37,728 bases of DNA, from contig CAYWRT010000002.1 of the NCBI GenBank assembly GCA_964460815.1, positions 1-37,728 on the forward strand. Reading direction: 5' to 3'. A program made the translations under genes and the position numbers. Positions 1-37,728 of this stretch are shown piece by piece; position 1 is the first letter of the stretch; every line of letters starts with the position of its first letter. The DNA comes from an uncultured Dehalococcoidaceae bacterium. Lineage in GTDB: Bacteria; Chloroflexota; Dehalococcoidia; Dehalococcoidales; RBG-16-60-22. The notes under the pieces are model-generated. The model worked only from the letters and a program-made list of their open reading frames with translations. It ran no database searches and had not been told where the DNA came from.

Positions 1-447
1 TGGGGAAGTCTGCAAATGCTTTAACAGTTCGGCAACGGGCAAGTCCTTTAACTGCTGCTCTGCTGATTGGGACATATTACCTTTAACTTGAGGTTGACCT
101 TTTTTCGTATTTATCGGCTTACTCATTTTGCCCTTGCTAGTGAGAGCAACCAATCTGGCAGTAACATACCCTGCTGCCCGCGTCCTCTTTGTCGCTGTTG
201 CCAGGTCGCTCGCCAGCTTTTCGTCTCCGATCACGTCTCTTACCCATTTACTAAAGTCGTTCCTCTCCGAATTTACGTGATAGGCAAAGGTATCATCCGA
301 TATGGCGACCAGACCTTCGGCCAGTTCCACCATGTCCCTAAGCGTGCGGCCATCATGACAACGGAAGACATAATCCTCCGGTACTTTAGCCAAGAGCTTA
401 TCTGTCTGCTCCCTTGATTGTTCTTGAGGTTTCTCTTTTTTTGCCAT
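1..447 (-). CDS. Small conserved protein, 3' end cut by window edge; tandem paralog of 564..881 (possibly a DUF5752-type domain, name uncertain)
   Basis: Absent from the ORF track because it runs off the edge. ATG at 447-445 sits 6 nt after GAGGT, and the frame stays open to base 1 (149 codons). Hand translation: MAKKEKPQEQSREQTDKLLAKVPEDYVFRCHDGRTLRDMVELAEGLVAISDDTFAYHVNSERNDFSKWVRDVIGDEKLASDLA... The core is clearly homologous to the neighbouring 564..881 product (VPVEYAFWCHDGNIFADLEELAKGLAAMSDETFAYHCNLEKQDFSRWVRDVIEDEWLAAELA). Confidence 0.7.
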   Translation of the reverse strand, partial: MAKKEKPQEQSREQTDKLLAKVPEDYVFRCHDGRTLRDMVELAEGLVAISDDTFAYHVNSERNDFSKWVRDVIGDEKLASDLATATKRTRAAGYVTARLVALTSKGKMSKPINTKKGQPQVKGNMSQSAEQQLKDLPVAELLKHLQTSP

Positions 448-563
448 CCATATACCTCGTAGTACGCACATCCCTGATGCATACTTTGTATTATGTCGAA
501 GATGGAACAACAGAATCCGAAGGAATGACCAAGGCGGTTTTGCTGGATGCCAGGTTGCCCGAG

Positions 564-881
564 CTAGTTGCTGGTAAGTAAGGTCATTCTGGTAGCCACA
601 CACTCAGCTGCCTGCAGCCTGTCTGTTGCCCTCGCCAGTTCAGCGGCCAGCCATTCGTCCTCGATGACGTCTCTTACCCATCTGCTGAAGTCCTGCTTCT
701 CCAGATTACAGTGATACGCGAAGGTCTCGTCCGACATAGCCGCCAGGCCTTTGGCCAGCTCTTCAAGGTCGGCAAATATGTTTCCGTCATGGCACCAGAA
801 GGCATACTCGACCGGGACCTTGACCAGTGGTTTCTCTAATTGCTTCTTTGCTCCTGCCTTTGGTTTGACCTTTTTCGCCAT
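564..881 (-). CDS. Small conserved protein (about 105 aa), tandem paralog of 1..447; function unknown
   Basis: The track ORF is 564..908. I prefer the internal ATG at 881 (MAKKVKPK...) because GGAGGT lies 7 nt upstream and the paralog starts with the same MAKK. Conserved core: F-x-C-HDG ... TFAYH ... DFS-x-WVRDVI-x-DE-x-LA. Confidence 0.7.
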   Translation of the reverse strand: MAKKVKPKAGAKKQLEKPLVKVPVEYAFWCHDGNIFADLEELAKGLAAMSDETFAYHCNLEKQDFSRWVRDVIEDEWLAAELARATDRLQAAECVATRMTLLTSN

Positions 882-938
882 GTCCAACACCTCCTGATAC
901 AGAATCACTCATATCTTGAAGATACAGCTTATGCCTGC

Positions 939-2159
939 TCATGAACGTATCAACGTAGTACCGGGAGGTACAACTCGTGTGCCGAATGCTTCTGGCATGA
1001 AGCCAGGTACAACCCGGCACTTACGACCTATGGCCGTGCCGTCAGGTACCGCCACATCCTTGCCCAGGACCGTTATTTCCCAGTTTCCGGGAACAAAACC
1101 GGCACCGAATCCAACATAGCAGAACTTACCTACATTTACTCTCTCATCCAGAACGCATCTGTCAATAATGCTGTGATAGCCAATACGGGAATCTGCCATA
1201 ACTACCGAGTTCTTCACGATAGCTTGCTCCGCAACATGAACGCCGGGAGACAGGACGGAGTTTTCGACACGGCCCTCGATGATACATCCAGGACTTATCA
1301 TACTATTGACGATATTACCTTCCTTGTTGGCCCGGCATACTGGCAACCTGCTGCTTTCGCTAAGAATCGGCCAGTCGCTGTTAAGACTGAAACCTGGCCG
1401 TGACACCAGAAGCTCCATATTGGCCTCATAATAGGTTTCCATGGTGCCGATGTCCTGCCAGTATCCGCCGTACTCATAAGCGAAAACCCTGTCCAGTGCC
1501 ACCATCCGGGGCAATATGGCATAACCGAAGTCATGTGGGGAGTCTGGTTCACCAGCATCTTCGACTAGGCGTTTGGCTAAGATGTCTTTATTGAACACGT
1601 AGATGCCCATGGAAGCGAGGTTGCTCCGGGAGCTTGTAGATTTTTCGATGAATTCCTTTATTCTTCCCTCAGCATCCATAGTAACCGTGCCGAAACGGTA
1701 GGTTTCTTCCATCGGCACCCGGACGACTCCCACCGTAACGTCGGCTTTCGCCATGTGATGAAAGGCAATCATCTTTCGGTAATCCATTTTGTAAATGTGG
1801 TCTCCGGCCAGGATGAGCACCACCTCAGCGTCTTGTTTCTCCAGATAATCGAGGTTTTGATAGACAGCATCCGCCGTTCCGGCGTACGAGCCAACAGCAG
1901 GCGTCAAGATGGAGAGATCCGCGGCGGCGCCGTTTGCCGAGTTCCATTCTCGCAGGTACTTCGCCATAAGCGCACGCTGGTAATCAACCAAACAGGCAAG
2001 TTCCGCGATTTGGGAATGGATACAGTTACTTAAGCTGAAATCAATGACACGAAACCTGCCAGCAAAAGGCAGTGCCGGCTTTGGTCTCAGGTAGCAGAGA
2101 ATATCCATCCTTTTCCCACGTCCACCAGCTAGAATTAACGCAACTTCTTTTTCGCTCAT
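939..2159 (-). CDS. glgC: Glucose-1-phosphate adenylyltransferase-like nucleotidyltransferase (ADP-glucose pyrophosphorylase family)
   Basis: 406 aa. N-terminal sugar-nucleotidyltransferase loop LILAGGRGKRM...LRPKPALPF. GTADAVYQNLDYL motif. C-terminal hexapeptide-repeat-like segment (NSVLSPGVHV...NSVVMADSRIG). Confidence 0.75.
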   Translation of the reverse strand: MSEKEVALILAGGRGKRMDILCYLRPKPALPFAGRFRVIDFSLSNCIHSQIAELACLVDYQRALMAKYLREWNSANGAAADLSILTPAVGSYAGTADAVYQNLDYLEKQDAEVVLILAGDHIYKMDYRKMIAFHHMAKADVTVGVVRVPMEETYRFGTVTMDAEGRIKEFIEKSTSSRSNLASMGIYVFNKDILAKRLVEDAGEPDSPHDFGYAILPRMVALDRVFAYEYGGYWQDIGTMETYYEANMELLVSRPGFSLNSDWPILSESSRLPVCRANKEGNIVNSMISPGCIIEGRVENSVLSPGVHVAEQAIVKNSVVMADSRIGYHSIIDRCVLDERVNVGKFCYVGFGAGFVPGNWEITVLGKDVAVPDGTAIGRKCRVVPGFMPEAFGTRVVPPGTTLIRS

Positions 2160-2453
2160 AAACCATTTCCGGTTTTACATTAGTAAAAAAACAGCATGAC
2201 TCAAGGCTGGGTGGAAACACACCTAAAAGGATATTCTTCTGCCGTAATTTTAGGCCGCAGCCGATAGAATAGTTGTAAAATCTCTACCAAAAAAGTAACA
2301 AATTTGTGACATTTGGAGGATAACAGAAGCCAGGTGGGGAGAAATGATCAGTTGTTATTTCTTGGAATTTCTTTTTATGAGTATATGGACTGTAAGACTT
2401 TCCTGCTGACTAGTCCAGACCGGGCAACGGCTATTCGAAGGTCGCCGTAATAT

Positions 2454-2482
2454 TTGACAATCAGCGGGTGGATAGGTAATAT
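2454..2482 (+). promoter_or_regulatory. Sigma-70-type promoter for the AOR-1 gene
   Basis: TTGACA (2454-2459), exactly 17 nt, then TAATAT (2477-2482). It lies about 90 nt upstream of the ATG at 2571, and AAGGAGG sits 7 nt before the start. Confidence 0.5.
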
Positions 2483-2570
2483 AGCCGTAGGAGTTGGCAC
2501 CGCCAACCCCGGGCTAACTCAGGTAGCCTTTCTCTTAGATTACTGCTAAACAAAGTAAGGAGGTTAATAG

Positions 2571-4415
2571 ATGGCACGAGGTTTTATGGGAAAGATATTG
2601 TGGGTAGACCTTTCCAAAAAGGAGATCAAGGATGAGGTGCTCGATGAAGAGCTGGGACGCCAGTTTCTGGGAGGCTATGGTCTGGGTGCCAGAATTCTCT
2701 TCAGCCGGCAGAAGGCTGGCGTTGACCCACTGGGCCCGGATAATATTCTTGGTTTTACCACGGGTGTGCTTACCGGTACCGATGCACTCGGTGGCTCCAG
2801 GTACATAGTGGTGGGCAAATCACCGCTGACAGGGGGCTGGGGTGATGCTAATTCGGGTGGTAATGTCGGCCCCTACCTGAAATTCGCCGGATACGACGCG
2901 GTATTTTTTACCGGCATAGCTGAAAAACCTGTATATCTCTATATTAACAATGGCCAAGCCGAGATTAGAGACGCCGCCCATCTCTGGGGCAGGGACTCTT
3001 TCGAAACCGAAGACATACTCAGAGGAGAACTCGGTAAGGATGTGGAAGTGGCCTGTATCGGCCCATCGGGAGAGAAGATGGCGCTCATCGCCGGGGTGAT
3101 GAACAACAAGGGACGGACCGCCGGACGTTCTGGTCTGGGCGCCGTTATGGGCTCGAAAAAGCTCAAGGCGATAGCGATAAAAGGCAGCCTGAAGATACCC
3201 GTGGCTGATGAGAAGAAGTCCAGCGAGATGAGGAAGAGGCACCTGGCGGGTATGGACCCCCCTCCTTTTATGAAGAACTTCGGCACACCGGGCCTTTTTA
3301 ACATGAGCTGTGAGTCCGATGATGTACCTTGCCAGAACTGGGCGGGTGCGGCGGTGGTTGACTTTACGGACTATAAAGATATCAGCGCCGAACCGCTTAT
3401 TGCCAAACAGGAGAGGAAATATGGCTGCTGGCACTGCCCCATCGCCTGCGGCGGGCACATGAAGGCGGGCACCGGGGAATATCAATACGAGGCGGGCGCC
3501 CACAAGCCCGAGTACGAGACCATGGCCATGTTCGGCAGCAACTGTCTTAATTCCAACATCGAATCAATAATCAAAGTCAACGATATCTGCAATCGCTACG
3601 GCCTGGATACCATCTCGGCTGGAGCCTGCATCGCCTTCACCATCGAATGCTACGAGAACGGGCTCATTACCAAGAAAGACACCGATGGCCTCGAAATGAC
3701 CTGGGGCAACCACAGGTCCATCGTGGCCATGACGGAGAAGCTCGCCAAACGCGAGGGCTTTGGTAATATCCTTGCCGACGGCGTCAAGATAGCTGCGAAG
3801 AAAATCGGCAAGGGCTCCGAGAAGTATGCCATGCATATCGGGGGACAGGAGGTCCCGGCGCATGACTCAAGGGGCGGGCCCGGCTTTGCCATTGGCTACG
3901 GAGCGGAGCCGACCCCGGCCCGTCATACCCAGAGCGGTGAAGGCCCGCTTCCGCGCGGCGCTATGCCTGATTTCGACCGCAGCAGCTTTAAAGGGAGGGG
4001 CGAACCTCATAAGATAGGCAGTTCCTTTAATCAGGTGATGAACGCCTGTGGGCTCTGCATGATAGTGTTCGGAGACGGGTATGGCCATGCTGACTGGCTT
4101 GTTGAGGCTATCGGGGTCATCACCGGCTGGGATTTTACCAGGGAAGAATTACTCAAGACCGGGGAGAGGATAGATAATATGCGGCAGGCTTTCAACGTTC
4201 GTGAGGGTTTGAAGCTGCCGTTCCAGTTCCCCGACAGGATGATGGGTATACCACCGAAGGCAGTCGGTCCCCGCGCCGGGATAACGCTAAAGAAGGAAGA
4301 GGTCTTTAACGAATACCTGACGGCCATGGACTGGGATGTCAAGACAGGCAAGCCGAGTAAAAAGAAGCTGCTGGAACTGGGCTTGGAAGACGTGGCTCAG
4401 GAACTCTGGTCTTAG
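2571..4415 (+). CDS. aor: Aldehyde:ferredoxin oxidoreductase family tungsto/molybdopterin enzyme (AOR-1, canonical motifs)
   Basis: 614 aa. N-terminus GKILWVDLS...GGYGLGARIL. SPLTGGWGDANSGG. GRSGLGAVMGSKKLKAIAIKG. FeS motif CWHCPIAC. Catalytic-Glu motif KPEYET. C-terminus YLTAMDWDVKTGKPSKKKLLELGL. Confidence 0.9.
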   Translation: MARGFMGKILWVDLSKKEIKDEVLDEELGRQFLGGYGLGARILFSRQKAGVDPLGPDNILGFTTGVLTGTDALGGSRYIVVGKSPLTGGWGDANSGGNVGPYLKFAGYDAVFFTGIAEKPVYLYINNGQAEIRDAAHLWGRDSFETEDILRGELGKDVEVACIGPSGEKMALIAGVMNNKGRTAGRSGLGAVMGSKKLKAIAIKGSLKIPVADEKKSSEMRKRHLAGMDPPPFMKNFGTPGLFNMSCESDDVPCQNWAGAAVVDFTDYKDISAEPLIAKQERKYGCWHCPIACGGHMKAGTGEYQYEAGAHKPEYETMAMFGSNCLNSNIESIIKVNDICNRYGLDTISAGACIAFTIECYENGLITKKDTDGLEMTWGNHRSIVAMTEKLAKREGFGNILADGVKIAAKKIGKGSEKYAMHIGGQEVPAHDSRGGPGFAIGYGAEPTPARHTQSGEGPLPRGAMPDFDRSSFKGRGEPHKIGSSFNQVMNACGLCMIVFGDGYGHADWLVEAIGVITGWDFTREELLKTGERIDNMRQAFNVREGLKLPFQFPDRMMGIPPKAVGPRAGITLKKEEVFNEYLTAMDWDVKTGKPSKKKLLELGLEDVAQELWS

Positions 4416-4495
4416 AGGAAGACGAATTTCACAGGGGTTCCCGCCGGTACTATGGGCTGACTGAATTGGTGCGTGGTTTCTGGTTTTGTTAATGA

Positions 4496-4530
4496 ATAGA
4501 ACTTCCCTTGTGGAAGTTCTATTCTTTTCC
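4496..4530 (+). terminator. Rho-independent terminator after AOR-1
   Basis: An 11-bp perfect stem, ATAGAACTTCC (4496-4506) with GGAAGTTCTAT (4512-4522). The loop is CTTGT, followed by TCTTTTCC. Confidence 0.7.
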
Positions 4531-4572
4531 ATGGTTAACGGTATCGTGTCATCCGCCGCCGTGGTCTGATGA

Positions 4573-4601
4573 TTGACCTTGTTGGGCATAGGAACTAAAA
4601 T
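4573..4601 (+). promoter_or_regulatory. Candidate promoter for the SDR-AKR-CapA-like genes
   Basis: TTGACC (4573-4578), 17 nt, then TAAAAT (4596-4601). An overlapping alternative is TTGTCA (4601-4606)-N18-TATATT (4625-4630). The octamer ATATTAAT occurs twice (4606-4613 and 4626-4633). Confidence 0.4.
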
Positions 4602-4669
4602 TGTCATATTAATGCAGAAATTGCTATATTAATACTGATGCGTGACTATAACTAAGAAAGGAGTCAGCG

Positions 4670-5428
4670 ATGGATCTGGGCTTGAAAGGTAAGGTAGCGC
4701 TGGTAACCGGGGCCGGGAGTCAAATAGGTTTCGGGAAGGGTATAGCGGTGACTCTGGCGAAAGAAGGCTGCGATGTCATTGTAAATGATGTGAACCTCGA
4801 AGGAGCCGAGCAGACGGCGGCTGAGATTAAGGCTCTAGGACGTAAGGCCATGGTGATTAAGGCGGATGTATCAAGCAGCGCCGAGGTTAATGATATGGTA
4901 AAGGCGGCGCTGGTGGAATTCGGCCGGATAGACATACTGGTCAATAATGCCGGTGTCAGCACCGTGCCGAAGCCCTTTGTCGAGACGACCGAAGCGGATT
5001 GGGATAGAGACCTGAATATTAACCTCAAGGGGGTGTTTATTTGCACGAAGGCGGTTCTCCCGCGGATGCTCGAGCGCAAGAGCGGCAAGATTATCAACAT
5101 ATCGTCAAACGGTGCCAGAACCGGTAAGGAATATGTAACTGTTTACTGCGCGGCTAAGGCCGGTGTCATGGTCTTCACCAAGGGGATGGCGGCGGAGTTG
5201 GCCTCATCCGGGATAAATGTCAACGCGATAGCGCCGGGGGTAGGGAATACCGGGTTCGCGCTTCAGGCTCCTCCGGAGTTCCTGGAACAGATTGTGGCGA
5301 CGGTACCTTTAGCGCGGTTCACCACGCCCCAGGATATCGGCAATATGGCGGCGTATCTGGCTTCAGACGTTGCCAGCGATATTACCGGGCAGACCTTCAG
5401 CGTCGATGGCGGTGTGACCATGCCCTGA
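4670..5428 (+). CDS. Short-chain dehydrogenase/reductase (FabG-like)
   Basis: 252 aa. Cofactor loop TGAGSQIGFGKG, NNAG motif (LVNNAGV), and catalytic S...YCAAK. RBS AAAGGAG lies upstream. Ends in TGA. Confidence 0.9.
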   Translation: MDLGLKGKVALVTGAGSQIGFGKGIAVTLAKEGCDVIVNDVNLEGAEQTAAEIKALGRKAMVIKADVSSSAEVNDMVKAALVEFGRIDILVNNAGVSTVPKPFVETTEADWDRDLNINLKGVFICTKAVLPRMLERKSGKIINISSNGARTGKEYVTVYCAAKAGVMVFTKGMAAELASSGINVNAIAPGVGNTGFALQAPPEFLEQIVATVPLARFTTPQDIGNMAAYLASDVASDITGQTFSVDGGVTMP

Positions 5429-5514
5429 GCTGGAGATAGTCTGAGAATCAGCCTAAACTACTGCCACGGATGGTTATTAATGATAATGGAATAATTTGCC
5501 CAAAGGAGATTGTT

Positions 5515-6528
5515 ATGAAATATAGAAATTTAGGCAGGACGGGTATCAAGGTTTCTGAAATCTGTCTTGGTACCATGAACTATGGGGACCCCGTTAGCGA
5601 GGCTGACTCTATAAAAATAATAAAAAGTGCCATGGCTGCCGGAGTAAATTTCTTGGATACTTCTGATACGTATGCCAATGGGAAGTCTGAGGAAATCATC
5701 GGCAAGGCATTAAAAGGGGTACGCCACTCCGCGGTGATAGCCACCAAAGTAGCCGGCAGGACCGGGCCAGGTGTCAACGATATCGGGCTGTCACGGCGGC
5801 ATATTACGCAGTCCTTGGAAGAAAGCCTGGAGCGGCTGCAAACAGACTACATCGATATTTACTATGTTCACAACCCTGACTACGACACTCCTATAGAGGA
5901 GACGCTGCGTGCTCTGGATGACCTGGTGCGTCAGGGGAAGTTGCGCTATATAGGCTGTTCTAACTACAGCGCCTACCAGACCTGCCGGGCGCTGTGGGTC
6001 AGTGATAAATACAGTCTGGCGCGACTTGAATGTGTGGAACCGCCGTATAACCTGCTCACCCGGGATATTGAGATGGAACTGCTGCCCCTCTGTGCCGGTG
6101 AGGAAGTGGGGGTATGCGTCTATAATCCCCTGGCCGGCGAGATGCTTACCGACAGGCACGAGTACGGCAAGCCGCCGGCCGAAGGCAGGTTTACCCATGA
6201 GCTTATGGGGCCAGGGTATCTCGAACGCTACTGGACGGATAAGAACTGGGAGGCTGTGGACAGGTTCAAAAAACTTGCCAGAAAGCGGGGCTGCACCACG
6301 GCCCAGTTTGCTATTGCCTGGATACTGAGTAACAAGACAATTACGTCGGTGCTCAGTGGTACCACGGCACTGGAGCAGCTGGAGGAGAACCTGGCGGCTA
6401 CCGAGATAGAATTATCGCCGGAAGAGCTCAAGGTCTGCGATGAGGTATGGCAGATGTTCCGGCCACCCAGGTACCACTATGCCAAGACTCTGGAAGATAT
6501 AAAGAAGCTGCCGGTACTGAGAAAATAA
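5515..6528 (+). CDS. Aldo/keto reductase
   Basis: The track ORF starts at 5470. I prefer the ATG at 5515 (MKYRNLGRTGIKVSEICLGTMNYG) because AAAGGAG lies 6 nt upstream. AKR motifs: DTSDTYANGKSEEIIGKAL, HNPD, GCSNY. Confidence 0.88.
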   Translation: MKYRNLGRTGIKVSEICLGTMNYGDPVSEADSIKIIKSAMAAGVNFLDTSDTYANGKSEEIIGKALKGVRHSAVIATKVAGRTGPGVNDIGLSRRHITQSLEESLERLQTDYIDIYYVHNPDYDTPIEETLRALDDLVRQGKLRYIGCSNYSAYQTCRALWVSDKYSLARLECVEPPYNLLTRDIEMELLPLCAGEEVGVCVYNPLAGEMLTDRHEYGKPPAEGRFTHELMGPGYLERYWTDKNWEAVDRFKKLARKRGCTTAQFAIAWILSNKTITSVLSGTTALEQLEENLAATEIELSPEELKVCDEVWQMFRPPRYHYAKTLEDIKKLPVLRK

Positions 6529-6596
6529 TTACCGGCACCCAGATTAAGTCTGTTATTATTTAATCAAATACCAGCAGGTGAAAGGAGACGTGAAAA

Positions 6597-7727
6597 GTGA
6601 ACAGGGCTGACGAGGATATAACGTTATACGCCGTTGGCGACATAGGTCCCGATAGAGCCGACCCCGGGTCGATATTTCAGAATGTCACCGGTATTCTGAG
6701 CCAGGGAGATGTGACATTCTGTCACCTTGAAGTCAACCTGTCTAACAGAGGAACCGGGCCCCTTGCCCAGGAGGCTACCAGGAGTCCTGAAGTAGCGGTG
6801 GCCATGAAGGAAGCCGGTTTCGACATAGTCTCATTCGCCGGTAATCACTGCATGGCCGCCGGTATTGATGCCTTTTATGATACGATAGAAAATTTAAAAA
6901 AACAGAAACTTCTAGTAATAGGTGTTGGTAATAACATTGAGGAGGCCCACAGGCCCGCGATTGTTGATTGTAAAGGCACCAGAATAGCCTTTCTGGACTA
7001 CAATTCAATCGTAGAAGCCGGCTCCCGGGCTGAGGTAAATAGACCGGGTTGTGCTACTTTAAGAGCCTGGACATTTTATGAGCCGATTGAGCCTTCTCAA
7101 CCAGGCACGCCCGGCCGGGCACATACCTTCCCCTATAGAGATGACATGAGTGCCATGGTCGAGGATATCAGGAAAGCGAAGACACAGGCTGACCTGGTGA
7201 TAGTGTCCATGCACAGCGGGGTTCACTTAATTCCCGCTGTAATAGCCGAATATCAGAAAGATTATGCACATGCAGCCATTGATTCCGGGGCAGACCTGAT
7301 ATGGCAGCACCACGCCCACATACTTAAGGGTATCGAGGTTTATTCTGGCAAGGTAATCTTTTATGGGTTTGGCAACTTTGCGGTAGAGCTGCACTTTATG
7401 ACCAAGGAATGGGCGGAAATCCCCGCCGTCAAAGCATTACGGAGAGTCCTGAATCCTGACTGGAACCCGCCCTACCCGGACTACCCCTCCTTCCCGTTTC
7501 CCCCTGACTCCCGGAAAACTATTATTGCCAGATGCGCCATCTCCAATAAAGCTATCAGCCGGGTGTCCTTCCTGCCGGCATATATCAATCAGAAGGGTGA
7601 GCCGGAGATATTGCTCTCAAAGGACGAGCGGTTCGGTGAGTTATTAAGTTACATGAAGGAAATTTCCAGAGACCAGGGGCTCAATACTGAGTACGCGGTT
7701 GATGGCAACGAAGTCGTCATCGGATAG
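6597..7727 (+). CDS. CapA/PGA_cap-like metallophosphatase-fold protein
   Basis: 376 aa with a GTG start after AAAGGAG. Motifs: YAVGDIGPDR, SFAGNHCM, GVGNN, IAFLDYNS, VSMHSGVH, WQHHAHILKGIEVY, FYGFGNF. Confidence 0.7.
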   Translation: MNRADEDITLYAVGDIGPDRADPGSIFQNVTGILSQGDVTFCHLEVNLSNRGTGPLAQEATRSPEVAVAMKEAGFDIVSFAGNHCMAAGIDAFYDTIENLKKQKLLVIGVGNNIEEAHRPAIVDCKGTRIAFLDYNSIVEAGSRAEVNRPGCATLRAWTFYEPIEPSQPGTPGRAHTFPYRDDMSAMVEDIRKAKTQADLVIVSMHSGVHLIPAVIAEYQKDYAHAAIDSGADLIWQHHAHILKGIEVYSGKVIFYGFGNFAVELHFMTKEWAEIPAVKALRRVLNPDWNPPYPDYPSFPFPPDSRKTIIARCAISNKAISRVSFLPAYINQKGEPEILLSKDERFGELLSYMKEISRDQGLNTEYAVDGNEVVIG

Positions 7728-7779
7728 ATGCGGGCGTGCTGCGGAGGGTGGGCAATTAAATTTGACACTCTGATGAAAA

Positions 7780-7809
7780 GGCTTCGGAGGCGTAATATCC
7801 TCCGAAGCC
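7780..7809. terminator. Bidirectional stem-loop between convergent genes (CapA-like gene and TRAP binding protein)
   Basis: An 11-bp perfect stem, GGCTTCGGAGG (7780-7790) with CCTCCGAAGCC (7799-7809), and an 8-nt loop. It sits between the stop at 7727 (+) and the stop at 7837 (-). Confidence 0.6.
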
Positions 7810-7836
7810 CCGTTCAACAGGTAACAGCCTGAAAAG

Positions 7837-8952
7837 TTATTTCAGGTATTTCTCCCTTAACTTCTTGTATCTCTCCATGATTTCCTCGGGATTCTCAACA
7901 CCCGCGGCTTTGCAATCGTCCATCCACTTCTTAACTCCCAGCGTAGCGGCTTCTTCCCATACCGCTATCTCCTCCGGAGTGGGTTCTATGAGTTTCCTGC
8001 CCGCATCTATAGCCTTTTGCTTCCCTGAATTCAGGCTCTCTAGATAGCCGTCTGAGGAATATTTGCTGGCCTCACGGAACGATTCATCAAATATCTTCTG
8101 GTCTTCGGGTGACATGGCATTCCATGTCTCCAGATTCATCATAAGCCACAGAACTCCCTGCTCAAACGGATAGAGGTAGTAGTACTTACAGAGCTCTTGA
8201 AGGTCGTAATCGTTGGACATGCCCCAGGCCAGAAAGGCTCCATCTATAACCCCTTTGTCCAGGTTCATGTACGTTTCCGGGGGCATTACCATTACAACGG
8301 CACCACCATTAGCCGTTACTACCTCCCTTATGTTGCCGCCGCCACCGATTGCCAAACCTTTAAAGTCTTCTGGCTTGCGTATTTCCTTGTCCTTGGTCAC
8401 CATATAGCTCGGGTCCAGTACAAAAGGCCAGACCATTTTGAAGTCCTTGAGCTCGTTTTTTACTTCCGGGAACGTATTATAGAATTCCCACCAGTTGTCC
8501 CACATTCTCTGATGATTCTCCCAGCTTTCACCGGGTAACGCCAGCGCGGGGAGCCCCGTAATCATGCTTACCGGGACGGCGGTCTGAGCCAAAGTTGGAA
8601 CTACCATAGAAAGTTGAGCTACACCCGCTTTTAATGAGTCCCAGGCGGCTGGTAATGGTACCAGAGTGTTGCTGGGATATATTTCTACCTTATAACGGCC
8701 TTCCGTCCGCTTCACAAACTCAGGCCCCCACCACTCAATGCCTGCCGAGTAGGTCTTTCCTGGTGGCGTCGTATAAGACACTTTCAGGGTCACGGGTTCT
8801 GGCGTTGGCGTCGGCGTTGGCGTCGGAGTCGGTGTTGGTGTCGGAGTTGGAGTTGGAGTTGGAGTTGGCTCTGGCTCGGCACAGGCAGGCAGTAGAAGCG
8901 CCACCAGCAGGACCAGGGTAATTGCTGAAATCAACCAGTATCTGCTCTTCAT
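7837..8952 (-). CDS. TRAP-type (DctP-like) solute-binding lipoprotein, orphan (no adjacent permease)
   Basis: 371 aa. Signal peptide with lipobox LLPAC (Cys24), then EPEP(TP)11EP linker. The mature domain resembles the DctP at 31238..32323 (RYKVEIYPSNTL...LKAGVAQLSMV versus AYKLEIYPGEQL...VRSGVVEMANM). Confidence 0.75.
   Translation of the reverse strand: MKSRYWLISAITLVLLVALLLPACAEPEPTPTPTPTPTPTPTPTPTPTPTPEPVTLKVSYTTPPGKTYSAGIEWWGPEFVKRTEGRYKVEIYPSNTLVPLPAAWDSLKAGVAQLSMVVPTLAQTAVPVSMITGLPALALPGESWENHQRMWDNWWEFYNTFPEVKNELKDFKMVWPFVLDPSYMVTKDKEIRKPEDFKGLAIGGGGNIREVVTANGGAVVMVMPPETYMNLDKGVIDGAFLAWGMSNDYDLQELCKYYYLYPFEQGVLWLMMNLETWNAMSPEDQKIFDESFREASKYSSDGYLESLNSGKQKAIDAGRKLIEPTPEEIAVWEEAATLGVKKWMDDCKAAGVENPEEIMERYKKLREKYLK
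8794..8877 (-). repeat. Hexanucleotide tandem repeat encoding the EPEP(TP)11EP linker
   Basis: ACN-CCN repeated 11 times in frame within the binding-protein gene. It produces the spurious shadow ORF 8634..8921 (+). Confidence 0.9.
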
Positions 8953-9077
8953 TTCACCCCCTTATTATTAAAATCAAACCCAAATAGCTGTTAACTCGGG
9001 CTTTTCATTCACATCTTAGCACCTCCTTATTCCCGGACTTAGTAATAAATGGATTATCGGGGATAGCGATTTAATTT

Positions 9078-9106
9078 AAAATAGAACATTTTCCTATCTT
9101 TGTCAA
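9078..9106 (-). promoter_or_regulatory. Candidate promoter for the orphan binding-protein gene
   Basis: On the minus strand: TTGACA (9106-9101), 17 nt, then TATTTT (9083-9078), in an AT-rich spacer. Confidence 0.35.
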
Positions 9107-9168
9107 TAGCTATGTTTTAATTAGCACTGCTCATAATCAAAAATGCCTCCACTCCCCAGACAGTTTCC

Positions 9169-10581
9169 TTACGGGGTAAGCTGCTTCATGAGTTCCGGGA
9201 TATTCGTCAGTTTCTCCAGATGCAACAGGGAGTTTACCGCGCTATTAATTTTTGGCGGAGTTAGTATTCTGGACGCATTGTGTCGGAATTTATCCACGAG
9301 TTCCTGGCGGGTCATGGCGAACTCGGTACCGGGAGTGCCCCGGACTTTGGTTCTTTCTTCGGTGAATGTCTTTCCCCTGGCGACAACCTCAACCTTATGG
9401 AGAGAGATGGTCGGGTCTTTGAGAAATTGCTTCCCGTGTTCGGGATGAGCCACGCAGGTGACTTTCTTCATGAATTCGAGTATCTTCGGATTTTTCATCG
9501 TCTCTGTGTCCTGCCACTCCACGCCTGCCTTTACCCTGTGAGCGACGACAGATAGAACATATTTGGCATTAAACTGGGCGTCAACGATGTTCTCTATGGC
9601 CGGGTTGGTAAAGCAGGGCTGCTCAACAGTGGGGTGACAGTAAGCCCTGATGCTTTCTATCTCCCCGGGCATAAGATTGTTGCCGTCAATAATGCTGTAG
9701 AGGCAGTCTATAGCGCCGTGGAGCATCCGGCAGCAGGGGTACGGTTTATACACGACACCGGTAAAAATCCATTTCTTACCGATATCGGTCAGTATGTTTT
9801 CGGGATTCCAGTAGTCGTAGCCGCAGAACTTCCAGAACCCGTTTTCTGAATCAAGTACGGTAGTATCTCCCGCATATCCCATGCCGGCAAGCAGCACCGC
9901 ATTGACGGCTCCCGTGTTCTGCCATCCCGGTACGCCGTATTTGGTCATAGGCCGCTGGTCGCCGAATGTATATCTCACATGAGTCAGTACCTGAGTCAGG
10001 TGACCGGCTATGCCCAGGGCGTGCATTATTTTATCACGGTCAAGCTTGAGGAGCCGGCCGGCTCCGGCAGCGGAACCAAAATTGGTATAAGCATGTCCCT
10101 CGCGGTCTCCCCAGTCAAACTTTTCGCCGTCAGGTCCGGAAAAGCCGCCACCCGGTTTTCTCAGGGCACCATCGAACCTGGCCGCAATTTCGAAGCCGAG
10201 TGCCATGGCCAGAATCAGGTCCTTACCTGAGGCACCGATGCTCTCGGCAATGGCCAGCGGCGGCGGGATGATATATGGCGGCGAGTGCCGGCCCGGCGGC
10301 AGAGCATCGTAATCCGTAGTGTTGATTAACTCGCCGTTGACGTAGGCAGCCGTAGAACAGGAGACCTTGTCACCGGTGCCTATTATTGATGACTCCGGCG
10401 TCCCGCCCAGTCTTCTGGCGAGCGCTATGGACATCTTGCCTCTGTCCGTTGTGATTGAGGCAAGGGCGCATCCCAGCGAGTCCAGAAGAAGATACCTGGT
10501 CTCGTCCACTACGGCTGCCGGTAAGTACTCGTATCTGGTGTCAACCGCAAAATCAGCTAACTCCTGAGAAATGTTGCTCAT
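9169..10581 (-). CDS. MmgE/PrpD-family protein (2-methylcitrate dehydratase superfamily), copy 1
   Basis: 470 aa. Typical N-terminus (LADFAVDTRYEYLPAAVVDETRYLLLDSLGCALA) and overall length. The stop lies 20 nt downstream of AOR-2. Confidence 0.8.
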   Translation of the reverse strand: MSNISQELADFAVDTRYEYLPAAVVDETRYLLLDSLGCALASITTDRGKMSIALARRLGGTPESSIIGTGDKVSCSTAAYVNGELINTTDYDALPPGRHSPPYIIPPPLAIAESIGASGKDLILAMALGFEIAARFDGALRKPGGGFSGPDGEKFDWGDREGHAYTNFGSAAGAGRLLKLDRDKIMHALGIAGHLTQVLTHVRYTFGDQRPMTKYGVPGWQNTGAVNAVLLAGMGYAGDTTVLDSENGFWKFCGYDYWNPENILTDIGKKWIFTGVVYKPYPCCRMLHGAIDCLYSIIDGNNLMPGEIESIRAYCHPTVEQPCFTNPAIENIVDAQFNAKYVLSVVAHRVKAGVEWQDTETMKNPKILEFMKKVTCVAHPEHGKQFLKDPTISLHKVEVVARGKTFTEERTKVRGTPGTEFAMTRQELVDKFRHNASRILTPPKINSAVNSLLHLEKLTNIPELMKQLTP

Positions 10582-10601
10582 TATCTACCACTTCTCACGG
10601 A

Positions 10602-12458
10602 TTACTCAATGTAAAGCTCCTCCACCTTTTCTGGCAGCGGTACTCCTTTTTCGTCCCATCCCATCAACCTGTAGTAGTAGCTCTTAGCCTTCTCCATATC
10701 CGCCCGGTCAAACGGTGGCTTTGCGGCCAGAACGCCATCGGTCTTGGGCTGGAAAAAGCGCTCCGGGAGCACATCATCAGCCGCGGAAAACCCTTCCTTG
10801 ATATTGAATAATCTGGCTACAGTCAGGACCCTCTCGGCTACCCTTATCAGCTCAACGGCGCCCGTTTCCCACCCGGTAACCGCTTTTATCAGCTCAGCCT
10901 GCCTGTCCAGACTGTATTCTAGGAACAGACATACCGCCGAGCAGTCATCAAAAATCTTCTTGAGCTGTGCCAGCCTGAGGATGGCTACCTTACGCGGGCT
11001 AATTTCATTAGAAGGCAAAGTCTCGGTAATTCCCAGGTGGTGCAGCTCTTTAATCAGTGGCCAGGCCATGAACCTCAGGTCAAACAGGTTGGGGCAGTGG
11101 TCGGCGCCATTGGGATTGACCATGTAACCGAGACCCAGGCCGGCAGACACCCTCGGGTCGTGCATGCCGTTTTCCAGACCTTTGACGTGCATGGCAAAGT
11201 CCGCTGAGCCCCTGCCTATTTTCTCGGCCATGCGGGCGGTTCCCTCCGCCAGCAGGTCGCCGATACCCTCACGTCTGGCAATCAAATCAATAACTTTAAG
11301 CAGGGCTTCGTCATTGCCGAATCTGAGGTCGATGCCGCCGGTGTCTCCGGTGGTCAGAAGCCCTTTCTCAAAGCACTCCATAGCGAAAGCAACGGTACTG
11401 CCGGCTGAGATGGTATCCAGTGAATAGGCACCGCACCGCTCGTTGGCCTTAACGACGGCTTTAACGTTACCCACCCCGCAATCGGACCCCAGTGCCGCGA
11501 TGGATTCGTATTCCGGGCCACCATAAACGGCATCCACTCGGTAGGGTTCCTCAAATTGAACCATTTTCTTGCAGCGCACCGGGCAGGCATAGCAGCCCTC
11601 CATGCCGACCGTGATAGTGTCTTTCATCACTCCGCTGTGTATCTGCTCCACTTCCGGGAACAGGCCGTCGCGGAAGTTGCGTACCGGCAGGTTCCCTTCA
11701 GTTACCAGGTCTATCATATCGGGGCCGCCCGTGCCCAGTTCCGAAAGCCAGTGCCCCTTTGTTTCGCCCAGTACCTGCTGCCTTATTGCCTTCACACGCT
11801 CGCTATCAATAACTCTGGGCAGATTGTGCCCTCTGACGGCGATGGCCTTGAGGTTTTTCGAACCCATTACCGCCCCAACCCCCCCACGGGCGGCGGCGTC
11901 ATGGAGGCCGTGCATAATGCAGGCATAACGTACCTTATTCTCTCCCCCGGGTCCGATTAGGGCTGTTTGTACACGGTCGTCGCTTAGCTCGGTTCTAATG
12001 GCTTCCTGTGTTTCCTTGGTCTCCTTCCCCCAGAGGTGGGCAGCATCCCTGATACTCGCTTCCCCGTCCTGAATCCACAGGTAGACCGGTTTCTCAGCCC
12101 TGCCCTCGACGATAATGGCGTCATAACCGGCACGTTTGAGCTCGGCTGACCAGAAACCGCCGGACTCGGCTTTAGCGATAGTACCGGTCAGGGGAGACTT
12201 GGCGCCCACGCAGTGACGGGCGGCCCCCGGCAGCTGCAGCCCTGATAACGGTCCCAGAGCGAAGACGAGCTTATTATCGGGTGATAAAGCATCAATCCCC
12301 GGCTTCAGCTCCTTCCACAGGTAATAGGTAATGAATCCGGCTCCGCCGATATAGCGCCGGCAGACAATTTCATCAATGGTCTCTGCCTTGGCAGTTTTGC
12401 CGGAGAGGTTGACTCTCAGGATTTTACCGTTATAACCACCGGGTAACTCTCTGGACAT
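10602..12458 (-). CDS. aor: Aldehyde:ferredoxin oxidoreductase family enzyme (AOR-2, canonical motifs)
   Basis: 618 aa. GKILRVNLSGK...GGAGFITYYL. SPLTGTIAKAESGG. ARGGVGAVMGSKNLKAIAVRG. FeS motif CYACPVRC. Catalytic-Glu motif GGPEYES. GADHCPN. C-terminus YYRLMGWDEKGVPLPEKVEELYIE. Confidence 0.9.
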   Translation of the reverse strand: MSRELPGGYNGKILRVNLSGKTAKAETIDEIVCRRYIGGAGFITYYLWKELKPGIDALSPDNKLVFALGPLSGLQLPGAARHCVGAKSPLTGTIAKAESGGFWSAELKRAGYDAIIVEGRAEKPVYLWIQDGEASIRDAAHLWGKETKETQEAIRTELSDDRVQTALIGPGGENKVRYACIMHGLHDAAARGGVGAVMGSKNLKAIAVRGHNLPRVIDSERVKAIRQQVLGETKGHWLSELGTGGPDMIDLVTEGNLPVRNFRDGLFPEVEQIHSGVMKDTITVGMEGCYACPVRCKKMVQFEEPYRVDAVYGGPEYESIAALGSDCGVGNVKAVVKANERCGAYSLDTISAGSTVAFAMECFEKGLLTTGDTGGIDLRFGNDEALLKVIDLIARREGIGDLLAEGTARMAEKIGRGSADFAMHVKGLENGMHDPRVSAGLGLGYMVNPNGADHCPNLFDLRFMAWPLIKELHHLGITETLPSNEISPRKVAILRLAQLKKIFDDCSAVCLFLEYSLDRQAELIKAVTGWETGAVELIRVAERVLTVARLFNIKEGFSAADDVLPERFFQPKTDGVLAAKPPFDRADMEKAKSYYYRLMGWDEKGVPLPEKVEELYIE

Positions 12459-12547
12459 GGCTCTACCTTACCTCCCTTATAGTGTTCGGGTAGTTCAATA
12501 ATATAGCACCTTCATACCTCTTCTGTTGCCGCCCCTGTTTATTAAGG

Positions 12548-12958
12548 CTATTTGTATATGTGCGCTTTTTCGTATTTGGACGCAAGGGTAGCGTGAATCA
12601 GCAGCATGGGTTTATCAACTCTCTTAAATTCCAGGGGACAGTGAATCATCCCTTTCGGCATGTAGACGCTCGTGGGCTTGGTGATAACGTATTTTTCCTT
12701 TTCTTCTCCCAGGTACAGCTCGACTTCACCTCCCAGGTCCTCAAGACCATTAGGGTTTAGTCCCATCAGGGTGATATACATGTCGAATTCATGTGAATGC
12801 GGGTATTCCTCCATAAGCACGGGTTTGGTAACGGGCAGGCAGATGAGCGAAAAATTAGAGTCAAAGACTTTTTCACCGGCGTAATCTATACTTGGGCCAA
12901 AGGCTCCATGGTTGATGGGATGTTCGTACACATATTTCCCGTATTTTTTCTCAGCCAT
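12548..12958 (-). CDS. Small cupin-fold metalloprotein (about 136 aa)
   Basis: The track ORF starts at 12988. I prefer the ATG at 12958 (MAEKKYGKY...), which has GGAGG about 8 nt upstream and lies downstream of the predicted promoter. Cupin motif 1 is PHSHEFDMYITLMG and motif 2 is VYMPKGMIHCP. Confidence 0.65.
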   Translation of the reverse strand: MAEKKYGKYVYEHPINHGAFGPSIDYAGEKVFDSNFSLICLPVTKPVLMEEYPHSHEFDMYITLMGLNPNGLEDLGGEVELYLGEEKEKYVITKPTSVYMPKGMIHCPLEFKRVDKPMLLIHATLASKYEKAHIYK

Positions 12959-12996
12959 TTTTCTATCCTCCTTCTTACCAGACAGCATTTAGATAT

Positions 12997-13025
12997 ACAA
13001 TAGGCTAATTCCTCTCGTAAGTCAA
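12997..13025 (-). promoter_or_regulatory. Candidate promoter for the cupin-AOR-2-PrpD module
   Basis: On the minus strand: TTGACT (13025-13020), 17 nt, then TATTGT (13002-12997). Confidence 0.35.
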
Positions 13026-13178
13026 TTTAAAGTGATTGTTTTGTTTGCATTTGGTTGTTAGCTTTGCCTCACCTCCAGCCCCTCACATTGATATCTTTTC
13101 CCACCCACCGCCCTCGCAGCATCTAAGACTTATCCCGTAAGTATATACCCCCCACCCCCCAGTGGGGAGCAACCAGCG

Positions 13179-13200
13179 GAGAGGGGCACATGCCCCTCTC
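13179..13200. repeat. Perfect 9-bp palindromic hairpin GAGAGGGGC-ACAT-GCCCCTCTC
   Basis: Read directly from the sequence. It shares the GAGAGGGG/CCCCTCTC core with the neighbouring long hairpin. Confidence 0.8.
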
Positions 13201-13209
13201 ACAAAATTT

Positions 13210-13269
13210 CCCCCTCTCCAAACATAATTATTTGCGGGGCTTGTGCCATCTTGCTGTTTGGAGAGGGGG
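13210..13269. repeat. Long inverted repeat (15-bp perfect stem, 30-nt loop) in the 380-bp spacer
   Basis: CCCCCTCTCCAAACA (13210-13224) pairs with TGTTTGGAGAGGGGG (13255-13269). On the minus-strand RNA the stem is followed by AAAUUUUG, so it may be a terminator for the upstream operon. A related GGGGGAGAGG copy lies at 13275-13284. Confidence 0.75.
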
Positions 13270-13408
13270 ATTAAGGGGGAGAGGTTAGATAGTGTGAAGC
13301 CAAAGATAATACAGAAACACCCAAAACCGAACAGAACCAAAATGAGGTTGTCCTTTACTTTGTAAGCTCACCTTTATCAGAAACTGGCCAGCTTGCCCTG
13401 ACACTTTT

Positions 13409-14446
13409 TTATTGGTTAGATGCTCGGTTATACAGGCTTCTGATGACCTGCTCGGCTTCGGCGACAGTCCGCTCTATAAGTTCGCGGCAGGTAGGAATAT
13501 CCTCAATTAAACCGACTACCTGTCCGGCCGGAGCGAAGGCTTTGGTAATATCGCCAGTTTCGAGCGCCTTGCGGAACATTGCCTGTCCAATGGCAAATTG
13601 AGGGAGTGAACCACGCATTTGCCTGACGTATTTGGCATTCTCCATTATCTCTTTCCAGCTGGCATTAAACTCCCTTTTGGTGGCTAGTATGCTGGGTATA
13701 ACGTCCCAGGGGTGTGTCCACCAGCCACGGTAGCGCCGCATCTTGCTGATAGCTCTCATGGGCATGCCGTCCCAGACAGCACTGAGGAGAGCGTCGGTAT
13801 CTCTGGCTTCAATATATTTTGATTTCAGGTCTTCAGGCATCGGGCTTTCCTGTGTAATAGCGAACCTTGTGCCCATGGCAATGCCCTCGGCACCCAGGGC
13901 TAAAGCGGCCGCCAGACCTTTGCCGTCACAGAAGCCGCCAGCCACGACTACAGGAATCCTGACAGCCCTGGCTACTTCGGGAATCAAAACTGAAGACGCT
14001 ATCAGGCTGGAATGCCCCCCGGATTCCCAGCTCTGTACTATTACGGCATCGGCACCATGCCTCTCGACACTCAATGCCTGCCTGACGCTGCCCACCGCCG
14101 GTATGAAAAGTACATTATCAGGTTTCTTGATATTGAAAAAAGTGAGGGGATTCCTGAAGCCAGAAGTCCACACCGGCACCTCTTCCTCAATCAGCACCTG
14201 GATAAGTTCCCTGACTTTGGGCATAATAGGCATGATATTAACGCCAAAGGGCTTACCATTGGTACGCTCTTTTATCTCGCGGATTTGCTGCCGTACCTGC
14301 TCCGGGGTTAATCCCGGGGGGGCGAAAAGTCCCAGTCCTCCGGCGTTACCGGTGGCTATAACCAGAGGCGCACGAGCCACCGATGCCATCGGCGACAGGA
14401 TGATAGGGTGTTGAATTTTAAACAATTCGGTTATTCTTGTTTTCAT
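13409..14446 (-). CDS. Nitronate monooxygenase / FabK-like FMN oxidoreductase (NMO family)
   Basis: 345 aa. IQHPIILSPMASV...GNAGGLGLFA. ESGGH. VVAGGFCDGKGLAAALALGAEGIAMGTRF. Confidence 0.85.
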   Translation of the reverse strand: MKTRITELFKIQHPIILSPMASVARAPLVIATGNAGGLGLFAPPGLTPEQVRQQIREIKERTNGKPFGVNIMPIMPKVRELIQVLIEEEVPVWTSGFRNPLTFFNIKKPDNVLFIPAVGSVRQALSVERHGADAVIVQSWESGGHSSLIASSVLIPEVARAVRIPVVVAGGFCDGKGLAAALALGAEGIAMGTRFAITQESPMPEDLKSKYIEARDTDALLSAVWDGMPMRAISKMRRYRGWWTHPWDVIPSILATKREFNASWKEIMENAKYVRQMRGSLPQFAIGQAMFRKALETGDITKAFAPAGQVVGLIEDIPTCRELIERTVAEAEQVIRSLYNRASNQ

Positions 14447-14475
14447 AAAGACCCTTTTTAAAGCAATTATACTTC

Positions 14476-15933
14476 TTATTTTTTGCCGGCTGAGGCATAT
14501 CTGGCGGCATTTTCGCCGGCAATGCGCCCCGAGTTGATGGCAAAGCCGAACGTACTTCCCGAAAGATTGATATTATAGGTATCCGGTACCCAGCCCCCGG
14601 TATCATTGCCGCCGGAAAAAAGCCCGGGGATAGGGTTATCTTCTTTATCAATTACCTCCATGCGCTCGTTTATCTTGAGGCCGCCCACCGTGGTCAGCAT
14701 ACCGGGGGTGCTTCTCAGGGCATAATAGGGTGGAGTAAGCAGGGGCTTGAGGTATACGCGGTCTTTGCCGAAGATGGGGTCATAACCATGCTCACAAATT
14801 TCATTGTACTCTTCCACGGTAGCCTTTAACACCCTGGGGTCAGCTCCCATCCATCGGGCAATCTCATCCCAGGAATCGGCTATCTTTACCGTTCCTAACC
14901 CGGCTTCCATTTCCAGTTCTTTCAGCCATTGGCTCGATTTGACCTTGCGTGCCCGGTATAGTGAGCCCATACCACGGGTAAATCCGTGGTCGACCAGAAA
15001 CTGCTTTATTCCAGAGTCCAGAAGAACAAAGGCCAGCAGCTCCGGCTGCCGCATCTGGGCGTTTACGGCCTCGAAGGATTTTATGCCGGTGCCTTCGTCC
15101 GTGAACCGCTGCCCCTTCTTGTTTACCCAGACCGTGAGAGGCTCCATGGCCATGCCGGATAAGACGCGGGAGCTGGGAAAGCCCGGCCCGGTCAGGTGTA
15201 GTATCCCCAGTCCATCGGTATCAGCGCCTATTTCCGTGGCCATTACTATGCCGTCTCCCGTATGAGGTAACCCAATGAGGTATATATTATCTCCGTATAA
15301 TTGGCCGTATTTCTTTAATAATTCCTTGTTTCCGGCAAAGCCGCCGGTGGCGATAATAACACTTTTCGCCGTAACTCCAAGCTGTTTCCTTTTATATTCA
15401 GCCAGGACTCCGCTTGTATTTCCCTTCTCATCGAGCCGGATTTTCATGGCTCGGGCCGGAGAGACTAGCTGGACGCCGAGCGCTTTACAGCGCCTGACCA
15501 GCACGTTGATAATTGCCCGGCCCCCTGCCTTGGGGCAGTGCCAGGTAATCATGGTCTGCCCGGGATAGTAGGGGGGCAGGTCATAGATTATCAGACCCAT
15601 GTCCTCCAGCCATTTCACGGTATCCCCCGATTTGTTTAAAAAGGCGCGAATGATTCTGGGATTAATCTTGTTATGGGAGTAGCTCATGGCCTCTTTGAAA
15701 CATATGTCCGTACTTACCTGTATTCTCCTCTGCCTCTGGAGGTGACTGCCCGCCGCAAAAATACCTCCGGCCAGCGCCGAGTTGCCACCAAAAGAACGGC
15801 GCTTTTCCAGTACGGTAACCTTGGCTCCCATTTCGGCGGCGGCCGCGGCCGCCGCCAGACCCGCCCCGCCTCCACCAACGATGGCAACTTCGGTTTCCAG
15901 GTTTTCCGTATTCAAATTATTGCTGGGACTCAT
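14476..15933 (-). CDS. FAD-dependent oxidoreductase, FAD_binding_2 type (KstD/TcuA/soluble fumarate-reductase-like), copy 1
   Basis: 485 aa with no signal peptide. Dinucleotide fold VAIVGGGGAGLAAAAAAAEMGAKVTVLEKR. C-terminal IPGLFSGGNDTGGWVPDTYNINLSGSTFGFAINSGRIAGENAA. Clear paralog of 34374..35831. Confidence 0.8.
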   Translation of the reverse strand: MSPSNNLNTENLETEVAIVGGGGAGLAAAAAAAEMGAKVTVLEKRRSFGGNSALAGGIFAAGSHLQRQRRIQVSTDICFKEAMSYSHNKINPRIIRAFLNKSGDTVKWLEDMGLIIYDLPPYYPGQTMITWHCPKAGGRAIINVLVRRCKALGVQLVSPARAMKIRLDEKGNTSGVLAEYKRKQLGVTAKSVIIATGGFAGNKELLKKYGQLYGDNIYLIGLPHTGDGIVMATEIGADTDGLGILHLTGPGFPSSRVLSGMAMEPLTVWVNKKGQRFTDEGTGIKSFEAVNAQMRQPELLAFVLLDSGIKQFLVDHGFTRGMGSLYRARKVKSSQWLKELEMEAGLGTVKIADSWDEIARWMGADPRVLKATVEEYNEICEHGYDPIFGKDRVYLKPLLTPPYYALRSTPGMLTTVGGLKINERMEVIDKEDNPIPGLFSGGNDTGGWVPDTYNINLSGSTFGFAINSGRIAGENAARYASAGKK

Positions 15934-15948
15934 GATATCTAACCTCCC

Positions 15949-17352
15949 TCAGTTCACCTTCAGGGGAACCAACAGCTCGACTATTTTGTGTACGCTATCG
16001 AGTTCCTCCAGATTTTCCAGTAAATCCAGCGCTTTTTGGGCATTACCTCTGGTCACCGTCCGGGAAAACTCTACATTGGCTCTGAATTTATCTGCTATCT
16101 CGTCTCGGGACATCGGATTTCTGACCGGGTCTCCCTTGGGGGCATCGTTGAATTCGGAGAACTCCCGTCCGTCTTTCATTCTTACCTTCAGTTTTGCGCT
16201 TTGTGCTGGCGCTCCAGGCAGTTCAACTGACTTTATTTTTTGAATAAGGGCGTTAATTTGAGGGTCACGAATAGACTCCTCAGAGAAGTGCCCAGGCTTA
16301 ACACTCCCTCTAAGCAGGGCGCAGGCGGCGGCATACTGGTAGCTGAAAATGGCACAGGTATGGGGGAAGTCCCCGATTTTGAAGGGTTGTTCCAGAAAAC
16401 CGCCTACACCACCCGGGGGTATGTAAATGGTTACTTCGGCTATGTCCTCAGCCTTAATATCATGTTTTTGCAAAAGCGACAGGGCGCTATCAATAACCAC
16501 ATGAGTGCCGCGGCAACAGGGATATGGCTTGAAGACAGCATCGGCGTAATACTTCTTACCCAGGTCCCTGGTTAAAATCTCGGGTTTAATACAACCCTCG
16601 GTATAAAGATGATAGTAGCCGAAGTCACTGAGCAGGGCATCATCCGGTCCTGTCCATCCCGCTTTGGCAAGTTGGGCGGAAAAGATACCATTCCGGGCTG
16701 ATGTGCCCTGAGCCAGCTTGAATGAAGTAGTTCCATCCCAGATGCTCTGGGAAGTACCGGCGAGCTGATTGAGAACGATGCCAAAGGCGTTTCTCATTTG
16801 CCGTTGGTTTAGGGCTAATAATCGGCCAGCGATAGCGGTTGCGCCGAGCATATTTGTCGTACCGATGCAGTCCCAACCCAGGGCAGGTGCGAAGCCAGAA
16901 GCGGCCAGCACCCGTGAGGCGACATCATCCCCCACCAATAAAGCCGTGATTAGTTCTTTGCCATTTACGCCTTTCATTTCCCCCATTGATATCGCTGTCG
17001 GTACTGTTGTCCCGCTGGTGTGGGCCGGGATAATCTCATCTTCAACCAGGGGACATAGTGCTTCGAAGTCGTAAGACCGTGCTATGATACTGTTTACCAT
17101 GGCAGCGTTGTGAACTGGCACCTCACCGCCATGAACCAGGATGGTGGCTTCTTCCCTGCCTCCCCACTCTCTGACCAGGTTTATTAATGCCGGATTGCCG
17201 CCGGCGTTGGCACCGCCTATCAAACACCCCACCACATCGATGATTCGGCTCTTGGCGTTGTCTATTGTCGCCTGGTCGAAGTTTTCAAAGCGCGTCTCCC
17301 GCACATTTGCCGAAAGTGCTTCGATTGGTGAGTTTTTAGCTGTGCTGCTCAC
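15949..17352 (-). CDS. MmgE/PrpD-family protein, copy 2
   Basis: 467 aa. Same architecture as 9169..10581 but divergent in sequence (FDQATIDNAKSRIIDVVGCLIGG...; PYPCCRGTH versus PYPCCRMLH). Confidence 0.8.
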   Translation of the reverse strand: MSSTAKNSPIEALSANVRETRFENFDQATIDNAKSRIIDVVGCLIGGANAGGNPALINLVREWGGREEATILVHGGEVPVHNAAMVNSIIARSYDFEALCPLVEDEIIPAHTSGTTVPTAISMGEMKGVNGKELITALLVGDDVASRVLAASGFAPALGWDCIGTTNMLGATAIAGRLLALNQRQMRNAFGIVLNQLAGTSQSIWDGTTSFKLAQGTSARNGIFSAQLAKAGWTGPDDALLSDFGYYHLYTEGCIKPEILTRDLGKKYYADAVFKPYPCCRGTHVVIDSALSLLQKHDIKAEDIAEVTIYIPPGGVGGFLEQPFKIGDFPHTCAIFSYQYAAACALLRGSVKPGHFSEESIRDPQINALIQKIKSVELPGAPAQSAKLKVRMKDGREFSEFNDAPKGDPVRNPMSRDEIADKFRANVEFSRTVTRGNAQKALDLLENLEELDSVHKIVELLVPLKVN

Positions 17353-17395
17353 CGCCGGATGCCTCCTCTTTTTGTCATTGTAGATTGAGCAGGAA

Positions 17396-18616
17396 TCAGA
17401 TAATCACTTCGGCATTTACCAGCTCGACAAATTCTTCATCACTCATACCCAGGATTTCAGTGCATACGTAGTGATTATGCGCGCCAATGAGGGGGCCGGT
17501 CCTTATCCAGGGTGGTGTCTTTGACAGGACAAAAGGCCATCGCGTATGCAGGTAATCACCAATGACGGGGTGATGCATTTGGAGCAGTAGCTCTCTGGCT
17601 TTTACATGAGGGTCGGAGTCGACGACATCTTGAGCATTTTGCACAATCCCGGCCGGGACTCCGGCTGCCTGCATCATCTTCATCACTTCCCGGGGTATAT
17701 GCTGCGCCGTCCATTGGTTTATCTGCACTTCTAACTCGTCCTCATTTGCCTTCCGAGCCGACAGAGTGGCGAATTTGGGGGACTTTGTCCATTCAGGATT
17801 ACCCAGTACCCCGCAGAAACTTACCCATTCCTCATCGGTAAATACGGCAATAACGCACCACCGGTCATCCCCCTTACAGCGAAAGGCATTATGCGGCGCA
17901 GCGTGATTATCCCGGCTGCCCACCGGGGTTTGTATTTTGCCATTTATGGTAAAATCTAAAATGGCCGGACCCAGAAAATGCACCAGGGGCTCCAGCTGGC
18001 TGACATCGAGGTGTTGTCCCTTCCCTGTCCGGCGCTTATAGTCCAGAGCGGCAATACCGGCCATAGCGGCAAACATGGGCCCGATAACATCGGGGACGGC
18101 GGTAAAGCCGGGTGATGATGGACCGCTATCGGGAAATCGATAGTAGTAAAACTGGCCGCTCTGCGCCATGGAGTTGCTACCCCAGCCGCCCACCCCCACC
18201 ATCGGGCCTTCCTGCCCCATAATACTGACTTCTATGAGAATGATATCTTCTTTTACCTTTTTTAGCTCCTCGTAGCCAAATGACATGGCTTTCATCAGGC
18301 CTGGCCTCTGGTTCTGGAGTACTATGTCCGCCCAGCCGACCAGCTTCATAAATATCTCCCGGCCACGGGGCTCTCTCAGATTCAGCGTGAAGCTCTTTTT
18401 ACTGCTGTTAAAGGTATTAAACGTAATGGAACGGTCATAACCGGGGATGTCGTCCTTATACGGCGAGCTGGTCCTGGCCATCTCGGGATACCTGGTGGAC
18501 TCAATCTTGATTACCTCAGCGCCGAAGTCGGCAAAATAGGCTCCGGTCCAGGGGCCGTTAATAGCCTGTGTCCACTCCACGACCTTCACTCCTTGAAACG
18601 GCAGTCTTCTGTCCAT
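17396..18616 (-). CDS. Family-III (CaiB/BaiF) CoA-transferase, subunit retaining the catalytic Asp
   Basis: 406 aa. GVKVVEWTQAINGPWTGAYFADFGAEVIKIE. AVPD(176)VIGPMFAAMAGIAAL aligns with the GDSNSG nucleophile region of formyl-CoA transferase, as I recall that sequence. Confidence 0.85.
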   Translation of the reverse strand: MDRRLPFQGVKVVEWTQAINGPWTGAYFADFGAEVIKIESTRYPEMARTSSPYKDDIPGYDRSITFNTFNSSKKSFTLNLREPRGREIFMKLVGWADIVLQNQRPGLMKAMSFGYEELKKVKEDIILIEVSIMGQEGPMVGVGGWGSNSMAQSGQFYYYRFPDSGPSSPGFTAVPDVIGPMFAAMAGIAALDYKRRTGKGQHLDVSQLEPLVHFLGPAILDFTINGKIQTPVGSRDNHAAPHNAFRCKGDDRWCVIAVFTDEEWVSFCGVLGNPEWTKSPKFATLSARKANEDELEVQINQWTAQHIPREVMKMMQAAGVPAGIVQNAQDVVDSDPHVKARELLLQMHHPVIGDYLHTRWPFVLSKTPPWIRTGPLIGAHNHYVCTEILGMSDEEFVELVNAEVII

Positions 18617-18621
18617 ATAGA

Positions 18622-19851
18622 CTAGATAACCCCCTTTTTTTTCAAGTCAGCCAGGGTGCTTTGACTCAGACCCAGTTCACCTATATATATTTCCCGGTTG
18701 TGCTCGCCGATAAGCGGGGCTCTGTGCCGGGGCTCTGTTTTCGTTTCGTTAGATAGAAACAGGTGCCCGGCATAAGGTATAACATCCGATAGCTCGGGGT
18801 GTTCGATTGCTTTCCAGTATTTTCTGAACTCAAGCTGCTTATTTTCGTACAGGTCTCTCACGTCGTTCACCGCACTGATGCGCAGTCCCCTCTTTAAAGA
18901 CTCGTCTTCTATCTCTTTTTTAGTATGCCGTTGCAGGAGCTTAAAAACCGGCCCCTCTATCCGGTCAATTTTTTCCTGAGTTATGCCATCGAAACCGAAC
19001 TCATCCCAGTCGATGTCTTTCAGGTCTCCAAGCAGGCCTTCTTCCTCCAACCATTTAGCTAACTGCTTATTTTCGCTGGCACCGATGGTCCCGCCGAAAA
19101 GAGTCCAGGTCACGTGCCCGTCTTTGCAGGGCCATATCGTTCTGGTATTCACATTATAACGAAACATGATGTCGCCGTGCCGGCCCGCGTTGTAGTGCCT
19201 GAATTCCCAGGATGTTGGCACTTCACTGTAATTTTCCCGGATGGCACACTCGGATAGTGAAACGTCAATATGCTGTCCCTCTCCCGACCGGGTGCGGTAG
19301 TAATAGGCAATCATGGTAGCCAGGGCGGCATTGGTGCCCGCCAGGCAATAGGCATGGTTTGGGCTCAGCCGGCAGGGCACGCCACCGGGTTCGCCGGTCA
19401 GCGACATGATGCCACCCACAGCCATAGCTATGAGGTCCGTAGCTTTATAATTTTTATAGGGTCCGGTCTGGCCAAAAGGGGTTATTGAGGTCATTATGAG
19501 CCCGGGATAAATGGCACTTAGTTCCTGGTAGCCTAAGCCCAGATTGTCCAGATAACCCACCGGAAAAGACTCGAGCAGGAAATCGGCGTTTTTAACCAAT
19601 TTTTTAAAAATATCCTGGCCTTCCCGGGTCTCTATATTCAGGGTTATGCCCCTTTTACTTTCATTGAAAGCGAACCAGTAGAGGCTTTTCTCCGGGTCGG
19701 GCACATCATGATAGAATGGCCCGAAATTTCTGGCCGGGTCTCCCCCGGGCCTTTCGATTTTGATTACGTCAACGCCGAACTGAGCCAGGAGTTTGCCACA
19801 GAAGAAACCAAGCTCATTGGTCACATCCAGAGCACGAAGACCACTCAGCAT
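18622..19851 (-). CDS. Family-III (CaiB/BaiF) CoA-transferase paralog lacking the catalytic Asp
   Basis: 409 aa. LRALDVTNELGFFCGKLLAQFGVDVIKIERPGGDP. In an ungapped eye alignment the nucleophile position holds Tyr168 (NHAYCLAGTNAALATMIA). Its stop is only 5 nt upstream of the start of the downstream transferase gene. Confidence 0.85.
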   Translation of the reverse strand: MLSGLRALDVTNELGFFCGKLLAQFGVDVIKIERPGGDPARNFGPFYHDVPDPEKSLYWFAFNESKRGITLNIETREGQDIFKKLVKNADFLLESFPVGYLDNLGLGYQELSAIYPGLIMTSITPFGQTGPYKNYKATDLIAMAVGGIMSLTGEPGGVPCRLSPNHAYCLAGTNAALATMIAYYYRTRSGEGQHIDVSLSECAIRENYSEVPTSWEFRHYNAGRHGDIMFRYNVNTRTIWPCKDGHVTWTLFGGTIGASENKQLAKWLEEEGLLGDLKDIDWDEFGFDGITQEKIDRIEGPVFKLLQRHTKKEIEDESLKRGLRISAVNDVRDLYENKQLEFRKYWKAIEHPELSDVIPYAGHLFLSNETKTEPRHRAPLIGEHNREIYIGELGLSQSTLADLKKKGVI

Positions 19852-19903
19852 ACCGATTCCGTACCTTGGTTATTTATTATCGCCTTACGACTTCTTTCTG
19901 TCA

Positions 19904-21835
19904 CTACCCTGCCTTATTGATGAAGCTGGTAAGTTCCAGTTCCGTAAGTGTCCTTTTCGTAGGGATGCCGTTTTTATCCCACCCTCTCTCCTTGTAGTAA
20001 TCATCGAGTAGCATCTCAATATCTTCTTTAGCCAATCTCCTGGTATTATAGTAGTCTTTCAGCCAGGTCTCCTCGCCCAAGAGGGAAAATGGCTCGGTGT
20101 AGTATCGTTCCGGTAAGTAATCATCCTGCCTGGTGGCACCCTGCCTGATGTTGAATAGCTTGAGCAGGTTGACACATCGTTCGGAGGCTGATAGCAATTC
20201 GGCTGGTTGAATATGAACGCCGGTGACCAGGTGATAGAGCTCCGTAATCGTGGCCAGGCTGTATAACCGGGCCAGAGGTGGTCGGCTGCAAATACCCATA
20301 ACATCAAGCAGGACGTTCCAGCGTTCCACATACCGTGTCAGCCGGGCGATATTAAACCCCAGCGGGTCGCTGAAAACCCGGTCAAGCTCGTCTTCTGACA
20401 TACCTATCCTGGTGCAGTATCTTCGCAGCTGCTCCGGTGTACGCCCCGCAATCACCGTGGGACCGAGGGCCAGGGTGGCGTGCGGTCCCGTGAGCCCAAC
20501 TACAGTGCCAAAACCTTCCGTCCCGAAAAGGCCACGGGGGTCGAAATCCAGTGAGCCGCCTCGCCTCTGCACAGCATACTTCGTCAGTTCTTCGCCGAGG
20601 GCGGCAAACACGCCGGGGTAACCGTCGGCTACAGCGTTGCCAAAGCCTTCCCGGTTAGCTACCTTGTGCATCCAGGTTAGTACCGTGTCCAGGTTCCGCT
20701 CCAGTTTCATGCCGTCGGTTACCTTTTCATCAATTATCCCTTGTTCTTGCAGGTCCATAAGGAAATCTAACACACAGGTAATCTCATTGGAATCTATGCC
20801 GAGCCTGTTGGCGGTGTCGTGACACTTGACAATTTGATTGTAACTTAAGAGGTCAAACTTGGAACCATAGGAGAGAATAGCGCCCATATTACATGCCTGC
20901 GGGGTTTCCAGGCCGGCGAACTCACCGTCCTTCAGCTTGTACACGACCTTGCAGCTCAGCGGGCAGAGTGTACAGGGAAGAGCGATATCTCTTACTTTCA
21001 TGAACGCTTCCACGCCGAACCGATTGACCCATCTATCGGCGGGGTAGGATTCGCGCCAGTTTTTCCAGGCGGCTTTGCCTTCCTGACCGTACTGCTCTAC
21101 GGCTATCGTGGTGCCCAGGTTCATCCATTGTTTGAGGTTCGGGTCATGCAGGAACCTGTCATATAGTTCATCAGTTTTGGCCAGGAGTTCTCTGGTATGG
21201 GCTACGCGCAACCCTTTGGTGCCCCTGACTACAATAGCTTTAATATTCTTGGAACCGGGGACCGCCCCGGAGCCTTTTCTACCCGCGGATGCCTGCTTAT
21301 TGGTATAAGCCATGGATATCTTGGCTAATTTTTCACCAGCCGGGCCAATGCCGAATATAGTGCAGTTGTCGCCATATCGGTCCCAGAGTTCGTCAGCAGC
21401 CTCATAGGTGTCCTTGCCCCAGAGGTCGCCGGCGTCGTTAATCTGTACCTCATCATCGAAAATAGTGATATATACCGGCTTGGCGGCTTTTCCGGTTATG
21501 ACCATAGAATCATAGCCCGCCCATTTCAGATGCGTCCCGAAATCACCGGATGTCGCTGTCTGGGCCAGTCCGTTGAGTGGTGACTTTGATGTCCAGTCGG
21601 TCTTGTTGGTCCCGATGAGACCTGTCCCGGAGAGAGGGGTCGAGCTGGCTATCAGGGCATTTCCCGGTGACAGCGCATCCGTATCCGGCTTTACGGCGTC
21701 ATAGAGTAACTTGGCGCTCATGCTTATGCCGCCAATAAACTTCCTGGCCATTCCAAGGTCAAAATTCTCCTTGACAATGCTTCCTTGAGTTAAATCGATT
21801 TTCAGAATCTGACCGGCGTATCCCAGCATTTCCAT
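19904..21835 (-). CDS. AOR-family tungsto/molybdopterin enzyme, non-canonical (AOR-3)
   Basis: The track ORF starts at the GTG at 21868 (654 aa). I prefer the ATG at 21835 (MEMLGYAGQILKIDLTQGS), which has GAGGGGG 8 nt upstream and a typical AOR N-terminus. FeS motif CTLCPLSC. GSGAVPGSKNIKAIVVRG. C-terminus YYKERGWDKNGIPTKRTLTELEL. Where AOR-1 and AOR-2 have PEYE(T/S), this protein has TPQAC(326)NMG. Confidence 0.85.
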   Translation of the reverse strand: MEMLGYAGQILKIDLTQGSIVKENFDLGMARKFIGGISMSAKLLYDAVKPDTDALSPGNALIASSTPLSGTGLIGTNKTDWTSKSPLNGLAQTATSGDFGTHLKWAGYDSMVITGKAAKPVYITIFDDEVQINDAGDLWGKDTYEAADELWDRYGDNCTIFGIGPAGEKLAKISMAYTNKQASAGRKGSGAVPGSKNIKAIVVRGTKGLRVAHTRELLAKTDELYDRFLHDPNLKQWMNLGTTIAVEQYGQEGKAAWKNWRESYPADRWVNRFGVEAFMKVRDIALPCTLCPLSCKVVYKLKDGEFAGLETPQACNMGAILSYGSKFDLLSYNQIVKCHDTANRLGIDSNEITCVLDFLMDLQEQGIIDEKVTDGMKLERNLDTVLTWMHKVANREGFGNAVADGYPGVFAALGEELTKYAVQRRGGSLDFDPRGLFGTEGFGTVVGLTGPHATLALGPTVIAGRTPEQLRRYCTRIGMSEDELDRVFSDPLGFNIARLTRYVERWNVLLDVMGICSRPPLARLYSLATITELYHLVTGVHIQPAELLSASERCVNLLKLFNIRQGATRQDDYLPERYYTEPFSLLGEETWLKDYYNTRRLAKEDIEMLLDDYYKERGWDKNGIPTKRTLTELELTSFINKAG

Positions 21836-21886
21836 TTCAGGTACCCCCTCGACGTTCTGATAAGCCACATGAATATCTTATCGTTA

Positions 21887-23548
21887 CTATAGCTCCTTAT
21901 CTGCCCGGGTTAAGGCACCGTAGTTGCATACGGCTATACAGAGACCGCAATTCTTGCATTCATCGCTGAACTGTAAATCGGTCGTTCTTATAGCGTGGTC
22001 TCTGGTCAGTGTAATACACGACTTAAAGGGGTTGAACTCCCCCAGATTTATGGCAGAACAGCGTACCTGACATGTCCGGCACCCGGAACATTTATCAACC
22101 TCAATCCTGATGGGCAGGTCACACCGCAGGCACCGCCTGGCTTCTTCAACGGCACTCGGCTCATCAAGGTTAAGTTCTACCTCGCTGAAGTCACGGAGTC
22201 GCTCGCTGACAGGTCGTGCGGGTATGTTAACCCGGTTGACGATGGGAAGCCCCAGCCTGTATGAGGCCACTTTCTGGGGCGTCGCCAGTACCTCTTCAAT
22301 CGACCCCTGGCCACCAAGGTAGCGGTCTATTGAGGCGGCGGCCTGTCTCCCGGCAGCGATAGCCTCGATAATTGAAGCCGGGCCGCTGACGACATCGCCG
22401 CCGGCAAAAACCCCGTCTCTGCCGGTCGCCAGGGTGCCCGCGGTGACCTGAACCGTACCACCGTCACCGGTCGTCAGCCCGAGCTGGTCAGGGATATCAG
22501 GCGTTTGACCGGTAGCCGAAATGACACTGTCAACCTCAACAGTGAACTCGCTGCCGGGGACCGGTTCCGGGCGTCTCCGCCCGCTGGCATCCACTGCCCC
22601 CAGTCTGGACCGGATAAATTCTACCTTCAACTTGCCGTTGGCTCTGGCTATCCTGGTGGGCGCCGTCAGGAACTGAATATTCACTCCCTCGGCCATAGCC
22701 TCGGCCACCTCGGACAGGTTGGCCGGCATCTCGTCCCAGGAGCGGCGGTAATAAATCGTCACATTCCTGCCACCGAGCCGAAGGGCGGTCCGGGCGGTAT
22801 CGATGGCGGCATTGCCCCCACCGACAACCGCCACCTTGTCCCCCGGACTGACCTGCCGGCCCATGTTAACATCTTTAAGGAAGGATACGCAGTCCACTAC
22901 CGCCGGGTCATCTTCTCCCTCGATACCCATCTTCTGCCCCCTGTGGGCACCAATAGCTATGAAAACAGCGTCGTAGCCCTGCTCAAAGAGCCAGTCCGGT
23001 GATTCAACCCTGGTGTTCGTTTTAATGTTCACCCCTGCCTTTCTGACAATATCTATCTCCGAATCGAGCACGTTCCTGGGCAGCCGGTACCTGGGAATAC
23101 AGGTCAGCATCATGCCACCCGGCTCCGGGAGCGCCTCGAAGACGGTGACAGCGTGCCCAAGCCTGGCCAGGTAATAGGCTGCGGTTAGTCCGGCCGGCCC
23201 GGAACCGACGACAGCCACCGACTTGCCCGTTGCTCGGGCAGCTGCCGGCTCTCTGGTGCTGATTGACCTCCCTTCAGCCACAAAGCGTTTGAGAGCTTTT
23301 ATGGCCAGCGGCCCGCCCATCTCGCTTCGCTGGCAGCTGGCCTCGCAGGGGTGGAAGCAGACATAGCCACAGATTAAGGCAAAGGGAATCCTCTCCCTGA
23401 TTACTGCCAGAGCTTCGTCGAACTTGCCTTCAGCAATCAGACGAATGTAGCGGGGTACATCCACGCCCGCGGGACAAGCACGCTGACACGGTGCTTCTTC
23501 TAGCGGCTCTTTGTAGGTAATCACAGTAAAACCCCCTTCTGGTTTCAT
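21887..23548 (-). CDS. GltD/SudA-like NAD(P)H-dependent FAD/FeS oxidoreductase fused to a C-terminal 2x[4Fe-4S] ferredoxin domain
   Basis: 553 aa. N-terminal Cys clusters CQRACPAGVDVPRY...CGYVCFHPCEASC. FAD fold VAVVGSGPAGLTAAYYLARLGH. NAD(P)H fold VAVVGGGNAAIDTARTAL. C-terminal CSGCRTCQVRC and CKNCGLCIAVC. Confidence 0.85.
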   Translation of the reverse strand: MKPEGGFTVITYKEPLEEAPCQRACPAGVDVPRYIRLIAEGKFDEALAVIRERIPFALICGYVCFHPCEASCQRSEMGGPLAIKALKRFVAEGRSISTREPAAARATGKSVAVVGSGPAGLTAAYYLARLGHAVTVFEALPEPGGMMLTCIPRYRLPRNVLDSEIDIVRKAGVNIKTNTRVESPDWLFEQGYDAVFIAIGAHRGQKMGIEGEDDPAVVDCVSFLKDVNMGRQVSPGDKVAVVGGGNAAIDTARTALRLGGRNVTIYYRRSWDEMPANLSEVAEAMAEGVNIQFLTAPTRIARANGKLKVEFIRSRLGAVDASGRRRPEPVPGSEFTVEVDSVISATGQTPDIPDQLGLTTGDGGTVQVTAGTLATGRDGVFAGGDVVSGPASIIEAIAAGRQAAASIDRYLGGQGSIEEVLATPQKVASYRLGLPIVNRVNIPARPVSERLRDFSEVELNLDEPSAVEEARRCLRCDLPIRIEVDKCSGCRTCQVRCSAINLGEFNPFKSCITLTRDHAIRTTDLQFSDECKNCGLCIAVCNYGALTRADKEL

Positions 23549-23688
23549 AGCACATTGACCATCTGGCGCTCAGGCGGAGAGAAACGACAAGGGCAGTATT
23601 TCTTGCTACGTAAAAGAAAGGCTTTTATGTAGTTTGACTTCAGCTACCCAACAATACACTTTCTACAGGTATCTTCCTTCAATCTTGC

Positions 23689-24729
23689 CTACAGCTCAAA
23701 AACATACTCGCAATAAGGTTGACCCGCGCTCCTTAGACTGGGTACCGAGAATTTTAGTTCAGGGTTAATTATCTCACAAGCCTTGTGCTCGTGCCCCATA
23801 GAACCCAGGCAGATTTCGGCCGTTAGTTCCTCCTGAGGACTGGCCGATAGCGGGCAAAATCCACTATTTCTCATGACCACCCGGTTAGGGGTATCCTCAA
23901 TTATTTCGAGGTCATTCTCGAAAACTATTTGGTGGAAAATTTTATAGTAGCCGCCGGCTGTCCGGGCATCGTTACCCGGGATGTTGTAGTTCTGCAATGA
24001 CATGATTACATAGTTATCGGCGGCTTCGCTGGTTACCTTGTAGACCGCCTCCATGCCCTCCTTGCCGTACCTTCGGTAAAGGGCCTTTGACATTGAACCA
24101 TAATTTTCCCAGCCCCTTCGCTGACGGGCTTTTTCCCGTCTCTCTTTTGGCCACACTTCCTCATCCAGTTTGTATAGAGATACCGGTACGGATACCTCAG
24201 AAAGAGGCGCTGTCTCGGGTAGCTCAAACATCATGGTGCAAGATTCGTCTCCAGCACTCATCAGTGATATATTGGTAAATTGTATATTAGGGTTAATTAT
24301 TTCGCAGGCTACGAGCTCGTGTCCCTGACCACCTTCGCACATCTCCGCGCAGAGTTCCACCTGAGGGAAGCGCGCCAGAGGACAACCACTGGAACCTCTC
24401 AGTATCACTCTCCTCGGCGTGTCCTCAACAATCTCAAAATCAGTGTCAAAAACTATCTTGTCAACGAGCTTGAAATAGGCGGCCACCGTTCTACAGTCAT
24501 TGCCCACGATATGGAAGTTTTTCAATGCCCGGGGTACGTATTTTCTGGCCATCTCCATCATCTGGTCGTTATTGCACTGCGTACCTTCAAAGCCGTACTT
24601 TTTGTATATCTCCTTGGCTAGTTTTGCGTAGTATTCTTCCGCCATGTGTGTTGAAGCATCCCGACGGCGCTTTTCCGTCCACTTCTTTTCGTCATAGCTG
24701 ACCTCTGATACTGGTATTGAATCCGCCAT
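23689..24729 (-). CDS. Internally duplicated Cys/His-motif protein; each half resembles the L-2-amino-thiazoline-4-carboxylate-hydrolase-like (ATC_hydrolase) domain (family assignment tentative)
   Basis: 346 aa. Residues 1-170 and 171-346 align along their whole length. Both halves keep C-P-L-x11-(C/T)-x3-C-x5-H-x4-CEIINP-x16-G-x3-C-x3-FEL. Confidence 0.6.
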   Translation of the reverse strand: MADSIPVSEVSYDEKKWTEKRRRDASTHMAEEYYAKLAKEIYKKYGFEGTQCNNDQMMEMARKYVPRALKNFHIVGNDCRTVAAYFKLVDKIVFDTDFEIVEDTPRRVILRGSSGCPLARFPQVELCAEMCEGGQGHELVACEIINPNIQFTNISLMSAGDESCTMMFELPETAPLSEVSVPVSLYKLDEEVWPKERREKARQRRGWENYGSMSKALYRRYGKEGMEAVYKVTSEAADNYVIMSLQNYNIPGNDARTAGGYYKIFHQIVFENDLEIIEDTPNRVVMRNSGFCPLSASPQEELTAEICLGSMGHEHKACEIINPELKFSVPSLRSAGQPYCEYVFEL

Positions 24730-24782
24730 CTTTACCTCCGTAATGTTTACAATTTTAAAAAATAGTTATCCTCACCTTATCG

Positions 24783-25934
24783 TCATTTATAGGGGAGAGC
24801 CTCTTTCCCCAAAATTTCCCTGACAATGTTCAGCTTGTTTATTTCAGCGGTGCCATCAGTAAACTCATAGCCGATGACATCTCGCAGCCGCTGCTCTAAA
24901 GGTAAGTCCTCGGTGTAGCCAACGTGCCCGTACAGGAGTATGCAATCATGAATTATTCGTGCGGCTAGCTGCGGACACCACCATTTGCACATAGCCCCTT
25001 CTTTGAAAGTTGACATATCCTGGTCTCCACGCCACAGAGTATAGTAGCAGAGCCATCTGGCGGCCTCGAGATACGTGGCGGCCTCGGCAATCTTGAAGGA
25101 TACGCCCTCATATTTGGCAATCGGCTTGCCAAAAACTACCCTCTCCTTTGAGTAAGTGATAATTTCATCCAGAGAGGCCTGGGCCGATGCCAGCACCGCC
25201 AGTCCGGTCAGGGCGCGGCCTTTGTCAACGCCGGCTATAAAGGCTCTGGCAAATGCCTGCCCTTCTTCCCCGATACGATTCTTGGCGGGAACCATGACGC
25301 CATCGAAGTTAATAAGGGCTCTACCCACGGGTTTGCAGCCCATGTCAATAATCGGCGACATTTCAATACCCGGAAGGTCCATGGGGATAAGGAACTGGGT
25401 CAGGCCTCTGATTCCGGCGTCGGGGTCAGTTTTGGCCAGCAGAAGGCAGGCATCACCGTAGGCGCCCCGGCTGACCGAGGTCTTTTCCCCATTAATCCTG
25501 TAATAATCTCCCTCCCTGATGGCCCTTGTTTTCGTAGCTGCGACATCGGAGCCGCAATCCGGCTCACTTATGGCGGCGCTGCAAATTTTTTCGGTGCTGA
25601 CAAAGCCGGGAACCCACTCAGCCGCCACCTCTTCTTCTCCCTGCGCCGCCATCCAGGCCATGTTCTGGACATGATGTGTCAGTCCTCCCAGATTGACATC
25701 TGCATAGCTCATCTCCTCAATAACAACGCCGCGGCTTATCCAGGTTGCCTCCTGTCCGCCATACTTTTCCGGTACTCCCATTCCCGTATAACCCATATCG
25801 GCTATCTTCTTCCAGATTTCGCGGGGTACCGTGGTCTCCTTGGCCCGTTTCATCGCTCCTGGCGCTAGCTCTTTTCTGGCAAAGGATCGCACCTGATTCC
25901 GTAACATCTTGTCGGCTTCACTGAAATCAAACAT
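24783..25934 (-). CDS. Acyl-CoA dehydrogenase family flavoprotein (Asp at the usual catalytic-Glu position)
   Basis: 383 aa. Typical ACAD N-terminus (FDFSEADKMLRNQVRSFARKELAP) and SEPDCGSD. The C-terminal RDVIGYEFTD(360)GTAEINKLNIVREIL aligns ungapped to MCAD [24 protein letters not shown], as I recall that sequence. Confidence 0.88.
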   Translation of the reverse strand: MFDFSEADKMLRNQVRSFARKELAPGAMKRAKETTVPREIWKKIADMGYTGMGVPEKYGGQEATWISRGVVIEEMSYADVNLGGLTHHVQNMAWMAAQGEEEVAAEWVPGFVSTEKICSAAISEPDCGSDVAATKTRAIREGDYYRINGEKTSVSRGAYGDACLLLAKTDPDAGIRGLTQFLIPMDLPGIEMSPIIDMGCKPVGRALINFDGVMVPAKNRIGEEGQAFARAFIAGVDKGRALTGLAVLASAQASLDEIITYSKERVVFGKPIAKYEGVSFKIAEAATYLEAARWLCYYTLWRGDQDMSTFKEGAMCKWWCPQLAARIIHDCILLYGHVGYTEDLPLEQRLRDVIGYEFTDGTAEINKLNIVREILGKEALPYK

Positions 25935-26053
25935 ACTGACTCGCTTCCCTCTCCTTTCTCTTCACTTATCCAATAGGATATTATCAGCGCATATTCCGCC
26001 CCCCTTTTTAAATTTATAACTGCTGGCTCTTTATCTATTATCCCGTATTATGT

Positions 26054-26100
26054 TTGGTATTACCAATACAATATAAATATATTTCCATGGCATTTGTCAA
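26054..26100 (-). promoter_or_regulatory. Candidate promoter plus palindromic operator upstream of the acyl-CoA dehydrogenase gene
   Basis: On the minus strand: TTGACA (26100-26095), 18 nt, then TTATAT (26076-26071). The perfect inverted repeat TTGGTA-n-TACCAA (26054-26066) lies immediately downstream, overlapping the expected transcription start. Confidence 0.4.
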
Positions 26101-26193
26101 TTTTGGCCTATCTACAAGCCGTACGCTGACAGCTTACGACTTTCGCCTTATTGGTAACCTTTAAATGCGAATTCCGGTAACTGCCTCAGTCCG

Positions 26194-26973
26194 TTAAGCA
26201 GTGTCCGTGCCGGCCAGCCAGGATGGTGTCCTCTTTTCCAGGAATGCTCTTATGGCCTCCTGTCCCGCCTCGCTGGCAGCATGGCGGGCGAAAAGCTCCT
26301 CAATATGTGGCAGTGCCTCCCCCGGGGTCATGTCCCGTGTCTGCCAGAAAGCCATCTTCGTGAGCTTGAGAGCCACCGGGCTCTTGCCTGCCAGCTTCTT
26401 GGCCCACTCTATAGCCGTCTCTTCCAGCTTTTCGGCTGGAACCACCTCGTCAACATAGCCCCAGTCAAGTGCCTGCTGGGCACTGATATAATCACCCGTT
26501 AATACCATCCTCTTGTTTCTTTTAAAGCCAGCGCAGACCGCGCCGGAGCGGATGCTGCCTCATATCAGCCCGATGTTTATCGCCGGCAGCGCAAACTTGG
26601 TACGGTCACTGATTATAATGATGTCAGCCGATTCATGCGCCCCGGGGCCGTCGGCCACCGCGATTACCGGCTTGGTGATGTCTCGCTGCATGAATGCCTG
26701 GTACCCCATAAACTTGTGGCTCACCTCCAGAATTTCCTCGAAAGTTTTTCCTGCTATATCCGCCTGGGGCATCCCGGAGCTAAAAACGGGACCCCTATGG
26801 GTTAGAATGATGACCCGTACTTCATCGTCTTTCTCAAATTCGAGAAAAGCGTCGGTGGCTTCATCTATCATCTCCATGGTCATCGGGTTCCTCTTCTCAG
26901 GTCTATTGTAGATAATCCTGCCTATGGGACGCTTCTTCTCAACCAGTATTGTCCTGTACTCCTTCATATCCAC
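26194..26973 (-). pseudogene. Enoyl-CoA hydratase/isomerase (crotonase) family gene interrupted by one in-frame TGA (26562-26560)
   Basis: Track ORFs 26560..26973 (N-terminal half, ...FALPAINIGLI*) and 26194..26508 (C-terminal half, MVLTGDYISAQQAL...) are in the same frame (465 nt apart). Read-through gives GLI-TGA-GSIRSGAVCAGFKRNKRMVLTG. The oxyanion-loop region (AVADGPGAHESADIIIIS) also looks about 6 residues shorter than the canonical crotonase consensus. Confidence 0.55.
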
Positions 26974-27064
26974 CTCCTTTCAAACCGGCATCTATTGTGA
27001 GACCTGTGTAATCCAGAAAGCTGGAAGGAATCTGAGCCAGCAATATCGGACTAAGAGGCAAACC

Positions 27065-28789
27065 TTATTTAGTCCGCAGCTCGCGCCTTAGTTTGCTGGT
27101 GGCTTCAATGTCAATATCAAACGTGCTTGGATTAATGACCACGCCGTAGTCCTGTCTGGCACGCTCAACGGAAACATACCCGCTGGTCACATCCTCACGG
27201 ACGGCTTCAGGCGCTCTGTCCAGCGGGTCGCCATATCCGCCCCCGCCCCCGGCGATGGTGATAACGCTATCGCCTTCACCCAGCTCTATGCCCGTAGTCT
27301 TTAATACCTCGAATTCCCCCTTCTCTTTCGAGCGAACCAGAGCGTAATTTCTGAGGCCTTCTTTCCCCCCGTTAATACCCCAGTGCGGGGTCTTACCCTT
27401 TTCTATAAAACTGAAAAAGGTTGCCGGCACGGGAAGCCTGACATGAAGCAGAGAGCCCAGGCCACCCCGGTGCTTCCCGGCGCCACCGCTATCCGGTATC
27501 AGTTCGACCCTTTCTATAAATACAGGGAATGTTGATTCTAAGACCTCAGTAGGAGCATTCTTGGCAGACGATATATCGTGGGGGTGAATGTAGTTCTCGC
27601 CGTCCGAAAGAAGGCTGGCGCCTTGACCAATGACACACGGTGTCAGGGCCATCCAGTAGTTCCCGGTCTCAGGGTATATTCCGAAGTATCCCACCCCGCA
27701 TACATCCCCTCCGGAACAGGCCGGGATTTTTTCGGGGAGGACCTGATATAGCGCTTTGTTTATCAGTTCTATGATATTGATGTTTATCTGGAAATACAGG
27801 AAGGACGGGGCTGTGGGGCTGGGATTGAATACGCTCCCTTCGGGAGCTATTACTTTAACAGGTCGGAAGCAGCCTTCGTTTGCCGGCAGGTCCGGGGTAG
27901 TTAACGCCTTGACCACTCCTCTGGCGCTGGATATCGTGCTGATTAATGACCCGTTCACCGGCCCGCTTTGTTCCGGGGCGGAACCAGAGAAGTCTATAGT
28001 AATATCACTGCCCTGAATCGTTATGGTTACTCTGGTCAGAATGGGTTTATCGAGGTCGATGCCGTTGCTATCCAGGTAGTCTTCGGCAGTCCAGGTACCG
28101 TCCGGCATTTCCTGGATGGCATTCCTGGTCATGCGCTCACCGTAGTTGTACATCTCTTCAATGCATTCATTTGCCGTCTCCAGTCCGTATTTTTCCAGCA
28201 GTTCCGTGACCCGTCTTTCGGCGAAGTGACAGCCAGAAATCAGAGCCTGCATATCCCCCCATACCAGATGAGGGGCTCGTGAGTTCCATTTGATTATTTC
28301 CCAGATTTCCGGCCGCAGATTTCCTGCCCGGTAAATCCTGAGCGGGGGTATGTGCAGTCCTTCTTCATAGACGCTCCTGGTGTCGGTAGGGAAGAAGCTT
28401 TTGGCACCCAGGTCATTTAAATGCGATTTGGTAGACGCATAACCGAATAGTGCCTCCCTGTAGAAGATGGGGGTAAACAGCAGCACATCTGCCGAATGGG
28501 AACCGGTGATGTGCGGCACGGTGGATATAACCACGTCTCCTGGCTCGAGATTTTTCCTGCCAACTATATCTACGCAATTTCTGGTGGCCGGCCCCAGGCT
28601 GCCCAGGAAGCCGATAAGGCCCTGTGATTGCGCAATAACGCCCATGTCGGCATCGAGGATACAAAAAGCGCAATCCCTTATCTCGTACATGAGGGTGGTA
28701 ACCGAACACCTGAAGGCTGTTTCCTGCATCCCATTGGCTACTGAAATCAGGTTGTTGCGGACGACAGCCAGTGTTATCGGGTCTATCAT
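27065..28789 (-). CDS. hyuB: Hydantoinase B/oxoprolinase family protein
   Basis: 574 aa. N-terminus MIDPITLAVVRNNLISVANGM is typical of the HyuB family. The gene starts 6 nt after the hyuA stop. Confidence 0.85.
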   Translation of the reverse strand: MIDPITLAVVRNNLISVANGMQETAFRCSVTTLMYEIRDCAFCILDADMGVIAQSQGLIGFLGSLGPATRNCVDIVGRKNLEPGDVVISTVPHITGSHSADVLLFTPIFYREALFGYASTKSHLNDLGAKSFFPTDTRSVYEEGLHIPPLRIYRAGNLRPEIWEIIKWNSRAPHLVWGDMQALISGCHFAERRVTELLEKYGLETANECIEEMYNYGERMTRNAIQEMPDGTWTAEDYLDSNGIDLDKPILTRVTITIQGSDITIDFSGSAPEQSGPVNGSLISTISSARGVVKALTTPDLPANEGCFRPVKVIAPEGSVFNPSPTAPSFLYFQININIIELINKALYQVLPEKIPACSGGDVCGVGYFGIYPETGNYWMALTPCVIGQGASLLSDGENYIHPHDISSAKNAPTEVLESTFPVFIERVELIPDSGGAGKHRGGLGSLLHVRLPVPATFFSFIEKGKTPHWGINGGKEGLRNYALVRSKEKGEFEVLKTTGIELGEGDSVITIAGGGGGYGDPLDRAPEAVREDVTSGYVSVERARQDYGVVINPSTFDIDIEATSKLRRELRTK

Positions 28790-28795
28790 TGTTTC

Positions 28796-30826
28796 TTATT
28801 TACCTCCCGCATTGATAATCAGGCTGCCGAAGTTATCTACATTTAGAGTTTGTTCCGGCATAACCACCGTGGTATGAAGGGGCTCCTCTATGATGGCGGG
28901 GCCATCGATGACATTGCCGCCAAGCAGCCGGTATCGGTCATAAATCCGACATTCAACAAGCTCCCCGCCCAGGTAGACTTTTCTTTTTGGCCTGAAGGCA
29001 CCGTGTGGGATTTCCTTGCCCTGCTTGAGCTCCCTGATTTGTATTTCCCTAATCTTGCCTATTGCCTTCAATCTAATATTGATGACTCTCGGAGGGGCAT
29101 CAATTTGATGACCATACTTGATTTCATGTAAGCGGTGAAAAGCGTTAACGATTTCCGCCTTGGCATCCTCTCCGAGTTTCCTGTCGGGCAAAGGTACTTC
29201 GACGTAGTGACCCTGGCCATCGTAGCACATATCAAGAGACCTGATGAATTCGCTGGCGCTTCTGGATATATTCTCTCCCCTGAGCATTTCCAGGCCACGA
29301 TTCTGCATGTCCTGGTATATGCTGTCCAACTCGCCAAGGTCAAGCGCGTCCATTGATTTAAAATATGTCTGTGCATAGCTATGGACAAGATTCATGGTCA
29401 ACATTCCCCAGGCGGAAAATGCTCCAGGATTTGGCGGAATAATTACATTTGAAATGCCTAAATCTCTGGCTATGCCGGTAGCGAAGAGACCGCCAGCGCC
29501 GCCATAGGCCATTATCGCGAAATCGCGCGGGTCGTAGCCCTGTCCGATTAATACCTCCGCAGTAGCCGTGGTCATGTTATCCCTGGCTACGGCTAGGATG
29601 CCATCGGCAGCCTGGTGCAAGCCCAGTCCCAATTTCCTGCCGACATCGCTAACCCCCTTTTTTGCCAGGTCCGTATCCAGCGGAACTTCGCCGCCAGCGA
29701 AGTAATCCGGGTCAATCAAACCATTGACGAGTGCGGCATCAGTAACCGTTGCTTCCCTGCCTCCTAGTCCATAACACATGGGCCCCGGCTCGGCCCCGGC
29801 GCTTTCTGGCCCGACAACAAGCATCCCTCCGGCGTCAACCCGGGCGATACTGCCACCACCGGCACCGATGACGCGCATATCCACTCCTGATATAAGCACC
29901 GGGTAACCCATCAATTCGGCATCGTATCTTTCTATGTTTATGCCGTCCTTTATCACCGACACATCGAAACTGGTACCGCCGACATCCATGGTTACCAGGT
30001 CCTTAACACCCATTAATTTCGCCAGGTAAGCGGCACCGGCGGCCCCTCCTATCGGTCCGGATTTTAGGGCGGCTATCGCCTTTTCTCTGACGGCGCCAAT
30101 ACCCAGAACTCCGGTGGGGCTGGCCACCAGCAGTTGACCGGCGAATTCCATGTCTCTCAGGTTTTGGCTCAGTCGGTCAAGATAGACAACGACGGACTTC
30201 TTAATGTAGGCGTCAATAACTGTGGTACTCGTCCGCTCGTACTCCCTGAACTCTCTGGCTACCTGATGGCTGAGTGAAACAGCTACTTCGGGCCAGAGCC
30301 GGTTGATAATATTACCTATCTTTTGCTCGTTTTCCGGATTGGCATAGGAATGCAGCAAACAAACCGCGATAGCTTCAACCCCATTCTCTCTCAGTTTTTT
30401 CACCACTGCCGCTACTTCTTCTTCACCGGGCTCTTTTACTATTTGCCCCAAATAGTTAGTTCGCTCACTTACTCCCAATCGAAGGTCTCTGGGCACCAGC
30501 GGTCTCGGTTTTTTCCATAGGTAATTGTATATCTCTTTTCTATCACCCCGCGCCATTTCCAGAACGTCCGTAAAACCCTGGGTAGTTATCAGCCCTACCC
30601 TGGCCCCTTTCCTTTGCACCAGAGTATTCACGCCAACCGTGCTTCCATGGGTGAATATGGTGATTTTGGCCATGTCCGCCCCGACCTTTTTTATGGCTTT
30701 GAGGACACCATGTCCCGGGTCATCGGGGGTACTTCGCACCTTATCCACAACAATCTGCATCGTGTCCTCATCAACGCAAACGATGTCGGTGAACGTTCCT
30801 CCAATGTCAACAGCCAGTCTCATCAT
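28796..30826 (-). CDS. hyuA: Hydantoinase A/oxoprolinase family protein (ATPase subunit)
   Basis: The track ORF begins at the TTG at 30850. I prefer the ATG at 30826 (MMRLAVDIGGTFTDIV), which has AAGGTG 5 nt upstream. Further motifs: HGSTVGVNTL, DVGGTSFDV. Confidence 0.85.
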   Translation of the reverse strand: MMRLAVDIGGTFTDIVCVDEDTMQIVVDKVRSTPDDPGHGVLKAIKKVGADMAKITIFTHGSTVGVNTLVQRKGARVGLITTQGFTDVLEMARGDRKEIYNYLWKKPRPLVPRDLRLGVSERTNYLGQIVKEPGEEEVAAVVKKLRENGVEAIAVCLLHSYANPENEQKIGNIINRLWPEVAVSLSHQVAREFREYERTSTTVIDAYIKKSVVVYLDRLSQNLRDMEFAGQLLVASPTGVLGIGAVREKAIAALKSGPIGGAAGAAYLAKLMGVKDLVTMDVGGTSFDVSVIKDGINIERYDAELMGYPVLISGVDMRVIGAGGGSIARVDAGGMLVVGPESAGAEPGPMCYGLGGREATVTDAALVNGLIDPDYFAGGEVPLDTDLAKKGVSDVGRKLGLGLHQAADGILAVARDNMTTATAEVLIGQGYDPRDFAIMAYGGAGGLFATGIARDLGISNVIIPPNPGAFSAWGMLTMNLVHSYAQTYFKSMDALDLGELDSIYQDMQNRGLEMLRGENISRSASEFIRSLDMCYDGQGHYVEVPLPDRKLGEDAKAEIVNAFHRLHEIKYGHQIDAPPRVINIRLKAIGKIREIQIRELKQGKEIPHGAFRPKRKVYLGGELVECRIYDRYRLLGGNVIDGPAIIEEPLHTTVVMPEQTLNVDNFGSLIINAGGK

Positions 30827-30963
30827 CAGTGCACCTTTTGGCCGGCTCAAGGTCCCTTCGGCCTTCTTTTTATCTTTTCGCCCCCTGGCTATATTTACAA
30901 TCGGGTAGCCAGTTAAAGAGCTGGTATTTATACGGGATTCTTATTCATGGTTACTCGACTCAT

Positions 30964-30992
30964 AATATACCTATTTGTTCAGAGCCTGTCAA
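30964..30992 (-). promoter_or_regulatory. Promoter for hyuA-hyuB (and possibly downstream genes)
   Basis: On the minus strand: TTGACA (30992-30987), 17 nt, then TATATT (30969-30964). Confidence 0.5.
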
Positions 30993-31004
30993 AATGTCAG
31001 CCCG

Positions 31005-31014
31005 GTGAATTCAC
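31005..31014. promoter_or_regulatory. Perfect 10-bp palindrome GTGAATTCAC between the divergent promoters (candidate operator)
   Basis: Read directly from the sequence. It lies 13 bp from the minus-strand -35 and 38 bp from the plus-strand -35. Confidence 0.3.
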
Positions 31015-31051
31015 GGTTTCTGCCACTGAATTTTTTTTGTATCTAAAGAGA

Positions 31052-31080
31052 TTGACAACCTTAATAAATAGTTAGATAAT
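31052..31080 (+). promoter_or_regulatory. Promoter for the TRAP transporter operon
   Basis: TTGACA (31052-31057), 17 nt, then GATAAT (31075-31080). This leaves a leader of about 150 nt before the ATG at 31238. Confidence 0.5.
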
Positions 31081-31237
31081 TCAACTAAAATACGATAGTA
31101 TAGGTTAAATAAGATTAAGGATTAAGTTCAGCATGGTTATTATCGGGTGAAAGGAGGTGAACGGACTAAAAAGATTGATAGCCAAGGGCAAAGGGTTCAT
31201 TACAACGTTATAGAACTGCACAAAGGAGGTAAATGCA

Positions 31238-32323
31238 ATGAAAAGGTTATCTGTAATATTTTCCGTTTCTCTCATTACCTTGTTGCTTCTCAGCTTAATC
31301 ATCTCCTGTGCTGAGCCAGAACCAACACCCACGCCGACACCGACACCGACACCAACACCGACACCCACACCGGAAAAACCGGCGGAAACGGTGATTCTGA
31401 GGATGACATTGGCCCAACCCCCCATGGACATTATACCGATGAAGTGCATGGAAGCGGCGGAGAGGTTCAATGAGCGTGCCGGCGGGGCGTATAAACTGGA
31501 GATTTACCCCGGTGAGCAACTGTGCAAGTACGCTGAGAGTATCGATTCCGTGAGGTCAGGGGTAGTCGAGATGGCTAACATGGGATGGGGTGGTTACGCT
31601 GGCACCCTACCGGTGTTGGCTGTTGCCGAAATTCCCTTTTTGTATGAGAGCGTCCGGGCAAATGCAGCTTCCCAGGATGGTATACTGGAGATATACGGTG
31701 AGGCATTTTTGCAGAACCTAAACCAGAAGGCACTGGGCAATTTCAACGTCACTGCCATGGAGCTTATCTCCACCAAGCCAATTAAGACTATGGACGACTT
31801 CAAAGGCATGGTGATTCAGAGCGACACTCCTCAGGGCACGGCCCTGATAACTGCCTTAGGTGCTTCTGGCACAATGATACCCTTCCCCGAGGTATACGCT
31901 GCCCTGGAGAAGGGAGTGGTCGATGCTGCCATGCTGGCGGCCCCATTCATCCTGGTAAGTAAACAATATGAGGTTGCTCCCAATTATACGCCCTGCTACG
32001 CTCTCGGTACCACCCACGGAGTCACTATCAACCTGGATGTGTGGAATAAGATGCCAAAGAACATCCAGGACATGTTAGCCGAGGAAATGAAACAGGCGTG
32101 CCAGACCTTAAATGAGGGTTTTATCCATACCTATGAAGAGGATATGAATACCATGGCTGGTTTGGGGGTAGATGTCTACTACCTGCCCAAGGCGGAGCGT
32201 GATAAGTGGAAAGAAGTGATCCGTCCATACTGTGAGCAGAGAATGACGGAACTGGGGGCGGCCGCTCAGAAGATGAAGCAAATTGCTGACGAGATGAACG
32301 TCAAATTCCCTTATCCCTATTAG
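31238..32323 (+). CDS. dctP: TRAP transporter solute-binding lipoprotein (DctP family)
   Basis: 361 aa. Signal peptide with lipobox IISC (Cys24) and EPEP(TP)8 linker. Followed directly by DctQ- and DctM-type genes. RBS AAAGGAGG lies upstream. Confidence 0.85.
   Translation: MKRLSVIFSVSLITLLLLSLIISCAEPEPTPTPTPTPTPTPTPTPEKPAETVILRMTLAQPPMDIIPMKCMEAAERFNERAGGAYKLEIYPGEQLCKYAESIDSVRSGVVEMANMGWGGYAGTLPVLAVAEIPFLYESVRANAASQDGILEIYGEAFLQNLNQKALGNFNVTAMELISTKPIKTMDDFKGMVIQSDTPQGTALITALGASGTMIPFPEVYAALEKGVVDAAMLAAPFILVSKQYEVAPNYTPCYALGTTHGVTINLDVWNKMPKNIQDMLAEEMKQACQTLNEGFIHTYEEDMNTMAGLGVDVYYLPKAERDKWKEVIRPYCEQRMTELGAAAQKMKQIADEMNVKFPYPY
31313..31372 (+). repeat. Hexanucleotide tandem repeat encoding the EPEP(TP)8 linker
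   Basis: ACN-CCN repeated 8 times in frame. It produces the shadow ORFs 31105..31470 (-) and 31295..31519 (-). Confidence 0.9.
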
Positions 32324-32363
32324 ACTCCAGGGACAAAGATATACCTGCGATGCTAGCATTGCT

Positions 32364-32399
32364 GGACGCTACGCCTGTTCTATATCGGGCGTAGTGTCC
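32364..32399 (+). other. Intercistronic stem-loop between dctP and dctQ
   Basis: A 12-bp stem, GGACGCTACGCC (32364-32375) with GGCGTAGTGTCC (32388-32399), containing one G-U pair, and a 12-nt loop. No T-tract follows. Confidence 0.5.
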
Positions 32400-32416
32400 A
32401 GTGTGGAGCGTTATAA

Positions 32417-32935
32417 TTGGTCAATAAAGTCAAACAGATACTTGAAGAGCTAATTGAACGTGCCAGTCAATTTGCCATGGTGTTGGCTGGAGCCCTGGTA
32501 GTGCTGATGGCTTTTCTTACCACCTACGGCGTCGTCAGACGGTATATTTTCAATAGTCCCGAGCCCTATTCATACGAGTTTAGCGTTATATTCTTACTGT
32601 TCAGTTTTGTTCTGGCAGTAGCCGCTCTGGAAAGGTTAAACCGGCTTATCAGGGTCGATATTGTGGCTAACCGCTTTTCTAAAGGCACCAACAATGTTGT
32701 CTTGAATATCATTGCCCCAATTTTAGGGCTCGCTTTCTGCGCGATACTTACCTGGAAAGGCGGGGCCGATGCCTTGTACGCGTTACAAATGGGCCAGTTA
32801 AGTAGGTCAGCGTGGCAGGTGCCCTTGTTCCCGATAAAGATCATAATTCCCATAGGCTACGGGCTGCTTTGCCTCGTTCTTATAGCTCGGCTATGCCGTG
32901 GCCTTGTTTCTTTGAAAGCAGCACCAAGAAGATGA
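32417..32935 (+). CDS. dctQ: TRAP transporter small permease (DctQ family)
   Basis: 172 aa with a TTG start. It has four hydrophobic segments and lies between the dctP and dctM genes. Confidence 0.8.
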   Translation: MVNKVKQILEELIERASQFAMVLAGALVVLMAFLTTYGVVRRYIFNSPEPYSYEFSVIFLLFSFVLAVAALERLNRLIRVDIVANRFSKGTNNVVLNIIAPILGLAFCAILTWKGGADALYALQMGQLSRSAWQVPLFPIKIIIPIGYGLLCLVLIARLCRGLVSLKAAPRR

Positions 32936-32996
32936 CAAAGTAACTCAACGTGCCTAGTCCCTAGCTGAATAGATACCTGGATGAAATGAGGTAGCT

Positions 32997-34298
32997 ATGG
33001 ATTATGCTACAGCGGCATTGCTGTGTGTTTTTAGCATGCTCGTTTTGATGTTGCTGGGCGTGCCCATTGCTTACGCTCTGGGATTCAGCTCGGTTGTCTT
33101 TGGGGTGCTGGCTTTTGGTGGGGCAAGTCTCGACAAAGCGGGATGGGCGACATTTCATTTATTGTATAATTTGTCCTGGACCCCGCTGCCACTGTTTGTA
33201 CTTATGGCCTGTGTCATCGCCGAAACTACAATAGGCGAAGACCTTTACCGGGCTGCCCGGAGATGGTTCTCCCGTGTTCCTGGGGGGCTAATTGTCGCTA
33301 CCATCATGGGTGAGGCCGCTATGGCGGCCATCGTGGGTGTTAGTGGCGCCTGTATAGTCGCCTTGGGTAAAGTGGCTGAACCTGAGTTTAACAGATACGG
33401 CTACAATCGGGCACTCGGTCTAGGTGGTCTGTGTTGTGGGGGTGTCCTTGGACCGTTGATACCACCCAGTGTCCCTATGATTATTTTCGCTGCTTTTGCC
33501 GAGGCGTCTTTAGGTCGTCTTTTCATAGCCGGGATAATACCTGGCATCCTCTTAGCCTTTATGCTTTCGGCAGTACCTATAATACTGTGCGCGCGTAATC
33601 CGACATTTGGCCCGCCAGCCGGCGCATTTAGCTGGGCAGACAGGCTCGGGTCACTCAAGAGGCTGTGGCCCATAGCTTTGGTGATGTTTTTCATTCTAGG
33701 CTCGATTTACTTGGGGATAGCGACACCTACCGAAGCGGGAGGGGTCGGCTGTACCGCCGTAATAATTATTGCGGTAGCGTTTTTCGGTCTCAGGCTTAAG
33801 GGTTTATACCGGGCCATGACGGAAGCGGTCTTGATAAATGCTATGATTATGATAATCCTGGTTGGGGCTTCGTTCTTTTCTTATGTGGTGGGAAGTTCCC
33901 GCTTGGCAGAAAATTTAGTCAATATCGTTACATCGTCAGCGCTACCTCCATTACTAGTGATTGTCGGCATAAATATTCTTCTTATCATTCTGGGCTGCTT
34001 TTTTGAGCCTATCACCATTTTGATGCTGACCCTACCTATCATTCTTCCCGTAATCGTTGGACTGGGTTTTGACCTTATATGGTTTGGGGTATTGTTCGTA
34101 GTTAACACGCAGATAGGACTGATTACACCGCCGATGGGAATAGATTTGTTTATAACGAGAAATACCTTTAACATACAAACGGGTGAGCTTCTCCGGGGGG
34201 TGCTCCCTTTCCTGATTGTACTCTTTATTTTCCTGTTTATCCTGGTAGCTTTTCCCCAGCTAAGTCTCTGGCTGCCCAATATGATGAAGGGAAGATAA
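32997..34298 (+). CDS. dctM: TRAP transporter large permease (DctM family)
   Basis: 433 aa. A polytopic membrane protein of typical DctM length and hydrophobic pattern (GVPIAYALGFSSVVFG..., ITPPMGIDLF). Confidence 0.85.
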   Translation: MDYATAALLCVFSMLVLMLLGVPIAYALGFSSVVFGVLAFGGASLDKAGWATFHLLYNLSWTPLPLFVLMACVIAETTIGEDLYRAARRWFSRVPGGLIVATIMGEAAMAAIVGVSGACIVALGKVAEPEFNRYGYNRALGLGGLCCGGVLGPLIPPSVPMIIFAAFAEASLGRLFIAGIIPGILLAFMLSAVPIILCARNPTFGPPAGAFSWADRLGSLKRLWPIALVMFFILGSIYLGIATPTEAGGVGCTAVIIIAVAFFGLRLKGLYRAMTEAVLINAMIMIILVGASFFSYVVGSSRLAENLVNIVTSSALPPLLVIVGINILLIILGCFFEPITILMLTLPIILPVIVGLGFDLIWFGVLFVVNTQIGLITPPMGIDLFITRNTFNIQTGELLRGVLPFLIVLFIFLFILVAFPQLSLWLPNMMKGR

Positions 34299-34373
34299 AC
34301 CATTGCCAGATGTCAGTTAGCTCGCCACATACTGTTAGAAAATGGCAGGATAGATTGAAGGAGGTCAGTTATC

Positions 34374-35831
34374 GTGAATCACACCAGTAGTTCGAAGAAT
34401 GAAAATATTGACGCCGATGTTGTCGTCATCGGCGGGGGTGGGGCTGGTCTGGCAGCCGCCGTGGCTGCGGCACAACGAGGGGTAAGCGTCGCATTATTAG
34501 AGAGGCGAAGCACCGTGGGTGGGAACTCCGTAAAGGCACTGGGTATTTTTGCCGCCGAAAGTCCGGTTCAGAGGCGAATGCGGATTGATACCCGTAGAGA
34601 TGTTTGTTATAAGCTGGCCATGGACTACTCGCATAATAAAATAAACCCTAGACTCTTCCGGGCGTTCGTCAACAAATCGGGAGATACCGTTAGATGGCTG
34701 GAGGAGCAGGGGTTAAAGTTTTTCGACGTGCCCTTTTTCTTTCCCGGTCAGGTTGTGCGCACCTGGCATTGCCCCAGGGAAGGCGGGCTCGCCTTCATTA
34801 AGGTGCTGCTCAAAAGCTGCCAGGCTCTGGGTGTACGGATAGTGACCCAGGCCAGGGCAAACAGGCTTGTGCTCGATGAGAAGGGAAATCTGGCCGGGAT
34901 TATGGCGACGAGAAAAGGGGAGCCGCTTCGAATTGCGGCCAGGAGCGCCGTTATTGCCACCGGCGGTTATGCCGGTAACAAGAGACTGCTGGATAAATAT
35001 TACTCTTCCGGTACGGAGAATATATACCGCATCGGGTTGCGCCATATGGGAGACGGCCTGCTTATGGCTACAGAAATGGGGGCCGATACAGAAGGTCTGG
35101 GAACGCTTCAATTGACCGGGCCGGGCTTCCCCGGCTCTCTCACCTTATCTTACCTGGCTACCGAGCCGAACACCATCTGGATAAACAAAAAAGGGGAACG
35201 GTTCATTGACGAAAGGTCGGGTTTAAAGCTATTCGATAGTGTGAATGCTCTACTCCGGCAGCCGGACAAGCTGTCCTTTACGCTGTTTGATTCTGAAATA
35301 AGGCAATTCCTGATTGAAAAGGGACTTACCTCAGGTCACGGCCAGACATATCGCGAGCAGAGAGTCAAGCCGGACGCCTGGGTGAATGATTTGGAGCGAG
35401 AGGCCAGGAAGGGGACAGCCAAGATAGCTGATTCCTGGGATGATATGGCTGGCTGGATGAAGGTTGACTCCGGAGTGCTCAAGGCTACTATAGAAGATTA
35501 CAATAAAGCCTGTGAGCAGGGTTATGACCCGGTTTACGGCAAGGACCGTGTGTATTTGAAGCCTCTGCGCATTCCCCCTTACTATGCCTTGAGATGCTAC
35601 CCCGGCCTTTTAACAACAATAGGTGGTATTAAGATAAATGAGCGTATGGAGGTCGTTGGAAAACACGATAAGCCTATCCCCGGGCTTTATGCGGCCGGTA
35701 ATGATACGGGGGGTTGGGTATCGGATACCTATGATATAAATCTGGCTGGGGTTACCTTTGGCTATGCCATTAACTCGGGTCGCATGGCCGGGGAAAGCGC
35801 CGCCAGCTTCATTCTGGGAGAGAAACCTTAA
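34374..35831 (+). CDS. FAD-dependent oxidoreductase, FAD_binding_2 type (KstD/TcuA-like), copy 2
   Basis: 485 aa with a GTG start after GAAGGAGG. VVVIGGGGAGLAAAVAAAQRGVSVALLERR. IPGLYAAGNDTGGWVSDTYDINLAGVTFGYAINSGRMAGESAA. Roughly half the residues are identical by eye to 14476..15933, and the two are the same length. Confidence 0.8.
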   Translation: MNHTSSSKNENIDADVVVIGGGGAGLAAAVAAAQRGVSVALLERRSTVGGNSVKALGIFAAESPVQRRMRIDTRRDVCYKLAMDYSHNKINPRLFRAFVNKSGDTVRWLEEQGLKFFDVPFFFPGQVVRTWHCPREGGLAFIKVLLKSCQALGVRIVTQARANRLVLDEKGNLAGIMATRKGEPLRIAARSAVIATGGYAGNKRLLDKYYSSGTENIYRIGLRHMGDGLLMATEMGADTEGLGTLQLTGPGFPGSLTLSYLATEPNTIWINKKGERFIDERSGLKLFDSVNALLRQPDKLSFTLFDSEIRQFLIEKGLTSGHGQTYREQRVKPDAWVNDLEREARKGTAKIADSWDDMAGWMKVDSGVLKATIEDYNKACEQGYDPVYGKDRVYLKPLRIPPYYALRCYPGLLTTIGGIKINERMEVVGKHDKPIPGLYAAGNDTGGWVSDTYDINLAGVTFGYAINSGRMAGESAASFILGEKP

Positions 35832-35848
35832 GGAGAGGAAGCCTCTAC

Positions 35849-37728
35849 CTAGATGGCATGAGCAATGCGTGAGCCATCGGCGATGGCGTCCAATATCAGT
35901 CGCGGCTCCTTGCCGTCGCCAATAGCGTGGATTTCCGGGACTTTTCCTTGCAGTCTTTTGAGCAACTCGTTGTTTGGGACTAAGGGTACACAAGTTACTA
36001 TGGTATCTGCTTTGATGGTCTGTCTCTCCCCTTCTTTGGTCATGATGGTCAGTCCTTTATCCGTTATCTCCTCATAACTGACCTCCGTCATCATGACCAC
36101 CCCTTTTTGGGGGAACCACGTGGTGAGGCGTAACCGCTTCTCGGGAGCCAGTCCCTCGCCCAGTTCCTCGGCCGTATCCACGACGGCAACCCTTCTGCCT
36201 CGCTTGACCAGAAACTCGGCCAGCACGCAGCCCTGTATGGCACCGCCGATGATAACCACGTTTTTCCCAATCGACTTCCATAACTCCAGCTTCATGATGC
36301 CCTCCGGCTCCAGTGGTTCCGGATAATCCTTCAGACTATGATAAAGGTCATAACTGTTGACGACATTATGCCCGTTGATGCCGGGTATATCCGGCAGGGC
36401 AGGTAAGCCTCCCGTGGCCAGGATAACTGCGTCCGGTTTAATCTCCTCGACGACGGCGATATTCACCTCTTTTCCCAGCACTGTCTTCACGCCGAGCGTG
36501 GTAATCTGGCGTTCCAGATAGCGTACCAGGGCCGGTAAATCCTCAATCTCCGTTCCCTTTATCATGGCCGCCAGGGGCAGCCATCCGCCCAGTTTAGGCT
36601 CTCTTTCATAAAGCACAACTTCATGTCCTCTCAAGGCCGCCACTCTGGCTGCCTCCATGCCTGCCGGGCCGCCACCAGCTATCAGTACTCTTTTCTTCTT
36701 AGCCGCCTGTTTGACTGTATATTCCCGCTCTCTTCCCAAAGAGGCATTTACCGCACAGGGTACGGGTTCAGGGCGACCGTGCATGCACTGGAGACAGGCC
36801 AGGCAGGGCCTGATATCATCTTCTTTACCCGAGGCCAGCTTGTTGGGAAGCTCCGGGTCGGCCATCAGCCGCCGGCAGAGGCCAATGAAATCGGCCTTAC
36901 CCTGGTGCAGGGCTTTCTCTCCGAGTTCAGGATTAAGCCCGCCCACGGCAATAACCGGTATGGAGACTGCCTTTTTAATGGCGGCGGTTACAGGTAGAAT
37001 GGCCCCTGGCCCCTTGTGGCTCCAATCAAGCTCTTTGGAGAAGGAGCTTACCGGAATGTGAGGTTCGGGGTAGAAAAGCACCTCGGGTGTGAGCACGCTG
37101 ATGTCATAACCGAGCCAGAAGAACCTCACATGGAGGACATCAGCGCCGGCTTCTTCCAGCATCCGGGCTATCTCCACGCCCTCCGCACAGGTTCTGTCAT
37201 CTTCTCCTCCCCCCACCTCGACACCGTTAATGGTGACCATCACCGGATAGTCCGGCCCCACGCGCTTTCTGGTTTCCCGTAGTATGGCTAACAGGAACCG
37301 GGAACGACTTGCCAGGCTCTGGCCGCCGTAGGCGTCCTGGCGTTTATTCCACATACGTGATAGGAAGGAGGCCAGCAGGTGATTGGAACTTGAGTTTATC
37401 TCGACGCCGTCGAACCCGGCCTTCTGCGCCCGTACCGCGGCGCTGGCGAACTTGTCCACCAGGTCTTCAATCTCAGGGATGGTCAACGACCTGGGCACCT
37501 CCATGGGTAAGTGCGAGCCTCCCAGGCTACCTTTGCTGATGGCGGAAGCGGCTACCGGCTGAAGGCCAAATAGCTCTGACTGGTGCCAGGGTCCGCAATG
37601 GTACATCTGTAAGAATGTGGGGCAGCCATGTTTGTGGATAACCTGCGTCAATTCGCGGTAGCCTTTGATGTATTTGTCGTCATCAAGGCGAAACTGTACG
37701 GGGAACATCAAGCTTAGGGGATAATCAA
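35849..37728 (-). CDS. OYE-type FMN oxidoreductase fused to an FAD/NAD(P) domain (2,4-dienoyl-CoA reductase / enoate-reductase-like); 5' end beyond the window
   Basis: The track start (TTG at 37711) is not the true start, because the frame stays open to the window edge (..DYPLSLMFPVQF..). OYE barrel: HKHGCPTFLQMYHCG, DGVEINSSSNHLLASFLS. FeS motif CLACLQC...C. Dinucleotide fold VLIAGGGPAGMEAARVAALRGHEV. Confidence 0.8.
   Translation of the reverse strand, partial: DYPLSLMFPVQFRLDDDKYIKGYRELTQVIHKHGCPTFLQMYHCGPWHQSELFGLQPVAASAISKGSLGGSHLPMEVPRSLTIPEIEDLVDKFASAAVRAQKAGFDGVEINSSSNHLLASFLSRMWNKRQDAYGGQSLASRSRFLLAILRETRKRVGPDYPVMVTINGVEVGGGEDDRTCAEGVEIARMLEEAGADVLHVRFFWLGYDISVLTPEVLFYPEPHIPVSSFSKELDWSHKGPGAILPVTAAIKKAVSIPVIAVGGLNPELGEKALHQGKADFIGLCRRLMADPELPNKLASGKEDDIRPCLACLQCMHGRPEPVPCAVNASLGREREYTVKQAAKKKRVLIAGGGPAGMEAARVAALRGHEVVLYEREPKLGGWLPLAAMIKGTEIEDLPALVRYLERQITTLGVKTVLGKEVNIAVVEEIKPDAVILATGGLPALPDIPGINGHNVVNSYDLYHSLKDYPEPLEPEGIMKLELWKSIGKNVVIIGGAIQGCVLAEFLVKRGRRVAVVDTAEELGEGLAPEKRLRLTTWFPQKGVVMMTEVSYEEITDKGLTIMTKEGERQTIKADTIVTCVPLVPNNELLKRLQGKVPEIHAIGDGKEPRLILDAIADGSRIAHAI

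Follow-up and report, generated by a model that had tools for sequence, protein, structure and literature searches.

The window analysed here, a stretch of 37,728 nucleotides from an uncultured Dehalococcoidaceae bacterium, carries seven closely spaced genes on its minus strand. The first (21887-23548) encodes a GltD/NfnB/StnC-type FAD and Fe-S protein (Fer4_20 and Pyr_redox_2 domains) with a fused C-terminal dicluster ferredoxin, and the second (19904-21868) encodes AOR-3, a tungstopterin (or molybdopterin) subunit with AFOR_N and AFOR_C domains. These are followed by two family III CoA-transferases (both CoA_transf_3), one without the loop aspartate (18622-19851) and one with it (D177; 17396-18616), by the MmgE/PrpD-family protein PrpD1 (15949-17352; MmgE_PrpD N and C domains), by a fumarate-reductase-type FAD enzyme (14476-15933; FAD_binding_2), and by an NMO/FabK-like FMN enzyme (13409-14446; NMO domain). 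In order of increasing coordinate, the intergenic gaps in the ORF list are 29, 15, 43, 5, 52, and 18 nt. An earlier note on this DNA had described these seven frames; we confirm them with exact coordinates, and all of its domain assignments hold in Pfam and NCBIfam searches of the seven proteins. Given that homologue and PDB alignments of the AOR-3 frame begin at Met14, the true start is probably the Met at 21829.

Upstream on the same strand lie genes for a 346-aa tandem V4R-like protein (23689-24729; structure-model search), an acyl-CoA dehydrogenase (24783-25934; Pfam and NCBIfam), an enoyl-CoA hydratase-family protein (26194-26973), and, by Pfam, hydantoinase/oxoprolinase B (27065-28789) and A (28796-30850). 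The hydratase-family gene is a single 259-codon frame with one in-frame TGA (26560-26562), and the identical TGA is found in the related locus L093. The best promoter-like site on the operon strand is a sigma-70-like sequence (TTGACA-17-TATATT, 11/12 matches) at 30992-30964, a consensus match only in a region whose promoter-like site totals are not above those of shuffled controls. It faces a divergent promoter-like match (31052-31080, plus strand) ahead of the TRAP genes. Based on the position of the 30992-30964 site, and because a scan of the operon strand found no convincing terminator between the genes, it seems probable that the transcription unit starts further upstream than the seven-gene block. 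The divergent flank comprises TRAP DctPQM (31238-34298, plus strand), a second FAD_binding_2 enzyme (34374-35831, plus strand), and an OYE/2,4-dienoyl-CoA-reductase-type Fe-S flavoenzyme (35849-37711, minus strand; cut by the window end). Downstream of the block are three conserved minus-strand neighbours, namely orf146 (12548-12988), a canonical AOR-2 with its E-Y-E motif intact (10602-12458), and a second PrpD-family gene, PrpD-2 (9169-10581). Counted over the whole window, there are three AOR, two PrpD, and two FAD_binding_2 paralogues, along with SDR and aldo/keto reductase genes.

The conservation check that the earlier note had called for shows that the same-order block recurs in independent metagenome contigs and is not a chance juxtaposition. 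Both L095 and L097 keep the full seven-gene order, L093 has six of the seven genes with a small ferredoxin in place of the GltD fusion, and the core is seen in a dozen further contigs. These data already contradict the reading that the juxtaposition is accidental or degenerating, with AOR-3 an inactive paralogue in a meaningless gene order. Rife duplication among the paralogues of the window and the in-frame stop in the upstream hydratase gene might suggest decay, but contigs with AOR-3 proteins as much as 47% divergent still share the gene order, the four [4Fe-4S] cysteines are all invariant along with 100 invariant columns in 37 aligned clade members, and the AF2 model of AOR-3 is confident; we regard this reading as very improbable.

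Our conservation set comprises 17 loci with an AOR-3-clade gene (53-90% identity). As judged from these loci, the recurrent core order is acyl-CoA dehydrogenase, tandem V4R-like protein, 2x[4Fe-4S] ferredoxin, AOR-3, and two CoA-transferases. In all 15 loci with a readable upstream gene, the AOR-3-clade gene is immediately preceded by a gene for the GltD-ferredoxin fusion (6 loci) or for a small ferredoxin (9 loci). It is immediately followed in 12 of the 17 loci by a gene for a BbsE-like transferase, which in L003 stands two genes further along, and acyl-CoA dehydrogenase orthologues (66-95% identity) adjoin AOR-3 in 8 loci besides the window. The seven genes as such are not the conserved functional unit that had been proposed. 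Orthologues of PrpD1 (L093, L095, L096, and L097 only), of the FAD enzyme at 14476-15933 (L088, L091, L093, L095, and L097), and of the NMO/FabK-like enzyme (L093, L095, and L097 only) are limited to the closest relatives, and these three genes make up a lineage-specific tail. More widely distributed than the tail genes are two that the proposal omitted, those for the dehydrogenase and the 346-aa protein.

Comparison with L093 is informative. TRAP genes flank the block, in line with the import step proposed in the earlier note, and that divergent TRAP/FAD/OYE flank is kept in L093 at 66-92% amino-acid identity. Flanking genes are 92-95% identical between the window and L093, whereas AOR-3 is 72% and the 346-aa protein 77% identical and the ferredoxin type differs. 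This pattern suggests that AOR-3, the 346-aa protein, and the ferredoxin work as one unit. The hydantoinase/oxoprolinase pair has no counterpart in L093 or any other related locus and is a lineage-specific insertion relative to the otherwise syntenic L093. L093 and L097 also have AOR-2 after the block, and L001 contains the pair AOR-2/PrpD-2. BzdN/BzdO-like class I reductase genes adjoin the cluster in L087 and L090, and L003 holds a dehydratase-type glycyl radical enzyme, of a class producing aldehydes. The operon is carried by uncultured bacteria from sediment, probably members of the Dehalococcoidia.

The proposal that the GltD/ferredoxin fusion is the electron module of the tungsten enzyme is borne out, in that its ferredoxin domain shares 50-70% identity with the free-standing ferredoxins encoded ahead of AOR-3 orthologues elsewhere. 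Its best PDB match is 9bov_A (397 bits), followed by StnC (8oh5_C, residues 102-624; 373 bits) and NfnB (4ylf_B; 290 bits). The fusion is an NfnB/StnC-type NAD(P)H module joined C-terminally to the AOR-3 clade's own 2x[4Fe-4S] ferredoxin. GltD-like genes also adjoin other AOR clades in L008, L038, and L061.

AOR-3 was rightly called atypical, as it lies outside every structurally characterised AOR clade and founds a distinct AOR/WOR clade of ~47 protein clusters. Among the residues listed for aldehyde oxidation in the AOR family (PMC12096430; PMC13328260), the P-E-Y-E motif (Glu311, Tyr312, Glu313) is replaced in AOR-3 by C313-N314-M-G and in 46 of 47 clade members by C-N-[MVIL]-G, and Tyr427 is replaced in the clade by Phe or Ile; Thr243 and His448 are retained in AOR-3. 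Glu311, Tyr312, Glu313, and Tyr427 are present in AOR, FOR, and WOR5 and in AOR-1 and AOR-2 of the window, and in a set of AORs drawn from 80 genome loci most retain E-Y-E. C313 immediately precedes a helix in the AF2 model. The best solved relative of AOR-3 scores 240 bits, with aldehyde-oxidising AORs at 222-240 bits versus 178 bits for BamB; Foldseek gives TM scores of 0.76-0.84 for all family structures, with no discrimination.

The main alternative to the hypothesis that we favor below is that AOR-3 remains an aldehyde/acid oxidoreductase in spite of its changed active site. It would oxidise an aldehyde of the pathway (a dicarboxylate semialdehyde, for example), releasing the free acid and passing electrons to the ferredoxin subunit or, in the window lineage, to NAD(P)+ via the GltD module, and the transferase would then activate the acid for dehydrogenation and hydration in an ordinary aldehyde, acid, acyl-CoA sequence. 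All characterised family members except benzoyl-CoA reductase use aldehydes or aldehyde-like substrates (PMC13328260), and the best PDB matches of AOR-3 are aldehyde-oxidising AORs. WorL, WorS, and an FAD/NAD subunit form a known class III architecture, GltD-like genes stand beside other AOR clades, NAD(P)+ reduction by an aldehyde is thermodynamically easy, the SDR and aldo/keto reductase genes lie in the window, and L003 pairs the AOR-3 clade with a glycyl radical enzyme of the aldehyde-yielding dehydratase/lyase type. We nevertheless find this alternative somewhat doubtful, given that Glu313, the proposed catalytic base, is missing clade-wide together with Glu311, Tyr312, and Tyr427, that a conserved Cys-Asn stands in their place, that the conserved core is without an aldehyde-generating enzyme, and that the window already holds two canonical AORs.

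C313 aligns with Cys322, the tungsten ligand of BamB, both in HMMER pairwise alignment and in hhalign with the clade profile, an equivalence that rests on low-confidence columns; MAFFT puts C313 on Pro310 or Glu311 of Pyrococcus furiosus AOR instead. On the hypothesis favored below, the AOR-3 metal is probably ligated by the conserved Cys, as in BamB. AOR-3 and its ferredoxin might even form a minimal class II benzoyl-CoA reductase of the BamB/BamC type, dearomatising an aromatic CoA ester formed by the transferase, and the dedicated ferredoxin-like small subunit, the BzdNO-like genes and cyclohexanecarboxyl-CoA-dehydrogenase-like enzyme in the neighbourhoods, and the V4R/MopR-like protein, which has an aromatic-ligand-binding fold and is encoded just upstream, are consistent with this. 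We consider it unlikely. The proton conduit of BamB (Glu251/His255/Glu257/His260, invariant in BamB) is not conserved in AOR-3, where Ala, Gly or Tyr, Glu or Gln, and Ala or Lys are found, depending on the alignment; the score to BamB is below the AOR scores; the small subunit carries two clusters instead of three; and a linear chain fed by NADPH cannot reach about -620 mV. The partner genes of BamB are absent around AOR-3, and the loci examined all lack a bifurcation module of the BamDEFGHI type, whether Hdr-like or NuoEFG-like.

The two transferases match benzylsuccinate CoA-transferase BbsEF (PDB 9fn0) reciprocally, one per subunit: the 18622-19851 protein scores 205 bits to 9fn0_A versus 97 bits to 9fn0_B, and the 17396-18616 protein 236 bits to 9fn0_B versus 70 bits to 9fn0_A. 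As had been observed, the first is without an Asp in the catalytic loop; the second has VPD there, and this loop aligns with YTD of 9fn0_B. Together with the acyl-CoA dehydrogenase and enoyl-CoA hydratase genes just upstream, these BbsEF-like transferases give part of the block a likeness to bbs-type beta-oxidation. The statement that no characterised pathway combines these families was therefore too strong; no published account of the cluster itself turned up in a literature search. No thiolase is encoded in the window, which leaves bbs-type beta-oxidation incomplete here.

We tentatively favor the hypothesis that the operon is catabolic and that a TRAP-imported substituted dicarboxylate is activated to a CoA thioester on which the tungsten enzyme acts; the interpretation in the earlier note is partly supported. 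The imported acid would most likely be a 2-substituted succinate or an aromatic or alicyclic dicarboxylate. The heteromeric BbsEF-type transferase, which pairs a catalytic subunit with an Asp-less one, would form the thioester, presumably with succinyl-CoA as the CoA donor, for the acyl-CoA dehydrogenase and the hydratase-family protein. AOR-3 would then catalyse a single low-potential redox reaction whose substrate is the thioester and not a free aldehyde, with electrons moving to or from the metal through its [4Fe-4S] cluster and the 2x[4Fe-4S] ferredoxin subunit, which in the window lineage would be wired to NAD(P)H through the fused NfnB-type FAD/Fe-S module. The idea of action on a thioester gains strength from the BamB-like Cys and from the lost residues of aldehyde oxidation. 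Several observations weigh against it, namely the higher scores to aldehyde-oxidising AORs, the retained Thr243 and His448, the loss of the BamB conduit residues, the low-confidence Cys322 alignment, the glycyl radical enzyme of L003, and the missing thiolase. Adjacency to CoA-transferases is equally expected if AOR-3 makes a free acid for them, and since a linear NAD(P)H-to-tungsten chain cannot reach Birch-type potentials, the fusion fits NAD(P)+-reducing aldehyde oxidation at least equally well. The lost residues, the BamB-like Cys, the clade's own ferredoxin, and the usual BbsEF-type neighbour nonetheless suggest that the AOR-3 clade may form a second group of tungsten enzymes that do not act on aldehydes.

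The remaining partners bear on the substrate. The 346-aa protein has two ~170-aa domains bearing Cys, His, and Glu with a V4R/Bet3/MopR-sensor-like fold (AF2 pLDDT 94.7; Foldseek E 7e-4 to 2e-2, TMt 0.5-0.7) and belongs to a family of only 24 clusters, all at least 68% identical; it is predicted to be a small-ligand-binding partner, and probably binds a hydrophobic substrate or serves as a third subunit. The nearest named NCBIfam model of the dehydrogenase is cyclohexanecarboxyl-CoA dehydrogenase (336 bits, 575-bit cut-off), and this likeness, the V4R/MopR-like fold, and the BzdN/BzdO-like genes of L087 and L090 hint at an aromatic or alicyclic substrate. A tricarboxylate, as had been suggested for the PrpD-type enzyme, is not indicated, since several cis-aconitate decarboxylase residues are missing from PrpD1 and it scores only 33 bits to the 2-methylcitrate dehydratase model (575-bit cut-off); it is nearer to the IRG1/IDS-epimerase branch, and as a lineage-specific add-on may catalyse an isomerisation or decarboxylation. 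The two flavoenzymes of the tail would likewise be add-ons, for C=C reduction. The best named models of the FAD enzyme are vinylphenol reductase (303 bits, 600-bit cut-off), flavocytochrome c, and TcuA, and the NMO/FabK-like enzyme scores 251 bits to the FabK model (453-bit cut-off).

An earlier note reported seven minus-strand reading frames between 13409 and 23548, and all seven are present, with their positions exact and with intergenic gaps of 29, 15, 43, 5, 52, and 18 nt. Pfam and NCBIfam bear out the family assignments of all seven genes. The GltD-like protein (21887-23548) contains Fer4_20 and Pyr_redox_2 domains followed by a C-terminal dicluster ferredoxin, which confirms the reported fusion of a GltD-like flavoprotein to a 2x[4Fe-4S] ferredoxin, and the other six products carry AFOR_N/AFOR_C, CoA_transf_3 (two proteins), MmgE/PrpD, FAD_binding_2, and NMO domains. 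All seven score below the equivalog cut-offs of NCBIfam. Paralogs abound in the window (three AORs, two PrpD proteins, and two FAD_binding_2 proteins), which further encodes TRAP proteins, an OYE-type Fe-S flavoenzyme, an acyl-CoA dehydrogenase, hydantoinase A/B, and an enoyl-CoA hydratase. No metal-transporter or cofactor genes were found within it.

Judged by its sequence and its model, AOR-3 (19904-21868), the atypical AOR of the operon, is a member of the AOR/WOR family, given that the domains, the fold, and the CxxCxxxC motif with its distal cysteine are all present. First, AFOR_N and AFOR_C are recognized by Pfam with E-values of 3e-63 and 1e-65; the true start of the protein is probably at 21829, because homologs and PDB alignments begin at Met14 of the reading frame. 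Second, the AF2 model (pLDDT 86, pTM 0.90) matches every solved family member about equally in Foldseek (TM 0.76-0.84), such that BamB is not separable from the AORs. Third, the predicted [4Fe-4S] ligands C286, C289, C293, and C514 do not vary among 37 clade members or across a broader alignment.

The second-shell residues of aldehyde-oxidizing members are Thr243, Glu313, Tyr427, and His448, and Glu311 and Tyr312 are also conserved (PMC13328260, PMC12096430). In an alignment of 207 sequences, with reference fragments rebuilt from HMMER alignments and checked against published residue numbers, 46 of the 47 members of the AOR-3 clade carry C-N-[MVIL]-G where P-E-Y-E would stand and have Phe or Ile for Tyr427 (P. 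furiosus numbering), so that Glu311, Tyr312, Glu313, and Tyr427 are missing from the aldehyde-oxidation set; Thr243 and His448 are kept. E-Y-E is retained in the canonical paralogs of the window, AOR-1 and AOR-2, and, among the matches listed, in most AORs from 80 unrelated genome loci, a control set reused from a genome-collection scan keyed on generic AOR motifs. The cysteine of the replaced motif, C313, is kept in at least 90% of the clade and directly precedes helix 314-322 in the AF2 model. HMMER and hhalign with the clade profile place it on BamB Cys322 (‘GLPTYMMKC’ vs. ‘GLETPQ-AC’), unlike MAFFT, which puts it two or three residues ahead of Glu313. Because of this disagreement the equivalence of C313 and Cys322 holds only to within a few residues and is unproven; when the active-site-loop fragment was searched against the PDB, the BamB match began past the loop. 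According to a 2025 review (PMC12096430), only in BamB and YdhV does a cysteine of the protein bind the metal, and YdhV-type members use Mo. AOR-3 was also considered as a YdhV ortholog and ruled out, since its score is 225 bits where the cut-off is 868, below the score of the canonical AOR-2.

Two observations concern other AOR-family proteins. A cysteine occupies the alignment column of C313 in the related proteins P0051, P0056, and P0063 and at locus L007 (‘SCP’, ‘ACP’, ‘SCILS’; 36-42% identity), and because of these the cysteine may extend to lineages beyond BamB, YdhV, and the AOR-3 clade. In P0054, P0058, P0060, and P0063 (alignment columns 307-316) the third [4Fe-4S] cysteine is replaced by aspartate (CxxCxxxD) and E-Y-E is missing too; these proteins represent sister clades at 37-40% identity (Dehalococcoidia, Freyarchaeota), and their sequences point to a large and diverse pool of putatively non-canonical AOR-family proteins.

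Against AOR-3, aldehyde-oxidizing AORs and FOR score 222-240 bits, the best matches in sequence and fold (TM 0.80-0.84) being the group of P. furiosus AOR (1AOR), C. autoethanogenum AOR (9G7J), and the class III, NAD-linked AorABC of A. aromaticum (8C0Z); BamB scores 178 bits, AorB 147, and WOR5 126. The score of AOR-2 against P. furiosus AOR is 444 bits. Because the scores of AOR-3 are low and the TM values about equal for every solved member, AOR-3 falls outside all structurally characterized clades, and on this ground and that of the missing aldehyde-oxidation residues the enzyme deserves to be called atypical, as it was in the earlier note. The main rival to the reading that we favor is that AOR-3 is an unusual aldehyde/acid oxidoreductase supplying acid to the transferase. 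Aldehyde chemistry is the default of the family, and like the aldehyde-oxidizing AORs AOR-3 keeps the threonine and the histidine; unlike them, it is without the Glu-Tyr-Glu triplet and Tyr427. We consider this reading possible but doubtful.

Like BamB/BamC of the G. metallireducens class II benzoyl-CoA reductase (PDB 4Z3W), AOR-3 combines the AOR fold with a [4Fe-4S] cluster, has a cysteine that HMMER and hhalign align with the W-ligating Cys322, lacks the aldehyde-oxidation second-shell residues, adjoins a small Fe-S subunit, and sits in an acyl-CoA-metabolism gene context. These likenesses would fit a true minimal BamB-type dearomatizing reductase. Unlike BamB, however, AOR-3 matches at 178 bits only and does not conserve the Zn site/proton conduit: Glu251, His255, Glu257, and His260 of BamB are aligned to Ala, Tyr, Gln, and Lys by HMMER and to Ala, Gly, Glu, and Ala by MAFFT. 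BamDEFGHI are absent: neither the window nor any related locus that we examined has bamCDEFGHI partners (Hdr-like and NuoEFG-like bifurcation modules), and all that is present is a 2x[4Fe-4S] ferredoxin or its GltD fusion. Furthermore, unlike BamC, the small subunit of AOR-3 has two clusters, not three, and the electron module of the window is an NfnB-type NADPH flavoprotein. Because the residues differ and Bam-type genes are absent from the loci examined, AOR-3 is neither a BamB ortholog nor a canonical AOR, and the minimal dearomatizing reductase is improbable.

The earlier note held that a neighborhood not conserved in relatives would indicate chance juxtaposition. We compared the window with 16 other loci bearing an AOR-3-clade gene (n = 17), matching genes to the window proteins by tblastn. 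The close relatives of AOR-3 form about 47 protein clusters at 51-90% identity, with the next ones abruptly at or below 43%. The core gene order recurs among the 17 loci, and chance juxtaposition is effectively excluded. A BbsE-like transferase lies immediately downstream of AOR-3 in 12/17 loci, and two genes further on in L003; an orthologous acyl-CoA dehydrogenase adjoins in eight loci apart from the window; and the 346-aa protein is present in five loci, the window included. The complete tail of PrpD, FAD, and NMO genes is found in the window, L093, L095, and L097, whereas L096 ends within PrpD. Thus, the seven-gene operon proposed earlier stands in part as a unit: a co-oriented block does recur, but the conserved unit differs from the block as drawn and consists of the dehydrogenase, in some loci the 346-aa protein, the ferredoxin, AOR-3, and the two transferases.

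The syntenic locus L093 is part of a 154-kb contig (assembly GCA_034430855.1) whose DNA is 84-91% identical to 11989-13031, 13411-21830, 23690-26995, and 30921-37728 of the window. It is without the hydantoinase genes and encodes a small ferredoxin where the window has the fusion. Flanking genes encode proteins 92-95% identical between the two, whereas AOR-3 is 72% and the 346-aa protein 77% identical, and the type of ferredoxin differs. To judge from these sequences, AOR-3, the 346-aa protein, and the ferredoxin look like a co-varying cassette, as expected of interacting subunits. Given divergence inside otherwise 84-91% synteny, a swap of the three-gene cassette by recombination (window 19904-24729 vs. 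L093:10001-13434) is suggested.

There is no exact copy of the AOR-3 sequence of the window on record, and among the matches listed by the genome-collection scan with the clade alignment, relatives are 29-38% identical and include no close clade member. The same listed matches pair AOR-1 with a gene from a Dehalococcoidaceae MAG (77% identity) and AOR-2 with genes from Dehalococcoidia MAGs (56-62%), and because of these identities Dehalococcoidia are the probable source. Contig names such as SMTZ1 suggest an estuarine or marine sediment habitat.

A ferredoxin gene is located immediately upstream of AOR-3 in all 15 loci with a readable upstream region. It is fused to a GltD-like module in six of them (window, L086, L087, L094, L095, L097) and is a stand-alone protein of 87-122 aa, without the Pyr_redox_2 flavoprotein, in the remaining nine; these stand-alone ferredoxins share 50-70% identity with the corresponding part of the fusion. 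The module shares the Fer4_20 and FAD/NAD(P) Rossmann architecture of NfnB/StnC/GltD (PDB 4YLF, 8OH5, 9BOV) and scores 290-397 bits against 4ylf_B, 8oh5_C, and 9bov_A over residues 19-542, whereas the AorC chain of 8C0Z gives no match at E<=1e-5. Unlike NfnB/StnC systems, its C-terminal ferredoxin is an AOR-3-specific subunit, and no NfnA-type, GltB, or StnAB bifurcation partner was found in the window. A glutamate synthase subunit was rejected as its identity, the large subunit being absent and the best matches being NfnB/StnC. A class III WOR consists of the large subunit WorL, a four-cluster WorS, and a separate FAD/NAD-binding subunit, WorN, of the IPR023753 type (PMC13328260). The window resembles this arrangement in its large subunit, Fe-S subunit, and FAD/NAD(P) module, but here the Fe-S part is a two-cluster rather than a four-cluster ferredoxin, joined in one chain to a GltD/NfnB-type flavoprotein. 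This class III-like NAD(P) wiring counts in favor of AOR-3 as an aldehyde/acid oxidoreductase. A linear NADPH chain fits that reading as well, being less suited to a reduction at very low potential than to the oxidation of an aldehyde. GltD-like genes at 33-43% identity to the fusion also adjoin AOR-family genes of other clades (L008:1-1582, L038 near 8774, L061 near 6264), and because of these pairs GltD-type NAD(P)H wiring of AOR-family enzymes is recurrent.

With regard to the CoA-transferases, the loop aspartate is present only in the second (17396-18616), as was claimed: the nucleophile is absent from the first (18622-19851). The first protein scores 205 bits to 9fn0_A and 97 to 9fn0_B, and the second 236 bits to 9fn0_B and 70 to 9fn0_A. 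Each subunit thus best matches a different chain of BbsEF, and the pair is, by sequence, a predicted BbsEF-type heteromeric family III transferase, resembling succinyl-CoA:(R)-benzylsuccinate CoA-transferase (PDB 9FN0) in its two adjacent family III genes with one-to-one correspondence. Because of these reciprocal matches, we connect the operon with a presumed BbsEF-like activation of dicarboxylates. Both proteins fall well short of the cut-offs of the NCBIfam equivalogs (mesaconate, glutarate, and formyl-CoA transferases). As in the bbs operon of anaerobic toluene degradation, an acyl-CoA dehydrogenase gene and an enoyl-CoA hydratase-family gene lie upstream in the window. DUF35 and thiolase pairs occur in the more distant L003, L004, and L092. 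Unlike that operon, the window is without a thiolase or BbsCD pair; unlike the toluene pathway, it has no fumarate-adding glycyl radical enzyme, that of L003 being dehydratase-type. No AOR-family enzyme is known from any bbs operon. The nearest model of the acyl-CoA dehydrogenase (24783-25934) is cyclohexanecarboxyl-CoA dehydrogenase (336 bits, under cut-off). The 346-aa protein (23689-24729) has an internal duplication and belongs to a narrow family of 24 clusters, all at least 68% identical. Its model (pLDDT 94.7) has two domains that in structure come nearest to Bet3/TRAPPC3, H-NOX, and the phenol sensors of MopR/PoxR/DmpR (E 7e-4 to 2e-2); the predicted fold is of the V4R type, which binds small ligands, and its Cys, His, and Glu are conserved.

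The reading that we favor, with confidence a little short of even, is a pathway in which a substituted dicarboxylate is activated with CoA and the thioester is acted on by a Cys-bearing, putative tungsten enzyme. A TRAP-imported substituted dicarboxylate would be converted to its CoA thioester by the BbsEF-type transferase, the thioester would be processed by the dehydrogenase and the hydratase, and it would then be the substrate of the tungsten enzyme, with electrons passing via the ferredoxin subunit or, as NADPH, through the fusion. More specifically, and clearly more tentatively, we propose that AOR-3 represents a third Cys-bearing AOR/WOR lineage after BamB and YdhV, a ferredoxin- or NADPH-wired W-bis-pyranopterin enzyme that, with a V4R-type partner and a BbsEF-type transferase, might reduce or dehydrogenate a substituted-succinyl or aromatic/alicyclic acyl-CoA thioester in an undescribed anaerobic degradation route of marine-sediment Dehalococcoidia. 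Benzoyl-CoA reductase is the sole family member not acting on aldehydes (PMC13328260), and if this proposal is true AOR-3 would add a second kind to the tungsten enzymes known to have other substrates. A 2026 survey distinguishes 92 clades of tungsten oxidoreductases, with a physiological role defined for only five (PMC13328260). A clade in which loss of the aldehyde residues, a cysteine at the BamB position, and linkage to CoA-ester enzymes all hold, as appears to be the case here, is a candidate for new tungsten chemistry. We found no published description of this cluster in the literature; what is new is best filed as an uncharacterized AOR/WOR clade with a BamB-like cysteine joined to BbsEF-type activation, and not as a categorically new system. 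The cluster offers a testable handle on the diet of the sediment Dehalococcoidia, which are abundant and uncultured; to date, only generic annotations exist for their many AOR, CaiB-type, and PrpD paralogs. Additionally, the natural alternation between a plain ferredoxin and an NfnB-ferredoxin fusion allows two ways of connecting the enzyme to the redox carriers of the cell to be compared.

In the tail of the operon, PrpD1 (15949-17352) has the two-domain fold of the MmgE/PrpD family (CAD/IRG1, iminodisuccinate epimerase, 2-methylcitrate dehydratase). It scores 89-106 bits with B. subtilis IRG1, IDS epimerase, and CAD and 27 bits with PrpD, and NCBIfam PrpD models give 21-33 bits against cut-offs of 458-575. 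The active-site residues of CAD are Asp93, Thr97, His103, His159, Lys207, and Lys272. Compared with mouse CAD, PrpD1 keeps Asp93, His103, and Lys272, but Thr97 is changed to Leu, His159 to Asp, His277 to Cys, and Lys207 to Phe with a Lys one position later. With its sub-cut-off scores and the loss of CAD residues, PrpD1 was rejected as a 2-methylcitrate dehydratase or cis-aconitate decarboxylase. The sixth and seventh genes are also under the NCBIfam equivalog cut-offs (VprA 303 vs. 600, TcuA 188 vs. 369, FabK 251 vs. 453). A second PrpD-family gene lies 20 nt beyond AOR-2, in which E-Y-E is intact (9169-12458, minus strand), and the pair is seen again in L001 (14100-17583). AOR-2 also follows the operon in L093 (20572-21041) and L097 (9723-11474).

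Upstream, the enoyl-CoA hydratase gene (26194-26973, minus strand) is a single frame of 259 codons with one in-frame TGA at 26560-26562 (‘INIGLI*GSIRS’). The TGA is also present in syntenic L093 (L093:7763-8536), with protein identity of 89-91% on either side of the stop. The 32 nt past the TGA are identical in the two; within them, about 20 nt downstream, is a hairpin, GCGC-GGUCU-GCGC, which we take to resemble the SECIS loop of E. coli fdhF. The region has no Rfam/SECIS match, the z-score of its RNA fold is -0.16 and not significant, and no Cys-containing homolog was found. The TGA may be a selenocysteine site, a read-through site, or a nonsense mutation common to both loci. Genes A and B of the hydantoinase/oxoprolinase (27065-30850, minus strand) are absent from the otherwise collinear L093 and from every other related locus, and from this pattern seem to have been inserted recently, upstream of the hydratase gene and downstream of the promoter region. 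The top promoter-like match on the operon strand, a consensus match only, is at 30992-30964, upstream of the hydantoinase genes, and is opposed by a divergent match preceding the TRAP genes.

In more distant relatives every context belongs to acyl-CoA metabolism, and there are hints that the substrates are aromatic or alicyclic. In L003, L004, and L092 the ferredoxin-AOR pair lies amid enoyl-CoA hydratases, 3-hydroxyacyl-CoA dehydrogenases, and the DUF35 and thiolase pairs. In L003 (16143-21470), a relative at 71% identity, the ferredoxin, AOR, and transferase genes stand beside a glycyl radical enzyme, its activase, and two PrpD-family genes. The glycyl radical enzyme (798 aa) is of the dehydratase/lyase type, with 586 bits to the PFL2-3 subfamily, and a fumarate-addition (bss/ass) pathway in L003 was rejected on this ground; an enzyme of this aldehyde-forming type also counts in favor of the view that AOR-3 is an aldehyde/acid oxidoreductase. 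BzdN/BzdO-like subunits of class I benzoyl-CoA-reductase type or double-cubane type adjoin the cluster in L087 (768-5384), L090 (2441-4926), and L004 (12021-14590). In the context of L087 and L090 the BzdN score is 422 bits against a 454-bit cut-off, and the BzdN/BzdO-like genes of L087 are accompanied by two BcrAD-type ATPases and a ferredoxin.

What the first reader, a model, noticed from the sequence alone, without database searches (positions are those of the whole stretch)
19904..21868. AOR-3 replaces the conserved catalytic-Glu motif with a Cys-containing motif
The three paralogs in this window can be compared directly downstream of their CxxCxxxC FeS motifs. AOR-1 reads ..AHKPEYETMAMFGSNC and AOR-2 reads ..YGGPEYESIAALGSDC. 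AOR-3 reads ..GLETPQAC(326)NMGAILSYGSKF, with the Cys codon at 20893-20891.

In Pyrococcus furiosus AOR the Glu of the EYE motif (Glu313) sits next to the tungsten and is considered catalytic. A Cys at or next to this position could become a protein ligand to the metal. BamB has a Cys ligand to tungsten, but I cannot verify from memory that the positions are equivalent.

AOR-3 is also about 30-40 residues longer than its paralogs. It is the only one paired with an NAD(P)H/FAD/FeS partner.
Basis: partly seen in the sequence, partly recalled or inferred. Interest (0 to 1): 0.65.

Follow-up and report, generated by a model that had tools for sequence, protein, structure and literature searches.

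The report
Cysteine-motif tungsten enzyme clade, CoA-ester operon
One of three tungsten-type aldehyde oxidoreductase genes in this window has lost both catalytic glutamates and carries a conserved Gln-x-Cys-Asn motif instead, which marks an unstudied enzyme clade that sits in CoA-ester breakdown operons and probably does something other than oxidise aldehydes.

Summary
AOR-3 (19904-21868, minus strand; likely true start ATG 21835) has CxxCxxxC at residues 299-306. Cys326 (TGT, 20893-20891) sits in GLETPQACNMGAILSYGS, where paralogs AOR-1 and AOR-2 have PEYE. No conserved acidic residue remains in that loop. Among 48 orthologs (50-90% identity) the counts are Gln324 47/48, Cys326 47/48 and Asn327 48/48.

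The protein keeps all four FeS cysteines and both pterin motifs, and it models as a confident AOR fold (pLDDT 95).

It is not a BamB. Bootstrapped NJ puts it in a large "EYE-less" superclade (100%), with 0% support for grouping with BamB. The BamB proton-relay/Zn residues are absent, and there are no Bam partner genes.

Whether Cys326 occupies the position of BamB's tungsten ligand Cys322 is unresolved. phmmer and hhalign place Cys on Cys, at low confidence. MAFFT and hmmalign place it 1-3 residues away. The tools gave no coordinates for a superposition.

Orthologs always have a small 2x[4Fe-4S] ferredoxin gene upstream. In this window that ferredoxin is fused to a GltD-like NAD(P)H flavoprotein. 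Neighbours are an acyl-CoA dehydrogenase and paired family III CoA-transferases.

My best reading is a non-aldehyde W/Mo enzyme that acts on a CoA ester. It is a new variant of a known kind.

The parts
19904..21835 (-). AOR-3 gene. AOR/WOR-family large subunit, about 643 aa from the probable ATG start. The maximal ORF extends to GTG at 21868.
   Evidence: Pfam AFOR_N 3e-63 and AFOR_C 1e-65. AF2 model pLDDT 95.2. Foldseek TM 0.82-0.87 to all solved AOR-family structures. Start inferred from the SD site and orthologs.
21844..21850 (-). Shine-Dalgarno GAGGGGG, 8 nt upstream of ATG 21835-21833.
   Evidence: Read directly from the sequence.
20882..20899 (-). Loop motif Q324-A-C326-N-M-G329 that replaces the E-Y-E of canonical AORs. 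The Cys326 codon TGT is at 20891-20893.
   Evidence: Q 47/48, C 47/48, N 48/48, G 47/48 in the clade.
20951..20974 (-). C299-x-x-C302-x-x-x-C306, three ligands of the [4Fe-4S] cluster.
   Evidence: All three are 48/48 conserved.
20288..20290 (-). Cys527, the fourth [4Fe-4S] ligand, within D-V-M-G-I-C (the second DxxGL(C/D) pterin motif).
   Evidence: 48/48.
21887..23548 (-). Partner protein, 553 aa. N-terminal GltD/NfnB-like FeS + FAD + NAD(P)H module (Fer4_20, Pyr_redox_2) fused to a C-terminal 2x[4Fe-4S] ferredoxin domain (residues about 480-553, roughly 21890-22111).
   Evidence: Pfam and NCBIfam. The C-terminus aligns with the stand-alone 88-122 aa ferredoxins encoded upstream of AOR-3 orthologs.
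24783..25934 (-). Acyl-CoA dehydrogenase, conserved next to AOR-3 orthologs.
   Evidence: Pfam. Best NCBIfam match is cyclohexanecarboxyl-CoA dehydrogenase, 336 bits, below the 575-bit cutoff. Conserved in L001, L003, L086 and L088.
23689..24729 (-). 346-aa protein with no assignable family, between the ACAD and the partner gene.
   Evidence: No Pfam or NCBIfam family. 77% identical copy at the same position in L088.
17396..19851 (-). Two adjacent family III CoA-transferase genes (18622-19851 and 17396-18616), immediately downstream of AOR-3.
   Evidence: Pfam CoA_transf_3 at 8e-77 and 4e-95. The same pair follows AOR-3 orthologs in L086, L088 and L003.
13409..17352 (-). Downstream same-strand genes: MmgE/PrpD-family (15949-17352), FAD_binding_2 flavoprotein (14476-15933) and an NMO/FabK-like enoyl reductase (13409-14446).
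   Evidence: Pfam and NCBIfam. The flavoprotein is also found after the CoA-transferases in L086. Intergenic gaps are 5-53 nt.

Best explanation
AOR-3 is the large subunit of an uncharacterised clade of the tungsten/molybdenum bis-pyranopterin AOR/WOR family. It binds the usual [4Fe-4S] cluster and pterin cofactor. It has lost both active-site glutamates (PfAOR Glu311 and Glu313) and Tyr427, so it is probably not an aldehyde oxidoreductase.

In their place it carries an almost invariant Gln-x-Cys-Asn motif at the N-terminus of the helix that lines the metal site. I infer that the Cys thiol lies in the first or second coordination shell of the metal. Direct ligation, as with Cys322 of BamB, is the favoured but unproven reading.

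I infer that electrons pass between the metal site and NAD(P)H along this route: the enzyme's own [4Fe-4S], then a clade-specific 2x[4Fe-4S] ferredoxin module, then the FeS clusters and FAD of the GltD/NfnB-like domain to which that ferredoxin is fused in this window. In most orthologs the ferredoxin stands alone.

The conserved neighbours are a cyclohexanecarboxyl-CoA-dehydrogenase-like ACAD, a pair of family III CoA-transferases, and enoyl-CoA hydratases. They suggest the substrate is a CoA thioester of an imported alicyclic, aromatic or dicarboxylic acid that is reduced or oxidised at the metal centre.

Shown: the motif and its conservation, the cofactor-binding residues, the fold, the clade placement, the ferredoxin fusion and the gene context. 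Inferred: metal ligation, the direction of electron flow and the substrate class.
For: - Motif and coordinates.
- Conservation 47-48/48.
- All four FeS Cys, both DxxGL(C/D)-type motifs, and the Thr243 and His448 equivalents are kept, while Y427 becomes F.
- AF2 pLDDT 95.2, with the Cys between strand 308-311 and helix 314-323 (model numbering).
- AOR fold.
- phmmer and hhalign place the Cys on BamB Cys322.
- phmmer against 9g7j places QAC on EYE.
- Literature: Cys322 ligates W in BamB, and E311/Y312/E313 line the W site.
- The stand-alone ferredoxin is homologous to the partner's C-terminus.
- Conserved ACAD, ferredoxin, AOR and paired CoA-transferase context in five independent loci.
- NCBIfam hints for the ACAD and the flavoprotein.
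Against: - The residue-level equivalence of Cys326 is ambiguous. MAFFT and hmmalign shift it 1-3 positions, and the hhalign posterior in this loop is low.
- No coordinates were available, so no Cys-to-metal distance could be measured.
- From the Cys to the downstream LG(I/L)D anchor is 31 residues, against 28 in both PfAOR (from E313) and BamB (from C322); these are my counts on the sequences.
- In the wider superclade this column is variable (S 22, C 18, T 11 of 111), and the preceding Ser is the more conserved residue. The Cys is therefore clade-specific, not a superclade requirement.
- NAD(P)H (about -320 mV) could not drive a BamB-like dearomatisation.
- No experimental data exist for any clade member.
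Confidence: 0.5

Rival explanations
1. The Cys is not a metal ligand but a second-shell catalytic residue. It could act as a proton donor, or as a nucleophile that forms a thiohemiacetal or thioester intermediate. It would then take over the acid-base role of Glu313 in a modified aldehyde/acid or thioester redox reaction.
For: hmmalign to a canonical AOR HMM puts the Cys at the Pro310 position and N-M-G on E-Y-E. MAFFT puts it on Glu311. The Thr243 and His448 equivalents, which are second-shell residues of the aldehyde-oxidising enzymes, are retained. The CoA-transferase and ACAD context would also fit a thioester-forming reaction.
Against: Both glutamates and Tyr427 are gone. The only structurally characterised loop Cys in this family is a metal ligand. 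No precedent exists for covalent catalysis in AOR enzymes; this last point is from my own knowledge.
Confidence: 0.25
2. AOR-3 is a genuine class II benzoyl-CoA reductase catalytic subunit (a BamB orthologue) that dearomatises benzoyl-CoA.
For: Its length is similar to BamB (about 643 vs 653 aa). Pairwise and profile alignments put Cys on Cys322. The genomic context is CoA-ester metabolism.
Against: - Bootstrap NJ gives 0/100 for AOR-3 clade + BamB, and 100/100 for AOR-3 inside a different superclade.
- phmmer scores are higher against ordinary AORs (240 bits) than against BamB (178 bits).
- BamB E251/H255/E257/H260 correspond to A/Y/Q/A here.
- The window has no BamC-like three-cluster subunit and no BamDEFGHI genes.
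- An NAD(P)H-linked partner cannot reach about -620 mV.
Confidence: 0.04
3. AOR-3 is an ordinary aldehyde:ferredoxin/NAD(P) oxidoreductase, and the apparent loss of the Glu is an alignment artefact.
For: Best overall sequence and fold matches are aldehyde-oxidising AORs. The Class III WOR architecture (L+S+N) is known for AorABC.
Against: No alignment method finds a conserved Glu or Asp anywhere in residues 319-336. The only acidic residue, E321, varies. Tyr427 is replaced by Phe, Ile, Val or Met. The whole superclade lacks EYE.
Confidence: 0.08
4. AOR-3 is a degenerate, non-catalytic paralog.
For: It has lost canonical catalytic residues.
Against: All cofactor-binding residues are invariant. 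The replacement motif is itself under strong conservation across 50-90% identity orthologs. Gene order is conserved with a dedicated ferredoxin.
Confidence: 0.03

Closest known systems
BamB, the tungsten subunit of class II benzoyl-CoA reductase (Geobacter metallireducens, PDB 4Z3W)
   Same: AOR-family fold, [4Fe-4S] plus bis-pterin sites, and similar length. The EYE glutamates are absent. A Cys lies in the loop after the CxxCxxxC hairpin, and two alignment methods superpose it on Cys322. The gene context is CoA-thioester catabolism, with an adjacent small poly-ferredoxin partner.
   Different: It falls in a different clade (0/100 bootstrap). It lacks E251/H255/E257/H260. Its ferredoxin partner has 2 clusters rather than 3. 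There are no BamDEFGHI bifurcation modules. Here the partner is an NAD(P)H flavoprotein. The Thr243 and His448 equivalents that BamB lacks are retained.
AorABC of Aromatoleum aromaticum (Class III WOR, PDB 8C0Z)
   Same: An AOR-family subunit is wired through FeS clusters to an FAD/NAD-binding component.
   Different: AorB has the full T243/E313/Y427/H448 set and oxidises aldehydes. AorA is a separate four-cluster subunit. In the window the ferredoxin has two clusters and is fused to a GltD/NfnB-like protein that carries its own N-terminal FeS domain.
Canonical aldehyde:ferredoxin oxidoreductases (P. furiosus AOR 1AOR, C. autoethanogenum AFOR 9G7J), and AOR-1 and AOR-2 of this window
   Same: Best overall sequence and fold similarity (27-28% identity, TM 0.85-0.87). 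The FeS and pterin motifs are identical in type.
   Different: E311, E313 and Y427 are replaced (Q or N; C or G; F). The protein is about 25-35 residues longer. It has a dedicated ferredoxin partner and a CoA-ester operon context.
YdhV (E. coli Mo-bis-MPT protein, Class V WOR)
   Same: It is reported to have a conserved Cys like BamB, and it is an AOR-family member with no aldehyde activity known.
   Different: It is the most distant of the references (NJ distance 2.09). The NCBIfam YdhV model scores 224 bits against a cutoff of 868. None of the membrane-associated YdhWXUT/YdhY partners are present.

Membership tests
AOR/WOR family (tungsten/molybdenum bis-pyranopterin oxidoreductases) | AFOR_N plus AFOR_C domains and the three-domain AOR fold | tested here: met
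   Pfam 3e-63 and 1e-65. AF2 pLDDT 95.2. Foldseek TM 0.82-0.87 to 1aor, 9g7j, 1b25, 4z3w, 8c0z and 6x1o.
AOR/WOR family (tungsten/molybdenum bis-pyranopterin oxidoreductases) | Four Cys ligands of the [4Fe-4S] cluster (CxxCxxxC plus a distal Cys in DxxGLC) | tested here: met
   C299, C302, C306 and C527 are each 48/48 in the clade.
AOR/WOR family (tungsten/molybdenum bis-pyranopterin oxidoreductases) | Two DxxGL(C/D)-type pterin-binding motifs | tested here: met
   N-R-L-G-I-D (AOR-1 likewise has N-R-Y-G-L-D) and D-V-M-G-I-C align with the canonical motifs.
AOR/WOR family (tungsten/molybdenum bis-pyranopterin oxidoreductases) | Actual binding of W (or Mo) bis-pterin | not testable with these tools
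   Requires metal analysis of the purified protein.
Aldehyde-oxidising AORs (AOR sensu stricto, FOR and similar) | Second-shell residues Thr243, Glu313, Tyr427 and His448 (PfAOR numbering; PMC12096430, PMC13328260) | tested here: not met
   The Thr (45/48) and His (48/48) are kept. Glu313 and Glu311 are absent under every alignment. Tyr427 becomes Phe 40/48.
BamB / class II benzoyl-CoA reductase | Cys322 as a protein ligand to W | tested here: inconclusive
   phmmer and hhalign put Cys326 on Cys322, but with low posterior. MAFFT is off by one column. No structural superposition was possible.
BamB / class II benzoyl-CoA reductase | Invariant Zn-site/proton-relay residues Glu251, His255, Glu257 and His260 | tested here: not met
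   They align to A, Y, Q and A in AOR-3.
BamB / class II benzoyl-CoA reductase | Phylogenetic placement within the BamB clade | tested here: not met
   NJ with 100 bootstraps: BamB 100, AOR-3 clade 100, EYE-less superclade including AOR-3 100, AOR-3 + BamB 0.
BamB / class II benzoyl-CoA reductase | Association with BamC (3x[4Fe-4S]) and the BamDEFGHI bifurcation modules | tested here: not met
   No such genes in the window or in five ortholog loci. The partner is a 2-cluster ferredoxin, with or without a GltD-like domain.
YdhV clade (Class V WOR) | Match to the YdhV equivalog model, and ydhYWXUT-type partners | tested here: not met
   NF007354 scores 223.7 bits against a cutoff of 868, on the N-terminal domain only. 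It has the largest NJ distance of the references. No such partners are present.
Class III WOR (WorL + WorS + WorN, AorABC type) | Separate WorS with four [4Fe-4S] clusters, plus an FAD/NAD-binding WorN | tested here: inconclusive
   An FAD/NAD(P) module (Pyr_redox_2) is present. The FeS module has 8 Cys, enough for 2 clusters, and is fused to it. Most orthologs lack the flavoprotein altogether.

The most novel reading that the evidence does not exclude
The Gln-x-Cys-Asn clade is a second kind of cysteine-ligated tungsten (or molybdenum) AOR-family enzyme, evolved independently of BamB. It would catalyse a ferredoxin- or NAD(P)H-linked reduction or oxidation of a cyclic or unsaturated acyl-CoA without any electron-bifurcating machinery. 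That would be a new reaction class for tungsten enzymes. The surrounding EYE-less superclade, with Ser/Thr/Cys at this site, would then mirror the Ser/Cys/Sec/Asp ligand diversity of the DMSO reductase family.
Probability: 0.17. Interest if true: 0.85.

Novelty: new variant of a known kind. Interest (0 to 1): 0.55.

Why it matters
BamB is so far the only AOR-family enzyme with non-aldehyde chemistry. [quoted passage not shown]

This window points to a compact, well-conserved clade with three properties:
- It has discarded the aldehyde-oxidation residues.
- It has a conserved Cys at the metal-site loop.
- It is embedded in CoA-ester catabolic operons with its own ferredoxin, here hard-wired to NAD(P)H.

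The clade is a tractable candidate for a new tungsten or molybdenum reaction. The analysis also shows that loop cysteines are scattered through a large neglected superclade. Among the 150 best-scoring 50%-identity clusters, 111 belong to that superclade, and it is found in Dehalococcoidia, Bathyarchaeia, Asgard archaea and Thermodesulfobacteriota. The published generalisation therefore rests on limited sampling.

Tried and rejected
- **Structure superposition.** The alignment-based AF2 model is excellent. Foldseek returns only summary scores and coordinates are not exposed, so the Cys-to-W distance could not be measured. My first structure prediction was single-sequence and wasted; I did not use its result.
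- **Loop alignment.** Five sequence methods disagree on the loop register. hhalign against canonical AORs simply gaps the loop out.
- **Genome scan.** It returned only relatives of 40% identity or less, with no named organism carrying an ortholog.
- **Other look-ups.** The listing of cluster members gave no taxon names for the clade. An exact look-up of a window protein found nothing. The Weinert 2015 BamB paper is not held.
- **Literature.** Searches for any description of this clade, or of Cys in other AOR clades, found none.
- **Selenocysteine.** I considered Sec at the in-frame TGA of the neighbouring hydratase and rejected it.
Full report
**Observation.** The ORF at 19904-21868 (minus strand) translates to 654 aa from a GTG. 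It contains CTLCPLSC at residues 299-306, followed by GLETPQAC(326)NMGAILSYGSKF, and Cys326 is encoded by TGT at 20893-20891. All three carry Pfam AFOR_N and AFOR_C. The probable true start of AOR-3 is ATG 21835-21833 (Met12). A GAGGGGG Shine-Dalgarno lies 8 nt upstream, and orthologs begin MxMFGYAGQ at that point. The protein is therefore about 643 aa, 25-29 residues longer than its paralogs rather than 30-40. AF2 model numbering starts at Met14, so Cys326 is Cys313 there.

**Is the motif more than chance?** A search of 5.8 billion proteins returned 49 relatives at 50-90% identity, then a sharp drop to 43% or less. Among 48 full-length clade members the loop is highly conserved: Gln324 47/48, Ala/Ser325, Cys326 47/48, Asn327 48/48, Gly329 47/48. 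The single exception is P0047, which reads QANNEGA. The only acidic residue nearby, Glu321, is variable (E36, T8, others). In an exhaustive search of 1.84 billion 50%-identity representatives, the whole clade collapses into one representative (P0049, 1008 bits) and the next scores 637 bits. The clade is compact and distinct.

**Cofactor sites and fold.** The four [4Fe-4S] cysteines (299, 302, 306, 527) are 48/48 conserved. Both DxxGL(C/D)-type pterin motifs are present, as N-R-L-G-I-D and D-V-M-G-I-C. An alignment-based AlphaFold2 model has mean pLDDT 95.2 and pTM 0.94. It matches every solved AOR-family structure about equally, with TM 0.82-0.87 to 9g7j, 9mqx, 1aor, 1b25, 4z3w, 8c0z and 6x1o. 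Reviews name four second-shell residues as conserved in aldehyde-oxidising members: Thr243, Glu313, Tyr427 and His448. The Thr (45/48) and His (48/48) equivalents are kept. Tyr427 is Phe in 40/48. Glu313 and the neighbouring Glu311 are gone.

**Where does Cys326 sit relative to Glu313 and BamB Cys322?** The 2025 review (PMC12096430) states that BamB Cys322 ligates tungsten. [quoted passage not shown] It also says that Glu311, Tyr312 and Glu313 all line the W site in AORs. From the PDB alignments I transcribed PfAOR 2-439 and BamB 6-420 and checked that their lengths matched the reported ranges. My count on those sequences shows that PfAOR Glu313 and BamB Cys322 are both 28 residues upstream of the Gly of the downstream [LY]-G-L-D motif, so they are plausibly equivalent. 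For AOR-3 the spacing from the Cys is 31, and the methods disagree:
- phmmer against AOR 9g7j puts Q-A-C on E-Y-E.
- phmmer and profile-profile hhalign against BamB put Cys326 on Cys322, with low posterior.
- MAFFT, in three different sequence sets, puts it one column earlier, on Glu311 / BamB Lys321.
- hmmalign to a canonical AOR HMM gives an ungapped solution with Cys on Pro310 and N-M-G on E-Y-E.
- hhalign against canonical AORs gaps the loop out.

In the AF2 model the Cys lies between a β-strand (308-311) and the first residue of a helix (314-323), so it is the residue just before that helix. I conclude that Cys326 lies within the stretch equivalent to PfAOR 310-313. It is very likely close to the metal site. 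Direct ligation could not be tested because no tool exposes model coordinates or residue-level structural alignments.

**Clade placement.** I ran neighbour-joining on 212 sequences. The set comprised the AOR-3 search hits, ten further BamB-clade members plus G. metallireducens BamB, E. coli YdhV (taken from NC_000913.3), PfAOR, the window paralogs, and 79 AOR genes from GTDB genomes. The tree puts the AOR-3 clade inside a large superclade that lacks the EYE motif entirely. On a 57-sequence subset with 100 bootstraps the support values were:

| Grouping | Bootstrap support |
|---|---|
| AOR-3 clade | 100 |
| EYE-less superclade including AOR-3 | 100 |
| BamB | 100 |
| AOR-3 clade + BamB | 0 |
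| Superclade + BamB/YdhV group | 1 |

These are. phmmer also scores AOR-3 higher against ordinary AORs (240 bits) than against BamB (178 bits). BamB's Zn-site/proton-relay residues Glu251, His255, Glu257 and His260 align to Ala, Tyr, Gln and Ala. AOR-3 is therefore not a BamB, and it is not close to AorB or YdhV either.

**The loop Cys is not unique to this clade.** Among 111 superclade representatives at 50% clustering, the residue before the Cys column is Ser in 58, and the Cys column itself is Ser 22, Cys 18, Thr 11. One of the 18 is the AOR-3 clade's own representative, P0049. Outside the superclade, P0105-7/L024 read G-T-E-F-C, which is an unambiguous Glu313-to-Cys change. P0101/2/11 read T-T-C-E-P-W and sit near BamB/YdhV. 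The published statement that a Cys is confined to BamB and YdhV therefore reflects limited sampling.

**Partner and context.** The upstream gene (21887-23548) has a GltD/NfnB-type N-terminal FeS domain (Fer4_20), an FAD/NAD(P)H module (Pyr_redox_2, 5e-41), and a C-terminal 8-Cys di-cluster ferredoxin domain. In orthologous loci L001, L003, L004 and L086 the gene immediately upstream of the AOR is an 88-122 aa ferredoxin. That ferredoxin aligns residue for residue with the C-terminus of the window's partner, sharing KC[TS]GCRTCQVRCS...GEFNP[FLM]KS...C..CG.C...C.YGAL. The closest ortholog locus, L088 (90% identity), has the same fusion. The conserved unit is therefore ferredoxin plus AOR-3, and the NAD(P)H flavoprotein is an add-on in this lineage. 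A GltD-like gene also precedes a distant superclade member in L009.

Five loci share further neighbours. One is an acyl-CoA dehydrogenase whose best, sub-threshold NCBIfam match is cyclohexanecarboxyl-CoA dehydrogenase. Another is a pair of family III CoA-transferases. Loci variously add enoyl-CoA hydratases, a thiolase with its DUF35-type partner, 3-hydroxyacyl-CoA dehydrogenase, HGD-D pairs, a glycyl-radical enzyme with its activase, PrpD-family proteins, a FAD_binding_2 flavoprotein and TRAP transporters. In the window the genes from 25934 down to 13409 are on one strand. Their gaps are 5-53 nt, apart from a 140-nt gap upstream of the partner gene. Best hits of AOR-1 (77%) and AOR-2 (60-62%) to Dehalococcoidia MAG contigs suggest a Dehalococcoidia-like source.

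**Interpretation.** AOR-3 is a cofactor-competent AOR-family enzyme that has swapped the aldehyde-oxidation residues for a conserved Gln-x-Cys-Asn motif at the metal-site helix. It works with a dedicated two-cluster ferredoxin, here fused to an NAD(P)H flavoprotein, inside CoA-ester catabolic operons. The most likely function is redox chemistry on a CoA thioester rather than on an aldehyde, with the Cys in the first or second shell of the metal. I put overall confidence at 0.5 and ligation itself at roughly 0.4-0.5. The rivals are:
- a second-shell catalytic Cys (0.25);
- an ordinary AOR (0.08);
- a true BamB (0.04);
- a dead paralog (0.03).

A BamB-like dearomatisation driven by NAD(P)H alone is thermodynamically implausible. 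If the chemistry resembles BamB's, the substrate must be easier to reduce, or the reaction must run oxidatively, or ferredoxin must be the real donor as the stand-alone ferredoxin orthologs suggest.

**Novelty and verdict.** I found no paper describing this clade or its motif. The 2026 WOR classification lists only five of 92 clades as having a member with a defined physiological role, and it names BamB as the only non-aldehyde activity. I classify AOR-3 as a new variant of a known kind.

Noticed in passing
window 26194-26973 (-): An enoyl-CoA hydratase reading frame is interrupted by a single in-frame TGA at 26562-26560 (INIGLI*GSIRSG). Related hydratases in loci L001, L003 and L004 have S/G/A/T, not Cys, at that column. 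The downstream RNA has no unusual fold (z = -0.16). A pseudogene or sequencing error is more likely than selenocysteine.
   Followed up: partly
window 23689-24729 (-): A 346-aa protein with no Pfam or NCBIfam family (only a sub-threshold ATC_hydrolase hit). It is conserved at 77% identity in the same position, between the ACAD and the GltD-ferredoxin gene, in locus L088. It may belong to the AOR-3 module.
   Followed up: partly
superclade representatives P0255-P0403 and P0050-P0100: In 32 of 111 EYE-less superclade representatives the third Cys of the CxxCxxxC [4Fe-4S] motif is Asp (29) or Glu (3), giving CxxCxxxD-K. None of these has the loop Cys. This suggests an Asp-ligated cluster variant that co-varies with the active-site loop.
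   Followed up: partly
P0105-P0107 and L024:814-2676; P0101, P0102, P0111: Other uncharacterised AOR clades carry a loop Cys. One reads G-T-E-F-C, an unambiguous Glu313-to-Cys change with Glu311 kept. Another reads T-T-C-E-P-W and groups loosely near BamB/YdhV.
   Followed up: partly
L090:7732-14158: A superclade member with a loop Cys (P0063, motif MACPL) sits in a ferredoxin-AOR-bioB-bioF-bioD-bioA gene string. This hints at a role in biotin precursor metabolism for that subclade.
   Followed up: no
L003:9134-21470; L001:2441-4926; L004:12021-14590: AOR-3 ortholog loci also contain a glycyl-radical enzyme with its activase followed by two PrpD-family genes (L003). L001 and L004 contain pairs of HGD-D (2-hydroxyacyl-CoA dehydratase / class I BCR-like) genes. 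This is radical, low-potential CoA-ester chemistry around the same AOR.
   Followed up: no
window 1-37728: The window is a dense anaerobic catabolic island. It holds three AOR paralogs, two PrpD-family genes, two FAD_binding_2 flavoproteins, hydantoinase A/B (27065-30850), two DctP genes plus DctQM, and an OYE/2,4-dienoyl-CoA-reductase-like gene that runs off the end (35849-37711). GC is 52%. AOR-1 is 77% identical to a gene on an uncultured Dehalococcoidaceae contig (L081).
   Followed up: partly
L009:1-3460: A GltD-like gene lies directly upstream of a distant superclade AOR (about 33% identity to AOR-3) in a Deltaproteobacteria MAG. NAD(P)H-linked partners therefore recur elsewhere in the superclade.
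   Followed up: no
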